NCBI GenBank assembly: GCA_963976865.1
Contig: CAXBLY010000003.1
Span: 11,154 to 75,153 of the forward strand
Source: an uncultured Gammaproteobacteria bacterium
GTDB taxonomy: Bacteria; Pseudomonadota; Gammaproteobacteria; UBA4575
Direction: 5' to 3'
Length of the DNA: 64,000 bases
Shown: piece after piece, positions 1 through 64,000 of the stretch
Layout: each line of letters opens with the position of its first letter
Numbering within the stretch: the stretch's first letter is position 1
Notes under the pieces: generated by a model
Told to the model about the DNA's origin: nothing
Databases searched by the model: none
What the model saw: only the letters and a program-made list of their open reading frames with translations
Program-made: the position numbers and the translations under genes

Positions 1-450
1 GCCATGAAAATGTCGATGACAGGAACATTTCAGTATGCAAGGCATTTGCCGCCTGTACCTATGTCAGATTTTAATGTCTTTCACCGTTATTCGGCAAATT
101 ACCCATGGGTGAGTCATGCGCAATGGTTTATCAGCCAAATGTTACGTTGGGGCCAAATTGAAAGTTCTTTGTCAATCTCAGAGTTAGCTGCGAATGTTTA
201 TCGTCCGGATATTTACGTTAGAGCAGCAAATGAATTAGACATTGCTCATCCATTATCCAGTACGAAGAGTGAAGGGAACCATAGCAATAATTGGCAACTG
301 GATAATTCGGTAGGGAATGTCGCTATGGGACCAGATGAGTTCTTTGATCACCGTATATTTAATCCATCACAAGTCATAGATTATATATACGATTTTGATA
401 TTTTAGCACCGCGAGTATCAAAGCAGGAATTAGTAGAAGCCAATGTATAA
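1..450 (+). CDS. 3' end of an NrtA/NasS-like nitrate-binding protein gene, truncated by the window edge. It could be a periplasmic NrtA or a cytoplasmic NasS-type sensor.
   Basis: The C-terminal 148 aa align with the C-terminus of the full NrtA at 5367..6782 (motifs SMTGTF, DFNVF.RY, W.xxQMxRWGQIE, VY.PDIY). The reading frame is open back to base 1. Confidence 0.6.
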   Translation, partial: AMKMSMTGTFQYARHLPPVPMSDFNVFHRYSANYPWVSHAQWFISQMLRWGQIESSLSISELAANVYRPDIYVRAANELDIAHPLSSTKSEGNHSNNWQLDNSVGNVAMGPDEFFDHRIFNPSQVIDYIYDFDILAPRVSKQELVEANV

Positions 451-626
451 ATATAAAAATATGGGGAAGAATAATTAATGAATATAAACTTTGAAATTTC
501 TGATGTTGGTATCGCAATCATTAGCCCTGTAGTAGAGATAATTAATACATGCATATATGACTGCAATTTCAATATTAATAATCATTAACATGTTATTTTA
601 AGATATCAATAATTCAGAGATACGCT

Positions 627-2813
627 ATGTTATTCGGAAGGAACAGTAAAAACCCAATTAAGATAACAGACAAGGGTGTTGTTACATGGAAATACGCTAC
701 CTGTGGTTATTGTTCTACAGGATGCTCAATTGAAATTGGCCTGGATAAAAAGGGAGAACCGGTAACATCAAGAGGAGTCTCTGATGCTGATGTTAACCGT
801 GGGAAATTATGTATTAAAGGGATATACGAACATGAGCTATTTCGTAAAACAAAAGGGCGAGGTAACAAGCCTCTTGTTCGTGATAATCGTTGGGATGAAT
901 TTGAAGAAACAAGCTGGAATGATGCGCTCGAGAAGACAGCTAGCCAAATAAAAAATATTCAACAAAAACATGGTCGTGATGCTTTTGCAATTGTATCGAC
1001 AGGCCAGATAATGACGGAAGAATTTTATACCCTGGGAAAATTAGCTCGTGGTGTGATTGGTACCAATAACTATGATGGCAATACGACACTATGTATGTCC
1101 TCTGCTGTCTCAGGCTATAAACGCTCATTTGGATCTGACGGTCCACCGGGATGTTATGAGGACTTTGAACATACTGAATGTCTGTTGGCCTTTGGATCAA
1201 ATTTACCTGAACAGCATCCAATAATTTACTGGCGCTTGATGGACGTGCGCGAAAAACGCAAATTTCCATTAATAGTTGTTGATCCTCGCGTCACTATGTT
1301 TGCCCAACAGGCCGATATACATTTAGCTATCAAACCTGGTACTGATCTAGTACTGCTAAATGCTTTGGCGCATGTGATATTACAAGAGAATTCACATGAC
1401 CAAGAATATATTAAACGGCACACCCAGGGATTTGATGAATTTTCCAAACTGGTCTCACAATATGACCCTGTCACTGCATCAAAAATATGTGGAATAGATG
1501 AAGATACTATAAGACATGTAGCTCGTGTGTATGCAGAAGCAGGTGCAGCAATGTCTATTTGGACGATGGGTATTAATCAGAGTACACATGGATCAGATGG
1601 TGTAGCAGCGATTAATAATTTACATTTGATCACCGGAAATATTGGTAAACCAGGGGCATCTTCACTTTCTATCACGGGTCAATGTAACGCCATGGGAACG
1701 CGCGAATGGTCATCATGTTCAGGATTACCAGGTTATCGTGCCCTGGAAAGTGAACAAGACCGTCTTGAAATTTCCCAGTTTTGGGGAGTAGACCCTGAAT
1801 TTTTTCCTAAACAACGCGGTATGTTTATGACGGACATTCTACCTGCGATTGAAACTGGGCAGATCAAGGGTTTATGGTTGGTGGCTACTAACCCAATGAC
1901 GTCAATGGCGAATACTACACGTATACGTAAAACATTAGAAAAGCTGGATTTCCTTGTTGTTCAGGATGCTTATTCAGATGTTGAAACGAATCAGTACAGC
2001 CATGTTTATCTACCCGCGGCTATTTGGGCTGAGAAAGAGGGGTGTTTCACTAACACAGAAAGACGCGTCAATATTATTCGCAATGTATGCGAGCCACATG
2101 GTGATTCAAAAACTGACTTGTGGATATTTAATCAAATGGCAAAGCACTTTGAGCGAGGAAAAAAAGTGATATTTCCTGAATCTGCAGAAGGTGTATTTGA
2201 AGAATTAAAAACATTATCAAGGGGTCGTATGCTGGACTATTCTGGCATGACCTACGAGAAGATTGAGCAGTCTCGTGGTATTCAATGGCCATGCAATGAA
2301 GAAAATGCTCCGCAAGGTACGCAGCGCCTATATACCGATGGTGTCTTTCAAACATCTACGGGAAAAGCAAATTTACTGGCATTACCATTTATTGATAATA
2401 ATGAACGTCCAGATAAAGACTATCCTTTCTGGTTGAATACAGGTCGAGTTGTAGAGCATTTTCATACGCGCACTCGTACTGGGAAAGTAGCAAATGGTAA
2501 TAAATTTAGTCCTACTCCATATATGGAAATGAACCCAGATGCTGCAACTAAATTAGATATTAAGCATGGTACGTATGTGCGTTTAACTTCTCGTCGAGGA
2601 GACGCTATCGTTATGGTTCAGTTAACACAACGAGTGGCGAAAGACTCAGTATTTGTCCCCTTTCATTTTCATGAGTGTGTCAATCGTCTTGCGCTGGGGT
2701 TATTAGATCCGCATTCGCGTCAGCCTGCCTATAAACAAAGTGCTGTGTGTGTGGAAAGAATTGAAGATCAACAGGATGCTGCACAAAAAAATTCTATGGC
2801 GAGGTCTTATTAA
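627..2813 (+). CDS. nasA: Assimilatory nitrate reductase catalytic subunit (NasA/NarB-type molybdopterin oxidoreductase)
   Basis: 728 aa. N-terminal C-x2-C-x3-C [4Fe-4S] motif (CGYCSTGCSIEIG) with no Tat signal. MopB-family motifs throughout. Sits between NrtA-like genes, and its stop overlaps the next start (TAATG). Confidence 0.75.
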   Translation: MLFGRNSKNPIKITDKGVVTWKYATCGYCSTGCSIEIGLDKKGEPVTSRGVSDADVNRGKLCIKGIYEHELFRKTKGRGNKPLVRDNRWDEFEETSWNDALEKTASQIKNIQQKHGRDAFAIVSTGQIMTEEFYTLGKLARGVIGTNNYDGNTTLCMSSAVSGYKRSFGSDGPPGCYEDFEHTECLLAFGSNLPEQHPIIYWRLMDVREKRKFPLIVVDPRVTMFAQQADIHLAIKPGTDLVLLNALAHVILQENSHDQEYIKRHTQGFDEFSKLVSQYDPVTASKICGIDEDTIRHVARVYAEAGAAMSIWTMGINQSTHGSDGVAAINNLHLITGNIGKPGASSLSITGQCNAMGTREWSSCSGLPGYRALESEQDRLEISQFWGVDPEFFPKQRGMFMTDILPAIETGQIKGLWLVATNPMTSMANTTRIRKTLEKLDFLVVQDAYSDVETNQYSHVYLPAAIWAEKEGCFTNTERRVNIIRNVCEPHGDSKTDLWIFNQMAKHFERGKKVIFPESAEGVFEELKTLSRGRMLDYSGMTYEKIEQSRGIQWPCNEENAPQGTQRLYTDGVFQTSTGKANLLALPFIDNNERPDKDYPFWLNTGRVVEHFHTRTRTGKVANGNKFSPTPYMEMNPDAATKLDIKHGTYVRLTSRRGDAIVMVQLTQRVAKDSVFVPFHFHECVNRLALGLLDPHSRQPAYKQSAVCVERIEDQQDAAQKNSMARSY

Positions 2814-4648
2814 TGTACAAATATCTGCGATCCAGCGAACATGATTATGCGTTAATTAAAAAGGCTGGTCACCCTGAAAAGAATTGCTATAACCATCCGA
2901 TAGAAACTGTTCCTGAAGGTAGTGAGCTTAGGGATAAGAGTCTTCATATCAATCATGATGATGGGATTGGTGATAGTCCAGATCGTTACAAACAGCATGG
3001 CTTTTATTTTGCAGCAGATAACTGTATTGCCTGCCATGCATGTGAGGCTGCATGTTCCGAGAAAAATGATCTGCCTTCACATATTGCCTTTAGGTCCGTT
3101 GGTTATGTCGAAGGTGGATCTTACCCATCTTACAGTCGTCTGAATATATCAATGGCGTGTAATCATTGTGATGACCCCGTATGTTTAAAAGGCTGCCCAA
3201 CGCGTGCTTATACCAAATTTGCTGAATATGGTGCGGTATTGCAAGATCCGGATATTTGTTTCGGTTGTGGTTACTGCACCTGGGTTTGTCCATACAATGC
3301 ACCACAGCTTGATCATGAGGCAGGTCAAGTTGAAAAATGCAATATGTGTGTCGATCGACTGGAAGTAGGGTTAAAACCAGCCTGTGTTTCTGCCTGCCTG
3401 GCAGGCGCATTGGACTTTGGTGTAATAGAAACTATGCCCGAGAACAGGTCACAGCTGGAGACAACGATCCCAGGCTTCCCTACCAGTGATATAACTCACC
3501 CTAATATTCGTTTTCAGCAAACCAGAAGCTTGCCTAATGAGATGAAACGAACGGATAGTATGCCTATTCGTTATGAAAAAAATATGCAAGGTGATTATCA
3601 ACCTGAAGTCGATGAAAGGTCGCACGTCGTGCAATGGGGCTTGAAAAAGTTAAGTACACGTGAAAACCCTTTAGTTGTCTTCACGCTAATTTCACAGCTA
3701 GTGGTAGGCGCATTTATATTTTTATTTGCCGGACCTGAACTGGGTATAACAACCATTACAGCAACCGATAATCCTGTTGTTTGGTCATTATTGTTATTTG
3801 CCTTAATTGGTGCGCAAACACTCGCGCTAGTTATGTCGACGATGCACCTTGGTAAACCACATCGTTTTTATCGAGCATTTAATAATTTGAGATATTCGCC
3901 TGTGAGTCGTGAAGTAGCAGGTATTGCTGTATTTTATAACTTTCTTGGAGCTTACACATTATTAACAGGCTTACCTGTATTATTCACGTGGATGCCCGAT
4001 GCAGCGTTATCTGTCCTCATTAGTATTTCTGGTTGGGGAGCCACGCTATCCGGATTAGTAGCGCTATATTTTATGCATGCCATTTATCGTATACCTGCAC
4101 GTCCATACTGGAATCACTGGTCTGTCTTAAATGCTTTCTACGGGTCCATGATGTCATTAGGTCCATTACTGGTTGGCAGTTTATATTTATTAATAACTAT
4201 GTTTACTCACTCGGGAATTGTTGGTGCACTCAATAGCATTGCACTAATAATAGGGATAGGGTTAAGCATAGAACTAATCGGACTAATTCTGCATGCACGC
4301 TACTTGAAGAGTCATGCTGGCGAAGCTGAAGCGTCTCATCATCAACAGACTACACAATTTGGTAAAACGTATTGGCTTAGAAATAGTTTATTGATGCTTT
4401 CAACCCTCATGATGTTTATGTTAAGCGTGATTAATATTGACACGAATGCTGCAATATTGTGCTGGTGGATAGCCACTATTATGATAATTGTCTCTGCAAT
4501 ACTGGGGAGAAGTCTGTTTTATGCCTTAGTCATACCAACAACCATGCCTGGTGCTTTCTTCTGGAAAAACAAAGGTTTTGAAGAACATGCAAGAGAAACA
4601 GGACTTGCTAGCCGAACAGAAGCAGGTGTGCTTGTTAATGTGCATTAA
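2813..4648 (+). CDS. Fusion of a DmsB/NrfC-like 4x[4Fe-4S] ferredoxin domain with a polytopic DmsC/NrfD-like membrane anchor. Putative electron-transfer partner of the nitrate reductase.
   Basis: 611 aa. Four Cys clusters (CIACHACEAAC, CNHCDDPVCLKGCP, CFGCGYCTWVCP, CNMCVDRL...CVSAC). The C-terminal ~330 aa carry about 8 hydrophobic helices. ATG overlaps the nasA stop. Confidence 0.65.
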   Translation: MYKYLRSSEHDYALIKKAGHPEKNCYNHPIETVPEGSELRDKSLHINHDDGIGDSPDRYKQHGFYFAADNCIACHACEAACSEKNDLPSHIAFRSVGYVEGGSYPSYSRLNISMACNHCDDPVCLKGCPTRAYTKFAEYGAVLQDPDICFGCGYCTWVCPYNAPQLDHEAGQVEKCNMCVDRLEVGLKPACVSACLAGALDFGVIETMPENRSQLETTIPGFPTSDITHPNIRFQQTRSLPNEMKRTDSMPIRYEKNMQGDYQPEVDERSHVVQWGLKKLSTRENPLVVFTLISQLVVGAFIFLFAGPELGITTITATDNPVVWSLLLFALIGAQTLALVMSTMHLGKPHRFYRAFNNLRYSPVSREVAGIAVFYNFLGAYTLLTGLPVLFTWMPDAALSVLISISGWGATLSGLVALYFMHAIYRIPARPYWNHWSVLNAFYGSMMSLGPLLVGSLYLLITMFTHSGIVGALNSIALIIGIGLSIELIGLILHARYLKSHAGEAEASHHQQTTQFGKTYWLRNSLLMLSTLMMFMLSVINIDTNAAILCWWIATIMIIVSAILGRSLFYALVIPTTMPGAFFWKNKGFEEHARETGLASRTEAGVLVNVH

Positions 4649-4669
4649 GCTAAATGTTGCAATAAATCT

Positions 4670-5041
4670 GTGCGAACACCATATATATCATCTAAAAAAT
4701 TATCAGAAATTGATAGTGAATTTGAAATGGGCGTGTTTGTGGTTACCTATCGGTCAAAAAAACAAAGGCTGCGCAGAAAGTTTGCTGCACTGATTCTTGC
4801 CCTCAAGCATGGGCTGAGAGGGTTCCTGTTTAGTTGGCCCCTGTATCTTCTCCCGTTCTCGGTGCTGGCAATGCCAGATCAATATAAATATCTGTTTATC
4901 ATATTTTCGTTGCCAGGTTTATATGTCTCTTTCATTATCTTAAAAAAAGGTATTGTTGAAGATTATTTGGAATTCGTCTCTGATCGCTTGCTAAATGATG
5001 GTTATGCCAACATGTTGCTATTTAATACATCACGGCATTAA
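4670..5041 (+). CDS. Hypothetical small membrane protein (weak call)
   Basis: 123-aa ORF with hydrophobic segments. GTG start with no clear RBS. It lies between the Fe-S protein gene and the nrtA leader. Confidence 0.2.
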   Translation: MRTPYISSKKLSEIDSEFEMGVFVVTYRSKKQRLRRKFAALILALKHGLRGFLFSWPLYLLPFSVLAMPDQYKYLFIIFSLPGLYVSFIILKKGIVEDYLEFVSDRLLNDGYANMLLFNTSRH

Positions 5042-5256
5042 GTGATACCAATTTTATAACGAAAGATTACAGTGCATATGAAAATTACTTGCACTAAGTA
5101 GGGGCGAGAATATATTAATGGAAAATACTATATTAAAAAATACTAATAAAAACAATCAGTTACAATTTTATAATACTTGGCAAGCTATTTGCTAATTTAC
5201 TAGTCAAGGTAAGTTAAAAAAACATATATAGAAATAATTGCGTACACCAATGAGGG

Positions 5257-5324
5257 TGTGACGCAATAACGACAAAGGCGTCATCGTGTTCCAGTACTTA
5301 GGAAGCACGTTGACGCCTTTTTTT
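5257..5324 (+). promoter_or_regulatory. 5' leader attenuator of the nrtA operon: an intrinsic terminator hairpin plus an overlapping alternative (antiterminator) hairpin
   Basis: Terminator: GGCGTCATCGTG (5277-5288) pairs with CACGTTGACGCC (5306-5317), followed by TTTTTTT (5318-5324). About 40 nt upstream of the nrtA RBS. The upstream hairpin TGACGC (5259-5264) / GCGTCA (5278-5283) shares the 5' arm of the terminator. Confidence 0.6.
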
Positions 5325-5366
5325 ATGGCCAATAATTTTATGGAATTCAATCCAAGGAGAGTATCT

Positions 5367-6782
5367 ATGAATCATGTTTGCAATTCACTCGCGCCAGCAA
5401 TGAATAACGTAATGGGGTATACCAAACATTACTTGATGGGTGCATTGATTGTTATGAGCATGATAATTGCTCATCATGCTTATGCTGAAAATCTTGGATA
5501 CCCGGAAAAAGAAGAGCTTAAATTTGGATTTATTAAATTAACAGATATGGCACCAATTGCCATAGCTTATGAAAAAGGTTATTTCGAAGATGAAGGCCTG
5601 TATGTCACAGTAGAGGCTCAGGCAAACTGGAAAGTATTGCTTGATGGTGTGATTGACGGGCAACTAGACGGTGCACATATGCTTGCTGGTCAACCAATCG
5701 CAGCCACAATGGGATTCGGTACTAAAGCACATATCATTACACCATTCTCAATGGACTTGAATGGCAACGGCATTACAGTTTCAAATGAGATATGGAAACA
5801 AATGAAACCTAATATTCCAACAATGGATGATGGAAGACCTCAACATCCTATTAAGGCAGATGCGTTAAAGCCTGTTGTAGAAAAGTATAAGAATGAGGGT
5901 AAACCTTTTAATATGGGAATGGTATTTCCTGTGTCTACTCATAACTACGAATTACGTTACTGGCTAGCAGCAGGTGGAATTCATCCAGGTTACTATGCTC
6001 CCCATAAGGGCGACATATCAGGGCAAATAGATGCAGATGCATTATTATCTGTAACGCCACCCCCACAGATGCCAGCAACCTTGGAGGCAGGAACAATTTA
6101 TGGCTATTGTGTGGGTGAACCATGGAATCAGCAAGCAGTTTTCAAGGGTATTGGTGTGCCTGTAATAACTGACTACGAGATTTGGAAGGATAACCCGGAA
6201 AAAGTATTTGGAATTACCGCTGAATTCGCAGAAAAGTATCCCAATACCACTATCAGAATTGTTCGCGCTATGATTCGTGCGGCAATGTGGTTGGATCACA
6301 ATGATAATGCTAACCGCCCTGAGGCGGTAAAAATATTATCACAGTCAAATTATGTAGGTGCTGATTACGATGTGATTGCAAATAGTATGACAGGTACTTT
6401 TGAATATGAAAAAGGTGATAAGCGTGAAGTACCAGACTTTAATGTCTTTTTTAGATACAACGCGACATATCCATATTACTCCGATGCAATTTGGTATCTA
6501 ACTCAAATGCGCCGTTGGGGACAAATCGAAGAAGACAAATCTGACAGTTGGTATAAAGAAATGGCTGCTAAAGTTTACAAGCCTGATATTTATAAAAAAG
6601 CGGCAATGACATTAATCGATGAAGGGTTAGCGAAGGCTAAAGACTTCCCGGACTTTGCTACTGAAGATGGATATAAAGAACCTCAAAATGAATTTATCGA
6701 TGACATCACATTTGATGGTAAAAAACCCAATGAATACATCGATCAATTCCCAATTGGCCTAAAGTCAGGCGATAAAATTTAG
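5367..6782 (+). CDS. nrtA: Nitrate/nitrite ABC transporter periplasmic substrate-binding protein
   Basis: AGGAGA RBS 7 nt before ATG 5367. Signal peptide ([17 protein letters not shown]). NrtA/CmpA-family motifs. Followed by permease and ATPase genes. Confidence 0.8.
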
Positions 6783-6812
6783 ATAATTAACAAAGTTTTG
6801 AAGGAAGTATAC

Positions 6813-7808
6813 ATGAGCGCTGCAACCTCTTTATCGACCAAACTGAATATGACAAACATTTCACCAAGAATCTCTGGTGTCATTGCCAATTCGCTGAAAA
6901 ATTTAGTGATACCTCTGGTGGGTATTGTATTATTTTTAGCTTTCTGGTCAGTTGCGGCCTCTAATATCAATACATCATTGGGAAAATTTCCTGGGCCAAA
7001 TTCTGTATGGACACAATTAAATTCCTTGTATGTAGAACATAGGGAAGAAAGAAAAAAAGAAACAGCATTTTATCAGCGTCAGGAAAAGAGAAATGCAGAG
7101 CGTGTTTCTCAAGACCCGGGTTACAAACCAAAGATTAGGGCATATACAGGAAAAGAAACATTTTTAGACCAAATTGTAACAAGTCTGGTGACAGTGATGA
7201 GCGGGTTTTTACTCGCGGCCATTATTGCTATTCCATTAGGAATAGCAATAGGCTTGAGTAAAACGCTAAATACTGCTTTTAATCCTGTCATTCAAATATT
7301 TAAACCAGTTTCTCCGTTAGCATGGTTACCATTGGTCACCATGGTTGTCAGTGCCCTTTATGCTACGCCTGATCCGGTGATACCAAAATCATTCCTGACT
7401 TCGATGATTACGGTAACACTCTGTTGTTTATGGCCAATGATTATCAACACTTCGGTTGGTGTCGCATCTATTAATTCGGACTTGGTTAATGTGAGTCGCG
7501 TGTTGCGTTTACCCGCATTAAAGCATGCGCAAAAAATTGTTTTGCCAGCATCTGTTCCGATGATATTTACTGGTATGCGCACATCACTGGGTATTGCCTG
7601 GATGGTACTAATTGCAGCTGAAATGCTCGCACAAAATCCTGGATTAGGGAAATTTGTTTGGGATGAATTTCAAAATGGAAGCTCGGATTCTCTAGGGAGA
7701 ATTATGGCTGCAGTGATAGTTATCGGTGTGATTGGCTTCATATTAGATCGTTCAATGTTACAGATTCAAAAATATGTATCCTGGGATAAAGCGACTGCAA
7801 GTCGATAA
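6813..7808 (+). CDS. nrtB: Nitrate ABC transporter permease
   Basis: Polytopic membrane protein with a BPD-transporter signature (EAA-like loop ...AAEML). RBS GAAGGAAG 5 nt before ATG 6813. Confidence 0.8.
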   Translation: MSAATSLSTKLNMTNISPRISGVIANSLKNLVIPLVGIVLFLAFWSVAASNINTSLGKFPGPNSVWTQLNSLYVEHREERKKETAFYQRQEKRNAERVSQDPGYKPKIRAYTGKETFLDQIVTSLVTVMSGFLLAAIIAIPLGIAIGLSKTLNTAFNPVIQIFKPVSPLAWLPLVTMVVSALYATPDPVIPKSFLTSMITVTLCCLWPMIINTSVGVASINSDLVNVSRVLRLPALKHAQKIVLPASVPMIFTGMRTSLGIAWMVLIAAEMLAQNPGLGKFVWDEFQNGSSDSLGRIMAAVIVIGVIGFILDRSMLQIQKYVSWDKATASR

Positions 7809-7845
7809 ATTTAATTACATACAACATAGTAAATGGAATCAAGTC

Positions 7846-8691
7846 ATGAGTGAGTTACTAAACATTAGTAGTGTGGATATGGTATTTCCAACACCTAAAG
7901 GAGAATTTACAGCCTTAACAGATATCAATTTAAAAATTGATAGAGGAGAATTTGTAACCTTGATAGGCCATTCTGGATGTGGAAAATCAACAGTGCTAAA
8001 TATTGTTGCAGGTCTTCATCAGGCAACATCTGGAGGCGTGATCCTTAATGATAGAGAAGTGACAGAACCCGGGCCGGAGAGAGCAGTGGTGTTTCAGAAT
8101 CACTCATTGCTTCCCTGGTTAACTGCCTATGAGAATGTTGAACTTGCAGTGAAACAAGTGTTTAGTAAAACCAAATCCAAGGCGGAAATGAAAGAATGGA
8201 TTGAGCATAACTTGCATTTAGTGCATATGGATCATGCTATGCATAAGCGCCCGGATGAGATCTCTGGAGGCATGAAACAACGTGTTGGTATTGCAAGAGC
8301 GTTGTCAATGCAACCTGAAATATTATTAATGGACGAACCATTCGGTGCGTTAGATGCGCTGACACGTGCACATATGCAAGACTCATTAATGGAGATTCAG
8401 AATGAACTCAATAATACAGTGATTATGATCACGCATGATGTTGATGAGGCTGTACTACTTTCCGATCGTATTGTAATGATGACCAATGGTCCTTCGGCCA
8501 CGATTGGTGAAATTTTGCCCATAAATCTGGAAAGACCAAGAGACAGGGTAAGCTTGGCGAGTGAACCAGAATATATTAAGTTAAGACAAGCAGTGCTTGC
8601 ATTCTTATATGAAAAGCAGCGAAAAATTGAAAGTATTAATACAAAAGAAAAAAGCAAGAGTAATCACGGATCAGAAGTAGCAGTAGCCTAG
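7846..8691 (+). CDS. Nitrate ABC transporter ATP-binding protein (NrtD/NasD-like)
   Basis: Walker A GHSGCGKST, ABC signature LSGGMKQR, Walker B LLMDEPF. Start chosen at the internal ATG (MSELLNISS), which avoids overlap with nrtB. Confidence 0.8.
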   Translation: MSELLNISSVDMVFPTPKGEFTALTDINLKIDRGEFVTLIGHSGCGKSTVLNIVAGLHQATSGGVILNDREVTEPGPERAVVFQNHSLLPWLTAYENVELAVKQVFSKTKSKAEMKEWIEHNLHLVHMDHAMHKRPDEISGGMKQRVGIARALSMQPEILLMDEPFGALDALTRAHMQDSLMEIQNELNNTVIMITHDVDEAVLLSDRIVMMTNGPSATIGEILPINLERPRDRVSLASEPEYIKLRQAVLAFLYEKQRKIESINTKEKSKSNHGSEVAVA

Positions 8692-8969
8692 TGCTATATC
8701 GTTATAACGCTCAACAAGATCAAATGTCTGTAGATATAATCGACTATATTTAAATGATATAACTTACAACTATGGACTTTAAGGGCTAGATTGTGCCATT
8801 AATGTCATCAATGAAACTATCCCGGCCACATTATAGTCATTTGCTGTACTTGTGTTGCGAATATAAAAGTCCGGAATGAATAAAAAGAGCTAATTGCTGG
8901 CTGTATTAGTCATCAATATATAATAGCTTTGTATCCAGCGTTGAGAGTTATATGATTGTCTTGCACTGA

Positions 8970-10517
8970 CTAATATACATCTCGCAAGTAACGTTTGCTT
9001 TTAGCCATTGACTTTAAAAACTCATTGGCATCATGTTCATCCATGTTACCGTGCTCCTGAACGATTTTCTGTAGAGCATCATCAACATCTTTTGCCATTC
9101 TCTGTGCGTCACCGCATACGTAAAAGTAGGCGCCATCAGAAATCCATGACCAAATATCTTTTGCACATTCAAGCATACGATGCTGTACATAAATCTTATT
9201 ATCCTGATCGCGGGAAAATGCAGTGCTTAATTGGGTTAAACAACCAGTATCTACAAATTTCATCAACTCTTCTTTGTATAAAAAGTCACTCTCTTCATTA
9301 GGATTGCCAAAGAACAGCCAGTTTTTGCCGAGGTCACCACGCAGGCTGCGTTCATGCAAAAATGCCCTAAACGGTGCTACGCCAGTACCTGGGCCAACCA
9401 TGATTACAGGAGCATCACAGTCCTCTGGGAGTAAGAATTCATGAGTAGGCTGGATGTAAATGCGAACATATTCATCACTTTGAATGCGATGGGATAAAAA
9501 TGTAGATGCTACACCAACTCGATGACGGTCGCGTCTAGTGTATTCAACGACACCGACTGTGGCATGAACTTCGTCTGGGTGAGCTCGCAAAGTTGAAGAT
9601 ATTGAATAAAGGCGTGGCTGTAATTTGTCAAGTCGATGAACTAATTTTGAAGGATCAGTCTTTATACTTGTATAGTCTTCAAATAGTTCCAGTAAATCAC
9701 ATCCTTCATCAATGCCTTCTTCTGCTAGCGTTTTAAGCGCTAATTTTTCGTTTTCATTACTGGCACATTCGCTTAGATAGAGAATAGCATCGTCAGAGGG
9801 CTTAGTAATATCCAGGTAGTTGACGAGAAGATCGAATAAAGTATGTTCATAATTATCAAGTACGACAGTCAAATCTCCATCGACTTCTAAATGAGTAATA
9901 ATCTCTCTTGCTAATTCAGGCGGATTTTTAGGATAGATGCCTAAAGCATCTCCTGGTTGATATGTGATACCACTGTCAGCAAGGCTAATCTCTATATGAC
10001 GAATATCTTTACTGGAACCATTCGAAATGAGTGGTGTTACATGTTTAACTCTGGCTAAAAACGGGTTTTTACGATCATACTGAAAGTGTTTACTATTGTC
10101 TGATACTGAATTTATCTGAGATTCTGTTACTTCTTCGGTTGGCGCATTTGCCATTAAGCTCTTTAGTTGTTTTGAGGTTGGTCTGCCTCCAGGTGTACAT
10201 AATGTCAGCTCTGATTCTGCGCCTGTGACAATTGCTTCAGCATATGTTTTGCATAAGTATCCGCATTGTCCGCAATCTTGTTGTCCCATTACAGCCATCA
10301 CTTGCTGTTTAAATGGACGTTCTTTCGCCAGCTCTATGCGCTCTTCCAGTGGCAAAGTGTCATCATGCCATGGATAGTCTTCCTCTTCTAAGTCGATTGC
10401 TGTCGCTGTATCGGTAGTTGTGTTCTCAAGACCCATATAACCGACAAAGAAACCATTCAGCCATGCTCGCTGATCAGCACTAAACGGAGCATTTTCAGGA
10501 ATTATTTGTATCGTCAC
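8970..10517 (-). CDS. CysJ-like NADPH-dependent FAD reductase that lacks the flavodoxin (FMN) domain. Putative reductase partner of the sirohaem nitrite/sulfite reductase.
   Basis: C-terminal 380 aa align with the E. coli CysJ FNR module (RLYSISS, GPGTGVAPFRAF, C-terminal RYLRDVY). N-terminus has the CysJ-like AWLNGFF motif. A short CGQCGYLC segment sits where the flavodoxin domain would be. Confidence 0.7.
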   Translation of the reverse strand: MTIQIIPENAPFSADQRAWLNGFFVGYMGLENTTTDTATAIDLEEEDYPWHDDTLPLEERIELAKERPFKQQVMAVMGQQDCGQCGYLCKTYAEAIVTGAESELTLCTPGGRPTSKQLKSLMANAPTEEVTESQINSVSDNSKHFQYDRKNPFLARVKHVTPLISNGSSKDIRHIEISLADSGITYQPGDALGIYPKNPPELAREIITHLEVDGDLTVVLDNYEHTLFDLLVNYLDITKPSDDAILYLSECASNENEKLALKTLAEEGIDEGCDLLELFEDYTSIKTDPSKLVHRLDKLQPRLYSISSTLRAHPDEVHATVGVVEYTRRDRHRVGVASTFLSHRIQSDEYVRIYIQPTHEFLLPEDCDAPVIMVGPGTGVAPFRAFLHERSLRGDLGKNWLFFGNPNEESDFLYKEELMKFVDTGCLTQLSTAFSRDQDNKIYVQHRMLECAKDIWSWISDGAYFYVCGDAQRMAKDVDDALQKIVQEHGNMDEHDANEFLKSMAKSKRYLRDVY

Positions 10518-12304
10518 GATGCTATTTTTACCTCTTCTTTATGTTGTAATAACTCGAGTAATGTTTCACAGGTATTTCGTGCAGCAAATTCAAAGAAGGG
10601 TTCTGATTCATCTGTTCTATGTCTCATATACACTTCCAGGATATTGGCAATAAGTTGAGGAATCAGTTCTGCGTCAACATTTTTCATAAATTCTTTTGCG
10701 ATGGCCTGGGAGTCAGAAAAACCTCCACCAAGAAATACGTCATATCCGTCAATTGGATCTGAATCTTCACCCACGTCTACTTTAGTCGCAAGAAGACCTA
10801 TATCTCCGATGTAATGTTGTGCGCAAGAATGATGACAACCTGTTAAATGAATATTAATTGGTTGATCAAGACTGATTTTAGATTCTACATAATCTGCAAT
10901 ATTCGTAGCATGCAGTTTGGTATTTGCATTGGCAAATTTGCATCCCCAACTTCCTGTGCAGGCAATCAGGTTTGCTCGAATATTACTTGCAGTCCAATGA
11001 AGACCTAACGACTCTATTCTTTCTTTTACTGTATCAATATTTTCATTTTTGATATCAGAGATAATTAAATTCTGCCAAACAGTAAGGCGAATACAGCCAC
11101 TTCCATATTGTTCTGCAATATCAGCAAGTCCGTACATTTGTTCTGTTTCTATTCTGCCAACTGGACAGACTATTCCTATGTACGATAAGTCTTCCTGTTT
11201 TTGCTTGTGTACACCTATATGTGCCATACGATCGATCTTGGATCGTGTAATACAGTTTTCTAATGGGAACTTGACCAGCTCAAATTCACATTGTTCTGTG
11301 ACTGCCTGCATGAATTTCTCTAACCCCCAGTCATCAAGAAGGTATTTTAAACGTGCTTTATTGCGATCAGTTCGATCGCCGTTATCTATAAAGACACGGA
11401 TTACTGCTTTTGCCATGGGTATGCATTGCTCTGGTGTAAGAAGGATACCAGTATCACAGGCAAAATCTTCGTGACCGGTTATTCCACCTAATTGCATCCT
11501 GAAATAAACACCGGGTTTAATGCTATTCGAATTATCTTCAACTTTAACAGCTGCAAAACCAATATCATTGGTATCTTCAAGTACGCTGACAGCGCCACCA
11601 CCATCGAATGCAATATTGAATTTTCGAGGTAATCCATACATGTCTCTGTGATATAAAATATAATAATGTAATTCACGTGCTAGCTCGCGCGTATCATAAA
11701 TCTCATCAGCTGAAATTCCTGACAATGGGTTGCCTGTTACATTGCGAATATTGTCAGCGCCGGAACCACGATTCATAACACCAAGATCCTGCATTCCTAA
11801 TAATAGTTTAGTGGCATCATGTGCTCCGACTTCACGAAGCTGTAGGTTTGCACGAGTCGTTATATGTGTGTAACTCCCGCCATACTGGGAAGTGAGGTCG
11901 GCAATTCCCCTAAATTGTGTTGCATTTATAATTCCATTTGGCATACGCAGACGGGACATAAAAGAATTTTGCGCAGGCGCGACATAAAATAAGCCATGAA
12001 ACTTATATCGAAATACATCTACTCCTTTAGGAAAAACACCTTCATTAGCGTTTTTCACCATTTGATCCCAGTAATCAAATGGATGATGCTCACGTTTGGC
12101 TTTTTCTTCATTACATAACTTTTTACCAGCCTGTAAATACTTGTTTTGTGCCTGAATATGCAGTGCATCAGGATTGATTCCAATAGGGACGCCATAGTCG
12201 GATTCAGCTTTGGAACTGTCAGGCATATTTGTCTTTGCTATCTGCAAGCCACTTGCTAAACCTTCTAAATAACGCATTTGTTCAATGCTGAAATCTTCTT
12301 CCAT
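10514..12304 (-). CDS. Sirohaem-[4Fe-4S] nitrite/sulfite reductase haemoprotein (NirA/CysI family). The context favours assimilatory nitrite reductase.
   Basis: 596 aa. N-terminal MSRLRMPNG...ITTRANLQLR motif. Cys cluster motifs CTGSWGC and TGCHHSCAQHYIGDIG. Stop overlaps the downstream gene by 4 nt. Its leader carries an attenuator similar to the nrtA leader. Confidence 0.7.
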   Translation of the reverse strand: MEEDFSIEQMRYLEGLASGLQIAKTNMPDSSKAESDYGVPIGINPDALHIQAQNKYLQAGKKLCNEEKAKREHHPFDYWDQMVKNANEGVFPKGVDVFRYKFHGLFYVAPAQNSFMSRLRMPNGIINATQFRGIADLTSQYGGSYTHITTRANLQLREVGAHDATKLLLGMQDLGVMNRGSGADNIRNVTGNPLSGISADEIYDTRELARELHYYILYHRDMYGLPRKFNIAFDGGGAVSVLEDTNDIGFAAVKVEDNSNSIKPGVYFRMQLGGITGHEDFACDTGILLTPEQCIPMAKAVIRVFIDNGDRTDRNKARLKYLLDDWGLEKFMQAVTEQCEFELVKFPLENCITRSKIDRMAHIGVHKQKQEDLSYIGIVCPVGRIETEQMYGLADIAEQYGSGCIRLTVWQNLIISDIKNENIDTVKERIESLGLHWTASNIRANLIACTGSWGCKFANANTKLHATNIADYVESKISLDQPINIHLTGCHHSCAQHYIGDIGLLATKVDVGEDSDPIDGYDVFLGGGFSDSQAIAKEFMKNVDAELIPQLIANILEVYMRHRTDESEPFFEFAARNTCETLLELLQHKEEVKIAS

Positions 12305-12371
12305 TATTTAAATCCACTTATATTGGTAATATTCATTCGTTATACATAAAGACATTTTGTAAAAGTATTAT

Positions 12372-12422
12372 GCAAAAAAAAACGACGCATCGAACTTGTG
12401 TGAAATTTGATTTGACGTCGTT
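12372..12422 (-). promoter_or_regulatory. 5' leader terminator-like hairpin plus U9 tract, about 70 nt upstream of the nirA-like start codon
   Basis: On the minus-strand transcript, AACGACG (rc of 12416-12422) pairs with CGUCGUU (rc of 12381-12387), followed by nine U (plus-strand A-run 12374-12382). Confidence 0.5.
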
Positions 12423-12797
12423 GTCTGTTGATTCTCTAAGCGGCAAGCAGTTTGTTATCTAGCCTGCAAGGCTGAATCAAGTATATATTAGGTACAGCAA
12501 AAATCGCGCCATATGATACTTTCCTTTGGATGGACCTAACTTATTGTTATTTGGTAAAGAGATAAAGAATAACCGTGATATGCGTGCTGGAATGGTGCAA
12601 TAAAACAAATTTTTGCACCATAAAAGTTCACAAAGACGGCTAACCAATATGGGTTTAGTGCGTCATTGATTTACTATATGTAAGTGTCAATAATGTATTG
12701 AGAATCCTTCAGGTTTTTAATAAATAATAACTGCGTAGGACCTCTACTATTATCAGATATAGGGCAATAAGATAGTTTGAATATCAGGTCAGTTAAC

Positions 12798-13739
12798 TTA
12801 AGGCCCAAACCAGAATTCCAAATTCTTCTCCAGGAACTCATCAAAACGCATATAATGCGAACCATCACAGGAGAAATTCAGGCCTACCATGCCATTAATG
12901 ATATTTAGTGAACCTGATCTTAAGTATATATTCTCATCTGCAAACCGTAGTTTACGAAAAAGCTCAAAAATTGAGGCTACATCATTGGCTGGCACAATTG
13001 CCCGTTCATGATATGGCCGTCCTGGGTAGGCAAGACAGATATCTGGATCCACCAATTCATCTATACTTAATATACGGTAGGTAAAAGGGTCATCTACCAC
13101 CCATATTGTTGCGCGACTACTGGAGAAATGAAGCTTGCCATGGAAGATGCCAAGCTCAGTTATTAACTCATTCATAATATGCAAGACGTTATCCATATTA
13201 TTATCTAATTGGCTTTCAACACGTTCCTGATTAAACAATACACTGCGAATTGCAGGATCTCCCTTAATTTGACGCCAATTGCCCGGTTCCTGATATCCTT
13301 CCTTTATTCCGGGTAGTTCTCTTAAGTCAAAATCTGCACCGAGAAATCCTGCTATCTCACCCTTGATGCCATGTATTACCTGGATTGCAGTGAATGAAGG
13401 TCTTTTCCTGTTGCGGCTGATGTAGGCATCAGATAATTTGAAATCTGTTGTGCCAATGATGCCCTGCATATACGGGCGATCCATACGATCACGGCCAAAG
13501 TGCCTGCCATCTTTGCCTGTTTGTGTAATGTTGTCTGTTATCTGTTTTCCGTCAGCATCGAGAATAAAAAGATGCTTGCAATAGGTCAGCTGTGGAAACA
13601 CCTCGGATAACATTCGCTCAAGTTCATTGCGATCATTGAGCATGGGCATGCATTTCGCCGCAAGCTGATGCAGTTCCTTACTTAACAACGCTGTTATTTT
13701 TTCACGTTGTAATCGTATTGCCTGTCTGATATTACTCAT
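12798..13739 (-). CDS. Hypothetical cytoplasmic protein
   Basis: 313-aa ORF with no TM segments and no recognisable catalytic motif. Lies between the nirA leader/promoter and the czc operon. Confidence 0.4.
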   Translation of the reverse strand: MSNIRQAIRLQREKITALLSKELHQLAAKCMPMLNDRNELERMLSEVFPQLTYCKHLFILDADGKQITDNITQTGKDGRHFGRDRMDRPYMQGIIGTTDFKLSDAYISRNRKRPSFTAIQVIHGIKGEIAGFLGADFDLRELPGIKEGYQEPGNWRQIKGDPAIRSVLFNQERVESQLDNNMDNVLHIMNELITELGIFHGKLHFSSSRATIWVVDDPFTYRILSIDELVDPDICLAYPGRPYHERAIVPANDVASIFELFRKLRFADENIYLRSGSLNIINGMVGLNFSCDGSHYMRFDEFLEKNLEFWFGP

Positions 13740-13908
13740 ACCTTCACAATATTACTATATTTTACTGTGCTGACAAGTTAAGTGTACTTAATGACGATGT
13801 TCATATCGAAACATCAGATATTATGTATATGTTAGTAGTGATAAATTATGTAAAAGTAATTTTGTTAGCATCTTGTATGACTGGCTGGTATTTACCTGGC
13901 ATGTGAAT

Positions 13909-16900
13909 TCAGGTATTTTTTATTAATACATCAGGTTTTTTATTTGCCGCTATTTTCGCATCACCTGAGTGGATGATTCTGTACAATGCCGGCAGCACCA
14001 GAAGAGTGAGAATCGTAGATGAAACAATTCCGCCTATCACAACTGTTGCGAGAGGCCGTTGTACTTCTGAACCTATCCCGGTATTTAGTGCCATCGGTAT
14101 AAATCCGAGTGATGCTACCAGGGCTGTCATCATCACCGGTCTTAATCGCGTGATCGCTCCTTCAATGATGGCGTCATGTAACGATTTTCCGCTTTGTTGC
14201 AAGTTGCGAATGAATGACACCATTACTAGTCCATTTAACACGGCGATCCCGGACAGTGCGATAAAACCCACGGCTGCTGATATTGAGAAGGGAAGATCCC
14301 TCAAAATCAATGCCGCGACACCACCTGTTAGTGCTAATGGTACACCTGTAAAGATAATTCCTGCATCGCGTATTGACTTCAGCGCAATAACTAATGCAAT
14401 AATAATCACAAGCAAAGCCATAGGGACAACGACTGATAAACGCTTTGTCGCTGACTGTAAGTTTTGATATGTGCCGCCATATTCAATCCAGTTACCGGCA
14501 GGTATATCTACATTTTGATTGATAGCACCTTTAACATCTGTGACAAATGAACCCAGATCACGCCCGCGTACATTGGATGTGACGACGATACGACGTTTGC
14601 CATTTTCCCGAATAACCTGGTTATAGCTGGAGATTAAATTAAAGCTGGCTACCTCTTTTAATGGAACATACCCGCCAGACGTCAGTGGTACTGGTAGAAA
14701 CTCCAGGGCATCAGTATCGGTGCGCAGTTTCTCACTCAAACGTATGACAATATCTGATCGTTGATCTCCTTCATAGAATTGACTGACATTTGAACCACCA
14801 AGTAGTGACGCAATTAAATCCTGGACTTCCCTGATAGTTAAGCCATAGCGTGCCATTGCATTGCGATTCGGTTCAATGGTTAAGACAGGTAGGCCTGTGG
14901 ACTGTTCAGCGGCAACATCAGCACTCCCGTCAACTGATTTTATGGCTTTTTCTATTTGTTCACCAATTTCAATTAAAGTATCAAAATCATCGCCAAAGAC
15001 TTTAACTGCCAACTCTGACCTAACGCCAGCAATTAATTCATTGAAGCGCATTTGAATAGGTTGCAGAAACTCATAACGATTGCCTGGAATTGGGTCAACA
15101 ATCTCTTCCAGATCTTTTACCACATCAGACTTGAGTTTTGTTGGATCAGGCCACTTAGAACGAGGCTTTAAGATAATAAAATTATCAGCGACACTAGGCG
15201 GCATCGGGTCAGTAGCCACTTCAGGTGTTCCGATTTTAGTAAATACGCGCTCGACTTCCGGGAGTTTTTTGATTTCCAACTCCAATTGTTCCTGAAGTTG
15301 AATTGATTGTGATAATGAAGTGCCTGGAATTCTAAGCGCATGCATTGCTATGTCACCTTCATCCAGATTTGGAATGAATTCTGAGCCTAATTGACTGGCA
15401 ACAACGCCTGTGAGTGATATCAAGCCAATTGCGGCTAGTAATACTAACCATCTTAGCTTTAATGCAGATAAAAGTATGGGATGATAAATATTCTGTACAA
15501 ATTTGATAATAGGATTATTCTTCTCCTGTATCGGTTTTCGAAAAAATAATGCGACACAGGCGGGTACAAACGTTATTGATAGTAGCATCGCGCTGATTAA
15601 TGCCATTATTACAGTGAGTGCCATCGGGTGAAACATTTTTCCTTCAATGCCTGTTAGTGCCAGTATCGGTACATAGACAGCCGTAATAATGAATACACCA
15701 AACAGTGCTGGTTGAATAACCTCTTTAGTTGCATTAAATACAATATTAAAGCGCTCTTTTAAAAATTTATTCTGATCTTTTGTTGCGTCACTTAGTCTGC
15801 GTAAACAGTTCTCGACAATAATCACGGCGCCATCGACGATCAATCCAAAATCAAGTGCGCCAAGACTCATTAAGCTCGCGCTGACATTGTTGTGAACCAT
15901 GCCTGTAATTGTCATTAGCATGGCAATTGGAATGACCGCTGCAGTCAGGATTGCAGCACGGATGTTTCCGAGCAGCAAAAAAAGCACCAAAATTACAAGC
16001 AAGGCACCTTCGGTTAAATTTTTCTTTACAGTAGAAAGGGTTTTATCTACTAACCCTGTTCTATCATATACTGGGGTAGCAGTAATTCCTTCAGGCAAGC
16101 TCTTTTGAACTTCTTCCAGCTTCTCTGCGACTCGAATGGAAACTTCTCGACTATTTTCACCTATCAACATAAATACGGTGCTTAACACTATCTCTCGACC
16201 ATTTTGTGTTGCAGCCCCTGATCGTAATTCTTTTCCAATACTGACGTCTGCAATATCTCTAATTTTTATTGGTATCCTGTTATTTGTATGGACAACAATA
16301 TTCTTAAGTTCATCGATTGTAGTAGCTTGCCCTGGCACTCGCATTAACCATTGTGCACCATTATTTTCTATGAAACCGGCGCCACGATTATCGTTATTTT
16401 CTTCTACTGCTCGGCTTATATCAGATGTGGTTAATCCATATGCTAATAATTTTTCAGGATGAGGAGCAATTTGTAATTCTTTTTTGTAACCACCAATCGG
16501 GTTAATTTCTACAATACCAGGTACGCGCAGTAATTGAGGACGTATAATCCAGTCATGTACTGTGCGTAAATCTGTTGGTGTAATCAATGTTCCATCTTTA
16601 TTGCGAGCACCTGGCTCTGCATCGACAGTGAACATAAAGATTTCGCCAAGCCCCGTTGAGATTGGGCCAAGTGACGGTTCTAATGAATTGGGTAGGGTGC
16701 TTTTTGCTGTATTTAACCTTTCGCTAACCAATTGGCGCGCAAAATAAATATCAGTTCCGTCTTCAAATACAATTGTGACCTGAGATAATCCATAACGGGA
16801 TAATGAACGTGTATAGGATAATTTTGGCAGGCCACCCATCGCGCTTTCCAGTGGAAAGGTGATACGTTGTTCGACTTCCAGAGGTGTGTATCCCGGGGCC

Positions 16901-17055
16901 GGGGTATTAACTGTCACTTGTACATTGGTAATGTCAGGTACAGCATCAATGGGTAAGTTAGTAAAATTCCAAATTCCCAGCAATGAAATAAATAGTATTA
17001 ATGTAATTACGATCCCTCTATGTGAAATCGAAGCCTTTAAGATATAGTCAAGCAT
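13909..17055 (-). CDS. czcA: Heavy-metal efflux RND pump, HME family (CzcA/CusA)
   Basis: 1048 aa. N-terminal region near-colinear with CzcA (PIDAVPDITNVQV, SRYGLSQVT, GAATQNGRE, LGALDFGLIVDGAVIIVEN). Confidence 0.85.
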   Translation of the reverse strand: MLDYILKASISHRGIVITLILFISLLGIWNFTNLPIDAVPDITNVQVTVNTPAPGYTPLEVEQRITFPLESAMGGLPKLSYTRSLSRYGLSQVTIVFEDGTDIYFARQLVSERLNTAKSTLPNSLEPSLGPISTGLGEIFMFTVDAEPGARNKDGTLITPTDLRTVHDWIIRPQLLRVPGIVEINPIGGYKKELQIAPHPEKLLAYGLTTSDISRAVEENNDNRGAGFIENNGAQWLMRVPGQATTIDELKNIVVHTNNRIPIKIRDIADVSIGKELRSGAATQNGREIVLSTVFMLIGENSREVSIRVAEKLEEVQKSLPEGITATPVYDRTGLVDKTLSTVKKNLTEGALLVILVLFLLLGNIRAAILTAAVIPIAMLMTITGMVHNNVSASLMSLGALDFGLIVDGAVIIVENCLRRLSDATKDQNKFLKERFNIVFNATKEVIQPALFGVFIITAVYVPILALTGIEGKMFHPMALTVIMALISAMLLSITFVPACVALFFRKPIQEKNNPIIKFVQNIYHPILLSALKLRWLVLLAAIGLISLTGVVASQLGSEFIPNLDEGDIAMHALRIPGTSLSQSIQLQEQLELEIKKLPEVERVFTKIGTPEVATDPMPPSVADNFIILKPRSKWPDPTKLKSDVVKDLEEIVDPIPGNRYEFLQPIQMRFNELIAGVRSELAVKVFGDDFDTLIEIGEQIEKAIKSVDGSADVAAEQSTGLPVLTIEPNRNAMARYGLTIREVQDLIASLLGGSNVSQFYEGDQRSDIVIRLSEKLRTDTDALEFLPVPLTSGGYVPLKEVASFNLISSYNQVIRENGKRRIVVTSNVRGRDLGSFVTDVKGAINQNVDIPAGNWIEYGGTYQNLQSATKRLSVVVPMALLVIIIALVIALKSIRDAGIIFTGVPLALTGGVAALILRDLPFSISAAVGFIALSGIAVLNGLVMVSFIRNLQQSGKSLHDAIIEGAITRLRPVMMTALVASLGFIPMALNTGIGSEVQRPLATVVIGGIVSSTILTLLVLPALYRIIHSGDAKIAANKKPDVLIKNT

Positions 17056-17064
17056 AATTTAATC

Positions 17065-18306
17065 CTAGTGATCATGTGATGCAGCTGATTTTTCGATATC
17101 AGCTTTTACGATATAGCTGTTATCAACAACGTAAGGTGTGCCTGGATCAATACCACCAAGGACTTCAGCCCACTCGCTATCCTGTCGACCTAGTTCAAGC
17201 ATGCGAACTTCATACTGATTTCCAAACATGGCATATACGACAGTAAAATCTCGAAAACTTTGTAGTCCAGTACGTTTTACAGCCAATGGAACGGTGTAAA
17301 CGGCGGTAGTAATATCACCCTGTATAAACATGCCATGTGTAAATAGATTATCTTTGTTATTGATAATTACCCTTGCAGTCACAGATTGATTATCATCTGC
17401 TGTCACGCTGATGTTAGAAATTTTTCCTGTATAGGTTTGACTGGAGACAGTGTCACGTATTACTACGGTTGAACCATTGGAAACCTCGGCCCTGTCACTT
17501 GGGAATATTTTTAAATTTGCCCATAAGGATTGAGTGTCCATTATTGTGAATAATATTTTGCCCATGGTTTGCTCACCTGAACCCATGGTTCGCTGTGTAA
17601 TAACACCTCTAATTGGCGACTTGATAGAGTAGGTAGTTAAACTTTCGTTGCTCTCTACATTGGCGAGTAACTGACCTTTGTCAACAAGATCACCTTCTGA
17701 TACGTAGACATTTTTGATTTCGCCATCAAAACGAGCATTAATATTTCGAATGCCTTCAGGATTTGAAGTGATTTCACCGTAAACAGTGATAGTTTCTTTA
17801 AGTGTGGCTGGGCCAGCTGCTAATGTAGTTAAACCAAAAGAGTCTGCGATTGCAGGATCTATAGAAGTCCTGCCTTCATGATTTTCATATTGCCAATTAT
17901 ATGTTTTTCCTTTGTAGGTGGCATTAACAGAAATATCAAAGGAATGTGGCTCATATATTTCATCATCGCCACGCAAAAAATCACTCTGTGGTTTGAAATT
18001 GATAATGTCTTTTATACCGCCTAATCGATCTAATTCAATCTTTAATGTGACTTCAGAAGGGTCAATTGTCTGGCCATTTTTAATAGCCCAGACACGATAT
18101 TCTGGTGGAATGCCTGCTTCAACAATGGCCAGTTCCAATGTGAAATCATCCTGGGTAAGAAGCCGTCCACCATGTAAGCCTTTTACGATCTCTTCATCAC
18201 TGTGGTCATCGTGGCTATCGTGATCGTGTGAGTGTGGACTAGCTGAATTATCACATCCATGTAATTGGAAAAGCAGTAGTATTAATAATATTTTAATCAT
18301 AGTCAT
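17065..18306 (-). CDS. czcB: HME-RND membrane fusion protein with a His-rich N-terminus (CzcB-like)
   Basis: 413 aa. Signal/lipobox region, N-terminal HSHDHDSHDDHSDEE, then an MFP beta-barrel/lipoyl-type core. Directly upstream of czcA. Confidence 0.8.
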   Translation of the reverse strand: MTMIKILLILLLFQLHGCDNSASPHSHDHDSHDDHSDEEIVKGLHGGRLLTQDDFTLELAIVEAGIPPEYRVWAIKNGQTIDPSEVTLKIELDRLGGIKDIINFKPQSDFLRGDDEIYEPHSFDISVNATYKGKTYNWQYENHEGRTSIDPAIADSFGLTTLAAGPATLKETITVYGEITSNPEGIRNINARFDGEIKNVYVSEGDLVDKGQLLANVESNESLTTYSIKSPIRGVITQRTMGSGEQTMGKILFTIMDTQSLWANLKIFPSDRAEVSNGSTVVIRDTVSSQTYTGKISNISVTADDNQSVTARVIINNKDNLFTHGMFIQGDITTAVYTVPLAVKRTGLQSFRDFTVVYAMFGNQYEVRMLELGRQDSEWAEVLGGIDPGTPYVVDNSYIVKADIEKSAASHDH

Positions 18307-18318
18307 AATGATTCTCTT

Positions 18319-19623
18319 TTAAGAATTGGTTTGAGATGTGATATCAACGCCAGTGAGCCGTTCAATTTCTATCACATGTAGATGTGCATCAATTACTGCT
18401 TCAAGTAACTCGTTTTTAGATTCAAGTAATTCAGTTTGGACTGTTTGCCAGTCAATAAAGCTGTAACGACCTCGTTCATAGGCAATTCTTGAATCGTTGG
18501 ATGCTTAAGTTATTAATGGAATAACGACAGATTCAAGTGTCGTTGCCCGATGTATACTATGCTGAAGTTCCTGATAAAGTATAAATAGATCTGAGTTCAG
18601 TCGAACTTCCAAAGCAGTGGATTCAGAATGTAATTTTTCTAATTGTGCATACTTGGCAGCAACGTTACCCTGGTTTTGATTTTTAAATCTTAAAGGCACG
18701 CTTAAATTTAATAATAGTGCCTGGTCATCTTCAGCCTCAAATCGTCGAATTCCTCCTTCAATTCTCCATTGAGGTTTGCTGAGAGTTTTAGCAAGCTTAA
18801 GTTCTGATTTGGCGAGTCGCTCTTTTGAAAGAATACGGGAAAATTGCGGATTTTGTTTTATTTGTTCTCTGATAACTTCATAAGATTCAAGTGAAGGTAA
18901 TGATGATATATCTCCAGAGACATTACTAAAGTAAGGCTCAAAGTCACCCCATTGAGCTGCCAGTCTTGTATATGAATTTTCGAGCTCATGTTCAATGTCA
19001 TCCAATGCTAACTTTCGTAGAGCGAGCTGTGCATGAGCTCTTGCCAATTCTGCTTTCGGAGCGCGACTGGCATTGACTCTTTTTTCTACTGCTAATATGG
19101 TACTTTCTGCTAGCTTAAATGCGTCAATGGCGGTTATTTTCCTGTTTTGATTAGCCAGGCAGATCAGATACCTTTCTGCAGTTTCTGCCGCTGCGTCTAT
19201 TCGCGCAATTTCACTTTCATTGTATGAGTAGTCATAGTTTGCCTGGGCAATATTCACTCGCTGAGCCACTTCGGATTTATTGAATAACCATCCGATGCTG
19301 ATTGTAGTTTCCAGTCGCTTTAAACCTGAAAATTCTCCACTACCAAATCCATTTTCAAATTCCACGCCTAATGTTGGAATTTGTGGCAATTTTGATTGCG
19401 TCAGTAGACTGTCCTGTATGTGAATTTCATAACCATACCTGAGCAAATCAGGACTTCGTTCAACAGTTAACTGAATAGCTTGATTGAGGGTAATGTCAGT
19501 ATTCTGTTGTAATGTTTCTGCAACTGATGACGTTATATATAAAAACATCATGCAAACACTGAAAAAGACGAATATTTTGCCCTTCATATTAAATCTCCAG
19601 ATACATTCAAAGGAACGCATCAA
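18319..19623 (-). pseudogene. czcC: Outer-membrane factor (CzcC/TolC family) interrupted by an in-frame TAA at 18505-18507
   Basis: The 372-aa ORF ends at 18505. The same frame continues after the stop as ASNDSRIAYERGRYSFIDWQTVQTELLESKNELLEAVIDAHLHVIEIERLTG, the typical OMF C-terminus, ending at 18319 just before czcB. Confidence 0.6.
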
Positions 19624-19688
19624 TTAATAATTACACGCGCATTCTCAGACATAAAAAAATGCCTGGATAGCACAAGGTTGAATATTAA

Positions 19689-20051
19689 TTAATGGAGTTG
19701 TGGAGGAGCTCTAAGAATTGGTCGCCAGAAATGATTCCTGTCATATCTGAGAATAGACGGTGTAAAGGGACATAGGTATCTACCGATATTATAGAAAGAT
19801 ATCAGTAATGCTACTGTAGAAATAAAAAATAGAAATACCTTTGACCAGCTTGTATTTAGCTCAAAGATATTGATATCAATACTGGTGTCATGATCATGAC
19901 CAGAGACATGATCACCGATATCATATAAATTCAGGTTGCGTGTAATCTCTTTGGTGGGTTCTAAGTCTATATGTATATGTATGCCACTGAGCTGCATGAA
20001 TAGCAGAGCAGTGCAGATATACAGAACGAAATGTAATCTCTTTATAGACAT
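19689..20051 (-). CDS. Hypothetical small membrane protein with a His/Asp-rich segment (GDHVSGHDHDTS), upstream of the czc operon
   Basis: 120-aa ORF with two hydrophobic segments. Confidence 0.35.
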   Translation of the reverse strand: MSIKRLHFVLYICTALLFMQLSGIHIHIDLEPTKEITRNLNLYDIGDHVSGHDHDTSIDINIFELNTSWSKVFLFFISTVALLISFYNIGRYLCPFTPSILRYDRNHFWRPILRAPPQLH

Positions 20052-20562
20052 AATGCGACTGTATGTGTTAACGGAAAAATTGTCAATGCCAATGTCTAAA
20101 AGGTACAGATAAGTAGACGTACACTATATGTTCTTTACCTATATTTCGAAGTGTATTTATTGATAAAACACATAAATCTTTTTTCATGCCACTCTGCTGA
20201 TAAATGAATTTAAGGCAAGTTGGATTGACATGTAAATATTATTCGTCTTATAAACATTGCGCAGTATGAATTGGAGATTTATTGCAACGCAGTAAGAGTA
20301 TTAATATAGTGTTATGGGAAGTGAATATTTACGGTTATATTATTTGTTACATGAACGGTGAAGAATTATTAAAACATTAATTATAGTAAATTAAAAAATA
20401 TCTAATTTGTTTTACTGATAGCAATTGCTGGTGAAAAATATACCATTGAAATAAAATGATAAATCACTTGAAACAGGAGTTTTGCTTAGGTGTTTTTGAC
20501 ATAGATGTGGTAAATCCGGGTGTCATATGATTTACCACATACTTGGTTTCTATTAATTATGA

Positions 20563-20727
20563 CTATACTCTAGGGCGTTTTCCCATAACAAAGAAAACCA
20601 CAGCTACAACCAATCCAACTACAAATAAAATCCATGCGATATTTGTTGCAGCGCCTGCAATTCCGCTGAATCCAAGTACAGCTGCCACTATAGCAACAAT
20701 TAAAAATAACAATGCCCAACTAAGCAT
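20563..20727 (-). CDS. UPF0391/DUF1328 family small membrane protein (54 aa), absent from the ORF track
   Basis: Reverse-strand translation [64 protein letters not shown] 5 nt before the ATG. Paralogous to 35403..35570. Confidence 0.7.
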
Positions 20728-21043
20728 AAGAACTCTCCTGGTATTAAATTGATGATTTGTGCACTCGCTATTATAACATTGTATCTTCGTGAGTTTTGTT
20801 GGCGATCATTATTATAAGATGATTTTATAACTGGCAGATGAATGTAATATCGCAATTATCATGCGCTAACTTTTTGACAGTAACCTGTATATTGATAATA
20901 CATATATAGTACATCTTTTAAATAGATTTACTCATATCATAAGAGCGTGTAAAAGAGGTAGAAATACATTTTGAATTTTATAATTCTATTGGTCGTATAC
21001 ACTTCATTGATAAGTTAACAATAATTTTTAGCAGGTAAGCACA

Positions 21044-21439
21044 GTGACTAACGATACACATAGCAAAAGAATTGGATATATTTTGTGGATTTTTGGTTTT
21101 TTTGGCGCACACCGATTCTATTATGGGCGTCCTGTTAGTGGAACGATTTATTTTTTTACATTGGGATTGCTGTTTGTTGGCTGGATTATAGATTTGTTCC
21201 TTATCCCGGGTATGGATGAAAAAGCAGATCTGCACTACGAGGCAGGAGAAAAAAATTATAGCGTATCCTGGATTCTGTTAACATTCTTTGGGATGTTTGG
21301 AGTTCATCGTTTCTATTTAGGCAAGATATTTACTGGGGTACTCTTCTTGTTAACCGGAGGAATATTTCTGCTAGGTTACTTATACGATTATTGGACTATC
21401 AATAAACAAATTTCAGAAATAAATTCAGGTAATAGTTAA
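21044..21439 (+). CDS. TM2 domain-containing membrane protein (two TM2 repeats)
   Basis: Two copies of the G.HRFY.G motif (GAHRFYYG, GVHRFYLG), each flanked by TM helices. Confidence 0.75.
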   Translation: MTNDTHSKRIGYILWIFGFFGAHRFYYGRPVSGTIYFFTLGLLFVGWIIDLFLIPGMDEKADLHYEAGEKNYSVSWILLTFFGMFGVHRFYLGKIFTGVLFLLTGGIFLLGYLYDYWTINKQISEINSGNS

Positions 21440-21468
21440 TTCATATACAATTGACATGCGTGTAACCG

Positions 21469-22035
21469 ATGACTGTGATAAGACTGCCAATGGATATTAA
21501 ATTTCCATTATATGCTGCTATTATATTTTACCTCCTGTTCGGAACGAGTTCGGCAATTGCAAGTGAGTCTGAATTACCTGAGTCAATAGTAGTTTCAGAT
21601 TTCAGCCTGCTTTTGAATGGCTCCGGTTCCAGAAAGAAATTTCTATTAGTAAAGATATATGACATCGCATTATATCTACCCAGACGCATATCAAATCACA
21701 GGGATATTAATAAACAGATACCACAGGCCTTCTTGATAAACATACGATTCGATAGTAATAAATCATTTGGGATACCACGTGCCTGGCGCGAAGAGTTGCT
21801 TCCTTTGCTGAATAGTGAACAAGAGTCTAAATTAAAAGCCGCCCTGGTCAGAGCGAATGTTAGTGATAAGTTCAGAGTTGAGTATGCACCTGATATTGGG
21901 ACCAAAATTTTATTGGAAGATGAACTTTTACTCATTGAATCTGGCTATGATTTAATGGCTGCATTTATAGATGTCTGGTTGGGACCAAAGCCAGTATCTG
22001 TGAAATTGGCTTCAGCCCTTATGTCAGAGAGTTAG
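21469..22035 (+). CDS. Hypothetical secreted protein
   Basis: 188 aa with an N-terminal signal peptide (AIIFYLLFGTSSAIA). No clear family assignment from sequence. Confidence 0.45.
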   Translation: MTVIRLPMDIKFPLYAAIIFYLLFGTSSAIASESELPESIVVSDFSLLLNGSGSRKKFLLVKIYDIALYLPRRISNHRDINKQIPQAFLINIRFDSNKSFGIPRAWREELLPLLNSEQESKLKAALVRANVSDKFRVEYAPDIGTKILLEDELLLIESGYDLMAAFIDVWLGPKPVSVKLASALMSES

Positions 22036-22100
22036 TGGCCGTAACATTACAATATCAATGTGATTTTTATATTATACCACCGTCAAAAAGGAGTTAATAA

Positions 22101-22274
22101 ATGCCAAAACTAATAAGCACTATTTTATTGATGATAACTGCAACACTGTTTATAGCTGCTTGTGAACAGGAAAGTGATGTAGAAAAAATTGGGGACTCGC
22201 TCGATGACGCTGTGGAAAATGTTGATGAGGCTGCAAATGATGCTAAAAGAGCTGTAGAAGATGCAGCTGATTAA
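22101..22274 (+). CDS. Small acidic lipoprotein (57 aa), absent from the ORF track
   Basis: AAAAGGAG RBS. MPKLISTILLMITATLFIAAC lipobox, then an acidic Ala/Asp/Glu-rich tail. Confidence 0.55.
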   Translation: MPKLISTILLMITATLFIAACEQESDVEKIGDSLDDAVENVDEAANDAKRAVEDAAD

Positions 22275-22307
22275 TGGCGGCAATACAGTTGTTTCGAAAT
22301 AATCATA

Positions 22308-23369
22308 TCAATTATTGTCGAAACCATTATTTATTTTTCTATCCGCATGTTTCTCATCCTTCGAATTGGCAGTAGGAACATTATGTTCTTTTCTGTTTTC
22401 TGGGGTAATCTGTAATTCCACGTATATTGGGAAATGGTCTGACCCAAATGCAGAAAGCCTTTGGATCTGTCTCACGCTAAAGTGTTTGGAAACAAATACA
22501 TGATCGAGAGGGAAACGCAAGAATGGAAGTTTGGCATGATAGGAATTGAACATTCCGCGTCCTATGCGTAAATCAAGCAGACTGCTGATTTTTTGAAATA
22601 ATGCAGTCGTATAGGACCAGGCGACATCATTTAAGTCTCCGGCGACAATAGTAGGACCTTTATGGTCTTTTACACGTTTGCCTACAATTAAAAGTTCAGC
22701 ATCTCTCTTTGTAGTGCTTTTGCTTTCCTGAGGAGCTGGTGGTTTTGGATGTAAGCAGGATAATTTAATACGCTGTCCAGATGAATGAAGTACGTCAGCG
22801 TGTATCGAGGGGACGTCTTTTTTAACTATATATTCAATCTTAGTATTTGACAGTGGCAGATTTGAAAACACAGCCATGCCATAAGTATTTTCCAGGGGTA
22901 TGCTGACTTCATGTTCAAACTTTAATTGACTCCTTAATTCATGACACCATTCATGATTAACTTCTACTACCAGAAGTATGTCTGGTTTGTAATGAATGAC
23001 ATGTCTGGCTAGAGACGCGTAGTCTCGGTTATTCATGTATACATTCGCTATCATGAGTTTTACCAAATCATTTTCATTGCTCGAGCCTGCGTTTATGATT
23101 TGTACAGGATATAGTGGTGTGTATGGAATGATCTTAATACACTGATATACCAGGCAACATACTAATAATATAAATGTGCTTGTAAATATTATACTGCTAT
23201 CTGCCGACCAGGTTGCCAATATGGTAGCGACAATTCCTATGACAGTGATCTGAACACGAGGAAATCCGAAAATTCTGATCCACCAGTGATCAAGTCGAAT
23301 TATCGGGAGTAACGTTGCTAATATAAAAAAGCCACTGATTGCGTAAAATAGAGTTTCAGTAATATGCAT
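22308..23369 (-). CDS. Membrane-anchored endonuclease/exonuclease/phosphatase (EEP) family protein
   Basis: About 3 N-terminal TM helices, then EEP motifs (VAGDLNDV, FGSDHFPIYVEL). Confidence 0.7.
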   Translation of the reverse strand: MHITETLFYAISGFFILATLLPIIRLDHWWIRIFGFPRVQITVIGIVATILATWSADSSIIFTSTFILLVCCLVYQCIKIIPYTPLYPVQIINAGSSNENDLVKLMIANVYMNNRDYASLARHVIHYKPDILLVVEVNHEWCHELRSQLKFEHEVSIPLENTYGMAVFSNLPLSNTKIEYIVKKDVPSIHADVLHSSGQRIKLSCLHPKPPAPQESKSTTKRDAELLIVGKRVKDHKGPTIVAGDLNDVAWSYTTALFQKISSLLDLRIGRGMFNSYHAKLPFLRFPLDHVFVSKHFSVRQIQRLSAFGSDHFPIYVELQITPENRKEHNVPTANSKDEKHADRKINNGFDNN

Positions 23370-23627
23370 TTCAATCTATTTCATACGAGTTGTGTACTAT
23401 TCAGTTAATATAACAACGTGCTGATGTGAATATCATATACTACAATAAAAAATATACTGCTAAGAATGATTCAAGGTCGGGTAATTCCGGGCTTTACAGG
23501 ATATGATTGTATAATGATTCATGGTTAAAAATGAAACTATTTCTAGTCAGATAATAAGCTGTCCTTCCTGTTCTGAATCGCTTTACCATGATATTAATTA
23601 TTCAGTTTCTCTTATTGACTTGAGGGT

Positions 23628-24146
23628 GTGCTTGTGAATATTAAGTTCTTGTTGCTTCCAGCTTTAATAATATTTACCTGTCTGTTTATACACGATGGAG
23701 TATATGCAGCCGAAGTGGGCAGTGTAGATACCAAGTTCAACTTATTGAGCCCTGATGATTCAATCAAAATTGAAGTGGTAAAGGATCCGAAAATTGAGGG
23801 TGTAGTATGTTATCTAAGTAGCGCTCAAAAAGGCGGCTATAGGGGAGCACTAGGTATTGCGGAAGATACATCGGATGCATCAATAGACTGTCGACAAATT
23901 GGTCCCATACAATTTATTAAGCCTTTCAAAAAAGGTGAGTCTGTTTTTAAAGAGCGTCGATCACTGATATTTAAAAAGCTTAAAGTTGTTCGATTTTGTG
24001 ATATTTCAAATAATGCAATTGTGTATCTCGTTTATAGCGAAAGAGTGATTGAAGGGTCGCCCAAGAATTCAGTTTCTGCTGTGCCAGTTTCAAAATGGCA
24101 TACACAAAAAGATGATGAACTTCTGGAAATGTGTAGCTATAAGTAA
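23628..24146 (+). CDS. creA: CreA family periplasmic protein
   Basis: Near-colinear with E. coli CreA (GSVDT, CYLSSAQKGGYRGALGIAEDTSDASIDCRQIGPI, SPKNSVSAVPV). GTG start. An alternative start at 23634 is possible. Confidence 0.8.
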   Translation: MLVNIKFLLLPALIIFTCLFIHDGVYAAEVGSVDTKFNLLSPDDSIKIEVVKDPKIEGVVCYLSSAQKGGYRGALGIAEDTSDASIDCRQIGPIQFIKPFKKGESVFKERRSLIFKKLKVVRFCDISNNAIVYLVYSERVIEGSPKNSVSAVPVSKWHTQKDDELLEMCSYK

Positions 24147-24424
24147 TTCATGAATGATAAAAATTAATATATCAATGCGGGAAAATAGTCGATTTATCCA
24201 GGATTCATATTATTAAAAACATAAATTATACATGTAGTTTTGAACTATCTAACGTGGCTTGAACTGGAATATTCACCATGTGCTTTAGTAGAATTTAAAA
24301 TTGCTATCATAATCAATAACATGTGAAATATTGCGTGGCAGAGTGTGTATGATGGCGAATAACTGGATCACACAGGATAAGCAGTCTAATAAATGTATTT
24401 CATGTAATATATTACATTCAAATT

Positions 24425-25798
24425 ATGGGTAATCTGCGTATGTTAATGATAATAAAATCATACATCATGGCTATAGTCGGTCTTTTATTTGTACTAACAC
24501 TCATATTAAATAATGTGTCTGCACAGGAAGTAGGGACAGACAATGAAATCATTGAACAAACTAATGACGACATAGCAGCAGGCGAAAAAGAAATTAGTGA
24601 TCATGTTATTCAAAAAAGACTGCAGAATATTTATAAAAACATCAATGCGCTAAGTGATATAACTGTTTTAGTGAAGGGTGGAGTTGTTACTTTATCAGGT
24701 ATAGTAAATTCTAATGAGGCATATGAATTAGCGGTAAATTTGGCAGATAGGGTCGAGGGGGTTGTTGGTATAAATAATCAGGTGGTGCTGGATAATAGCG
24801 TTACCCAGCGATTAAATGCTATCAATAATAAAATAAATACTATCATCAATAGAACATTTGCAAATCTTCCTGTTTACTTAATTGCGATAACTGTATTTGT
24901 ATTTTTCTGGTTCCTGTCCTTTTTAGTGTCTCGCCAGAAATTTATCTTTAATAAGATTGCTAAAAATGCATTTTTGCAATCACTTGTTTCGCAAGTTGTC
25001 CGTGGCGTTATTATTATAATTGGTTTTGTGTTGACGCTGGAAATTCTTGATGCAACTGCATTACTAGGGACAATATTAGGTGCTGCAGGTATATTTGGTC
25101 TGGCGATTGGTTTCGCTATTCGCGATACTGTAGAAAATTATATTGCAAGTATACTGCTAAGCGTAAGACAGCCATTTTCGCCTAATGATCATATTGTTCT
25201 GGAAGGTTATGAGGGTAAAGTTGTTAAATTGACATCAAGAGATACGATTTTGATGACACTGGACGGTAATCATGTCCGAATACCAAATGCTAAAGTGTAT
25301 AAAGGTAATATATTAAATTATACACGCAACTCATTACGCCGCTTAACATTTGAAGTAGGTGTAGATAGTGACGTCGAATTAACTGCTGCACAAGAACTGG
25401 CCGTAAATACATTGCAAATTATCCCTGGGGTGCTGAATGACCCTGCCGCAGAATGTCGTATTGAAAAACTGGGTGATTCAAATGTAATTTTAGTATTAAT
25501 GGCATGGGTTGACCAAAATGAGGTCGACTTTAGCAAAGTTAAAAGTGAAGCTATTCGGTTAGTTAAAGAACAATTTGAAGAGGCCAACTTTGAAATGCCT
25601 GAACCAATCTATCGGATCAAGATTCAGGATAATTCTTCTGTGCCTGAAGAGTTAAGAAAATCAGGCAGTCAACACGAGAAATCAGTACCTACGACGCAAA
25701 GTCTTGCGGAGATAGATGTCTCGAAAGATACGCACATAGAAGAGCAGATTCGACGAGATAAATTAACAGACAAAGAACCCGACTTGCTCAGTCCTTAA
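24425..25798 (+). CDS. Mechanosensitive channel (MscS family) with an N-terminal periplasmic BON domain
   Basis: Signal peptide, a BON-like segment (VLVKGGVVTLSGIVNSNEAYELAV), then an MscS-type TM3/beta domain (GAAGIFGLAIGFA...). Confidence 0.75.
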   Translation: MGNLRMLMIIKSYIMAIVGLLFVLTLILNNVSAQEVGTDNEIIEQTNDDIAAGEKEISDHVIQKRLQNIYKNINALSDITVLVKGGVVTLSGIVNSNEAYELAVNLADRVEGVVGINNQVVLDNSVTQRLNAINNKINTIINRTFANLPVYLIAITVFVFFWFLSFLVSRQKFIFNKIAKNAFLQSLVSQVVRGVIIIIGFVLTLEILDATALLGTILGAAGIFGLAIGFAIRDTVENYIASILLSVRQPFSPNDHIVLEGYEGKVVKLTSRDTILMTLDGNHVRIPNAKVYKGNILNYTRNSLRRLTFEVGVDSDVELTAAQELAVNTLQIIPGVLNDPAAECRIEKLGDSNVILVLMAWVDQNEVDFSKVKSEAIRLVKEQFEEANFEMPEPIYRIKIQDNSSVPEELRKSGSQHEKSVPTTQSLAEIDVSKDTHIEEQIRRDKLTDKEPDLLSP

Positions 25799-25835
25799 GA
25801 TATTAATTAATATAGTTTGATTGCGACATCGTTAA

Positions 25836-28613
25836 TTATGCAGAGGACCTTGACGTGATAATATTCTCAGGTTGACGGGTCTTTTCTGTAGCGTATTCTA
25901 GGAACTCAATGTCAGTTAATGGCCGGCTAAATAAATATCCTTGCCCATAGTCGCAATTTAATGCACGCAAGATATTGCTTTGCTCAATGGTTTCTATGCC
26001 TTCTGCAACAATATTTTTGTCTAGTGTATGCCCGATATCAATTATTACTTTCACTATATGCTGGTCACGTTGATCCTTATCAAGATCCATTATGAATTCC
26101 CGGTCTATTTTTATCAGATCAAAAGGGATTTTCTTTAAGTAGTTGAGTGATGAGTACTCTTTTCCGAAATCATCAATTGATATTGTCACACCTAGCTCAT
26201 GAAGCTGATTAAGTTCTCTTGTAAGCTCGCTTATATCATTAATGAATGCACTTTCAGTGATTTCAAGATCCAGGCAATTAGGCGCCATACCTGTTTCCTG
26301 CAGTGCAGATTCAACAACTTTTGTGAATCCCTTTGTGGCAAGTTGACGAGCAGATACATTCACTGCAATTGACTCTAATGGTATTTTCTTGTCGATCCAA
26401 TCCATGAATTGATAGCAGGATTTTCTTAAGATCCACTGACCAATCTCGTTTATTAAGCCAGTTTCTTCTGCTAGTGATATGAATGACTCAGTATTGACCA
26501 TGCCAAGAGAAGTTTGATGCCAGCGAGCTAATGTCTCTACACTCACCAGCTTATTCGTTTTAAGATGCAATTTCGGCTGATAGCGTAAAGAAATTTCATT
26601 TGACTCTAGCGCATGGTGTAAATAGTGTTCTAACGACAGACGCTGATTGCGTTCTTTTTCTATAGTGTTGTCAAATATTACGTACTGGCTTCTTCCATCC
26701 TGTTTAGCTTTAAACATGGCTAAATCAGCTTTTTCCAGAAGCTGTTGCGGACTGCTGCATCCATTTGGTCCAAAAATAATCCCAATACTTGTTCCTAGAT
26801 AATAGGACATATCCATAACAATAAAAGGATTTTTAAATTTATCCTGTATTTTTTCAGCTAATTTAATTACCTGGCTTTTATTATCAATTTTTTCAATTGC
26901 GATACAGAATTCGTCTCCGCTGAGCCTTGCCAGACAGTGACTGTTATTAGTGCAGGATAATAATCGTTCTGCTACTTGTATTAGTACTTCGTTTCCTGTG
27001 CTGTGGCCGGAAAGATCATTGACGTTCTTGAAGTGGTCGAGGTCTATATATAACAGTGCAATACTTTCTTTATATTCGATGGCGTGATGCCATAATTTTG
27101 TTAGATGACTGAATATGTAATTACGATTCGGTAGATCAGTAAGACTGTCATAATTCGCCTTTTTGTACAATACGGATTGATGATACAGAGTTGAATAGAT
27201 AACGGAAAAACGCTCTGACAGGTCCTGTAATGAAGATGCCTCGCGTTTATCCATTCTGACATCATTGCTACCAATGAGGATGTAACCAACAGTCTGTTCT
27301 GAATGCTTAATCCTGTGTATCCACACATATTTGTAGTCATTACAAGTTGTTAGCGGTTTAAAATGATCTTCAAATACAGGTTGGTCTATCAAGTACAAGT
27401 CGTTTATGGATTGGGTTGAATCATCAAATTTATGTTCTATATTTTCAAGTTTGAACTTGTTCTCGGCATTCTCATAAGTTGCTATGTGTGAAATAAATTG
27501 TTGAGGGTTAAGTGGATCTTCTATTGATATTGTAATCCAGCTGACATCAAATAATTCGAGAAGTGATGGCAGATTATTCTTTATAGATTCATGAATGTCT
27601 GCTGTTTTAAGAAAGTCGCGTTCTAGCTTTGTGTACACATCACTCTTGTGTGACTCATGCTGCAAGCTATTTGACATAGTATTAAATGAATCAGCCAATT
27701 CCATAAACTCATCATCGCTGGTGATTTCAATGTCTACATCATAATCGCCTACTGCAATTCTTTTTGTAGCATTTGATAGATGGTTTAATGGATAAAGCAG
27801 TTTTGCACTTAGTTTATATACAATAAAGCTTGCGATTAAGAAGAATATTAATGATGTTGGGATTAAATAATACTCAAAGCTCCATAGCGTAGAAAGCACT
27901 TTGCTCTCCTGTTTTAGTACCACAAAATGCCATGGAGGTGATTGAAAATAACTGGGTAAAAACAACTCGCGCGACAGGAGCCGATAACTATTTCCATCTA
28001 TTGATTTTTCAATCATGCGTTCTTTGGCATTTATCAATGTAGACAAATTAGTTAATTTTACTTCTGGTGTTTCTATGTAATTGCAAAATAATATTTCTAG
28101 TTGTCCAGATATAATGCAGACAGGTTCGTTATAAGGATTATTAGACTTGTTCCCAAATAAAGAGTCGCTTGTAATTGTTGCACTTAATACAAACATGTCA
28201 CCAATATTTGACAAGTGCAGTTTTTCTATTTTTATAAACAGGTTACCTTTGTTGTCCCGGTAATAAGATAACCGTGGACGAATTGAATAAGCAAACCCGG
28301 TATTCATCACATCTTTAACAGGAGTAAGTTCCAGTTTTTCAAAGCCGTGTAATGTATTAGCTGATATACGATCATTGATATGTGTGCTGACTGTTTCCAG
28401 TTGAGTGCTGTATTTTTTTAGTTCATTAAATGTAAGTTGACCAAATGACTTTGCATTTTTAATCAGATTTTCATTTATCTCCTGTTCTATAAAACTTTCA
28501 ACGTATGATTTTGAAAAAATCGTTTGTAAACATAAGGGTATAAATGCGGCAATAAAAAATACAATCAGTATTTTTGCATTAAATTTTTTAAATATGGAAG
28601 TGTGTGAATTCAA
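25836..28613 (-). CDS. Sensor diguanylate cyclase/phosphodiesterase (periplasmic sensor-TM-HAMP-GGDEF-EAL)
   Basis: 925 aa. GGDEF variant RLSGDEF, EAL motif EITESAF, plus DDFG and QGYLF motifs. Confidence 0.85.
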   Translation of the reverse strand: MNSHTSIFKKFNAKILIVFFIAAFIPLCLQTIFSKSYVESFIEQEINENLIKNAKSFGQLTFNELKKYSTQLETVSTHINDRISANTLHGFEKLELTPVKDVMNTGFAYSIRPRLSYYRDNKGNLFIKIEKLHLSNIGDMFVLSATITSDSLFGNKSNNPYNEPVCIISGQLEILFCNYIETPEVKLTNLSTLINAKERMIEKSIDGNSYRLLSRELFLPSYFQSPPWHFVVLKQESKVLSTLWSFEYYLIPTSLIFFLIASFIVYKLSAKLLYPLNHLSNATKRIAVGDYDVDIEITSDDEFMELADSFNTMSNSLQHESHKSDVYTKLERDFLKTADIHESIKNNLPSLLELFDVSWITISIEDPLNPQQFISHIATYENAENKFKLENIEHKFDDSTQSINDLYLIDQPVFEDHFKPLTTCNDYKYVWIHRIKHSEQTVGYILIGSNDVRMDKREASSLQDLSERFSVIYSTLYHQSVLYKKANYDSLTDLPNRNYIFSHLTKLWHHAIEYKESIALLYIDLDHFKNVNDLSGHSTGNEVLIQVAERLLSCTNNSHCLARLSGDEFCIAIEKIDNKSQVIKLAEKIQDKFKNPFIVMDMSYYLGTSIGIIFGPNGCSSPQQLLEKADLAMFKAKQDGRSQYVIFDNTIEKERNQRLSLEHYLHHALESNEISLRYQPKLHLKTNKLVSVETLARWHQTSLGMVNTESFISLAEETGLINEIGQWILRKSCYQFMDWIDKKIPLESIAVNVSARQLATKGFTKVVESALQETGMAPNCLDLEITESAFINDISELTRELNQLHELGVTISIDDFGKEYSSLNYLKKIPFDLIKIDREFIMDLDKDQRDQHIVKVIIDIGHTLDKNIVAEGIETIEQSNILRALNCDYGQGYLFSRPLTDIEFLEYATEKTRQPENIITSRSSA

Positions 28614-28625
28614 TTCAGGCTCGAC

Positions 28626-29123
28626 TTAATATTTGCTAACTATTCCAATCCACTTGCCATTATTGGCACGTATAATGTCATCATGTGACACGCTCTCTGA
28701 CAATGCGGATGCGCTGTTACCGTTTTTCCCAACACTGTATAGGTCATAATCACTGTTAACAGGTCTTAAGTTTCTATCTTTACGCTGTTGTTCTGGAGTT
28801 GACGAGTTATGAGCGTGGTACTGGTATGGTATTCCCCACGGGTCTACCATGTTTTTTATGCCCAATTCTGATAAATCTTCAGGAAGACGACTGTTCGATA
28901 ATTGATATTTTGTAATTGCGACACTTATTTCCGAAATATCTATAACAGCCTGTTCAATATTATTTTGATGATGATGCTTTCTGTATTCTGGCACTGCAAG
29001 CACAACCAGAAGACCGATAGCAGCGGTGACTATTAATATCTCAACAAACGTAAATCCATTACGATTATTATGTGGCAGTAGAAATTCGTGCAGTGGCATA
29101 GGAAAGTGTGTGGTCTGAATCAA
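28626..29123 (-). CDS. Type II secretion pseudopilin GspG-like / type IV pilin-like protein (orphan)
   Basis: Prepilin cleavage/methylation motif NG|FTFVEILIV. GspG-like segment DPWGIPYQY. The unusually long leader suggests an internal start may be used. Confidence 0.6.
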   Translation of the reverse strand: MIQTTHFPMPLHEFLLPHNNRNGFTFVEILIVTAAIGLLVVLAVPEYRKHHHQNNIEQAVIDISEISVAITKYQLSNSRLPEDLSELGIKNMVDPWGIPYQYHAHNSSTPEQQRKDRNLRPVNSDYDLYSVGKNGNSASALSESVSHDDIIRANNGKWIGIVSKY

Positions 29124-29632
29124 TATCCTTAATGTTCTTTATATAGGCATATAGACTCTAGTAAACACGTACAGAGACAGGTGGTATTTTCTTGACATAC
29201 AGTCGGATTCATTAGGTGGTGCTGCTTGATTAACAGGCTGATTATATTGATATATTTATCTGTTATATGCTTTAGAAATACTCTGTATATAAAGACTTAA
29301 TTTTCCTGAATATCTCACTGTCAATGGAGGATGAAATTTAATCTGTATTGTTATAAGTCACTGTTAATTAGTGATAATTTGTTCCTGGGTAATTATGTAA
29401 TATTTAATATTATATATTCTTATGGAGTGGTTATTTCATAGGCGTTATATTCATGTTTTAGGCGTACCTGTTAATTCTTTAATAGTCCAGACACCGCTAT
29501 CAGGTTGGATTCAGGATCAATCAAAATAAGTGGGGCATATGAAGTTGCTTAATGTTTGCGGATATATGTGCTTATCGGTTTTGGCTTGTTTAACATTTAC
29601 AGTTGTTACCGTCGTAAATAAACAGGAAATCA

Positions 29633-30268
29633 GTGCTTGTTTTACATATACTCACCTTCATTATGAAAATGAACAGTCCATATATTGCCAGCTTTACTCT
29701 GGCTGGCATGTTAAGCATTCTTACAATTGTTTTCCGAAACTATGAATTCCTGCTTTATGCATTAACTGTCCTTGTGCTGATTGTTATTCTTTATAAAACA
29801 GATCATTATTTTAAGTACAATAAAACTGGATTATGGCTGTTTAACATTTGGCTGGTACTTCATATATTAGGGGGGCTGGCATCGTATCAAGGTGTGCGTT
29901 TATATGATCTGATTCTGCTGGACATAGTAGGTGAGCCTTACAACATACTTAAATATGACCAGTTTGTGCATTTTTATTGTTACCTGGTCATATCAATACT
30001 AATGTGGAGCGTGGTAGATAAAATAACAAAGATAAAAGCAAGTCGTGTTGTTGTATGCACAGTTACTATTTTGGCAGCCTCAAGTCTGGGGGCAGTCAAT
30101 GAGATTATTGAGTTTCTTGCTGTTGTGGCATTCAGCTCAGATGGTGTAGGAGGGTATATAAACACGACAATTGATTTAGTCGCAAATCTGTTTGGAGCAA
30201 TAGTCGGTACTCTCTATATGAATAATAAATATAATCGCTATGACAGTATTACCTCACAACATACCTGA
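29633..30268 (+). CDS. Hypothetical polytopic membrane protein
   Basis: 211 aa with 5-6 hydrophobic helices. Start uncertain (MKMNSPY is an alternative). Confidence 0.45.
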   Translation: MLVLHILTFIMKMNSPYIASFTLAGMLSILTIVFRNYEFLLYALTVLVLIVILYKTDHYFKYNKTGLWLFNIWLVLHILGGLASYQGVRLYDLILLDIVGEPYNILKYDQFVHFYCYLVISILMWSVVDKITKIKASRVVVCTVTILAASSLGAVNEIIEFLAVVAFSSDGVGGYINTTIDLVANLFGAIVGTLYMNNKYNRYDSITSQHT

Positions 30269-30414
30269 GTTTATACAGGCGAATACCACTATAAAAGGGC
30301 TGGTATGTTCAATACCAGTAATAACTGCATTATGAATATTCATTTATATTTTCCTGAATAATTTCAGTATTAAAAAATATTCAGGGAATATGAATATCGC
30401 AGTATTAGTCAGCA

Positions 30415-30750
30415 TTAGTCAGCATTAGTCAGCTTAGCGTCTTTCACATTGACGACAATAAATTCTATCTTTTTTGCTTTATCTTCAGGGTGTAATTTCT
30501 CAATTGCATGGTTCACTAGTGGGTGAAGCTCTATTTCGCCCTCGTCAAACATACGCTCACTGGATTCAAACCACCATCGTGAAGGAGTGACAGTGTGAGA
30601 TTTAAGTTCATTCTCTTTCGCGAAACTTTCAACAAACTCATTGGCTTTCTGATCCACTTCTGCAGGATCTCCCATAAAGAATAACTCATCATTAGCTTTT
30701 GAATTTAATTCATAGCAGATTTGTTCCAGGTCATTAAATTTTTTCATCAT
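30415..30750 (-). CDS. Hypothetical acidic cytoplasmic protein
   Basis: 111-aa ORF. Its 3' end overlaps a 3x10-bp tandem repeat (attagtcagc). Confidence 0.45.
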   Translation of the reverse strand: MMKKFNDLEQICYELNSKANDELFFMGDPAEVDQKANEFVESFAKENELKSHTVTPSRWWFESSERMFDEGEIELHPLVNHAIEKLHPEDKAKKIEFIVVNVKDAKLTNAD

Positions 30751-30805
30751 ACCTCCTAGATATATAGTTACTTGTAATGAATTGTCATGTAGTTGGTTTG
30801 TAGTT

Positions 30806-31414
30806 TTACTTGTCTTTTTTGACTCTGCTGGATAGACCTGCTGTTAATGCCCAGCGCAAGCCTTCTTCAGTGCTTAGTTCTGCCGATGAAATGTTTTCTT
30901 CAGGTATCATCAGTGTGAAACCTCCTATCTGATATCCCATCTGTACGAATACTGGTTTGTATCCACTTGGTACAGTCATATCAGAATTGTTATCGCTGTT
31001 ATCATTCATCACGAAGCCAAGCACTTTAATGTCAGGATCTGATAGTGTTGCTATCACGGGCTTACCTAGATTGTCACTCATGTCGCCTGATACTACATCT
31101 AACATATCCTTGATTGGCGAATATATAGATCCAAATAAGGGTACTCGACGAAATAATCTGTCTGCCAGGTTAAGCAATTTTCTGGTTAGCCATTGATGCA
31201 TCAGTAATCCAAATGCAAATGCAATGCTTAATACCAAGGCTATGCCAATTCCTGGAAAGTATAACCAGCTTGCTGATAAATGATTTAATAAGTTATGTGT
31301 TGTCTTTTCAATAGCAGTCACAAGAAAATAAAGTAAATATGCAGATAATAAAACTGGCAGTATTATACTGAAGCCTTTTATAAGTGTATTAATAATAAAT
31401 TTTTTCATAACCAT
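30806..31414 (-). CDS. DUF502 family membrane protein
   Basis: About 200 aa with two N-terminal TM helices, then a conserved soluble domain typical of DUF502. Confidence 0.55.
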   Translation of the reverse strand: MVMKKFIINTLIKGFSIILPVLLSAYLLYFLVTAIEKTTHNLLNHLSASWLYFPGIGIALVLSIAFAFGLLMHQWLTRKLLNLADRLFRRVPLFGSIYSPIKDMLDVVSGDMSDNLGKPVIATLSDPDIKVLGFVMNDNSDNNSDMTVPSGYKPVFVQMGYQIGGFTLMIPEENISSAELSTEEGLRWALTAGLSSRVKKDK

Positions 31415-31790
31415 TTATCTTATACCTGCTTTTATCTTATTCGTTAGTCTTGGTACTGTACAATTAGATTACCATACTCTATGGCATCGATAAATTGTTA
31501 CACATGCATGTATTCAGATGGTTTAATTCAACCATCCAGAATCATAATGGCTGATATAAACCTATTTTTCTTGTTTAATGGCTTGCGTTTTATTTCAGTT
31601 AACTAAAAAACACTATAATTAAAAACACTCTACTAATTATTATGGTATTTAAAGCCAGTTCGTAAACTGCTTTATACTTTATATATAAAGGCATTTTATG
31701 TGCTGTGAAATAAATCATTTGTGCTTATTTGTTTTGTATTGGCATCATCCATGCATATTCTCTAAGTGTAATTAAACTAAGGAGAACAAC

Positions 31791-32396
31791 ATGGATAATT
31801 GTCAGCAAAGATATATGAATCAGAATAAGCATTGGTGTATCTATCTGTTGTCTATTATTGCGATGACTGTTTCATCAGTTGCATATTCTGCAGATAGCAG
31901 TGTTAAAAAGCCTCATCAATTGTCAGCTGAAGAAAGCACTTCTGGTAAAATAACAACAGAGTCAAGTTATCAGCCGATGGGTCATTCTGTTGATGTGCAA
32001 AAATTAATGTCGCATGAAGATGAATTTTCACGCCTAGACTTAAATCATGATGGTGTTATTTCTCAGAATGAAGCTAAAAGTGAATATGCACTAAGAGATT
32101 CTTTTTCAAGTGTTGATGATGACGCTAACAATGAAATTTCTGTGCATGAATTTAAGGGATACTACCAGTTGAGGTACGGAAGTATTGCTAATACACGTCC
32201 ATTAAAGCATCTGGGCGAAGGTGAAAATTCGACCCAGACATTTAGCTATTATGACGCGAATGGCGATGGATCAATTTCTATCAAAGAATTTTCACGTAAA
32301 ACTGGAAAGGGCAGTGATGGAGTGCCTGATTCAAATCAGAAAAAACCATCTGGTGCTGCATTGAAAGAAAACCAATACGATCCAGATCCTAAATAA
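31791..32396 (+). CDS. Secreted EF-hand calcium-binding protein
   Basis: Signal peptide. EF-hand loops DLNHDGVISQNE and DANGDGSISIKEF. Paralogous to 34952..35371 (shared LRYGSIANTRP / IRYGAIANAKP). AAGGAGA RBS. Confidence 0.7.
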   Translation: MDNCQQRYMNQNKHWCIYLLSIIAMTVSSVAYSADSSVKKPHQLSAEESTSGKITTESSYQPMGHSVDVQKLMSHEDEFSRLDLNHDGVISQNEAKSEYALRDSFSSVDDDANNEISVHEFKGYYQLRYGSIANTRPLKHLGEGENSTQTFSYYDANGDGSISIKEFSRKTGKGSDGVPDSNQKKPSGAALKENQYDPDPK

Positions 32397-32428
32397 GTAA
32401 GCGATCTTATACATCATTACTGAACAAG

Positions 32429-32454
32429 GGCGTGACTTCTGTCACGCCTTTTTT
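32429..32454 (+). terminator. Rho-independent terminator after the EF-hand gene
   Basis: GGCGTGAC-ttct-GTCACGCC followed by TTTTTT. Confidence 0.8.
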
Positions 32455-32538
32455 AATCGTTAATAATAAAAGACAGTTACCATTATGCAGCCTAACATTT
32501 CTGGTGTAGTTGCTAATGATATTGATAAAACTGAATAG

Positions 32539-33837
32539 TTATAATGATTCGTCCAGATTTTCAATAATAGAGTCAATCTTTTTCTGGTCTATTGCACTAA
32601 GGTTATTCAAATGAATTTTGCTGACTAGTGCATTAATCTGTTTTAATATAATGTTTCTGTAGTCGGCGTTACTCACTGTTTTGTGCATAGTCACAAGGTT
32701 TTCTAATAAGTGTACAGAAACCATCACATTATTACAGCAATTCTGTCGTATCGGGCTTATGGCAGTATTTACTGCACCCTCAAAGCTGAAATTGTTATAT
32801 TTAAGACGGACGATACCATCACTGTCTGTGAGGACTGTCGATGAAAAATTGCATTCTGCCAGTTCTAATATTGATGAACTTAGCCAGTCAACACAGGTAA
32901 TAGCAGTGATTGAATCATTTATTCCCGGCGATAGCGCACGCAAAGTAACCTGAACCAGCTGTTCAATTGAATATTCAAGGTCTTGAATAGGAGTGCGCTT
33001 TCTATCAATGCTAATGCAGTCCAGTATCTGGTTTATCAGGGATTTGTCAAATTCATTTTTATATAATGTCCCAATACTTGCGTTTGGCAGGATAAACTTT
33101 CCCGCTCGTGTTGAAATAAAAAGTGTGCATTGATTGTCTGCTATTAACTTTGTAAGGCCTTCGTAGTTTATTGACTGAACGTAACCCGAATGGCATGTAG
33201 AAACTGTATATGCATTTTCGTGAGTAATATTTTCCCATTGAAGTTCAGAATCGTTAATATCAGCCAATTCATTGTTACAAAGTGTATGTGTATTATTTGA
33301 TATGTCCCTGGCTATTTCTGAAATGATTTGATCTGCCTGAATTGAGGTGGATATTCGATGAATGAAATATATTATCCCTGCTATAGATGCTGAAGTTAGT
33401 AATAAGTTAACAAACATTGCATACAGAGGGGTGTAGCCATTTTCTTTGCCATCAATTAGAGACAAAGTGATTAATCCATACATGAAAGTGGATATTAATA
33501 TCCCCAGAATCAGCTTGTTAGTGGAATCGGAAATAAAGTTGCGAAGTACTTTGGGGCCAAATTGACTGGATGCCATGGTGAGTGCAACCATTGAAATGGA
33601 AAATACAACGCCGGTAAGAGTCAATACACCGCTGGTAGTGACAATAAATACCTGTCTGGTTGCTTGGATGCCTATATTTAAATCGGACAACCAGGGGACT
33701 GTATTATAGTGGTTATGATTTTTGTCTAAATATATTATGTAATAGGCAAGAATTGCTGAAGCCACACTACACATGATTGGATACAACCACATGCTCGTTT
33801 TGATTTTATCCCATATTAATGAAAGTAAATGGTTCAC
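32539..33837 (-). CDS. DUF2254-type polytopic membrane protein with a large soluble C-terminal domain
   Basis: 432 aa. 6 N-terminal TM helices, then a soluble region. Family assignment is from memory of DUF2254 architecture. Confidence 0.5.
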   Translation of the reverse strand: MNHLLSLIWDKIKTSMWLYPIMCSVASAILAYYIIYLDKNHNHYNTVPWLSDLNIGIQATRQVFIVTTSGVLTLTGVVFSISMVALTMASSQFGPKVLRNFISDSTNKLILGILISTFMYGLITLSLIDGKENGYTPLYAMFVNLLLTSASIAGIIYFIHRISTSIQADQIISEIARDISNNTHTLCNNELADINDSELQWENITHENAYTVSTCHSGYVQSINYEGLTKLIADNQCTLFISTRAGKFILPNASIGTLYKNEFDKSLINQILDCISIDRKRTPIQDLEYSIEQLVQVTLRALSPGINDSITAITCVDWLSSSILELAECNFSSTVLTDSDGIVRLKYNNFSFEGAVNTAISPIRQNCCNNVMVSVHLLENLVTMHKTVSNADYRNIILKQINALVSKIHLNNLSAIDQKKIDSIIENLDESL

Positions 33838-33928
33838 AGATGATTAATTAGTCCTTGTGATAAATAGCCTGAAAAATTATTTTCAAGCTTATGGTTCAGT
33901 GTGATACATGTATATGTGAATTAGGCGG

Positions 33929-34636
33929 CTACTCATGCAAGTTTATATCATCGACGTCTTTAAACGACTTTACAATTTCTACAGACTTGTCATTGAAGGT
34001 AACAGATTTATCTGCCCAACTAATATTAAGATCATTATTAATAGGAACAACTTTGGATTTTCCAAATAACCAGTTACCTGTATTGAGAATCATATTTGCT
34101 AAATTCCATTGTTTGTCATCAAAGATAAAATCTTCAATTTTACCGATTTGACCATCGGAGGCAAAAGCATCGTAAGTGCTTATTTCCTTGCATGAGCGAA
34201 GGTGATTTTTGGTTTCAATACCCTGATCATCGCTAAGATTGATATCCGGTTTATCAACTGGCGACAGTGAACCATAAGGATCGGGATACGTGCCCCATAA
34301 ATTCGGTCCTAGCCAGTACATGTTGTAGCCATAATATTTGTAGTACTGACGTTCATATTCTCTTGAGACAGGAGCGTCGGAATCCAGTAGTGGACTATTC
34401 TCAATTTCAGATTTGCTTAAGCGCAGTGAGAGTAGGTTATTCTCAAGCTCTGACTGTATGACAGCGGTAGGGGAAATAAGCACTTTTCGTTCACTAAGCC
34501 AGGAACTTGTATCAACAACGATGTACCTGATCACCCAGGTACTGTCATCCAGAATAAAATCTGCACATTCTCCAAAATCTCCATCTATTGCTGAAATGCT
34601 TTGGCTGTAATATTGACTAACTTTATTTAACATCAC
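33929..34636 (-). CDS. PRC-barrel domain protein (two PRC repeats)
   Basis: Two repeats of the PRC-barrel pattern (GDFGECADFILDDSTWVIRYIVVD... and GQIGKIEDFIFDDKQWNLANMIL...). Confidence 0.6.
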   Translation of the reverse strand: MMLNKVSQYYSQSISAIDGDFGECADFILDDSTWVIRYIVVDTSSWLSERKVLISPTAVIQSELENNLLSLRLSKSEIENSPLLDSDAPVSREYERQYYKYYGYNMYWLGPNLWGTYPDPYGSLSPVDKPDINLSDDQGIETKNHLRSCKEISTYDAFASDGQIGKIEDFIFDDKQWNLANMILNTGNWLFGKSKVVPINNDLNISWADKSVTFNDKSVEIVKSFKDVDDINLHE

Positions 34637-34951
34637 TATTCCTTATATTTTCACGAAGCTTTATTTTGTGTGTAGATAACCACAATTTTTTCATGCAGGT
34701 AAGGTGCCATTAAATGACTGTATACATCAAGTTCATTTCTGAAAATATCATGCTCTAAGTATATTACAGCAATCGTAATGTGCATATTCACCATAAACTA
34801 ATCTCACTGTTGTTCAAATGAACAATAACCAGTGTGTGAAAAAGACTTATTGCGAATACTATTTGAGAGAATGGCTATATAGCAGTGAATATGCGAAGTG
34901 GCACTATCTGTGCATAAATAGTATTGAAGTGACAATTTGCGGTGTTTGAGA

Positions 34952-35371
34952 ATGAAAAAATCAATACAAATAGTTCAGGCATGTTTATGGATGAGCTTGC
35001 TATCAGGATATCCATTACTTGCAGATGACAGTTCAGTTGTACAGTCATCAGACTATCAACATCAGTTTTTAGCGATTGACCATGATCAGAATGGTTATAT
35101 TTCAAAACTGGAATCTTTGTCTGAATTACCGCTTAGTGATTCTTACAATAACTTTGACTTGAATAACGATGAGCGTATTTCTGCCAAGGAATTTCGTCCG
35201 TATTTTAATATTCGGTATGGCGCTATCGCTAATGCTAAACCTAGCGAGGGTGCAGAAATTGTTCCTGGCAAAGAAAATTCATTTTATTTGTTGGATAAAG
35301 ACAAAAATGGTGTGATTACGATAGATGAATTTTCAGGAATTAAGTTAAAAAATTGTGAGGCTGAATCATAG
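34952..35371 (+). CDS. Secreted EF-hand calcium-binding protein, paralogue of 31791..32396
   Basis: Signal peptide. EF loops DHDQNGYISKLE, DLNNDERISAKEF and DKDKNGVITIDEF. Confidence 0.7.
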   Translation: MKKSIQIVQACLWMSLLSGYPLLADDSSVVQSSDYQHQFLAIDHDQNGYISKLESLSELPLSDSYNNFDLNNDERISAKEFRPYFNIRYGAIANAKPSEGAEIVPGKENSFYLLDKDKNGVITIDEFSGIKLKNCEAES

Positions 35372-35402
35372 TAAACAAGCTAAATATTAAGGAGAAAATA
35401 TC

Positions 35403-35570
35403 ATGTTAACGTGGGCATTGTTGTTTTTTATTGTTTCAATTGTCTCAGGTGTACTCGGATTTTACGCAATTGCAGGTACTGCGGCACTGATTGCCAAAAT
35501 ACTGTTTTTTGTATTTCTAATAGCATTTTTAATTGCGATTGTAAGAGGCAGGACAAGGCCGATTGCTTAG
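35403..35570 (+). CDS. UPF0391/DUF1328 small membrane protein (55 aa), absent from the ORF track
   Basis: MLTWALLFFIVSIVSGVLGFYAIAGTAALIAKILFFVFLIAFLIAIVRGRTRPIA. AAGGAGAAAA RBS. Confidence 0.75.
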   Translation: MLTWALLFFIVSIVSGVLGFYAIAGTAALIAKILFFVFLIAFLIAIVRGRTRPIA

Positions 35571-35633
35571 TGACAATTGCATAGTAATTATGATGACTAG
35601 TAAAGAATATATATTTTTTAATAAGCAGGAGAT

Positions 35634-35924
35634 ATGAATATGGGTATGAAAGAAGCATATGAGAAAAAGATAACTTCACAACTGGATTCCTGGAATGCGG
35701 AACTTGACAAGTTAAAAGCCAAGGCTGACAAAGCTGAGGGTGACGTTCAGTTGGAATACTATAAGCAAATTGAGGAAATTAGGACAATGCAGGCTACTGC
35801 ACATGAAAAACTAAATGAACTCAAAGACGCTAGTGATGACGCCTGGGAAGACTTGAAAGCTGGTGTTGATAGTGCATGGAATTCACTAGGAAATGCGTTA
35901 AAGGACGCATCTTCAAGATTCTAA
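35634..35924 (+). CDS. Small coiled-coil protein (hypothetical stress protein)
   Basis: 96 aa, helical and rich in K/E/A. AGGAGA RBS. C-terminal W...L..G..SAW..L pattern shared with the next gene. Confidence 0.55.
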   Translation: MNMGMKEAYEKKITSQLDSWNAELDKLKAKADKAEGDVQLEYYKQIEEIRTMQATAHEKLNELKDASDDAWEDLKAGVDSAWNSLGNALKDASSRF

Positions 35925-35974
35925 CGGAATCAAATAGCCAAATATCATATTTAAATTAAACACGGAGAATCGAA

Positions 35975-36448
35975 GTGAATTATAGTTATACAGGCAAGAA
36001 TATAGTAATGATTACGTTTCTTACTTTGCTGCTAGTTGTTTTTGGCACCAGCCATGCTGGCTCAGATGCTGAAACAACTTCTTTTGAAGAAGTCAAAGAC
36101 GACACACAGGAGTTACTCAGTTCATTGAAAGACTATAGCGCAGACAAAAAAGATGTGGCTGTAGAGAAATCCAAACAAGCCTTGCATAGGCTGGATGAAC
36201 GCATTGAAAAGCTTGAAGAGGGTGCTGAGCAAAGATGGAGTGAGATGAGCGATGATGCAAGACAAAAATCCAGAGAAAGTCTGGAAGCATTGCGAAATCA
36301 GCGCGCTGAAGTTGCAAAGTGGTACAGGAGTATGAAAGAAAGTTCTGGCGAGTCTTGGGGACATGTTAAGTCCGGGTTTTCAGATGCTTATCAGGCTATG
36401 TCCGATACCTGGGAGCGGGTTGAAGAGGAGTTTTCTGAGAGCAGCTAA
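35975..36448 (+). CDS. Secreted coiled-coil protein, paralogue of 35634..35924
   Basis: GTG start after a GGAGAA RBS. Signal peptide. Shared C-terminal pattern (SWGHVKSGFSDAYQAMSDTWERV). Confidence 0.55.
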   Translation: MNYSYTGKNIVMITFLTLLLVVFGTSHAGSDAETTSFEEVKDDTQELLSSLKDYSADKKDVAVEKSKQALHRLDERIEKLEEGAEQRWSEMSDDARQKSRESLEALRNQRAEVAKWYRSMKESSGESWGHVKSGFSDAYQAMSDTWERVEEEFSESS

Positions 36449-36584
36449 TAATAATTTGTAATGTACAAGAGAAGCACAAAGTTGTTATTTTTATCCTATG
36501 GCTTTGTGCTTTGTCTCTTTCTGGTAAATGCCTGATTAAGGGATTTTCTACTAATTCTCATAAGGAATAAAAATGAAATAGTAA

Positions 36585-36887
36585 TTATTGTGTATTCCTT
36601 ATTTTATCAATTAACCCTGCTTTATTTAAACGGCTTCTACCTTTAATATTTAACTGTTTCGCACGATTATATAATTCATCCCTGGTTCTGTCTTCAAGTC
36701 GTGAATTAGGGTTCCCTGTCCCCATGGTTGTCTTATTACGAGTTTTTTCATTTAGTCTTCTGTGTTTGTTTACAACACGTGCAGCTATTTCTTTCGCCGT
36801 CTGGTTTTGTTCGCCATCACGTACCAGGCTATCTTTTATGTGTCTGTATTGACGTTTGTCTTTGTTGCGCCACTCATTCTGAATCAT
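36585..36887 (-). CDS. Small basic protein with a Rho-N/SAP-like helix-extension-helix motif
   Basis: C-terminal ELYNRAKQLNIKGRSRLNKAGLIDKI resembles the Rho-termination-factor N-terminal motif found in small stress proteins. Confidence 0.5.
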   Translation of the reverse strand: MIQNEWRNKDKRQYRHIKDSLVRDGEQNQTAKEIAARVVNKHRRLNEKTRNKTTMGTGNPNSRLEDRTRDELYNRAKQLNIKGRSRLNKAGLIDKIRNTQ

Positions 36888-36904
36888 GAAATATCCTCTG
36901 TGGT

Positions 36905-37102
36905 TTATGCAATGCGTTTAGGTTTAGGTTTTCCTGGTTCCTTTATGGGGGGTGTTGGTTTCTTCTCTGGTGGCAAATCCGGGTCACCTGGCGGTATTAC
37001 TGGATCTTTTGGATCTTCAGGTTTCACAGGATCACCTGGTGGCATAGGTATCTGTGATGATTTGCCGTTGTGAGTCACTACCGTGTTGTGATTGTTATTC
37101 AT
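36905..37102 (-). CDS. Small proline-rich protein (65 aa)
   Basis: Strong RBS TTAGGAGATCATCATG. Repetitive P-[DE]/K-P composition. Confidence 0.45.
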   Translation of the reverse strand: MNNNHNTVVTHNGKSSQIPMPPGDPVKPEDPKDPVIPPGDPDLPPEKKPTPPIKEPGKPKPKRIA

Positions 37103-37150
37103 GATGATCTCCTAAAAATTATTTAAAACTAATTAATTATCTTTAAACTA

Positions 37151-37510
37151 TTATTTAAGCCAATCGATAGCTTCTGATTTATTGATATGGTCAAAGTGTT
37201 TTACTTCTGAATCAATAAACAGCTTTATTAGTTGTGACAGCATCATTACATTGTTGTTGTCTGATACTACTGCTACCTTATTAAGAATTTTTCCTTTTTC
37301 TCGTATTACTTCCAGATGTGCCTTAAAGGCTGATAGATCTTTCCAGTGTGGAACAGATTCAGTGTCGACCAATAAACCCTTTATCAGATTCCCTTCGTTA
37401 ATATAGTTATCAATTGCATCAGATAAGCTCTTGAGGTCGTTTTTATTCAATTCACCTTTTGGCATTAAATATAAAATATGATCGCTTTTATTGATTTCTA
37501 TCTCCATCAT
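37151..37510 (-). CDS. STAS/SpoIIAA-like small protein (DUF3478-like)
   Basis: About 120 aa. Start placed at the internal MMEIEINK after an AAGGAA RBS. Confidence 0.45.
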   Translation of the reverse strand: MMEIEINKSDHILYLMPKGELNKNDLKSLSDAIDNYINEGNLIKGLLVDTESVPHWKDLSAFKAHLEVIREKGKILNKVAVVSDNNNVMMLSQLIKLFIDSEVKHFDHINKSEAIDWLK

Positions 37511-37770
37511 AATCATGTTCCTTTTTGTATGGCTTAATACATAACAATGCAAGGACCAAGCCATATTGCAAACACATGAATAGTTTGTCGTTTATGAGTC
37601 ATCATGTCTGTATCCTTATACTTCTGGTTACAGTTACTCAACTTAATGGTTTATATCAACCATTAAGTTCATATAAACCATGCAATGTCGTGTTGGCGTT
37701 AACTTTAAACCCTATTGGACTTGCTGGCATACTTGTTGCTGATTCTTAGTTAACAAAGGAGAATTAAAAA

Positions 37771-38367
37771 ATGAAATTTGAAAAGATTAAACTACCTTAT
37801 GCATACGATGCGCTTGAGCCGCATATATCCTCAGATACCGTAAAAACACATTATGATAAGCATCATCAAGGTTATGTGAATAAGTTGAATGACAGCGATC
37901 TGTCAAAGTTTAAACAGGACACTTCTCTTGAAGATATTATTAAAAATGAAAAAGGCAGTATTTATAATAATGCTGCACAAATACTAAATCATGATTTGTA
38001 CTGGCAGAGTATAAACCCTGAAAGTGGTGGCCAGCCCTCATCCGCACTTGAACAAGTTATTAACGCTGAATTTTCATCCCTGGATGAATTCAGAAAAATG
38101 CTATTCGATGCAGCAATCAGTGAATTTGGATCTGGTTGGGCATGGCTGGTACTGGATGCATCAAAAAAGCTTAATATCATAAGTACTACTGATGCAGTTA
38201 ACCCGTTAACCAAAGGTTCTACACCATTGTTTGTTATTGATGTCTGGGAGCATGCTTATTACCTGGATTACAAAAACAAACGTGCAGAATATATTAATGC
38301 GGTTCTTGATCACCTTATAAACTGGGACAATATCGAAGAGCGTTACAGTAATAACTTAAGTCCATAA
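37771..38367 (+). CDS. sodB: Iron superoxide dismutase
   Basis: N-terminal LPYAYDALEPHIS..T...HY.KHHQGYVNKLN, plus AAQILNHDLYWQS and DVWEHAYYLDY. AAGGAGAA RBS. Confidence 0.9.
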   Translation: MKFEKIKLPYAYDALEPHISSDTVKTHYDKHHQGYVNKLNDSDLSKFKQDTSLEDIIKNEKGSIYNNAAQILNHDLYWQSINPESGGQPSSALEQVINAEFSSLDEFRKMLFDAAISEFGSGWAWLVLDASKKLNIISTTDAVNPLTKGSTPLFVIDVWEHAYYLDYKNKRAEYINAVLDHLINWDNIEERYSNNLSP

Positions 38368-38633
38368 GTCTGGCATTTATGTTGCAGCATATTTGATGAG
38401 TTCAAAGCAATGCTGAGGAGATGATGTTCCATGACTTATTTTGTAAGTTCTATATTAATAATGTCCGCATTGTTTCAAGGAAAATATCGGTCAGTAATGG
38501 AGTCATAATGATTGTTGATGCTGTTGTTATTCCATAATTTTCATAATCACACTATGAAAATCGAATTTTACCAATTGTTTGAAAATATCAGAACAATCAA
38601 ATACACACATATATATATGAAACGGGAATACTA

Positions 38634-39296
38634 ATGTCAGAACTGTTACATACAACCAGAATATTACAGATACAACAAGTCACACATGATGTTAAACGCT
38701 TTGTTTGCGTCAGACCTACACAATTTGAATTCAGAGAAGGGCAGGCAGTTGAAGTCAGTATTGCTAATAAAGGATGGGAAGATAAGTCGCGTCCATTTAC
38801 ACTAACATCAGTTCCGACTGATGGTGTTATGGAATTTGTTATTAAAATCTACAAATCACATGATGGTGTTACCAGGCAGTTGGACAAGTTAAATGTTGGC
38901 GCTGATTTATTAATATCCAACCCTTTTGGTGCGATTGAATATAAAGGCTCCGGCATATTCATTGCTGGTGGTGCCGGAGTTACTCCATTTATATCAATAC
39001 TGAGATCATATCACCATGACGAAAACAGAGTGATATTCAGTAATAAAACGCCTCAGGATGTTATTCTGGGTGCTGAGCTTGAATTATTATCGAATGGGAA
39101 GCTGACTAATGTGTTTACTGAAAAAGCACCTACCGGCGATAACTGTCAGAGAATTGACAAGTCATATTTGTCCGAATCTATTGATAATTTTGATCAGCAA
39201 TTTTACGTATGTGGGCCACCTGTGTTTACAAAAGATATTAATTCGCATCTGGAAGAATTAGGCGCCAACGCAGCCAGCATATCCCTGGAAAAGTAG
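38634..39296 (+). CDS. Ferredoxin-NADP reductase-like FAD/NAD(P)-binding oxidoreductase
   Basis: R.FTLTS FAD-binding motif and GGAGVTPF NAD(P)-binding motif. 220 aa with no Fe-S motif. Confidence 0.65.
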   Translation: MSELLHTTRILQIQQVTHDVKRFVCVRPTQFEFREGQAVEVSIANKGWEDKSRPFTLTSVPTDGVMEFVIKIYKSHDGVTRQLDKLNVGADLLISNPFGAIEYKGSGIFIAGGAGVTPFISILRSYHHDENRVIFSNKTPQDVILGAELELLSNGKLTNVFTEKAPTGDNCQRIDKSYLSESIDNFDQQFYVCGPPVFTKDINSHLEELGANAASISLEK

Positions 39297-39402
39297 TGGG
39301 AATGAATCTGACTTCTATTTGTTAGCTACAACCACGTTAATTATGTGATAAAATTTTCGCAACTATAATTTCACCTCTAATTATTTCTCCAGGGTTATCC
39401 AT

Positions 39403-40878
39403 ATGGCAAAAAGCTTTGCAATTGTTGGGTGCTCATCAGAATTTAGCAAAAAAATAGTCAAGATAGCCAAATCATATTCGTATGCATGTGAAGAGTACTC
39501 TGACTTTGATGATTTCAGATCTGCATTTGAATCTGATACTACCAATTCAATAGTTGTGATACTGGATCTGCATAAAATAGATAAATCCAATATTGCCAGC
39601 GTTACAGAATTACTTCATTCAGGCCAGAATTATTTCGCAACAGTTGTCATTCAGGATGAAATTGAACAGTCTATTTTAGATGACATTGAAGAAGTCACTG
39701 ATTACGATATCAGGTCCTGCGATGAACCGACTGAGTTAAAGAAGATACTGGCGCGTGCTTCAAGATTAGCAGTCGTCCGGCGTAAACTTGAAAACACCAA
39801 TGTTGTAAATAAAAAACAACATACAGTCGAAGCTTTTCTTGGGCGTAGCTCTGAAGCAATGAATGTTAGAGCGATGCTGAAAAAATTAATTAGTGCACCA
39901 ATTTCAAGTGTATTTATCAGTGGAGAAACTGGTACAGGAAAAGGCCTGACGGCGCGTATTCTGCATAATCAGGACCCTCATCAAACAGGCTCATTAATAG
40001 AAGTAAATTGCTCGGCAATTCCAAAAGACCTGATGGAGTCTGAGTTATTTGGACATGAAGCCGGTTCTTTTACTGGAGCTAAAAAGACACATCGAGGTTA
40101 TTTGGAACAGGCCAATGAAGGCACGCTATTCCTGGATGAAATTACTGAAATGGATGTTGAATTTCAGGCCAAGTTACTCAAGGCGCTTGAAGACCGGGTA
40201 ATAAGAAGAGTAGGTGGAGAGAGGGATATTAACATTGATGTGTCAATTATTGCTGCCACCAATCGCGACCCACTCAAAGCAATTGAAGATAACCAGCTGC
40301 GTGAAGATCTCTATCATCGCTTGAATGTATTTTGTCTGAACTTGCCGGCATTGAGAGATAGAAAGGAGGATCTGCTGGATTTAGTCCCTTCTATTGTGGA
40401 AGAGTATAATAAAAAATCTGGCAAACATGTGACAACGATTGAAGATTCGACGTGGGACACCTTAACTAAATATGATTGGCCTGGAAATATAAGAGAATTG
40501 AGAAATGTTATAGAGCGTTGTGTATTATTTTCAGAAAGTGAAGTGTTTTCTGCCAAATGGATGAGTCTCGAATGCGATAATATTGATAACGTTAATGGCG
40601 AAATCCAGTCATCAAGATGTTTGTCTAATAATGACCTGATGTTGTCAGACCTTGATATAGAAACATCTTCAGTAATAGCAGAAGGCGAGTGCCCATCAGA
40701 TACTCCAAAATATACATTTCTGTTGAATGGATCAACGTCTCTGGATGATATGGAGAAAGAGATAATCCGGTTAGGATTGAATTCAATGAACGGAAATGTC
40801 ACTGAAACAGCACGCTTGTTAAATATCAGCAGAGAAAAACTAAGGTATCGAATCAAAAAATATAAGATAGATGCTTAG
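39403..40878 (+). CDS. Sigma54-dependent transcriptional activator (bacterial enhancer-binding protein) with a degenerate receiver-like N-terminal domain
   Basis: AAA+ core GETGTGKGL and the GAFTGA variant ESELFGHEAGSFTGA. C-terminal Fis-type HTH. The N-terminus lacks the acidic pair of canonical receivers. Confidence 0.8.
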   Translation: MAKSFAIVGCSSEFSKKIVKIAKSYSYACEEYSDFDDFRSAFESDTTNSIVVILDLHKIDKSNIASVTELLHSGQNYFATVVIQDEIEQSILDDIEEVTDYDIRSCDEPTELKKILARASRLAVVRRKLENTNVVNKKQHTVEAFLGRSSEAMNVRAMLKKLISAPISSVFISGETGTGKGLTARILHNQDPHQTGSLIEVNCSAIPKDLMESELFGHEAGSFTGAKKTHRGYLEQANEGTLFLDEITEMDVEFQAKLLKALEDRVIRRVGGERDINIDVSIIAATNRDPLKAIEDNQLREDLYHRLNVFCLNLPALRDRKEDLLDLVPSIVEEYNKKSGKHVTTIEDSTWDTLTKYDWPGNIRELRNVIERCVLFSESEVFSAKWMSLECDNIDNVNGEIQSSRCLSNNDLMLSDLDIETSSVIAEGECPSDTPKYTFLLNGSTSLDDMEKEIIRLGLNSMNGNVTETARLLNISREKLRYRIKKYKIDA

Positions 40879-41466
40879 TCAATTCTGATTTATTACAGCA
40901 TTATAATAATCTGTAATTATTTCTGAATCTTTGTTGTGTAAAGTTCCTCCGCGTATACAGACACTGGGACTCGATTTGATAGTTTTATTCGTATGCTTTG
41001 TGTGTACACATTTACTTATCCAGTCAATATACTCAAGATGAATTGTCGGAATGATAATGTCTCTGCCTGATAGAGGTATCCAGTTTCTTGAGTCTGAAAT
41101 TATTAATGGTACAGACCAGGATGCAGTATCAATTATAACCTCTTTTATGTGACCTAATTTTCTACCATCACTTATTAAGCTTAATTCAAATATATTGGAC
41201 AATAATCTGTCATCACTGCTGGATTCATCTTTGCTCGGGCCTGGTGTTTTCTTGATTGATATTGAGAGGGGCTGGTCATCTTTACTCTTGGTTATTTCAA
41301 TTAACTGAGGGTTAAGTAAACTATTGCCTGATGTAGTGCCAGCATTGTGAGTTATAACGCACTTCGAAATCTCCCATGTATTGCGGTTTACGAGCAGGTC
41401 ACTAATTTTATAATGTTGTCCCGCGTAACTGATGGGCTCAATTAATTTATTTAATGTAATCAGCAT
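40879..41466 (-). CDS. PRC-barrel domain protein
   Basis: 195 aa. Two PRC-like repeats (GQHYKISDLLVNRNTWEISKCVI and GRKLGHIKEVIIDTASWSVPLII). Confidence 0.5.
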   Translation of the reverse strand: MLITLNKLIEPISYAGQHYKISDLLVNRNTWEISKCVITHNAGTTSGNSLLNPQLIEITKSKDDQPLSISIKKTPGPSKDESSSDDRLLSNIFELSLISDGRKLGHIKEVIIDTASWSVPLIISDSRNWIPLSGRDIIIPTIHLEYIDWISKCVHTKHTNKTIKSSPSVCIRGGTLHNKDSEIITDYYNAVINQN

Positions 41467-41897
41467 GTCTGAAAGGTAAAACTTAAGATACTAATGGTTG
41501 CAGAAAGATGTAATATATTTTTCTGGGTTTAGCATCGCTATACTATCTTTTATGTATAAGTCAGCAATAGTGTCCTGGTTTTCAGTTCCCTGATTTGTGT
41601 TTTGCATTTTTATTCTCATTGCTATGTATGTATAACAATACAAGCAAATGCCATTCCAGTTATTTCAATGGCAATACAACTGTAGCGCATTATTTTTAAC
41701 GAAAATCTGAATTTTCAGGTTGATATCAACCGTATGAATAGTAATAGATGGTGAATATGAACTAATGTCTGTACAGCAGTACAGTAATGACGTTAATTCA
41801 TGAGTAGAGATGACTTGCTGAATTTCTCTGGCAGGCAGGGATAACCATAAGTAAATAACGCTAAAGCCTGTATGTCTATGACCAGAAGCGTTAGCTA

Positions 41898-42263
41898 CTA
41901 GAATTGAGAGGTGCGCAGCAGAACGAGTGTACAGGCCATTTCTACATCAATACCAGCTTCTTGCAATTGCTGTATGATTTTGGAATTTTCGGTACCAGGA
42001 TTGAATATAATATGGTCAGGGGAAGCCTGAATAATGTCATTGACTAGGCCCGATATAATTGATGTTCTGACATATACTGTAATCGTATCAATTTTGTCAG
42101 GATAAGAAGCCAGATTGGGATAACATTTGCTCCCGTTAATCTCATCATATTTAGGATTAATAGGCACGACAGTATGACCATTCTCGATTAACAGCATTTG
42201 AGCTTTATGTGAGTATCGGGATTTATCTTTACTTGCGCCGAGTATGGCTACTGTCTTGGACAT
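41898..42263 (-). CDS. CoA-binding domain protein (YccU-like)
   Basis: MSKTVAILGAS.....S.KA...L...G..V.P.NPK motif. Confidence 0.65.
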   Translation of the reverse strand: MSKTVAILGASKDKSRYSHKAQMLLIENGHTVVPINPKYDEINGSKCYPNLASYPDKIDTITVYVRTSIISGLVNDIIQASPDHIIFNPGTENSKIIQQLQEAGIDVEMACTLVLLRTSQF

Positions 42264-42305
42264 GGTTTTAATTTAATTTTTTGATAGTAAGTGATTAGTT
42301 AACTG

Positions 42306-42935
42306 TTATTTATCAGTGTTATTATTTGACTGGAATAGCGCCTGTAAATATATTTTGTATTGTTCCAGGTGCGCCTGAACCAGCCCAGGACAATCTGTTA
42401 CACGCTCAAGCACGTATGCACCTTCCAGTGTCACCAGAAACATTTCGGCCAGTTTTTCAGGGTCTATACTAAATCTGGGCGGGTACTTCTTTACTATTTC
42501 TTCTATTTTTTCACTCAGGCATTTGTTCCACGCTTTTATTGTATCGGTTGCGATTTTATTGAAGTGTTTGTCAATCAACTGGTTCTCATAACTATAGCTG
42601 GCAAATAAACACCCAATGTGCTTTTTATCAATTTGTTTATGTAACTCCTGAATAAGCTGAACAAATTTTATTAACTGCTGAAGAGGATCATTACTTGAAT
42701 GTATTGCCAGATCCATATTCTGTTCCAGTATGTCTATCTCCATGGAAGAGAATTTCTCAATTAAAATTTTTGCCAGATCTTTTTTACTGGAAAAGTGATA
42801 ATAAAAAGTACCTTTAGTTATTCCAGCAGCATCAATTACTTCATCAATCGACGTGCCGACTAGCCCTTGTTGCAGAGCGAGTGACATTGCAGTGTCGATG
42901 ATTCCGTTTCTGGTAATACTTCCGTCTTTAGCCAC
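42306..42935 (-). CDS. TetR/AcrR family transcriptional regulator
   Basis: N-terminal HTH (GLVGTSIDEVIDAAGITKGTFYYHFSSKKDL). Confidence 0.8.
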   Translation of the reverse strand: MAKDGSITRNGIIDTAMSLALQQGLVGTSIDEVIDAAGITKGTFYYHFSSKKDLAKILIEKFSSMEIDILEQNMDLAIHSSNDPLQQLIKFVQLIQELHKQIDKKHIGCLFASYSYENQLIDKHFNKIATDTIKAWNKCLSEKIEEIVKKYPPRFSIDPEKLAEMFLVTLEGAYVLERVTDCPGLVQAHLEQYKIYLQALFQSNNNTDK

Positions 42936-43115
42936 TACTGCTTCCTCAATCCTGATGAGTGATAAATTTGTGGATACATATTTAAATATATTAGTAACAA
43001 CTAATGTTTGTGCAAATTATTGCATACAAATCAATTGAAGCGTATAAATGAAATTATACCGACTAGTTGGTATAAATTGAATATGATTTTTTGCCCGACC
43101 TACAGGAGAATAGCG

Positions 43116-43826
43116 ATGAAAATAGTAGTCCCTGAGCTTCCAGCACAATGGAAAAATCTTGATTTTGTAAACATATTGAGTCAACCCACTGCATTCATAT
43201 CGATAAGCCAATGTAATAGCCTATACAGTCCCAAAGGCGTACAGGGAAAGGAAAAACAATGGGAACGCGGAACACTGGAAAATACAATCAAAGTTGCCAA
43301 AGCGTGCCGTAATGCAGATATGAAATTTTTCTGGATCGGTTACAACGTATTCCGTGATGATTATCCAATGACGCCATTGGACGAAGCTCAATACGGGCTT
43401 TGGAATAAAGATTTTAAGGCGAGTCAAATGACAGCCGAAGAAAAGGCATGGGATATCGCCCTGGTCGATGAACTCAAAGAAATATCGCAGCCGGAAGATC
43501 AGGAATTTCTAGAGTTTGCGCATCAAAGTTCATTTGTGGGAACCCCGTTAAAGTTAATGCTTGAACGCGCGGGCATTAAGACCATTATCCTTTGTGGAAT
43601 TCATCTGGACTGGTGCATCGAAGGAAATGCACGTGCTGCGAGAGATGATGGTTTCATGCCAATTGTTGTAGGTGATGCATGTTCATGTGCAGATCAAAAA
43701 AATGATACTGCAACAATGGAAAGAATTAATAATATTGTCTGTCCAGTACTGTCAGCAGACCAGATTGTTGAAATGATAAATCAGGGACAAGGCAATACAT
43801 CACTGAAGCAGGCATGTGCCGGGTAG
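43116..43826 (+). CDS. Isochorismatase-family (cysteine) hydrolase
   Basis: AGGAGA RBS before MKIVVPE. Catalytic-region motif ILCGIHLDWCIEG. Confidence 0.65.
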   Translation: MKIVVPELPAQWKNLDFVNILSQPTAFISISQCNSLYSPKGVQGKEKQWERGTLENTIKVAKACRNADMKFFWIGYNVFRDDYPMTPLDEAQYGLWNKDFKASQMTAEEKAWDIALVDELKEISQPEDQEFLEFAHQSSFVGTPLKLMLERAGIKTIILCGIHLDWCIEGNARAARDDGFMPIVVGDACSCADQKNDTATMERINNIVCPVLSADQIVEMINQGQGNTSLKQACAG

Positions 43827-43874
43827 GCAACTGAATACGCATACATGAATGAATCCCTGATAGTAAATTTGCAT

Positions 43875-43912
43875 AATGCTTTTGCGTAAATATAAAGCGC
43901 AAAAGCATTTTC
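43875..43912 (+). terminator. Rho-independent terminator after the isochorismatase-family gene
   Basis: AATGCTTTTGCG - 10-nt loop - CGCAAAAGCATT, followed by TTT. Confidence 0.75.
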
Positions 43913-44314
43913 TGTAAAATCAGATAATGCCTTTGTTCAACGTAAATGACAGTCAAGAGCTGAGTAGCGTTATTTGATTTTTTGTCATCAGACAAGGTTC
44001 GTTGTCAGCACTGCTATCCTGTGCCTGCAGACGACAGTGTATTGAGGATAAAGTCTTACTTGATGTGCCAGACATTCCAGACAATAAACTGTCTTAATGC
44101 CTCATATTAAATTGATGCGATGGCAGGCACACACTTGATAATGGCAGATAAAATCCAGCCACGTTTGAATAAGCTGGCAGGATCATCTGGACATTTCCTA
44201 TCGATAGCGATAACTTGCCAGTACATAAAGAAGTAATAGTGCTATTTATGTGTAATTGGTTAGATATACCAGGATTTTCCATACCTGTTTATCATACGCA
44301 GAGTTAATATAATT

Positions 44315-44956
44315 ATGTCCGCCAGATCTCAAAACATTCGTGTTAACAGTATTAATACAAGAAAAAGAATTCTTGATATTGCTCAAATGATGATACTGGA
44401 ATATGGCTACTCTGGTGCTTCGATAGACCTGATTATAGAGAAGGCCTCAATTACGAAAAGTGGATTTTTCTATCATTTTGAAAGCAAAAGAGATTTGGCG
44501 ATAAGCCTTCTTGTCAGTTTTCTCGAAGAGAACAAAATGATTGCCGAACAATTTTTGTTGACGGTGAGAAAGGAAACTGATGATCCACTCAAACAATTAT
44601 TACGCTATATAGAATTATATGCCGAGTTGGCAAATGAGTTGCCGTCAGGACATCCCGGCTGTCTGGTTGCGGCCTATATCTATGAGTCAAGACAGTTTGA
44701 TGATGAGATTCATGAAATTGCACGCAAAGGTATGCAGGATTGGGAGAAAATACTGGAAGGACTGATATATAAAACTAAAAATGAGTATCCGGCAGTAGTA
44801 GGCGTGGATGCTGAAGACCTTTCCAGTATGTTTACAGGAGTATTTGAAGGTGGAATTATTCTTTCCAAGCTGGTGAGAGATCCAAAGAAATTGGGCGCCC
44901 AGGTCATGCATTACCGTAGATATCTGCAACTCATTTTTCAGGAAAGTGTCGGCTAA
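44315..44956 (+). CDS. TetR/AcrR family transcriptional regulator, paralogue of 42306..42935
   Basis: HTH (GYSGASIDLIIEKASITKSGFFYHFESKRDL). Shared C-terminal H.GCL.A.Y.YE motif. Confidence 0.8.
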   Translation: MSARSQNIRVNSINTRKRILDIAQMMILEYGYSGASIDLIIEKASITKSGFFYHFESKRDLAISLLVSFLEENKMIAEQFLLTVRKETDDPLKQLLRYIELYAELANELPSGHPGCLVAAYIYESRQFDDEIHEIARKGMQDWEKILEGLIYKTKNEYPAVVGVDAEDLSSMFTGVFEGGIILSKLVRDPKKLGAQVMHYRRYLQLIFQESVG

Positions 44957-45156
44957 AATTCATTTGTTAATTTGCCATATTTGATAATTGATCACTGAAA
45001 CTCACATCTTCAGTCTGAGAGGCAATGTGTTTTATTTGTACTCAAAGTACTAAAAACTGATCACAGCATATATCTGCAGGATTCACTGACTTATAATTTC
45101 AACACAGTCGTTAACCCCATGAAAATATTTAATAAATAAATCCAAGGAGAATATTT

Positions 45157-45420
45157 ATGGCTACTTATGCAGTGAACCGCAACCTCAAAGGTATATCAAT
45201 GGAAGATTTGGGGAAAGCGCAAAAAGCAGCAATAGCATCAAGTGAGGAATCTACAAAAAATGGTGTCGCTGTTAAATACATTCGAAGCAATTTTTATCCG
45301 GACGATGGGCAATGCACTTGCCTGTTTGAAGCTGGTAGTGCTGATGATGTAAAGGCAGTTAATCAGAAAGCTTCCTTGCCGTTTGATAAAATAAAAGAGG
45401 TGTTAGACCTTAATCCATAG
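45157..45420 (+). CDS. DUF4242 family small protein
   Basis: 87 aa. AAGGAGAA RBS. Pattern ...VKYIRSNFYPDDGQCTCLFEA.SADDVKAV typical of DUF4242. Confidence 0.55.
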   Translation: MATYAVNRNLKGISMEDLGKAQKAAIASSEESTKNGVAVKYIRSNFYPDDGQCTCLFEAGSADDVKAVNQKASLPFDKIKEVLDLNP

Positions 45421-45526
45421 CATGTACTTTTATGTCGGATCTGGGAATATCTGCTTCTAAAGTAAAGACTGAAGTAGCAGCTTTATTTTCAAATTTGGTC
45501 ATACCACGTGTCATGGAGCGTAGACA

Positions 45527-45967
45527 GTGATGAGTCAAACGGATAGTAGAAGAGATGTTACTAGTGTAGTAGATCGTGAGACAGAATCATTTATTAAAAA
45601 AGATGTAGATTTGTACTTGAGTACTATCCACCCGGATATGGTCTGGGTCTGGCCACCCAGCACAACATCACATGACCCTATTGATTGGGTCATGCCTCTG
45701 GGCAGATTTGATCGGGAACGGTGGGGCGATTATTTTAAATCCTTTTTTGCCAAATACGAACTTATCTATAACGATAGAAATATAAAGCGAATAGATATCA
45801 CAGCACAAAATGACGGCGCCTTTGCGGTTGTAGATGTCGATACACGCTGGAAGTCAAGTAGTGGGGATGAGCTTCATTGGCTGGGGCGCATAGGAAAGAC
45901 ATATACTCTTAAGAACAACAGATGGATGATGATTGCCCAGTTTGGTCCTGTCGAACTGACGCTCTAG
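45527..45967 (+). CDS. SnoaL-like/NTF2-fold protein (DUF4440-like)
   Basis: 146-aa ORF with an NTF2-like pattern. Family call made from sequence alone. Confidence 0.45.
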   Translation: MMSQTDSRRDVTSVVDRETESFIKKDVDLYLSTIHPDMVWVWPPSTTSHDPIDWVMPLGRFDRERWGDYFKSFFAKYELIYNDRNIKRIDITAQNDGAFAVVDVDTRWKSSSGDELHWLGRIGKTYTLKNNRWMMIAQFGPVELTL

Positions 45968-46262
45968 TTATCTGCACATCACTCAGTAAACACACAGTCT
46001 CCGGCGAATCGTCTTTTCAGTCGTAATGATTCTGTGTTTACTGTCGGGATGTGAATTACTGAATAGTGAACGGTGAGATAACAGCAGATTCATCATAATA
46101 TAAATGATGTCATGTACCCATATACCTATCTAGACATTCTTTGCTGATAAAGTTAACTTGTCGAGGCTGGCATTGGTCGCGCATGACTGTCGTGCTAATG
46201 AGTGCAAGCAGGAAATAATAGTTAGGAAATTCCTCTGAATAACATTTATATGGAGTAACAGA

Positions 46263-46871
46263 ATGAAAATCGGGATTATTAGTGGAAGCCATCGCAGTCC
46301 TTCACAGAGTGAAAAGGTGGCAAAATACATGGACAAGTGCTTAAGTGACGCAGGGGTAGATACCTGGGTTTATCTGTTAGCCAATAATCCCTTGCCACTT
46401 TGGGACCAATCTATCTGGGAGGGAAATGAGGCGTGGACTAAACGTCTGGATCCACTTAAAAAGGAACTGGGTGAATGTGATGGGTTTATCGTGATTTCAC
46501 CAGAATGGCATGGGCAGGTGCCTTCCGGTTTGAAAAACTTTTTTCTTTTGTTTAGTCAGGCAGAATTAGGGCATAAGCCTGCATTACTTGTCGCTGTTTC
46601 ATCCGGTGACGGTGGTGCGTATCCAATTGCTGAACTACGTATGAGCAGCTATAAGAATAATCGAATTTGTTATATCCCCGAGCATTTAATTGTACGCAAG
46701 GTGGAAAAAATCTTAAATGAGCGCACAGATGACAATGACGAAAGCTCGGATGCTTACTATCGTGAGCGTATTAACTGGGCGTTAAAAATATTACTGGGTT
46801 ACACTACAGCGCTGAAGCCCATGCGCGATACCACACAGCTCACTCACGACAAATTTGGTTTTGGCATGTAA
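46263..46871 (+). CDS. NAD(P)H-dependent FMN reductase-family flavoprotein
   Basis: MKIGIISGSHRSPSQS N-terminus and FIVISPEWHGQVPSGLKNF motif. Confidence 0.7.
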   Translation: MKIGIISGSHRSPSQSEKVAKYMDKCLSDAGVDTWVYLLANNPLPLWDQSIWEGNEAWTKRLDPLKKELGECDGFIVISPEWHGQVPSGLKNFFLLFSQAELGHKPALLVAVSSGDGGAYPIAELRMSSYKNNRICYIPEHLIVRKVEKILNERTDDNDESSDAYYRERINWALKILLGYTTALKPMRDTTQLTHDKFGFGM

Positions 46872-46949
46872 AAGGGAGTGTGTTTATTCTCCCGCCAGTT
46901 GGGTAACTTATGCGGGCGTACAGCCTGAAATTATGTACGGCTTATGTTT

Positions 46950-47438
46950 TTAGTCTTCTGCCGTCGTGTCTGCTTCTATTGCCATTAGAAGTTTAAATAA
47001 GGATTTAAACGACTGAACCATTTCAGACGCATTCATCATTTCAAATTCTGACTGATTGAATTCCGGATTTTTTGAAGCATTCTTCCAGTTCATATATGTC
47101 TGTGGATTCATGAAAATAACCATCATGTTCATATATTTAACTGGATCACTCAGGCTTTTGAGTACGGTTTTCATCTGCTCAGGGTGAGTCGCGCATTCCA
47201 GTATTGAATTCACTGTGGCAGGATTGTTTACGGATTTTACCAGTTGCATGAATCTAACAGGGTCAGACATGGTGTTGGCCATTGCTTCAGGATCGTATAA
47301 TTCTACTGGCGCATTACACTCGGACATATAGCTTTCCATGTCGTCCTCGATGTCCTGTTCTGAATTTCCAAACGCAGGCGAAAAGCTTATCGCTAAAGTG
47401 GATAAGGTAATAAGTAAAACTGACCTGGATAAGTTCAT
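46950..47438 (-). CDS. Secreted methionine-rich protein (hypothetical). About 10% Met.
   Basis: Signal peptide. Recurrent Met-containing motifs (DDMESYM, MANTM, VKYMNMMVIFMNPQTYMNW, FEMMNASEM). Confidence 0.5.
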   Translation of the reverse strand: MNLSRSVLLITLSTLAISFSPAFGNSEQDIEDDMESYMSECNAPVELYDPEAMANTMSDPVRFMQLVKSVNNPATVNSILECATHPEQMKTVLKSLSDPVKYMNMMVIFMNPQTYMNWKNASKNPEFNQSEFEMMNASEMVQSFKSLFKLLMAIEADTTAED

Positions 47439-47673
47439 AGTATCTCTTGGGCTTGTACAATATTAATCGGTATTATTTAGATCATCGTATCTGGCTTTAA
47501 AGCCGGAACAGAACCCCTGTGATTTTATAATAATTCGTTTATTAAGAAGTGAATTCATCACCTCTTGCTCATGGTGCTATTATTAATTTGAGTACTCGCT
47601 TTGTACATGATATGCATATAAATTGACAATGAAATTTTCTCAGAATAAAACAACGGTAATATTAAGGGATATT

Positions 47674-48792
47674 ATGAAGATTGGCGTGCCAAGGGAAATC
47701 AAGAATCAGGAACACCGTGTTGGCCTGACACCGGCCTCAGTTAAAGAGTATGTTTTACGCGGTCATGAAGTATATGTGGAAACAAATGCAGGCGTTGGCA
47801 TAGGTGCTAATGATGAGTGTTTTCGGGCCGCTGGTGCGGCTATTGAAAATAAGGCATGCGATATTTTTGCCAAGGCAGAGATGATCGTAAAAGTGAAAGA
47901 GCCTCAGTCTTCTGAGTATGAACTGTTGCGGGAAGGGCAAATTCTTTACGCATATTTGCATCTGGCACCTGATTCCAGGCAGACCTGTGGGCTTCTAAAA
48001 TCAGGCTGTACTGCTATCGCTTATGAAACCGTAACAGATGGATCTGGTAAGTTGCCACTTCTGGCGCCTATGTCAGAAGTAGCAGGCAGGTTATCTATAC
48101 AGGCAGCTGCCCATTGTTTAGAGAAGCATAACGGAGGTCAGGGGTTACTACTTGCAGGAGTGCCAGGCGTACCTCCCGCCAGAGTGGTTGTCATCGGTGG
48201 AGGTGTGGTTGGCACCAATGCAGCAAAAATTGCACTGGGTATGGGTGCCGAAGTATCGATTCTGGACCGTTCTCTAAGTCGGTTGCGAGAACTTGATGAT
48301 TTGTTTAAAGGTAGAATTAGAAGCCTGTACTCTACCAAAGACACTCTGGAATCAGAAGTCAGGGAATCGGATGTAGTGATTGGTAGTGTTTTGATACCAG
48401 GTGCATCAGCGCCAAAGCTGGTGACGCGTGAAATGCTAAGTACAATGAAACAGGGGGCAGTACTGGTCGATGTTGCAATTGACCAGGGAGGGTGTTTTGA
48501 AACTTCCAAGGCAACGACACATGATAATCCCACTTATATTATTGATGGGATTGTGCATTACTGTGTGACTAATATGCCAAGCGCCGTGCCTAAGACTTCC
48601 TGTCATGCTCTGAATAACGCTACATTAAGACATGGCCTGTCACTTGCTGAGCATGGTTTGCAGGCTTTATGTGATCCGCATTTAAGAGCAGGTTTAAATA
48701 TTTATGCCGGCAAAATAACAAACGAGCATGTCGCTAAAAGTCTGGACATGGAATACCACGATCCGGATAAACTGCTTGCGGGTAAAATATAA
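47674..48792 (+). CDS. ald: Alanine dehydrogenase
   Basis: MKIGVPREIKNQEHRVGLTP N-terminus. Rossmann VVVIGGGVVGTNAAKIALGMGAEV. 372 aa from the internal ATG. Confidence 0.85.
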   Translation: MKIGVPREIKNQEHRVGLTPASVKEYVLRGHEVYVETNAGVGIGANDECFRAAGAAIENKACDIFAKAEMIVKVKEPQSSEYELLREGQILYAYLHLAPDSRQTCGLLKSGCTAIAYETVTDGSGKLPLLAPMSEVAGRLSIQAAAHCLEKHNGGQGLLLAGVPGVPPARVVVIGGGVVGTNAAKIALGMGAEVSILDRSLSRLRELDDLFKGRIRSLYSTKDTLESEVRESDVVIGSVLIPGASAPKLVTREMLSTMKQGAVLVDVAIDQGGCFETSKATTHDNPTYIIDGIVHYCVTNMPSAVPKTSCHALNNATLRHGLSLAEHGLQALCDPHLRAGLNIYAGKITNEHVAKSLDMEYHDPDKLLAGKI

Positions 48793-48961
48793 ACCATAAC
48801 TTCATGTCTGGTTTTAAGCGTTTCATTTTTAATGCCTCTATGGAAAAAGTGCTGTTTCTGTAAACAATATGCTGTTTTATCAAGGCATTTATAACAATAA
48901 GTCTTGTCATTAATAGCGCCCAATGTACAATTGTTTGTCTACTGAATTTAGGAGGTGTGCT

Positions 48962-49348
48962 TTGAATACTAAAAATCTGGGTAAAACAATTGGAATCCAT
49001 TTTTTGTTAGTGATTTTTATATATGGTGCAGTACTAAGTCCTGCATTGTCTGCCATTGTTTCTTCAGACGAATTACTTTCCAGTTATCAGGCCACTGAGA
49101 AAAGAACCGAATTAGCCCAGTTGTTTGATCGTGCAGATGTACAACAGGAACTTACCAAGCGCGGAGTAGATCCTGCCTTGGCAAAATCACGTATTGTTGG
49201 TATGACTGATGCAGAAATATCAAAACTCACTCAGGACCTTGAAAAACTTCCTGCAGGCCAGGGTGTTTTAGGGGTTATCGTACTAGTGCTCGTAATTTTA
49301 TTGCTAACTGAGATTCTTGGTTATACTGACGTTTCTGACAAAGTCTAG
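48962..49348 (+). CDS. PA2779 family protein
   Basis: TTG start 6 nt after GGAGG. Signal/TM, then a conserved ELTKRGVDPALAKSRIVGMTDAEI...LPAGQG motif and a C-terminal TM. Confidence 0.6.
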   Translation: MNTKNLGKTIGIHFLLVIFIYGAVLSPALSAIVSSDELLSSYQATEKRTELAQLFDRADVQQELTKRGVDPALAKSRIVGMTDAEISKLTQDLEKLPAGQGVLGVIVLVLVILLLTEILGYTDVSDKV

Positions 49349-50309
49349 CGTTGCTGGAAAACGATTACACACTCGTTTTCTGGTATTAATATTAATTCTT
49401 GTAACACTGGCTGGTTGCGCGTCTACTTCTCCTGAGCTTGCTGTGATTTATCAGCAAGCGTCGGGGGATTTTGATCGTGACCATTTAATTGACCCAGTCG
49501 CTTTCTATCCTCAGAAACGTTACCAGTGTGGTCCAGCGGCATTAGCAACAATTTTAATCCACAGTGGCATACCTGCCACACCTGATTCGCTTGTTCATAG
49601 TGTATATATTCCTGATCTTAAGGGTAGTTTGCAGGTTGAAATGCTGGTGGCTACTCGACAACATAAACGTCTTGCCTACGAATTAGACCCTACACTAGAA
49701 TCTCTTTTTCAGGAAATAAACTCGAACGTTCCTGTGCTGGTGTTGCAAAATCTTGGATTTGAATTTTGGCCCAGATGGCATTATGCAGTTGTTGTAGGCT
49801 ACGATTTAACAAAACGCACAATTACATTACATTCAGGAACAACAAAAAACTATACAATGAAGTTAGTTACGTTTGAACGTACATGGAAGCGGGCAGACAA
49901 CTGGGCAATGCTTGCAGTAGCGCCAGGCGTAACTACGAAGAGTATGAATGAAGATGAGTATTTTATTTCCGCTGTGGCGTTTGAAAAAGTAAACCAGCCG
50001 CAAGTAGTGGAAAAAGTGTATCTGGCTGGAGTGAAGCGTTGGCCCAGTGCGCTTTTACTTAAAACAGCTTATGCGAATTTTTTGTATCATCAAAATCGCC
50101 TGGATGAATCAGCAGAACAATATCAGGCGATACTGAATATCCATCCGGATGATGCAACAGTACACAATAATCTGGCCCAGGTATTAATGGAAATGGGGCA
50201 AATGGATCTTGCTGAACGTCATGCGTCTATAGCTGTTGAATTGGGTGGTCAGTACGCTGATCGATACAGCCAAACACTCAATGAAATAAGATCGCTCAGG
50301 CAAAAGTAA
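49317..50309 (+). CDS. PA2778 family C39-like cysteine peptidase lipoprotein with C-terminal TPR-like repeats
   Basis: Lipobox LAGC. QCGPAALATIL cysteine-peptidase motif. C-terminal repeats. Start uncertain (overlaps the upstream gene). Confidence 0.65.
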   Translation: MVILTFLTKSSVAGKRLHTRFLVLILILVTLAGCASTSPELAVIYQQASGDFDRDHLIDPVAFYPQKRYQCGPAALATILIHSGIPATPDSLVHSVYIPDLKGSLQVEMLVATRQHKRLAYELDPTLESLFQEINSNVPVLVLQNLGFEFWPRWHYAVVVGYDLTKRTITLHSGTTKNYTMKLVTFERTWKRADNWAMLAVAPGVTTKSMNEDEYFISAVAFEKVNQPQVVEKVYLAGVKRWPSALLLKTAYANFLYHQNRLDESAEQYQAILNIHPDDATVHNNLAQVLMEMGQMDLAERHASIAVELGGQYADRYSQTLNEIRSLRQK

Positions 50310-50412
50310 ATTCCCCAATTATTCATTTCTTCAGTCTGTAACAGTAAAGTAAAAATAGCCGATTACTCTGATTATAAACACGCAGCTTTATGTGTATCTC
50401 ATGACTATAAAG

Positions 50413-52245
50413 TTATAACTGATATATTAGCGGTAGAATCAGAGAATAGCTAAGCCACATGATTAAAGTCAGGGGCGTTCCCACCTTGACGAAATCCATA
50501 AACTTATATCCACCAGCACTCATGACAAGCAGGTTGGTTTTATAGGCCATCGGAGTGATGTAACTCATGTTTGCGCCAAACAGAACAGCAAGTATGAAAG
50601 GCGCTGCTGGTTGCGCAAGTTGCTCAGCTATGCTGATGGCCACTGGCGTCCCAATGACGGCGGCTGCATTATTGGACACTATATTCGTCAATATCGCCAT
50701 CAATAGCATTAGTCCGCTTAAAATAACTGGTGCGCTGGCACCATCAGTGAAAAATAGAAAAACACTTGCAAGATATTGTGTTGCGCCAGTGGCAAATAGT
50801 GCTGAACCTATTGCTAAACTTGCGACAACAATAAGTACAATAGGGGTGCTTAAGGCATTGGTGGCATCCTGCCAGTTTAGACACCCCGTAATAACCAGTA
50901 ACAAAACTCCGCACACAGCACTGATAGCTATGGGCAATATCCCTAGTGCAGCTACAGTAACAATGGCAATCATAATCCATAATGCTAATGGCGCTTTCGC
51001 GGTATGAGGTAAATCCTCAGTGGAGTCAAGCACCAGTAGCTCACCGCTTCTTTTTAATTTACTGATTGTTTCAGCTGCACCCTGGACTAATATAATATCT
51101 CCTGTGCGAAGCCAGATTTCATTGATAGATGAGTTAACATGATTAATCGATTTGCGAACATTGTGTAATGCCAATGGGAAGAGCTGATAGCGATCATGGA
51201 AACGAATGCGTGAAAGTGTAGACCCCTCCAGATGTGATCCCTGAGAGACGACAATTTCTGCAAGTTGCTGGTCTGAGCTGTTATCCTGTTCCTGATTGTT
51301 GATAATGGCATTATGTTCGGGGTCAATAACAGCATCAAGCACTTCTTCATATTCTTTAAGCTGTTTGGGAGTATCGCGAACATATAAACAGTCGTGTGCT
51401 TTTATTGTCACATCAGGTAGCAAAGTAATAAATGTATTATCACCTCGCTGAATTTTTTCAATCTTTATCGCATCAGAAGTAAGCTTAATCAATTCGGCTA
51501 AAGATTTGCCGATCACTTTACTTTCTTCTGGAATACGTAATTGAGCAAGAAATACACGTGGAGAACTATCAGATAATGGCGATTCTCTTTCAGAGAGTAT
51601 TAGTGGTGCGATTAACCATAAGTAGATTATTCCTATAACTGACGCAATGCTTGCAGGCAGTATAAAATCAAACATTGTGAATCTTTCAATGCCCATATCT
51701 GCGGCAACTGAGACTACAAGTAAATTGGTTGAGGTACCGATAGTCGTACCCATCCCTCCAATCAGGGTGGCGAAGCCCATAGGCATCAATAACTTTGACG
51801 GTGGACGATTATTTCGTATCGAGACACTGACTAAAATTGGCAACAGTAATACAACAACAGGTGTATTGTTGATAAAGGCGCTCAAAATAGCGCCTATGAT
51901 TAAAGTCAGGAGTAGGGATAAGACCGGACTGATTCGCCATATTTTAGCCAGTGAGCGCCCAATAGGTTCAAGCGCTCCTGTACGCACTAAGGCGTGTCCC
52001 GCAATCATTAACGCGCATACTGCAATTAAGGCCTCATGCCCAAATCCGGTGAATAATTCGATTGAATTAAAGTCACGACCTCCAGTCTGGTATGGGAAAA
52101 TTTCAAACGCTACCGCGAGGACAGCAATAACCAGTAAGCTGGATGTCTCAAGAGGAATGCTTTCACGGGTAAAAAGGAACAAGGCAACAATCGTTAATAT
52201 AAGGATGCCGAGTGCATGCGGATCTGGGCTTGGCGGAAATGGCAT
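50413..52245 (-). CDS. SLC13/DASS-family anion permease with two central TrkA-C (RCK_C) domains
   Basis: 610 aa with two TM bundles and a cytoplasmic RCK_C pair between them. Confidence 0.7.
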   Translation of the reverse strand: MPFPPSPDPHALGILILTIVALFLFTRESIPLETSSLLVIAVLAVAFEIFPYQTGGRDFNSIELFTGFGHEALIAVCALMIAGHALVRTGALEPIGRSLAKIWRISPVLSLLLTLIIGAILSAFINNTPVVVLLLPILVSVSIRNNRPPSKLLMPMGFATLIGGMGTTIGTSTNLLVVSVAADMGIERFTMFDFILPASIASVIGIIYLWLIAPLILSERESPLSDSSPRVFLAQLRIPEESKVIGKSLAELIKLTSDAIKIEKIQRGDNTFITLLPDVTIKAHDCLYVRDTPKQLKEYEEVLDAVIDPEHNAIINNQEQDNSSDQQLAEIVVSQGSHLEGSTLSRIRFHDRYQLFPLALHNVRKSINHVNSSINEIWLRTGDIILVQGAAETISKLKRSGELLVLDSTEDLPHTAKAPLALWIMIAIVTVAALGILPIAISAVCGVLLLVITGCLNWQDATNALSTPIVLIVVASLAIGSALFATGATQYLASVFLFFTDGASAPVILSGLMLLMAILTNIVSNNAAAVIGTPVAISIAEQLAQPAAPFILAVLFGANMSYITPMAYKTNLLVMSAGGYKFMDFVKVGTPLTLIMWLSYSLILPLIYQL

Positions 52246-52792
52246 ATTGGTTGTATTACTCTTTGTATTTCAATGAAATTTTGTACGTATCAGTTATTTA
52301 TAATTTGAAATAAATATGAACTATATAGGAAAAAACATTATGAAATTCTTTTTATTTAATAAATATATGTTCTGCTATTAGTAATCTCTCCTGATGCTAT
52401 ATTCTGACATATTCAGGGCATAACCAGATTTTATATGCACAGTCAGATGGAAGTCGTATATGTACATAATGAATGGGTAAGTGGCTGGTCTTGCAGTTAG
52501 TCATAGAACAAGCTGCATCTTTCATAAATTCAACATCTATCTATGGCCTGATAACGATTTCATAGGTGACAATATTGATTATAACTACAGGTGTAAATTT
52601 CGACGAGTATTTGACATAAAGTCTACTAATATGATTTATACCTGTTATGCAGGGATAATATTATATGCTATCCCTGCTAGTGTGTACTCTGTATTTACGG
52701 TATATTTTTAACAATGGATTGATTAATCGGAGTGGGAAGAAATACATGCGCATAGCCCGAAACTGACATTATAAATCACCGGAATTGTCATT

Positions 52793-53158
52793 ATGTCATC
52801 AGATAAATCCTCGAACAGACTAGATCAAATCGTACTAAAAGCCCGCAGTGAGCGTGACAATAGAGAAAAAGGTTATCGTGAGATAGCTTTAAAAATGTAC
52901 CCCTGGATTTGTGGGCGCTGTTCGCGCGAATTCTCCCGCGAAAATCTACGAGAGTTGACAGTGCATCATCGAGATCATAATCATGACAACAATCCTCCGG
53001 ATGGAAGCAACTGGGAACTACTATGCGTCTATTGCCATGATAATGAGCATTCGCGCTACATTGATTCGGAGTATGAAGGTAAAGCAGCGAAACTTCAGAA
53101 GAACACAACTACCCATAAACCGTTTGCTGATTTAGCAAATATGCTTAAGAAAGAGTGA
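52793..53158 (+). CDS. yajD: HNH nuclease YajD
   Basis: Near-identical in layout to E. coli YajD (CGRCSREFSRENLRELTVHHRDHNHDNNPPDGSNWELLCVYCHDNEHSRY). Confidence 0.85.
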   Translation: MSSDKSSNRLDQIVLKARSERDNREKGYREIALKMYPWICGRCSREFSRENLRELTVHHRDHNHDNNPPDGSNWELLCVYCHDNEHSRYIDSEYEGKAAKLQKNTTTHKPFADLANMLKKE

Positions 53159-53391
53159 CTCGTGCAGTCTAATGAAATTGTAAGTTGGATATATCAATGG
53201 TTAGACGAATTACTGCCAGAATCTGTTAAATATGCTTGTCTTCATATACTATTTATCATCAAAGCTCATTTGAACTATTTTACTGAACGGGTATGTATCT
53301 AGCGATTATAGTAATGACTATAATTGCCATGAAATTTCTTGCATCGAAAACCCCTTGTCAATTTTGTCTTCATTCACATGTTCCCATTAAG

Positions 53392-54382
53392 TTAAATCAC
53401 TCCAAATGCCATAATCGGCATTCCTGGAAATACCACAGATGAATCAGTGTGGCCGAGTATGATGGCATCGTGCATTGTGATCATGGTTTCCTGATGTTTC
53501 CCAAACGCATTCACTATCCTGGCAAAAGGTTGACCTGTTTTAATAAACTCGCCTGGTTGTGCAAGAAAGCGGATAATTCCACTAGTAGAACTATGCGGCT
53601 GATCATAGTAATGATATATTTTTTGCTGTATTGTCTTTTTCCAATTCATCTGGCCCTGATGATAACGCGTACGGGTTACACATATTCATTGAAGTGATGA
53701 CGTTCCAGATTGCTTCAACACCTGCGCTGACATTAATCTCATTGATTACATATGGTTCACCTAATTCCAATGTCAATGCAGGAACGGAATTTACTAGAAG
53801 GTTATAGGATAATGTACCTTTAAGAATTTCTTTTTCCTGAATTACAATAAGATTAGTATCAAGAGCTATTTTTTTAGTGAGGTTAAAAGTCGCCTGGTGA
53901 GGGCCTTTTGGATTTGCATCCAATACTGTATAGAGGATTGAGCGTTTCCAGTCAGTGTGCAGATCAAGTACTAAATCAGGATTGCTTTTCATAATCATGG
54001 AAAAAATTTCACTGGCAATTCTCTCGCCAAGTGATCCTTCAGGATTTCCAGGGAAGCATCTGTTTAAATCTTCCTGGCTGGGTGTAACCATTCTTGATCC
54101 TTGCTCAAACCCGAACGGATTCATAAGTGGAATTGCATTAATTGAACCACATAGAAGGTGTTTTTTCGCTCTGCGAAAAATCTCATGGATAACAACCATT
54201 CCACAGACTTCGTCACCATGTGTACAAGCCGTCAGCCAAAGGGTCGGCCCTTGTTTATCCGCCTTGACTGACATAAGCGGCAGTCGCCGCACAGAAAGGT
54301 CGGAACCCAGTAATAGTCGCTGGAAAGAATAGCGGGTTTTAATACTCTTTCGGGATCGATTTAACAGGCGTGGATTAGTCAT
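53392..54382 (-). pseudogene. Succinylglutamate desuccinylase/aspartoacylase (AstE/AspA, M14-like) family gene split by a frameshift near 53640-53690
   Basis: The 259-aa ORF carries the Zn-site region (TACTHGDEVCG). The 85-aa ORF in another frame (FIKTGQPFARIVNAFGKHQETMITMHDAIILGHTD...) looks like the family's C-terminal domain. Combined length is about 330 aa. Confidence 0.5.
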
Positions 54383-54704
54383 AGTCGTACTCGCTTACTC
54401 TAAAGGTGTGGATAACAGCTCAGGCCATGGGTAATGGTTTTAAGCCTGTTTTGCGGTCGTGGAAATAGTCTGTTTATCTATTCAAATAGTCAATAGACCC
54501 CAGTGTAAAATTTCACTGTACAAAGAATTAAACTAGGTGCAATATCGCGCCGCAATTGAAATGTGCCTATCTGACTGAGTCATTTAGGCTGACAAATTAT
54601 GCTTGCCGGAAGACCTTAAGATACTATCGCTCTGGAGAGGGTTGGTCCCTAAGATTAGGCGGTACAGATTTTTTACTACATCATATTAATGTGGAGATTT
54701 TTGC

Positions 54705-56651
54705 ATGAAACCAGTATCTAAAGGCAAGCGTAAGTCCAGCAATCAAAAGCTTATTGACATACTAGGGCCCGTTGAAAATCTTGAGAGTTATGTAAAGGCA
54801 GACTGGTGGAAACACCTGTTCAATGCAAATTACTTGCGTACCGATGGTGATGTGGTTAGTGATCCGGCCATCACAAGTTCTGAGGTGGATATACTTGAAG
54901 ATATTATGCAGGCAGAAAAAAATGAAGCCATGCTGGATCTTTGTTGTGGGCAAGGCAGGCATGTAATGGAGCTGGCGTGTCGGGGATATTCAAACCTATA
55001 TGGGATGGATCGATCGCATTACTTGATTAGTCGAGCGAAAGCTACAAGCAAAAAAAATGCATTGACGATTTCTTTCAAGGAAGGTGATGCACGTAAATTA
55101 CCATATCCTGATAACCACTTCAGCGTCGTCATGGTGTTGGGAAACAGTTATGGGTACTTTGAAACGCAGAAAGATGATGAAGTGGTACTTGAAGAAATAT
55201 CTCGAATACTAAAACCTGAAGGAAAACTGATAATCGATCTTACCGATGGAGACTATGTGCGTGATAATTATGAGCCACGTAGCTGGGAATGGATTGATAA
55301 AAACTATTTTGTTTGTCGCGAGAGATCCCTGTCTGCAGATAATCAGCGTTTAATATCACGGGAAGTAATAACTCACGTTAAAAAAGGGGTGATTGCTGAC
55401 CAGTTTTACTCAGAACGGTTATATAACACCAATGAAATTTTAACCATGCTAGCTGAGAATGGTTTTAAGGATGCCGCACATGCAAATAAATTAAATACAC
55501 AGTCGGAACGTAATCAGGATCTGGGGATGATGGCTGTCCGCAATATCATTGTTGCTCATGCGCCAAAATCTAAAATTTTAGTTGACTCTGTAGTTCCTGA
55601 GAAACCACGTATTGCAGTATTATTGGGAGATCCTGGTATTGCAGATAAGGTGAAACCTGATGAAAAATTTGATGAAGATGATTTTTATACGATTAATCAG
55701 CTTAAATTAGCTCTTGCTGAACTACCACAATACAGAATTAGCTATTTTGATAAGCATGATCAATTTATATCAGTCTCATCAAGCTGGAAAAATAATTTCG
55801 ACCTTGTGCTAAATTTGTGTGACGAGGGTTATTACAACAAGCCAGAATACGAACTCCATATTCCGGCGCTACTAGAAATAAACGATATGCCCTACACGGG
55901 TGGAACACCTCAGTGCCTGGCGTATTGTTACGATAAGTCTCTGATCAGGGGTATTGCAAATGAACTGGATATTCCTGTTGCAAATGCGTTTGTAATAAAG
56001 CCGGAAGACACAACGTTTATTGATATTAACATCTCTTTTCCAGTCATTATCAAACCAAATTTCGGTGATTCCAGCTGTGGTATAACATCTGAGAGTGTAT
56101 GCTCAAGTGTAGATCAACTCGCTCAAGGGGTCCTTCGAATTCGCGAACAGTATGGATATGAATTGCCAATCCTCATTGAGCAATTTCTGCCAGGAAAAGA
56201 TATCAGTGTTGGCATTATAGGAAATCCACTGCATGAAGTTGATATTCTTCCAGTAATAGAAGAGGATTATTCTGAATTACCTGCCGGTTATCCAAAAGTG
56301 TGTGGTTATGAAGCCAAGTGGGATCCTGCATCACCGTATTGGAAGATACGATCGGTTGCGGCGGATCTGGATGCGCCTGTGGAACAATATCTTCAGGACT
56401 GTTGCCTGAAGCTATTCATGCGTGTTGGCTGTCGTGATTATGCCAGATTTGACTGGCGTCTGGATGCTAATGGTACACCTCGGCTTTTAGAGATCAATCC
56501 TAATCCAGGATGGTGCTGGGACGGGCACTTAGCCAAGATGGCAAAACTGGACAATATGACATACGCAGAAATGCTGGACAAAATTATTAAGGCAGCGTTA
56601 CTGAGATCACACATTCCATTTCACGGTATTGAAAATGGAATCATGCATTAA
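54705..56651 (+). CDS. Bifunctional class I SAM-dependent methyltransferase / ATP-grasp (D-Ala-D-Ala ligase-like) protein
   Basis: N-terminus: MLDLCCGQGRHVMELA (motif I) and MVLGNSYGYF. C-terminus: a Ddl-like ATP-grasp domain (FPVIIKPNFGDSSCGIT..., ILIEQFLPGKDISVGIIGN, LLEINPNPGW). Confidence 0.7.
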   Translation: MKPVSKGKRKSSNQKLIDILGPVENLESYVKADWWKHLFNANYLRTDGDVVSDPAITSSEVDILEDIMQAEKNEAMLDLCCGQGRHVMELACRGYSNLYGMDRSHYLISRAKATSKKNALTISFKEGDARKLPYPDNHFSVVMVLGNSYGYFETQKDDEVVLEEISRILKPEGKLIIDLTDGDYVRDNYEPRSWEWIDKNYFVCRERSLSADNQRLISREVITHVKKGVIADQFYSERLYNTNEILTMLAENGFKDAAHANKLNTQSERNQDLGMMAVRNIIVAHAPKSKILVDSVVPEKPRIAVLLGDPGIADKVKPDEKFDEDDFYTINQLKLALAELPQYRISYFDKHDQFISVSSSWKNNFDLVLNLCDEGYYNKPEYELHIPALLEINDMPYTGGTPQCLAYCYDKSLIRGIANELDIPVANAFVIKPEDTTFIDINISFPVIIKPNFGDSSCGITSESVCSSVDQLAQGVLRIREQYGYELPILIEQFLPGKDISVGIIGNPLHEVDILPVIEEDYSELPAGYPKVCGYEAKWDPASPYWKIRSVAADLDAPVEQYLQDCCLKLFMRVGCRDYARFDWRLDANGTPRLLEINPNPGWCWDGHLAKMAKLDNMTYAEMLDKIIKAALLRSHIPFHGIENGIMH

Positions 56652-56797
56652 TCAAAGTATAGTATTTTGTATAATAAAACTTAATTGTTAGAGAACATCT
56701 GAGGATGCTGGCAAATTAATTTAGGTCTTGTGTTTATGACTGGAAATGTGTATTCATTACAGCGTTACAGTAACTTGTTGCATAGGTTGACATATTA

Positions 56798-58357
56798 ATG
56801 AATGACAATACTTTTACCGAAGACCCAGAGCACAGATTAAATCTGCGCAATCTGGAACTTGCTGACTATGATGATCTAAAGATAATAATGGATCTTGTGT
56901 ATCCTGGCTTAGAGGATGTATTGCAGGAAAAGAAATTTCGAGCTCAAATATCTACCTTTGGTGAAGGGCAGATATGTATTGAAGACCATGGTAAGGTTGT
57001 TGCCGCAGCATTTTCTCTCATTGTTGACTATGACAAATTCGGCGACCATCACACTTATGACCAGATTACAGGAGATGCCTATCTGACAACTCACGACCCA
57101 AGAGGTGATGTGTTATATGGGGTTGAGGTTGTTGTGCATCCTGATTATCGCGGCATGCGTCTGGGTAGACGTCTGTATGAAGCCAGAAAAGAACTGTGCA
57201 GAAATTTAAATCTTAAATCGATTGTTGCCGGTGGGCGAATACCGAATTATCAAAAACATGCTAAGGATATGTCGCCTCAAAAGTATATTGAGCTGGTTAA
57301 AAAGAAGAAAATATACGATCCTACGCTGACATTTCAATTATCGAATGAGTTTGAAGCCAAGCGTATTCTTGATGATTACTATCCGGAAGATAAAGAATCC
57401 AGGGGTTACGCAACTCTTTTGGAGTGGACAAATTTATATTACGACGAGCAGAAAATACCACTATTTGGCGCAGTCAAGAAATCTGCAAGAATAGGTTGTG
57501 TTCAGTGGCAAATGAGACCGTTAAAATCTGTAGATGAACTCATACAGCAGGTTGAGTTTTTTGTCGACGCGTTATCTGATTATCAATGTGATTTAGCACT
57601 TTTGCCAGAATTCTTTAATGCGCCATTAATGGGAATAGAGGCACATAAAACATCGATTAATTCGATCAAGGCCCTGTCCGCATTCACTGAAGAAATAGTT
57701 GAAGCAATATCTCGTCTGGCAGTTTCATATAATATTAATATTATCGCAGGTTCCATGCCTGTCGTAGAAGATAATCAATTATATAACGTTTCTTATTTTT
57801 GTCGTCGTGACGGTACGCTTGAATCACAATATAAAATACATCCTACGCCACATGAGAAACGTGCATGGATTATGCAGGGTGGCGACAACCTTAATGTTTT
57901 TGAAACCGATTTCGGGAAAATTGGAATATTGATTTGCTACGATATTGAATTTCCTGAGCTCGCACGCTTACAGTCGGAAGCAGGGATGCAGCTATTATTT
58001 GTGCCATTCTGGACTGATACAAAGAATGCCTATCTCAGGGTGCGTTGCTGTGCGCATGCGCGTGCAATAGAAAATGAATGTTATGTCATCATAGCCGGTA
58101 GTGTTGGCAATTTGCCGAAAGTGGATGGAGCTGATATACAATACGCCCAGTCTGCTGTTTTTTCCCCGTCAGACTTCTCGTTTCCTCATGATGCCATCAT
58201 GGCTGAAACAACGCCGAACACCGAAATGACATTAATTGTTGATCTTGATCTGGAGAAGCTCAGTCAACTGCGCAATGAGGGTTCTGTAAAAAATTATCTG
58301 GACAGGCGTCGTGATTTATATCGAATCAACTGGCTAGGTAACACAAATTACAAATAG
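56798..58357 (+). CDS. Bifunctional GNAT N-acetyltransferase / carbon-nitrogen hydrolase (nitrilase superfamily) protein
   Basis: N-terminal GNAT domain (VVHPDYRGMRLGRRLYEA). C-terminal CN-hydrolase domain with LPEFF (Glu) and ICYDIEFPE (Cys) catalytic motifs. Confidence 0.7.
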   Translation: MNDNTFTEDPEHRLNLRNLELADYDDLKIIMDLVYPGLEDVLQEKKFRAQISTFGEGQICIEDHGKVVAAAFSLIVDYDKFGDHHTYDQITGDAYLTTHDPRGDVLYGVEVVVHPDYRGMRLGRRLYEARKELCRNLNLKSIVAGGRIPNYQKHAKDMSPQKYIELVKKKKIYDPTLTFQLSNEFEAKRILDDYYPEDKESRGYATLLEWTNLYYDEQKIPLFGAVKKSARIGCVQWQMRPLKSVDELIQQVEFFVDALSDYQCDLALLPEFFNAPLMGIEAHKTSINSIKALSAFTEEIVEAISRLAVSYNINIIAGSMPVVEDNQLYNVSYFCRRDGTLESQYKIHPTPHEKRAWIMQGGDNLNVFETDFGKIGILICYDIEFPELARLQSEAGMQLLFVPFWTDTKNAYLRVRCCAHARAIENECYVIIAGSVGNLPKVDGADIQYAQSAVFSPSDFSFPHDAIMAETTPNTEMTLIVDLDLEKLSQLRNEGSVKNYLDRRRDLYRINWLGNTNYK

Positions 58358-58471
58358 CAAATCGTTATCTGGAATATTAGTGAGTTCGGCAATATCTGGT
58401 TATTTGTGTGCGTATCCATGGCTAAATTATAATTTTGCGCCATATAGATAACCTAACTAATACTTGATCGA

Positions 58472-58876
58472 TTATACGACAAAATACTGTTCCAGTTTGT
58501 TATGAAATTCAGTCTTATGGCCAGTCCACCATTTAGCAATATATTTGGCTAGCTCGTTTGGCTCATGGTTATTGATTGCATTATTAACAATCCTGTTGAG
58601 ATCAGCTAAAAAAGTTTTTCTGTATTCTTGTATAATCTTTAGATCATTCTCGGGAATGCCTCGTTCCAAAAGAATTGATTCTTCTGTTTTCAGGTGGAAT
58701 ATGATGTATTGCTCCAGCATCAAAATAGTGGGTTTTAAAGATTTTAAATCCCAGCCTTTTTGCATAAAATAAAATAATGAATTTATCATTGCTATCAAGC
58801 CTCTATGCTGTTCATCCAGTATGGGAAAATTGACTAAATCATTTTCGTCCCATTTTATAAATAGTATGTTCGACAT
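58472..58876 (-). CDS. Bacteriohaemerythrin (haemerythrin HHE cation-binding domain)
   Basis: IKWDENDLVNFPILDEQHRGLIAMINSL plus downstream H/E ligand positions (HLKTEESIL, WWTGHKTEFH). Confidence 0.6.
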   Translation of the reverse strand: MSNILFIKWDENDLVNFPILDEQHRGLIAMINSLFYFMQKGWDLKSLKPTILMLEQYIIFHLKTEESILLERGIPENDLKIIQEYRKTFLADLNRIVNNAINNHEPNELAKYIAKWWTGHKTEFHNKLEQYFVV

Positions 58877-59369
58877 TGCATCTCCAATCGAATGGGTAGT
58901 ATTAGTCTGACTGTTCTATCAAATGTAAATTTCAAAGAGAGGTTTAAGTAGTCGCTTTAATATTGTTGCTAACTATATGAACTTTTCTTTATATGAATAT
59001 AATAATCGTTTTATAACCTTCAGGCTGATACTGACAGATATTATTGTCTGTTAATACAGCACAGGCCTTCTATATGGTTCTGTGACTGTTATATCATGAA
59101 CTGAAAACAGTAAAAATACATAAATACAATGATTCATTAATATTGTAATAACTAAATAATATATATCAAAATTATTTATGCGTTATCCGTTTGTTTTACT
59201 TTGTCTGAAAGAGGGAAATTGTGATGTGTTTAACGAAATGGGTGTATGCCGGTATATTGTCCTCTAAGGTGCTGGGAACTAATTGCTCAAATTATAGTCC
59301 TTAAGACTGACTGGATTATATTGATAATATAATTGTATTTTTATTAATATAAAGGTATCGTTTATTGTT

Positions 59370-59756
59370 ATGAAACAGTGGAAAAACATCGTTGCATTCA
59401 TTTTGATTCTGGCTATGCCAGTTTCATTGTGGGCCAATGTGACCATGGCATCGCACTGTCAAACATCAAATTCCTCATCTCATACAATGCACTCCCAAAT
59501 AGATAATGGAATGCATATGCATATGAATCATGAAGTTACTACAGAAGTAGTTGATAATTCATCTGGCTGTGACTGTGGTTGTAATGACTTGATGGATTGC
59601 TCTGTCTCAGGTTGTCACGGCACAGCATTATTGAACGGATCGGAATTAAAATATAATCCTTATACACAATCAATTGTCCAGCTTGCAGGGCCACTGGCAC
59701 CTTCTCCTGACCCACATCTATTATTTAGACCCCCTATTTTACTTTCCCTGGCCTGA
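59370..59756 (+). CDS. Secreted Cys/His/Met-rich small protein (putative periplasmic metal-binding, CzcI/CopL-like)
   Basis: Signal peptide, then HTMHSQIDNGMHMHMNHE and CDCGCNDLMDCSVSGCHG. Immediately upstream of the OMF and multicopper oxidase genes. Confidence 0.5.
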   Translation: MKQWKNIVAFILILAMPVSLWANVTMASHCQTSNSSSHTMHSQIDNGMHMHMNHEVTTEVVDNSSGCDCGCNDLMDCSVSGCHGTALLNGSELKYNPYTQSIVQLAGPLAPSPDPHLLFRPPILLSLA

Positions 59757-59877
59757 TCATCAGGTTATTTGCTACTGCTTTTGACATGATGCATGTCAAG
59801 TAGCTGACATCACATTCAATATTATCTGGTCGTTACGTATTTTCTGTAACGTATGTATAGAAATTCAGGAAAGTATT

Positions 59878-61356
59878 ATGAATAAACACATATGCCTACT
59901 TATGCTAGCAGGTACATTTTTGCTTTTGGCAGGATGTACTTCCATCCCAAAAGATCTGGGTCGAAATGATGTTAATGCACTCATTAGTGAGCGAGGGGTG
60001 CCAATCGAAGCGACTGTTAAACATGGCAGTAATGAAGTACTTAATGCGCTGATAGCACAACCTTTGACTGCTGAAAGCGCTATTCGAATTGCGTTAATCA
60101 ATAACCCGCAGCTTAAATCGACGTATGCTGGTTTAGGCATTGGTGCTGCTGATGTTTATGAGGCAGGACGCATTCGTAACCCCATTTTTTCATTCACATC
60201 GCTGGACTCTAACGTCTCAGGCGAGCGTAACCTGAATAGTTACGGTTTAATTTTATCGTTTACTGATTTGCTTACGCTGCCATCTCGAAAACGTATTGCA
60301 GAGGGCGAGTTTGCAGTAATGAAACAGACTGTAGGTGCTGAAATTGTCAATACTGCAGCTGCAACTGAAGCTGCTTTTTATGAATTTGTTGCAGCAAAGC
60401 AGGTTGCTGCATTGCGAGAACAAATTGCAAAAGCGGGTGCTTTATCACGTGATCTCGCCAAACGATATTATGATGCAGGTAATTTATCGCCACGCGATTT
60501 GGCCCTAGAGCAGGCAGGTGCTTCTGAGTCTCAACTGGAATCGTTGGAAGCAAATGATGAAGCATATATAAAACGTGCCCAACTGGCAGCATTACTGGGA
60601 CTGTCTGTAGCCGATGCATGGGATGCACCCGCACAACTACCGGTACCTCTTGTACAGGAAGACAATCTTGATGATCTGATCAAATTAGCCCAGCAGTCCA
60701 GACTGGATCTTGCTGGAGCGAATGCGCGTGCGAAGAACTATGCAGATCGTCTGGGTGTTACAAACTGGACTCGCTGGCTGGGTGAGCTGGATGTGGGTAT
60801 TGAACATGAGCGCGAAACAGATGGCGCAGACCTGACAGGACCCACCATTGAATGGGAAGTACCGATTTTCACGCAAAATCGTGATCGCAAGCTACGTGCC
60901 ACTGCTGAATTAAAAATGGCAATTGCTGAAGTTGAACGCTTAACACTGGATATTGAAAACAGTGTTCGATTGGCTTACGCAGCCACTTTAAACACAAAAG
61001 CACGTGTAGATGAATACAGGGATCGTTTGATCCCTGCGCGCATCGAAATAGTTGAGCGTGCACAAGAAGAAGAAGCGTTTATGCTGATTGGCATATTTGA
61101 ATTGCTGGAAACCAAGCAGGCTGAATATGATGCCTATCAAGGATATCTGGAGATTGTGCGTGACTACTGGCTGGCACGTACAGAGTTAGCACGTGCCGTA
61201 GGCAACACACTGCCGAGTAATCGTCATGTGAATAAAAAACATTTAAGCGTCGACGATTATATTGCTCCACAACCTGAAAGTATGGATCACTCAGCACATG
61301 GTGATATGAGTCAATCAGAAACCATCTCTACGGACAATGCGCACAGCAATCATTAA
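59878..61356 (+). CDS. Outer-membrane efflux lipoprotein (TolC/NodT family) with a C-terminal His-rich tail
   Basis: Lipobox LLAGC, OMF coiled-coil repeats, C-terminal MDHSAHGDMSQSETISTDNAHSNH. Confidence 0.75.
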   Translation: MNKHICLLMLAGTFLLLAGCTSIPKDLGRNDVNALISERGVPIEATVKHGSNEVLNALIAQPLTAESAIRIALINNPQLKSTYAGLGIGAADVYEAGRIRNPIFSFTSLDSNVSGERNLNSYGLILSFTDLLTLPSRKRIAEGEFAVMKQTVGAEIVNTAAATEAAFYEFVAAKQVAALREQIAKAGALSRDLAKRYYDAGNLSPRDLALEQAGASESQLESLEANDEAYIKRAQLAALLGLSVADAWDAPAQLPVPLVQEDNLDDLIKLAQQSRLDLAGANARAKNYADRLGVTNWTRWLGELDVGIEHERETDGADLTGPTIEWEVPIFTQNRDRKLRATAELKMAIAEVERLTLDIENSVRLAYAATLNTKARVDEYRDRLIPARIEIVERAQEEEAFMLIGIFELLETKQAEYDAYQGYLEIVRDYWLARTELARAVGNTLPSNRHVNKKHLSVDDYIAPQPESMDHSAHGDMSQSETISTDNAHSNH

Positions 61357-61380
61357 GTTATTTGAATTAGGAGATTTATC

Positions 61381-62691
61381 ATGACATCACGAAGAGAATT
61401 TTTAACCTATACCAGTGCAGGAGCCCTGGCAGCAGCAATCGTGCCGAATGCAAGCGCTGATTCAATCCCGGCTGCTGCACCAGCGATAGTGACACAATCA
61501 AAAACCCGTCAGAACTACGTGCCTGTGCGTACGCTGAATGGCTGGACCTTGCCTTATAAGATGAAAGATGGCGTCAAGGAATTCCATCTTGTTGCAGAGG
61601 AGATTGAACATGAATTTGCTCCTGGTTCAGTGGCCAAGTGCTGGGGCTATAACGGGACTACGCCCGGGCCTACCATTGAAGCGGTTGAAGGTGATCGGGT
61701 TAGAATACTCGTTACAAACTGCTTAAAAGAACACACAACCATTCATTGGCATGGACTGTTACTGCCCAGTGGTATGGATGGGGTTGGTGGTTTAAATCAG
61801 CCGCAAATAAAGCCTGGTGAAACCTTTGCTTATGAATTCACGCTGAAACAGCACGGCACACACATGTATCATCCACATGCAGATGAAATGACTCAAATGG
61901 CAGTGGGTATGATGGGGATGTTTATTATCCATCCAAGAAATGGAGAAATCGTACCTGTTGATCGTGATTACTGTTTTATGCTTCATAACTGGGCGTTGCA
62001 CCCCGGTACATATCGCCCTGATCCCTCTATTATGGTGGACTTTGATTTATGGACCTTTAACAGCAAAGTATTTCCAGCAATAGATTCAGTGGTTGCAAGA
62101 ACAGGGGAACGTGTGCGTGTACGAATAGGTAATCTATCAATGTGGAATCATCCAATTCATATGCATGGTGTGCAGTATTGGGTTACAGGATCTGATGGTG
62201 GTCGTTGGACACAAGCAAGCTGGCGTCCAGAAGTGACTGAAATAGTAGGAGTAGGACAAATCCGTGATATCGAGTTTATTGCAGAGCCGGGCGACTGGGC
62301 ATTTCACTGCCATATGGCTCATCACACCATGAATGCAATGGGTCACGAAATTCCAAATACGTTGGGGGTTGATCAATCAGGTATTGATAAAAAAATTAGG
62401 GAAATGCTCCCGGATTTTAAAGCCATGGGTGAATTTGGCATGGCGGAACATCAGGAACATGTCGATATGGGCCATCACACTGGTCCACGTAACACATTAC
62501 CAATGATGACAGGTGTTGGTCCATACGGAAATATTGAAATGGGAGGAATGTTTACCACCGTGAAAGTACGCGACAACTTAAAACGAGGTGACTTTAGTGA
62601 TCCGGGCTGGTATGACGCACCAGCAGGCACAGTAGCAGAAAAAGTAAGTTCAGATCCGGATTATGGAAACCCGGTCAGAATGAAAACATGA
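61381..62691 (+). CDS. Tat-exported multicopper oxidase (compact, 436 aa)
   Basis: RREFL twin-arginine signal. Cu ligands HWHGL, HPHADEM, HPIHMHG and HCHMAHH. AGGAGA RBS. Confidence 0.8.
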   Translation: MTSRREFLTYTSAGALAAAIVPNASADSIPAAAPAIVTQSKTRQNYVPVRTLNGWTLPYKMKDGVKEFHLVAEEIEHEFAPGSVAKCWGYNGTTPGPTIEAVEGDRVRILVTNCLKEHTTIHWHGLLLPSGMDGVGGLNQPQIKPGETFAYEFTLKQHGTHMYHPHADEMTQMAVGMMGMFIIHPRNGEIVPVDRDYCFMLHNWALHPGTYRPDPSIMVDFDLWTFNSKVFPAIDSVVARTGERVRVRIGNLSMWNHPIHMHGVQYWVTGSDGGRWTQASWRPEVTEIVGVGQIRDIEFIAEPGDWAFHCHMAHHTMNAMGHEIPNTLGVDQSGIDKKIREMLPDFKAMGEFGMAEHQEHVDMGHHTGPRNTLPMMTGVGPYGNIEMGGMFTTVKVRDNLKRGDFSDPGWYDAPAGTVAEKVSSDPDYGNPVRMKT

Positions 62692-62729
62692 ACTATCACA
62701 TCGAATCAAAGATGCTACATCTGCTCGGT

Positions 62730-63857
62730 TTATAGTTTTACAATCTTTTTCTTTAGTAGCCAGTGAATGATCAGTCCGTAGATAAATGCAATTCCAACGT
62801 TCCAGATAGTAGCAGCAGCGACGGTGTACAAAGTAAATCGTTCATGTTTTTTGAAACCAGTATCACAGGCGCCTAAAGCAAGTTGTGCGCCTGTCAGGAA
62901 TAAGATAATACCCAGTATGGAGGTTGGAAATATTTTAAATAACACACTTATTGAGTCGCCCAGAATTAATGCCAAAAATAACAATATTGTTCCAATGATA
63001 ACAGTTGCACCACCTGTACTGGCGCCAAAACGAACGTGCCCCGCCATGCCGCCAGCGCCATGGCACAAAGGTATACCGCTGAACATGGAGCTGAAGGTAT
63101 TCATAATGCCTGTTGAGACAGCTACTTTGTTTTCTGTGATAGGGCGATCGGGAAATAATCTGTTGTTTTCTTCCTTGATTGCGACTATGGCATTACCCAG
63201 GGTCATTGGAAGTTGAGGGAGTGCCAGGAATAATGTGCCTATCACAAAGTCATTAAAAGTAATTTTATGCCAGGAAAAATCAGGTGTCTGAATATTGAAT
63301 TGAATATTTTTAAACTCATTGACAAGGTGAGGGTCTTGGGCGAGTGAGATGATCGCGCCAAAGACAAGCAGCATTATCATTGCTGGAAAGCGTTTATTTG
63401 TTAATAGTAACAGAGTGCCAAACAGTCCTATTGCTCCTATCAACCAGTCTGTAGATATTCTTTCTATACCATCCAGCATAAAAGCTATGCCTAAACCTAG
63501 AATAATTCCAAGGGTAATGGGCCGCGATATAATTTTTGCCAGTTTAGAGGCAAGTCCGGTAATGCCAAGAAAAATCCATATGATGCCTGTTGCCAAGCCG
63601 GCAGCAATCACAGTATTGGATGTGATCACTAAAGTCTGGGCTGCCTGCGTAGTTGCTATGGCGCCTATTGCCTTCATGGGTTGAACAGGAAAGGGTGTTT
63701 TATAGTACAGGCCAACGATTATCTGCGATACACCTATTACAAATAATAAACTGCTGGGTTCAATATCAACCAGAGTAATATAGGCAATAGCAAATGGTAT
63801 TAAGGTGCCCAGGTCACCAAAAGCACCAGCCCACTCCATACGATTATATTTATTCAT
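62730..63857 (-). CDS. Anion (sulfate/molybdate, MOT1/SulP-like) transporter family membrane protein
   Basis: 375 aa with about 10 TM helices. N-terminal WAGAFGDLGTLIPF motif typical of MOT1/sulfate-transporter-like permeases. Confidence 0.5.
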   Translation of the reverse strand: MNKYNRMEWAGAFGDLGTLIPFAIAYITLVDIEPSSLLFVIGVSQIIVGLYYKTPFPVQPMKAIGAIATTQAAQTLVITSNTVIAAGLATGIIWIFLGITGLASKLAKIISRPITLGIILGLGIAFMLDGIERISTDWLIGAIGLFGTLLLLTNKRFPAMIMLLVFGAIISLAQDPHLVNEFKNIQFNIQTPDFSWHKITFNDFVIGTLFLALPQLPMTLGNAIVAIKEENNRLFPDRPITENKVAVSTGIMNTFSSMFSGIPLCHGAGGMAGHVRFGASTGGATVIIGTILLFLALILGDSISVLFKIFPTSILGIILFLTGAQLALGACDTGFKKHERFTLYTVAAATIWNVGIAFIYGLIIHWLLKKKIVKL

Positions 63858-64000
63858 CCGGATAAATAGTTTGCTGTACTGATAATCATTTGACTATGAA
63901 TTATATAGTGATATCTATCTATGACGAAGATTTAATTGCTATATGAATTATTGTGCACACATATCTATGCAAGCGATTGCATATTTGTTTTCGCTGGCAG

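Follow-up and report, generated by a model that had tools for sequence, protein, structure and literature searches.

How might a cytoplasmic protein of the assimilatory nitrate-reductase type receive its electrons when the gene coupled to it encodes, instead of an NAD(P)H-dependent partner, a four-cluster ferredoxin fused to a membrane anchor? The question is raised by two genes, here called ORF1 and ORF2, in a stretch of 64,000 nucleotides from an uncultured marine gammaproteobacterium (hereafter the window). Here, we describe the two proteins and their gene neighbourhood, weigh the possible electron donors and substrates, and compare the pair with known molybdoenzyme systems.

The catalytic subunit

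The features of ORF1 and of its junction with ORF2 are:

627..2813, plus strand: ORF1, MopB catalytic subunit, 728 aa (Pfam, active-site motifs, neighbour-joining tree, synteny)
702..812, plus strand: N-terminal [4Fe-4S] (FS0) motif of ORF1, C26-x2-C29-x3-C33...C62 (translation, PF04879 on residues 20-65, alignment)
1092..1094, plus strand: codon of ORF1 Cys156, the predicted Mo ligand, in NTTLC156MSSAVSG (alignment)
2811..2815, plus strand: TAATG junction of ORF1 stop and ORF2 start (sequence read directly)

ORF1 starts at the earliest possible start codon downstream of the preceding stop and contains the Pfam domains Molybdop_Fe4S4, Molybdopterin and Molydop_binding. A twin-arginine motif was looked for in its N-terminus (MLFGRNSKNPIKITDKGVVTWKYATC) and not found, and no hydrophobic region lies ahead of C26, the first cluster cysteine. 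In the alignment, Cys156 coincides with the ligand Cys of Nas/Nap enzymes and, in Escherichia coli FdhF, with the TGA-encoded Sec; the next residue is Met, a feature shared with Nas/Nap, whereas formate dehydrogenases have His there. The motifs LCMSSAVSG (containing the Cys-Met ligand) and TGQCNAMGTRE (TGQxNAMGxRE in its Nas/Nap form) stand at positions where formate dehydrogenases carry Sec/Cys-His and RGQNN; the Cys within TGQCNAMGTRE is private to the ORF1 family, with Pro at that position in Nas/Nap.

In a small, distance-based neighbour-joining tree, the ORF1 family forms a separate clade (100% bootstrap) within the Nas/Nap nitrate-reductase radiation; FdhF is split from it at 95% support, and NapA adjoins it at 78%, a placement that is not robust. 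The best plasmid matches of ORF1 are assimilatory nitrate reductases (33-39% identity), with FdhF and NapA ranking behind, and its top PDB sequence matches include FdhF-type enzymes. All NCBIfam equivalog cut-offs are missed, including those of NasA, of NasC (538 vs 1100) and of the generic Fdh-alpha model, which gives the highest score (600 bits vs 666). The Pfam search revealed no C-terminal BFD [2Fe-2S] domain, which is present in the canonical NasA paralogue at locus L073, and another partner is therefore needed. Judged by these profile scores and by the tree, ORF1 belongs to a distinct clade and is not an orthologue of the characterised NasA, NasC or NarB; we regard it as a cytoplasmic Mo-bisPGD nitrate-reductase-like protein, with nitrate as its substrate inferred in the absence of any biochemistry.

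The iron-sulfur and membrane-anchor fusion

The ORF1 stop codon (TAA, 2811-2813) and the ORF2 start codon (ATG, 2813-2815) have one base in common, and both proteins are present in the public gene calls of 8-9 contigs. ORF2 (2813-4648, plus strand, 611 aa) consists of a DmsB-like domain fused to a DmsC/NrfD-type anchor:

2813..2992, plus strand: residues 1-60, a hydrophilic extension at the N-terminus, specific to the family and not a signal peptide (translation)
2993..3436, plus strand: residues 61-208, a DmsB-like ferredoxin domain with four predicted [4Fe-4S] clusters (TIGR02951, Fer4_11)
3659..4528, plus strand: residues 283-572, an 8-helix DmsC/NrfD-type membrane domain (PF04976, AlphaFold2, Foldseek)
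4529..4648, plus strand: residues 573-611 and stop, a conserved, presumably cytoplasmic tail beyond the DmsC profile (alignment)

The N-terminal extension is kept in close relatives and missing from distant ones. The ferredoxin domain is matched by TIGR02951 (161 bits) and Fer4_11, and an alignment with 17 relatives shows 16 invariant Cys in four groups (C71, 74, 77, 81, 116, 119, 124, 128 and C149, 152, 155, 159, 176, 179, 191, 195). Its AlphaFold2 model is poor (pLDDT 40-60), and its Foldseek matches are ArrB and PsrB. The membrane domain is covered over its full length by PF04976 (DmsC; 72.9 bits vs a cut-off of 22.3), is modelled with 8 transmembrane helices at pLDDT > 90, besides short amphipathic helices, and finds PsrC and ActC with Foldseek. 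The tail has the consensus PTTMPGAFFWKNKxFExHARETGLA..GV..H, with an amphipathic helix modelled at 587-596.

Residues H345 and E367 of ORF2, both invariant, align with H65 and E87 of E. coli DmsC, which we take, from the DmsC mutagenesis literature, to have a role in menaquinol binding. Together with S342, they remain invariant down to 39% identity. Ser342 sits in TMH2, and a TMH2 serine is strictly conserved among quinone-reactive NrfD-like subunits (PMC8076601). In all 17 family members, the segments on the Fe-S side (linker, three loops and C-tail) contain 13-24 Lys+Arg, against 0-2 in the opposite loops (18 and 0 in the ORF2 of the window), whereas E. coli DmsC has the opposite pattern (2 vs 6). 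From this inverted charge bias it follows that the Fe-S module faces the cytoplasm. A cytoplasmic orientation of both proteins is thus supported by the lack of an export signal and the strong positive-inside bias, and the membrane domain of ORF2 is predicted to be inverted, with its quinol site toward the cytoplasm.

Much of this had been anticipated by an earlier sequence-only reading of the locus. The coordinates that it gave for the two genes and their overlap are correct, the catalytic subunit does lack a Tat signal, and the tetra-cluster ferredoxin/anchor fusion that it proposed is borne out, its approximately eight helices being exactly eight in the model. Of the resemblance it saw to NasA/NarB, the Nas/Nap-type motifs and radiation stand, but not orthology with either. 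The checks that it suggested agree with it as well: ORF1 does not group with formate dehydrogenases, the anchor is of a quinol-binding family by Pfam, Foldseek and the H345/E367 alignment, and the Fe-S side is predicted to be cytoplasmic.

Co-inheritance and genomic context

A MopB gene of the same clade lies just upstream of the fusion gene in 76 of the 76 related loci that have upstream sequence. These ORF1 orthologues are 63-89% identical, and the identities of the MopB and fusion genes correlate (r = 0.81, n = 60). Even distant fusions (29-47% identity) still have a MopB partner of this kind, at 46-59% identity and with the same private motifs, and these pairs, too, are found in nitrogen-assimilation clusters. 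The pairing is not due to chance; the two genes are strictly co-inherited, and a physical complex of their products is inferred from homology and synteny only.

On the contig, the gene order is nasT-nasS-[ORF1-ORF2]-orf123-nrtABC, with a nitrite reductase on the opposite strand:

4..450, plus strand: nasS-like gene (NMT1_2), 3' end only; its product is the nitrate/nitrite sensor that partners NasT (public contig L001, tblastn conservation)
451..626, plus strand: intergenic leader ahead of ORF1 (weak sigma-70-like site at 585-613)
4670..5041, plus strand: orf123, small protein with two hydrophobic stretches (translation)
5286-6782, plus strand: nrtA (NMT1_2)
6798-7808, plus strand: nrtB (TIGR01183, ntrB)
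7774-8691, plus strand: nrtC/D (TIGR01184, ntrCD; 351.9 bits vs a cut-off of 291.8)
8970-10517, minus strand: CysJ-like FAD/NAD(P)H flavoprotein (FAD_binding_1 with NAD_binding_1)
10514-12304, minus strand: NirA-like sirohaem nitrite/sulfite reductase (NIR_SIR twice, NIR_SIR_ferr twice)

The 5' part of nasS and nasT fall outside the window edge; the public contig L001 has the full nasS-like gene (435 aa, PF13379) after a Response_reg+ANTAR gene. The leader contains a weak promoter-like match (TTAACA-17-AATAAT), and its RNA fold over 451..626 is not better than that of shuffled sequence (z = 0.13), so a regulatory RNA structure is not claimed. The orf123 protein is without a match in a Pfam search; a homologue follows the fusion gene in 22 of 73 loci, all closer relatives (L004-L045), and the protein may serve as an accessory subunit or in assembly. 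By their profile matches, nrtA, nrtB and nrtC/D (5286..8691) encode a nitrate ABC transporter. The CysJ-like and NirA-like genes overlap by 4 nt and presumably provide the nitrite-to-ammonium step. No NirD/NasG Rieske protein is encoded in the window, and ORF1 is the sole nitrate reductase of its cluster here and in Litoribacillus.

Of the 51 loci that reach 12 kb, 40 include genes for nitrite reductase, a nitrate transporter or NasT/S, and the assimilation clusters around the pair in relatives include NasT/NasS, NrtABC, NarK, PII and Amt. This context is kept across partner identities from 29% to 81%; many relatives have nirBD directly upstream of the pair. A canonical NADH-type NasA is also present in eight of the 51 loci (nine loci in all), so the two enzymes may differ in role, and where they co-occur the ORF1-type enzyme might not be the assimilatory one. 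Many lithoautotrophs and methylotrophs are among the carriers, and cultured examples include Litoribacillus peritrichatus JCM 17551 and Methylobacter. The arrangement is widespread and apparently undescribed.

Proposed function and alternatives

We consider it probable, with ample room for doubt, that ORF1 and ORF2 together make up a quinol:nitrate oxidoreductase, bound to the membrane and facing the cytoplasm, which catalyses the first step of nitrate assimilation. In the proposed model, nitrate would be imported via NrtABC, and the DmsC-type domain of ORF2 would bind ubiquinol at the cytoplasmic face, beside the Fe-S domain. Two electrons would pass through the four [4Fe-4S] clusters of ORF2 to FS0 of ORF1 and on to the Mo-bisPGD, where nitrate would be reduced in the cytoplasm; the resulting nitrite would then be converted to ammonium by the sirohaem nitrite reductase encoded nearby. 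Since ORF1 is paired with the Fe-S/anchor fusion in every locus that could be assessed, quinol, and not NAD(P)H or ferredoxin, is probably the donor. Ubiquinone has a potential of about +100 mV. That of nitrate/nitrite is +433 mV (PMC10100899), in keeping with electron flow from quinol to nitrate. The direction of this flow and the energetics are likewise inferred; with the quinol and nitrate sites both on the cytoplasmic side, the reaction is probably not electrogenic. If quinol is the donor, oxidisers of sulfur, iron and methane/methanol would spare NAD(P)H, which is expensive for them, and heterotrophs would retain complex I proton pumping en route to nitrate. Biochemical, genetic and expression data are lacking for the whole family, and the quinol donor is inferred from homology and synteny only.

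Alternatively, the same complex could act chiefly in respiration or as an electron sink, a compact, haem-free 'mini-Nar' that uses nitrate to oxidise quinol at low oxygen, with nitrite detoxified or ammonified by NirBD/NirA and assimilation a by-product or left to canonical NasA. We regard this as unlikely, while acknowledging that the architecture matches that of respiratory complex iron-sulfur molybdoenzymes and that the loci with a canonical NADH-type NasA and its reductase suggest a division of labour. The wide gap in potential between quinol and nitrate might also allow energy to be conserved, and NrfD-like subunits have been proposed as ion translocators (PMC8076601). However, the pair is embedded in assimilation clusters and is the only nitrate reductase of its cluster in the window and in Litoribacillus, and with both sites predicted to be cytoplasmic no redox loop would form.

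A second alternative concerns the donor: the fusion may be a tether and electron wire without quinol oxidase activity, fed by soluble ferredoxin or by an NAD(P)H-flavoprotein (NirB/NirD in relatives, the CysJ-like protein here), its DmsC-type domain merely localising the enzyme, for example beside the nitrate transporter. The eight helices and the invariance of S342, H345 and E367 are hard to reconcile with such a role, a four-cluster chain is how a quinone site is usually wired to a MopB subunit, and the Rieske protein is missing from the window, all of which makes this reading improbable to us despite the adjoining CysJ-like/NirA pair and the many loci with upstream nirBD. A precedent is the NasB-NasG-NasC composite system of Paracoccus, for which a nasTSABGHC operon is listed; there, the nitrate reductase receives its electrons from the flavoprotein of the nitrite reductase and from a Rieske protein. 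Given this precedent and the position of nirBD in relatives, NAD(P)H is possibly still the ultimate direct donor.

That ORF1 acts on formate, chlorate, iodate or a sulfur or arsenic oxyanion, with a coincidental or regulatory nitrogen context, we find scarcely credible, since the generic Fdh-alpha score, the FdhF-type PDB matches and the private Cys are outweighed by the absence from ORF1 of the Sec/Cys-His pair and Arg of formate dehydrogenases, the separate placement of FdhF and the persistence of the assimilatory context over the whole identity range.

Returning to the proposed quinol:nitrate oxidoreductase, the assimilatory role put forward by the sequence-only reading has stronger contextual support than was visible to it, with nasT/nasS, nrtABC and a nitrite reductase flanking the pair. 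Its view that the fusion replaces an NAD(P)H partner is less certain, given the adjacent CysJ-like/NirA genes and the upstream nirBD of relatives.

Comparison with known systems

Canonical NasA/NasC enzymes are NADH-dependent (Klebsiella, Bacillus, Paracoccus), NarB is ferredoxin-dependent (cyanobacteria) and Azotobacter NasB is flavodoxin-dependent. ORF1 resembles them in being a cytoplasmic MopB protein that carries a [4Fe-4S] cluster near its N-terminus, Cys as Mo ligand within C-M-(A/S)-S and the TGQxNAMGxRE motif, and in being encoded beside nitrate transporters, nitrite reductase and NasT/NasS. It differs in lacking both the BFD domain and a dedicated NADH-reductase subunit, and in forming a separate clade that always occurs with the four-cluster/DmsC-anchor fusion. 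Canonical Nas enzymes are soluble, without four-cluster or anchor subunits (PMC7331816); reviews deny such subunits to the Nas/Nap/Fdh clade, and no Nas appears in the catalogue of NrfD-type complexes. The arrangement had been flagged as unfamiliar among described Nas systems, and we likewise found no description of a quinol-fed, anchor-paired assimilatory nitrate reductase in the literature.

In outline, the proposed complex would work as NarGHI does, passing electrons from quinol at the membrane along a four-cluster wire to nitrate at an active site in the cytoplasm. However, the narG and narH models score only 43.8 bits (cut-off 1084) and 50.5 (cut-off 524), the Mo ligand is Cys and not the Asp of Nar, the anchor is of the haem-free DmsC/NrfD type and not a dihaem NarI, and the predicted cytoplasmic-side quinol site means that, unlike in NarGHI, there would be no redox loop. 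With DmsABC and PsrABC, the pair shares a MopB subunit, a four-[4Fe-4S] protein and an 8-helix NrfD/DmsC anchor with the quinol-site residues kept, but the B and C modules are one polypeptide, the Tat signal is absent, ORF1 comes from the Nas/Nap clade and not from the DmsA/PsrA clades, and the inverted charge bias turns the whole assembly toward the cytoplasm.

NapA, a Nap/Nas-type catalytic subunit like ORF1, is also connected to quinol, by way of NapG (a poly-[4Fe-4S] ferredoxin) and the membrane protein NapH. In contrast to ORF1, NapA is Tat-exported and periplasmic (ORF1 scores 444 against a cut-off of 904 with NapA models), and NapH is not of the DmsC/NrfD type. According to a 2021 review (PMC8076601), SoeABC is the only NrfD-type complex for which an inverted anchor and a cytoplasmic (N-side) position have been proposed. 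This sulfite:quinone oxidoreductase (Allochromatium, Aquifex) has the proposed cytoplasm-facing inverted anchor in common with the ORF1-ORF2 pair and occurs in overlapping taxa, namely sulfur-oxidising Gamma- and Betaproteobacteria. It differs in its catalytic clade and substrate and in its separate subunits, and whereas Soe electrons enter the quinone pool, the proposed ORF1-ORF2 complex would draw them out.

Locus organization and neighbouring genes

The nitrate-assimilation cluster occupies the first 12 kb of the window (G+C content about 39%) and is centred on a gene pair: ORF1, a nitrate-reductase-like catalytic subunit of the MopB (molybdoenzyme) type, and ORF2, in which a DmsB-like ferredoxin and a DmsC-type anchor form one protein (hereafter the fusion). 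The features considered here, including two further ORFs of note, are:

4-450: 3′ end of nasS, seen by comparison with the contig L001
627-2813, plus strand: ORF1, 728 aa, with the three Pfam domains of a bis-PGD molybdoenzyme
2813-4648: ORF2, 611 aa, ferredoxin/anchor fusion
4670-5041, plus strand: orf123, a small ORF with two hydrophobic stretches (two-helix) and no family match
Downstream of the pair and orf123: nrtA, nrtB and nrtC/D (TIGR01183; TIGR01184, the latter above its cut-off)
8970-12304, minus strand: NirA-like sirohaem reductase and CysJ-like FAD/NAD(P)H flavoprotein
12798-13739, minus strand: 313-aa ORF adjoining the NirA-like gene, without Pfam or NCBIfam match, called as a gene on the public contig
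54705-56651, plus strand: 648-aa ORF combining a UbiE/MenG-like methyltransferase region (about 67-177) with a D-Ala-D-Ala-ligase-like ATP-grasp domain (385-634), an unusual fusion

The ATG of ORF2 has one base in common with the TAA stop of ORF1 (TTAATG), the overlap that an earlier, sequence-only reading of this stretch had reported. L001, an ENA/Tara Oceans contig, encodes both proteins with sequences exactly as in the window and, beyond the window's left edge, carries a Response_reg+ANTAR gene (nasT) and the NMT1_2 gene nasS. The resulting order, nasT-nasS-[pair]-nrtABC, plus NirA, links the pair to nitrate uptake, nitrite reductase and Nas regulators.

The nitrite-reductase step in the window is represented by the NirA-like sirohaem enzyme (596 aa), and the GTG start of the CysJ-like gene (515 aa) overlaps the NirA-like stop by 4 nt. 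The CysJ-like flavoprotein contains FAD_binding_1 and NAD_binding_1 domains, lacks a flavodoxin domain and begins with about 145 residues that match no family and include the Cys motif CGQCGYLC...C. In close relatives, e.g. L004 (a locus from another genome, with a fusion 81% identical), nirBD is found directly upstream of the pair instead of these two genes. Only 22 of 73 loci, all of them closer relatives (L004-L045), have an orf123 homologue immediately after the fusion, so that a role as universal third subunit was rejected; a Pfam search returned no match for orf123 or for the analogous 129-aa ORF at the same position in locus L073. A regulatory RNA in the leader (451-626) was also rejected because shuffled sequence folds as well, and an Rfam search of the entire window at gathering thresholds gave no match.

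Identity of the catalytic subunit

ORF1 matches PF04879, PF00384 and PF01568 above their gathering scores and has the four cysteines (C26, C29, C33 and C62) of its N-terminal [4Fe-4S] cluster, FS0. Neither an RR motif nor a hydrophobic region is present in the 25 residues before the first cluster cysteine, and the start cannot be moved further upstream to give a longer ORF; lacking a Tat or Sec signal, ORF1 qualifies as a predicted cytoplasmic protein.

Sequence scores by themselves leave the identity of ORF1 ambiguous. The highest NCBIfam score is obtained with the generic Fdh-alpha model (TIGR01591; 600 bits, below the cut-off of 666), and NF047855 NasC (538 bits, cut-off 1100), NF041323 NasA_Halo (482 bits, cut-off 1000) and two NapA models (444 bits, cut-off 904, and 424 bits, cut-off 930) are not reached either, while the PDB matches are a mixture of FdhF-type enzymes and Desulfovibrio NapA. 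The formate dehydrogenase identity suggested by the top score and the FdhF-type structures was rejected in view of the active-site motifs and the phylogeny. The Mo-ligand cysteine lies in NTTLC156MSSAVSG and the second signature is SITGQCNAMGTRE; the motifs LCMSSAVSG and TGQCNAMGTRE align with Nas/Nap references, the canonical NasA, NarB and NapA forms being LCM(A/S)S and TGQP(N/S)A(M/C)G. Formate dehydrogenase references have C/U-H or C-Q, and RGQNN/RGHNN, so that ORF1 carries C-M in place of U/C-H and T-G-Q, without the active-site Arg, in place of R-G-Q. As far as sequence can decide, these motifs settle that ORF1 is of the Nas/Nap type and not of the Fdh type.

In a neighbour-joining tree of 36 sequences (706 columns, 200 bootstraps), with references taken from annotated plasmid records and paralogues from related loci, the ORF1 family forms its own clade (100% bootstrap) within the Nas/Nap radiation, split from FdhF at 95% support; its position next to NapA (78%) is not to be trusted. 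Identity to annotated proteins is highest for assimilatory nitrate reductases (33-39%), followed by FdhF (31-33%) and NapA (29-30%). The sequence-only reading had likened ORF1, as a protein without Tat signal, to assimilatory NasA/NarB and had named a grouping with formate dehydrogenases as one of the results that would refute it; motifs and tree uphold the likeness. Unlike canonical proteobacterial NasA (e.g. the paralogue in L073), ORF1 has no C-terminal Fer2_BFD [2Fe-2S] domain according to Pfam, and no NADH-reductase gene is found in the nitrate cluster of the window. The known Nas donor arrangement (an NADH-reductase subunit, a C-terminal [2Fe-2S] domain or a soluble ferredoxin/flavodoxin) is not met by ORF1.

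A further private feature of the ORF1 family is a cysteine, Cys351 (TGQC351NAMGTRE; residues 348-361, window 1668-1709), which replaces the proline of canonical Nas and Nap. This residue, close to the active-site funnel motif, is kept down to partners 46% identical (locus L104).

The ferredoxin-anchor fusion and its orientation

ORF2 is composed of the following parts:

Residues 1-60: hydrophilic extension
Residues 61-208: DmsB-like ferredoxin domain (TIGR02951, 161 bits)
Linker between the ferredoxin and DmsC domains
Residues 283-572: full-length DmsC domain (PF04976)
Residues 573-611 (window 4529-4645): conserved, presumably cytoplasmic tail of about 40 residues past the DmsC profile

The ferredoxin domain scores below the TIGR02951 equivalog cut-off (214 bits), and its 16 cysteines, in four classical groups, are kept without exception in 17 relatives, the most distant of them 39% identical. 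The match to PF04976 (75 bits, cut-off 22.3) covers profile positions 6-275 of 275. An AlphaFold2 model based on a 17-sequence alignment (pTM 0.72) has eight transmembrane helices with pLDDT above 90 in the anchor; the Fe-S domain, modelled without cofactors, is of poor quality. Foldseek relates the ferredoxin part to ArrB and PsrB, and the membrane part to PsrC (target-normalised TM-score 0.66) and to ActC of alternative complex III. Two residues without variation in the family alignment, H345 and E367, are the alignment partners of E. coli DmsC H65 and E87, which the DmsC mutagenesis literature implicates in menaquinol binding. S342, located in TMH2, is likewise invariant, and a TMH2 serine is strictly conserved in quinone-reactive NrfD-like subunits (PMC8076601).

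No twin-arginine or Sec signal is present in ORF2. Lysines and arginines were tallied in the loops bounded by the helices of the AlphaFold2 model, the Fe-S side being made up of the linker, three loops and the C-terminal tail. All 17 family members have 13-24 such residues on the Fe-S-side segments and 0-2 on the opposite loops (18 and 0 in the window's ORF2); E. coli DmsC, whose DmsAB partners are periplasmic, shows the reverse, with 2 on the Fe-S side and 6 opposite. The positive-inside rule and the missing signals together predict a cytoplasmic location for the Fe-S domain, the quinol site and ORF1 alike; on this prediction, the ORF2 anchor is inverted relative to those of Dms, Psr and Nrf. 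A periplasmic orientation was rejected, as signals are lacking and the charge bias is inverted. The earlier reading had described a tetra-cluster ferredoxin fused to a roughly eight-helix anchor of a quinol-interacting family and had proposed a topology prediction, which is now in hand; its description is correct in every particular, since the ORFs, the overlap, the domains and the absent signals all match, and its interpretation is supported, with the complex, donor, substrate and energetics still inferred.

The C-terminal tail (PTTMPGAFFWKNKxFExHARETGLA..GV..H) is strongly conserved, with a near-invariant final histidine; it may serve to dock ORF1 or contribute to the quinol pocket.

Conservation, carriers and gene contexts

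The system is far more widespread than one window suggests. Database relatives of the fusion number in the thousands; the best 120 are all about 611 aa long and at least 65% identical, and 557 clusters of a 50%-identity cluster library match at E ≤ 1e-30. A scan of one genome per GTDB species gave at least 582 confirmed fusion stretches, the best 80 of which align with the full length of the fusion unless the contig stops short. The fusion is kept as a single polypeptide in the best 80 loci (80/80) and the best 120 database matches (120/120). Among the carriers are Thiotrichaceae, Acidiferrobacterales, Thioalkalispiraceae, Thiohalobacter, Thiobacillaceae, Gallionellaceae, Nitrosomonadales, Methylobacter, Methyloglobulus, Methylomarinum, Methylophaga, Litoribacillus peritrichatus JCM 17551, Oleispira, Bermanella, Motiliproteus, Porticoccus and Hahellaceae.

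Each of the 76 loci whose upstream sequence extends for at least 700 nt has an ORF1 orthologue (63-89% identical) immediately before the fusion and in the same orientation, and the identities of ORF1 and fusion correlate across loci (r = 0.81, n = 60). Among loci 12 kb or longer, 40 of 51 have a nitrite reductase, a nitrate transporter or nasT/nasS within 10 kb. Gene orders include nasT-nasS-nirB-nirD-[pair]-orf-nrtABC in L004, narK-[pair]...nirBD-nasT-nrtABC in Litoribacillus, whose cluster has no nitrate reductase besides the pair, and nirBD-phzF-[pair]-orf-NADH reductase-canonical nasA-porin-narK-kinase in Methylophaga. The upstream ‘NADH reductase’ gene that many loci seem to have is in fact the FAD domain at the N-terminus of a complete NirB (810 aa in L004, plus NirD). 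Distant fusions (29-47% identical) still adjoin MopBs that are 46-59% identical to ORF1 and have the same private motifs, in clusters with NarK, NirBD, PII and Amt and sometimes in reversed gene order. The family edge is marked by locus L100, where a 450-aa DmsBC fusion of another lineage lies 1.8 kb from, and not adjoining, an unrelated MopB; not every DmsB-DmsC fusion belongs to this system.

Three further features recur in these clusters. A canonical NasA (about 880 aa) is found a few kb downstream of the pair in L073 (within 12505-16370), L018, L021, L022, L031, L034, L061, L072 and L080, so that those genomes have two different nitrate reductases in one assimilation cluster; in L073 its C-terminal BFD [2Fe-2S] domain was confirmed and a 408-aa NADH reductase precedes it, with similar matches in L061, L072 and L080. 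A gene of the PhzF family (phenazine-biosynthesis-like isomerase), with no obvious role in nitrate assimilation, lies between nirD and the ORF1-type gene in Methylophaga/Methylococcales-type loci (L073, 6314-7249; L056 and L071); in L052, L054 and L060 its place is just behind the fusion instead. A PP2C phosphatase-Ser/Thr protein kinase fusion of about 580 aa recurs beside the NarK-type transporter (L073, 19605-21338; L103, 6197-7960; about 15 loci similar), which suggests post-translational control of nitrate uptake.

Proposed function and alternatives

The best-supported reading is that the pair is a cytoplasm-facing quinol:nitrate oxidoreductase serving assimilation. Its components and their conservation, the bias in topology and the surrounding genes are observed; the complex, electron donor, substrate, nitrate reductase activity and energetics are inferred from them. 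Quinol would give up its electrons in the H345/E367 pocket at the cytoplasmic face, the electrons would pass through the four [4Fe-4S] clusters of ORF2 to FS0 and the Mo centre of ORF1, and the nitrite formed would be handed to the adjacent sirohaem reductase. Ubiquinone has a potential of about +100 mV. The nitrate/nitrite couple lies at +433 mV (PMC10100899), so that the driving force is ample. Protons would be both released and taken up on the cytoplasmic side, which probably makes the step electroneutral unless protons are conducted by the NrfD-like domain. The probable gain would be that electrons are drawn at the quinol level: lithoautotrophs and methylotrophs, prominent among the carriers, make NAD(P)H by costly routes, and heterotrophs would keep the proton pumping of complex I.

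The same complex might instead act mainly as an electron sink, a kind of ‘mini-Nar’, and the canonical NADH-type NasA that is co-resident in nine loci, 8 of them among the 51 that span 12 kb or more, is in keeping with such a division of labour; this possibility is made less likely by a gene context that is strictly assimilatory and by the predicted position of both sites on one side of the membrane. Alternatively, the fusion could be no more than a tether or wire, with NAD(P)H electrons entering via NirB/NirD or the CysJ-like protein. The Paracoccus NasBGC system provides a precedent for NAD(P)H electrons arriving via nitrite-reductase proteins, and nirBD adjoins the pair in relatives, but the invariance of the quinol-site residues counts against this reading. 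That ORF1 acts on a substrate other than nitrate is unlikely in view of its active-site motifs and the nitrogen gene context.

Taken further, the quinol:nitrate oxidoreductase reading would make the pair a third, undescribed class of bacterial assimilatory nitrate reductase, membrane-bound, ubiquinol-dependent, with an inverted fused DmsB-DmsC and possibly proton-translocating via the NrfD-like domain, present in at least 80 verified species genomes with at least 582 candidates. We put this forward tentatively, as a serious possibility that still falls somewhat short of probable. The carriers concerned include many marine, freshwater and groundwater Gamma- and Betaproteobacteria, and if the pair were proton-translocating, nitrate assimilation would be cheaper than textbook energy estimates or even energy-conserving.

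Significance

The system makes it possible to address by experiment what nitrate assimilation costs many environmental bacteria in energy. If Nas is quinol-fed in these organisms, nitrate would carry a different electron and energy cost, relative to ammonium, in a large group of environmental bacteria, among them sulfur- and iron-oxidisers, methanotrophs, methylotrophs and marine heterotrophs; nitrate assimilation would be coupled to the redox state of the respiratory chain, and nasA-type markers in ocean surveys would conceal two mechanistically different enzymes. It would also provide a second inverted NrfD-type anchor, after SoeABC, for studying quinol and proton handling by haem-free anchors. 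Annotations of the best 120 relatives of the fusion go no further than ‘DMSO reductase iron-sulfur subunit’ or ‘DmsC/YnfH family anchor’, and metabolic reconstructions could therefore misread the fusion as DMSO respiration.

Comparison with known systems

In standard teaching, assimilatory nitrate reductases are soluble and receive their electrons from NAD(P)H, ferredoxin or flavodoxin. The MopB phylogeny paper of Wells et al. states that canonical four-cluster and membrane-anchor subunits are absent throughout the Fdh/Nas/Aio/Nap clade (PMC7331816), a statement left unrevised in their 2023 survey (PMC10100899), and the pair contradicts this published generalisation about Nas enzymes. Nas is not among the 14 complexes (15 NrfD-like subunits) in a 2021 catalogue of NrfD-like complexes, where SoeABC is the sole inverted, N-side case (PMC8076601). 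Genome papers on relatives of the carriers label the catalytic gene no more closely than as an assimilatory nitrate reductase; one such enzyme is the Ferrovum JA12 nitrate reductase, 73% identical to Sideroxydans Slit_0160 (PMC4725956), whose membership in the ORF1 family is not established. The earlier reading, which knew of no described Nas system with this arrangement, is borne out to the extent that a full-text literature search found no description of a DmsB/DmsC-coupled or membrane-bound Nas; most subscription journals were not covered, and an earlier description is not excluded.

The building blocks of the pair are known families; new are their combination, the fusion and the inverted orientation. 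With DmsABC/PsrABC-type enzymes the pair shares the four-cluster protein, the haem-free eight-helix NrfD/DmsC anchor and the conserved quinol-site residues (their function assigned by analogy with E. coli DmsC), whereas in those enzymes B and C are separate polypeptides and the A and B subunits are periplasmic after Tat-dependent export. SoeABC resembles the predicted arrangement of the pair in having N-side peripheral subunits and an inverted anchor, but its catalytic subunit is of the SoeA type, whereas ORF1 groups with Nas/Nap in the neighbour-joining tree. NarGHI differs in its dihaem NarI anchor, that of ORF2 being DmsC-type, and its models score far below cut-off in the window (narG, 43.8 bits versus 1084; narH, 50.5 versus 524), and NapA differs in its Tat signal and NapA equivalog score, neither of which ORF1 has. 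Canonical Nas (NasA/NasC/NarB) shares with ORF1 the [4Fe-4S] and Mo-bisPGD domains, the C-M-(A/S)-S and TGQxNAMGxRE motifs, a cytoplasmic location and linkage to nitrate genes, and is set apart from it by equivalog scores above cut-off and a known electron-donor arrangement.

Follow-up and report, generated by a model that had tools for sequence, protein, structure and literature searches.

The nrtABC operon of this uncultured marine gammaproteobacterium lies in a cluster of nitrate-assimilation genes at the left end of the 64-kb stretch of DNA that we analysed (the window; Table 1). The window opens with the 3' end of an NrtA-like gene, followed at 627-5041 by three further genes. These encode a NasC/NasA-like molybdopterin nitrate reductase (728 aa) that scores below the NCBIfam equivalog cut-offs; 3' of it, a 611-aa protein in which a DmsB-like 4Fe-4S protein is fused to a DmsC-like membrane anchor; and next a 123-aa protein (stop at 5041) that has hydrophobic segments and matches no family. 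For an assimilatory nitrate reductase, an electron-transfer partner anchored in the membrane is unusual. The same trio is kept in the closest genome relative, the MAG Gammaproteobacteria PL25a_bin.154 (locus L001; NrtA and NasT each 89% identical), where the gene order is nasT-nasS-nirB-nirD-nasA-orf611-orf122-leader-nrtABC. In L001, nirBD (2485-5263) stands between nasS and the nitrate reductase in place of the NirA and CysJ-like pair of the window; the nitrite-reductase module has been swapped within an otherwise syntenic cluster.

Contigs extending the window were retrieved with the exact 728-aa nitrate reductase (627-2813) as the look-up query. The contig of this window recurs in Tara Oceans, JGI and SRA assemblies, and a 399-kb Tara Oceans scaffold (L081) is 100% identical to window positions 1-12813, with 0 mismatches. 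The portion of the genome inspected was 73 kb, comprising the 64-kb window and a 9.4-kb left extension. The preliminary description had guessed that the gene at the window edge was nasS and that nasT lay farther upstream; L081 carries nasT and then nasS to the left of the window, so the guess was correct. The truncated reading frame (1-450) shares 73% identity with the C-terminal end of the NMT1_2 protein encoded 3' of nasT in L001. NasT combines an N-terminal receiver with a C-terminal ANTAR domain, and beside its gene lies that of the NrtA-like NasS, whose N-terminus (MADTSSNSESD...) is hydrophilic and, judged by eye, lacks a hydrophobic signal segment, in contrast to NrtA with its hydrophobic leader. 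A distinction between NasS without and NrtA with an export signal has been drawn before (PMC3795266).

Within the window, Pfam scans of 47 ORFs found neither an ANTAR nor a NIT domain. From 56 NasT homologues we built a custom ANTAR HMM, whose best E-value over all six-frame ORFs of 40 aa or more was 0.27 (positive control, 3e-26), in agreement with the earlier statement that the window encodes no ANTAR regulator. Across the 73 kb, the REC-ANTAR NasT was the sole ANTAR protein, and no single NIT-ANTAR protein of the NasR kind was found; judged by gene content, the regulator appears to be of the NasS/NasT type, not NasR. Of 80 genome loci, only 36 showed a NasT homologue in the flanking sequence that was fetched, and nasT sits directly 5' of the nrtA leader in many orthologous loci.

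Table 1. Coordinates of the leader elements and associated genes (window positions unless scaffold L081 is named)
Feature	Position	Strand	Basis or remark
nasT, 195 aa, REC+ANTAR	L081 7523-8110		Response_reg 9.2e-12, ANTAR 1.3e-12; 1.26-1.85 kb left of window
nasT-nasS intergenic leader	L081 8282-8370		fold z = -3.67; about 1.0-1.1 kb left of window edge
nasS full gene, 435 aa	L081 8517-9824		NMT1_2 E=9.9e-90; directly left of window
nasS-like gene, 3' end (cytoplasmic NrtA-like nitrate sensor), cut by window edge	1-450	+	
sigma-54-type promoter TGGCAAGCTATTTGCT	5178-5193	+	pattern match; -24/-12 element; GG 5179-5180, GC 5191-5192, 10 nt between
P1 hairpin UUGCGU-a-CACC [AAUGAG] GGUG-ug-ACGCAA	5238-5266	+	MFE and centroid folds
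P2 mini-hairpin GAC [AAAGGC] GUC	5271-5282	+	-2.2 kcal/mol; proposed antiterminator element
intrinsic terminator stem-loop	5274-5320	+	-26.7 kcal/mol; GC-rich; R1 covariance model 42.2 bits
U7 tract of terminator	5318-5324	+	read from sequence
RBS AAGGAG of nrtA	5354-5359	+	read from sequence; 7 nt before ATG 5367
nrtA (nasF-like periplasmic nitrate-binding protein)	5367-6782	+	NMT1_2 E=2.3e-98; N-terminal hydrophobic signal-like segment
nrtB permease	6798-7808	+	BPD_transp_1; TIGR01183 ntrB 165 bits, below cut-off 209
nrtC/D ATPase	7774-8691	+	TIGR01184 351.9 bits, above cut-off 291.8
CysJ-like flavoprotein, N-terminal Fe-S domain	8970-10517	-	NF004859 627.3 bits
nirA-family nitrite reductase (sirohaem)	10514-12304	-	NF007126 NirA family 901.5 bits
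nirA-leader attenuator: P2 GAC[AACGAC]GUC, terminator, U-run	12425-12414, 12421-12382, 12382-12374	-	sequence, fold
sigma-54-type promoter TGGCGCGATTTTTGCT of nirA operon	12511-12496	-	pattern match

Terminator and hexaloop hairpins of the nrtA leader

The sigma-54-type promoter upstream of nrtA would place the start of transcription near 5204. We also considered an NtrC-type site (TGCACT-N5-GGGGCG, 5090-5106) ~100 nt 5' of this promoter, but the match is weak and we do not claim it. A simple promoter scan found no sigma-70 promoter in the nrtA leader. Elsewhere in the window, a sigma-54-dependent activator is encoded at 39403-40878 (Sigma54_activat 3.7e-60, HTH_8; no receiver domain detected). 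Matches to TGGCA-N7-TGC cluster near it (34694, 34899, 36043, 37725 and 38371) and adjoin EF-hand, SpoIIAA-like and Fe/Mn superoxide dismutase genes; the region 34694-40878 may represent a separate sigma-54 regulon.

The 171-nt leader folds at -50.6 kcal/mol, compared with -31.1 +/- 3.6 kcal/mol for 200 dinucleotide shuffles (z = -5.45; none of the 200 was as good). Its most prominent element is a terminator hairpin in which GGCGTCATCGTG (5277-5288) pairs with CACGTTGACGCC (5306-5317), with a single T-T mismatch at 5284/5310. Three A-U pairs (5274-5276 with 5318-5320) prolong the stem outward and UUCC/GGAA prolongs it inward. The strong terminator of the preliminary description, with a 12-bp stem, one T-T mismatch and seven U, is thus borne out, as is its placement within the leader, 3' of the sigma-54-type promoter and 5' of the nrtA RBS. 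The spacing given there, about 40 nt before the RBS, needs correction: the end of the U-run lies 30 nt from the RBS and 43 nt from the nrtA ATG. A simple promoter/terminator scan did not list the hairpin, presumably owing to the mismatch and the bulge in its stem, but both a dedicated terminator finder and our covariance model (R1, below) detected it. Within the leader of the nitrate-transporter operon, the hairpin is predicted to serve as a genuine signal for ending transcription.

Two smaller hairpins precede or overlap the terminator. P1 (-12.8 kcal/mol) has ten base pairs with an internal loop and forms with a pair probability of about 1.0 in the nascent RNA (5204-5300). It presents the hexaloop AAUGAG (5249-5254), whose first residue is A and whose fourth is G (A1/G4). 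After a linker of 4 nt comes P2, which has only three base pairs here, C5270/A5283 directly below being a mismatch; its hexaloop, AAAGGC (5274-5279), likewise carries A1 and G4, and its pair probability is 0.58 before the 3' arm of the terminator is made. The terminator 5' arm begins with nine residues (5274-5282) that also make up the loop and 3' half of P2. Because these residues are shared with the base of the terminator, P2 and the terminator are mutually exclusive. RNA substrates of ANTAR proteins are defined by a dual hairpin whose stems each have 3 bp or more, by A1/G4 hexaloops and by the position of the second hairpin at the 5' base of a terminator (PMC3369931; PMC8164766). At the level of sequence the nrtA leader shows every one of these features, and the search for a dual-hexaloop ANTAR motif that had been suggested for this leader therefore gave a positive answer. 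The P2 pattern GACAAMGRCGTC occurs exactly twice in the 64-kb window (0 expected), in the nrtA and nirA leaders only, and both copies are preceded by a sigma-54-like promoter.

A different competitor for the terminator had been put forward in the preliminary description, namely a hairpin between TGACGC (5259-5264) and GCGTCA (5278-5283) that overlaps the terminator 5' arm. The complementarity does exist (6-7 bp) and slightly exceeds in length what shuffles of that arm give (7 vs 4.5, p about 0.06). However, the hairpin (-7.2 kcal/mol) requires that the lower stem of the more stable P1 open first, and its pair probability in the nascent RNA is 0.0001, far below the values for P2 and P1. It is missing in L001, the closest orthologue, where the complementarity amounts to 4 bp. 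Nor is it seen more widely: among 43 orthologous leaders with P1 near P2, the longest complementary stretch shared by the P1 3' arm and the terminator 5' arm has a mean of 3.6 bp, compared with 4.1 bp in shuffles, and is significant in none. On energetics and lack of conservation we dropped this pairing as an antiterminator, a role that is most improbable, and treat it as incidental. The conserved competitor of the terminator is predicted to be the 3-bp P2, GAC[AAAGGC]GUC, instead.

Conservation of the proposed switch and further copies

We examined 160 loci encoding NrtA orthologues (75-89% identity) from marine gammaproteobacterial genomes and metagenomes. In a terminator-first test, in which P2 was not required, 146 loci had usable upstream sequence and 108 had an intrinsic terminator no more than 300 nt from nrtA. 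P2 was counted when an A1/G4 hexaloop hairpin of at least 3 bp contributed its loop or 3' half to the terminator 5' base. By this measure P2 was present at 101 of the 108 nrtA-upstream terminators (94%), compared with 65 of 1448 control terminators (4.5%; odds ratio 307, p=2e-104); the controls probably include some further NasT targets. The hexaloops of the orthologous leaders are mostly AACGGC, AAUGGC, AACGAC or AAAGGC. Among the 101 leaders, 61 have a TGGC[AC]N7TGC match within 250 nt 5' of P2 (background 0.025 per 250 nt), and 75 have at least one extra A1/G4 hexaloop hairpin of at least 4 bp no more than 120 nt upstream of P2 (background 0.18).

The covariance model R1 was built from genome loci only and tested on independent metagenome loci, where 52 of 53 matches at E<=1e-3 lie directly upstream of nrtA. 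Across 50 distinct independent sequences, the three inner P2 pairs are 100% paired, with double changes between GC and AU in 20 for each pair, while slid controls are 30-45% paired. For the terminator, 86% of the cells in the independent alignment A2 are paired and 126 show double changes (slid controls, 43-62% paired). Both P2 and the terminator are therefore conserved with compensatory change in sequences outside the R1 training set. Alignment columns 13-14 show covariation with two partners, the 5' half of P2 outside the terminator and the 3' arm of the terminator itself, a pattern that marks a conserved either/or switch. Lack of conservation in orthologous nrtA leaders had been named as a finding that would count against a switch; what we found is conservation with covariation.

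R1 is largely a terminator model. Its weak matches in the window include the reverse strand of the hairpin at 5274-5320 and a site at 32421-32454 (+; 19 bits, E = 0.033) just past the EF-hand gene at 31791-32396. The latter is most likely an ordinary terminator, so R1 is only moderately specific.

Compared with the window, L001 replaces GGCGUCA/UGACGCC in the terminator by GGUGUCA/UGACACC and reads GAC[AGAGGU]GUC at P2. It also keeps a hairpin at the P1 position, with a rearranged stem and the loop AACGAA. A metagenome scan for closer relatives of the leader, in which fine-scale covariation of P1 could be followed, gave a best match only 88% identical in NrtA, so that P1 is directly comparable only with L001. 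Many orthologous leaders have three to four A1/G4 hexaloop hairpins and not two (L011 9760-9899, L039, L040, L045, L010); those of L011 include CCUGCC[AAGGGC]GGCAGG, CACAGC[AAAGGC]GCUGUG and GAGC[AAAGAC]GCUC. The additional hairpins may bind more than one NasT dimer or serve as alternative P1 partners.

Two further leaders of the cluster carry a similar arrangement. The nirA-leader attenuator lies 70 nt before nirA (R1 19.1 bits, E=0.03). A canonical A1/G4 P1 was searched for in this leader and not found, the sole nearby hairpin being AGCC[UUGCA]GGCU; not every target, it follows, fits the dual-hairpin rule. The nasT-nasS leader on L081 (R1 17 bits, E = 0.1) has P1 UCGC[AAAGUA]GCGA at 8282-8295, P2 GAC[AACGAC]GUC at 8318-8329, and a terminator with U7 ending at 8370. 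The weak R1 scores of the nirA and nasS leaders count only jointly with the exact P2 pattern. We propose that the nrtA, nirA and nasS leaders form a small NasT regulon, in which NasT could control its own inhibitor NasS together with the downstream nitrate reductase, an arrangement of negative feedback.

A candidate nitrate-responsive attenuator and its alternatives

We consider it highly probable that the nrtABC leader is an ANTAR-type transcription attenuator controlled by NasS/NasT. The observations behind this reading are the anatomy and thermodynamics of the leader, the exclusivity of P2 and the terminator, their conservation and covariation in about 100 leaders, and the adjacent nasT and nasS. 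The transcription start, the binding of NasT, the response to nitrate and the dependence on NtrC are presumed by analogy, the steps of the mechanism being drawn from characterised systems (PMC3369931, PMC3795266, PMC10783516).

The sigma-54 promoter suggests that NtrC, and with it nitrogen limitation, exerts the first control. When nitrogen is limiting, NtrC and sigma-54 would start transcription, probably near 5204, and P1 (5238-5266) would form in the nascent leader. Without nitrate, NasS would hold NasT, and the terminator (5274-5320) with its U7 tract would form and stop transcription by default at 5318-5324, before nrtA. With nitrate or nitrite present, the cytoplasmic NrtA-like NasS would release NasT, and a NasT dimer would bind the A1/G4 hexaloops of P1 and P2 and hold the weak 3-bp P2 (5271-5282) closed. 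Closed P2 would occupy 5274-5282, the base of the terminator beside the U tract, and polymerase would read through into nrtABC. The same type of switch is proposed to operate before nirA (minus strand, 12511-12374) and before nasS.

A simpler account would have the terminator end or insulate the nasS-nasA-orf611-orf123 unit without regulation, with the nrtABC promoter downstream of it. The hairpin does lie 233 nt past the stop of the 123-aa ORF (5041), and a simple scan found no other terminator between 5041 and 5274. However, the terminator is 3' of a conserved sigma-54 promoter, and the same type of scan found no sigma-70-like promoter between 5324 and 5367. The excess of P2 on nrtA-upstream terminators over other terminators holds whatever the upstream gene, and the P2 5' half covaries with the terminator despite lying outside it. 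We judge an unregulated terminator to be very unlikely; the ending of upstream transcripts may be a secondary role of the hairpin. A riboswitch that senses a ligand, or a leader peptide acting through the ribosome, would also use alternative structures within a leader, as seen here. Against these, no Rfam riboswitch matched the leader, its sole ATG (5250) falls within the loop of P1, lacks an RBS and starts a frame of three codons, and the conserved features are two small hexaloops of the protein-binding type with no ligand pocket; we give such mechanisms almost no credence.

An ANTAR attenuator could also answer to a regulator other than the adjacent NasT, either a NasR-type NIT-ANTAR protein or a distant ANTAR protein. 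The leader of Klebsiella nasF, an nrtA homologue, is a classic NasR target (PMC3369931), and the genome was inspected over only 73 kb. Yet the scanned ORFs of the window yielded no ANTAR or NIT domain protein, the only ANTAR protein in those 73 kb is paired with NasS in the nas cluster, and the placement of nasT directly upstream of the leader recurs in many orthologous loci. A distant or NasR-type regulator is not needed to explain the leader, and we regard one as very unlikely indeed. The preliminary description had left the choice between NasT- and NasR-type antitermination open; its ANTAR layout stands, through the ANTAR motif and the adjacent NasS/NasT pair, and the NasR type does not.

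Control by NasS/NasT would supply a testable logic for nitrate uptake in an uncultured, widely sampled marine gammaproteobacterium, in which sigma-54 (nitrogen limitation) is combined with NasS/NasT antitermination (nitrate). More tentatively, the nrtA leaders of marine gammaproteobacteria might constitute a distinct, uncurated class of ANTAR-target RNA, with a three-leader regulon and nasT-nasS feedback here. This is a joint reading that we think possible but would not presume. The class would be marked by a sigma-54 promoter, by one to three A1/G4 hexaloop hairpins whose loops follow the consensus AA(N)G(G/A)C, and by fusion of P2 to the terminator. If it is true, free NasT would switch on its inhibitor NasS together with the nitrate reductase, a built-in negative feedback. 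Before nrtA, about 100 related marine genomes and metagenome contigs carry a leader of this design, which Rfam misses at curated thresholds; therefore, a dedicated covariance model would improve the annotation of the nitrate-assimilation regulon in ocean metagenomes.

Relation to known RNA families and ANTAR systems

The leader is a well-formed new example of a known mechanism and reveals no new one. It resembles two Rfam families without being a member of either at the curated threshold: it scores 26.7 bits against P11 (RF00625; gathering 70), which we take to be the NalA region, and 27.3 bits against narK (RF03032; gathering 43.2). Both sub-threshold alignments anchor on the promoter element (5178-5193) and on GACAAAGGCGUC, the P2 sequence, which aligns to the Rfam P11 consensus. 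The narK alignment covers a promoter-like 5' end, TGGCA...TTGC, and the 3' end ACGACAAAGRCGUC. At the E-value level, the leader and the whole of L081 gave only these sub-threshold narK and P11 matches, and at the gathering level seven orthologous loci gave no match. A search of the literature on P11 and the narK motif yielded no useful information.

The NasS/NasT-NalA system of Pseudomonas putida and P. aeruginosa, which acts on the nirBD leader, pairs a REC-ANTAR NasT with an NrtA-like NasS, as here (PMC10783516). The NalA leader is built of two hexaloop hairpins, in which A1 and G4 are essential, and a Rho-independent terminator behind them; NtrC and RpoN are required for its transcription to initiate (PMC10783516, also citing Romeo et al. 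2012). The dual hexaloops and terminator resemble those of the nrtA leader, for which sigma-54 is suggested by the promoter sequence. However, NalA serves nirBD, whereas the leader described here serves nrtABC and is accompanied by separate nirA and nasS leaders. In Paracoccus denitrificans, the NasS-NasT/nasA system likewise has nasT and nasS beside the nas genes and an NrtA-like, signal-less NasS. There NasT binds a leader RNA with ANTAR-type hairpins, and the separation of complexed NasS and NasT upon nitrate or nitrite is a biochemical property (PMC3795266). That organism is an alphaproteobacterium with a single nasABGHC unit, in contrast to the three separate leaders of this marine gammaproteobacterium.

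The nasF leader of Klebsiella oxytoca M5al, as far as the work is summarised in a later paper, is subject to nitrate-responsive antitermination by NasR (Chai and Stewart 1998, 1999, via PMC3369931). In that summary the first gene is the same as here, and an A1/G4 hexaloop hairpin precedes the terminator, with a second mini-hairpin at its base. The Klebsiella regulator described there, however, is the single NIT-ANTAR protein NasR, whereas here a NasS/NasT pair is present and no NIT domain was found. The EutV system of Enterococcus faecalis differs further, in that it serves the ethanolamine pathway and its signal is phosphorylation by EutW, but the eut leaders define both the dual-hairpin substrate and the mechanism by which P2 excludes the terminator, and these are shared by the nrtA leader (PMC3369931).
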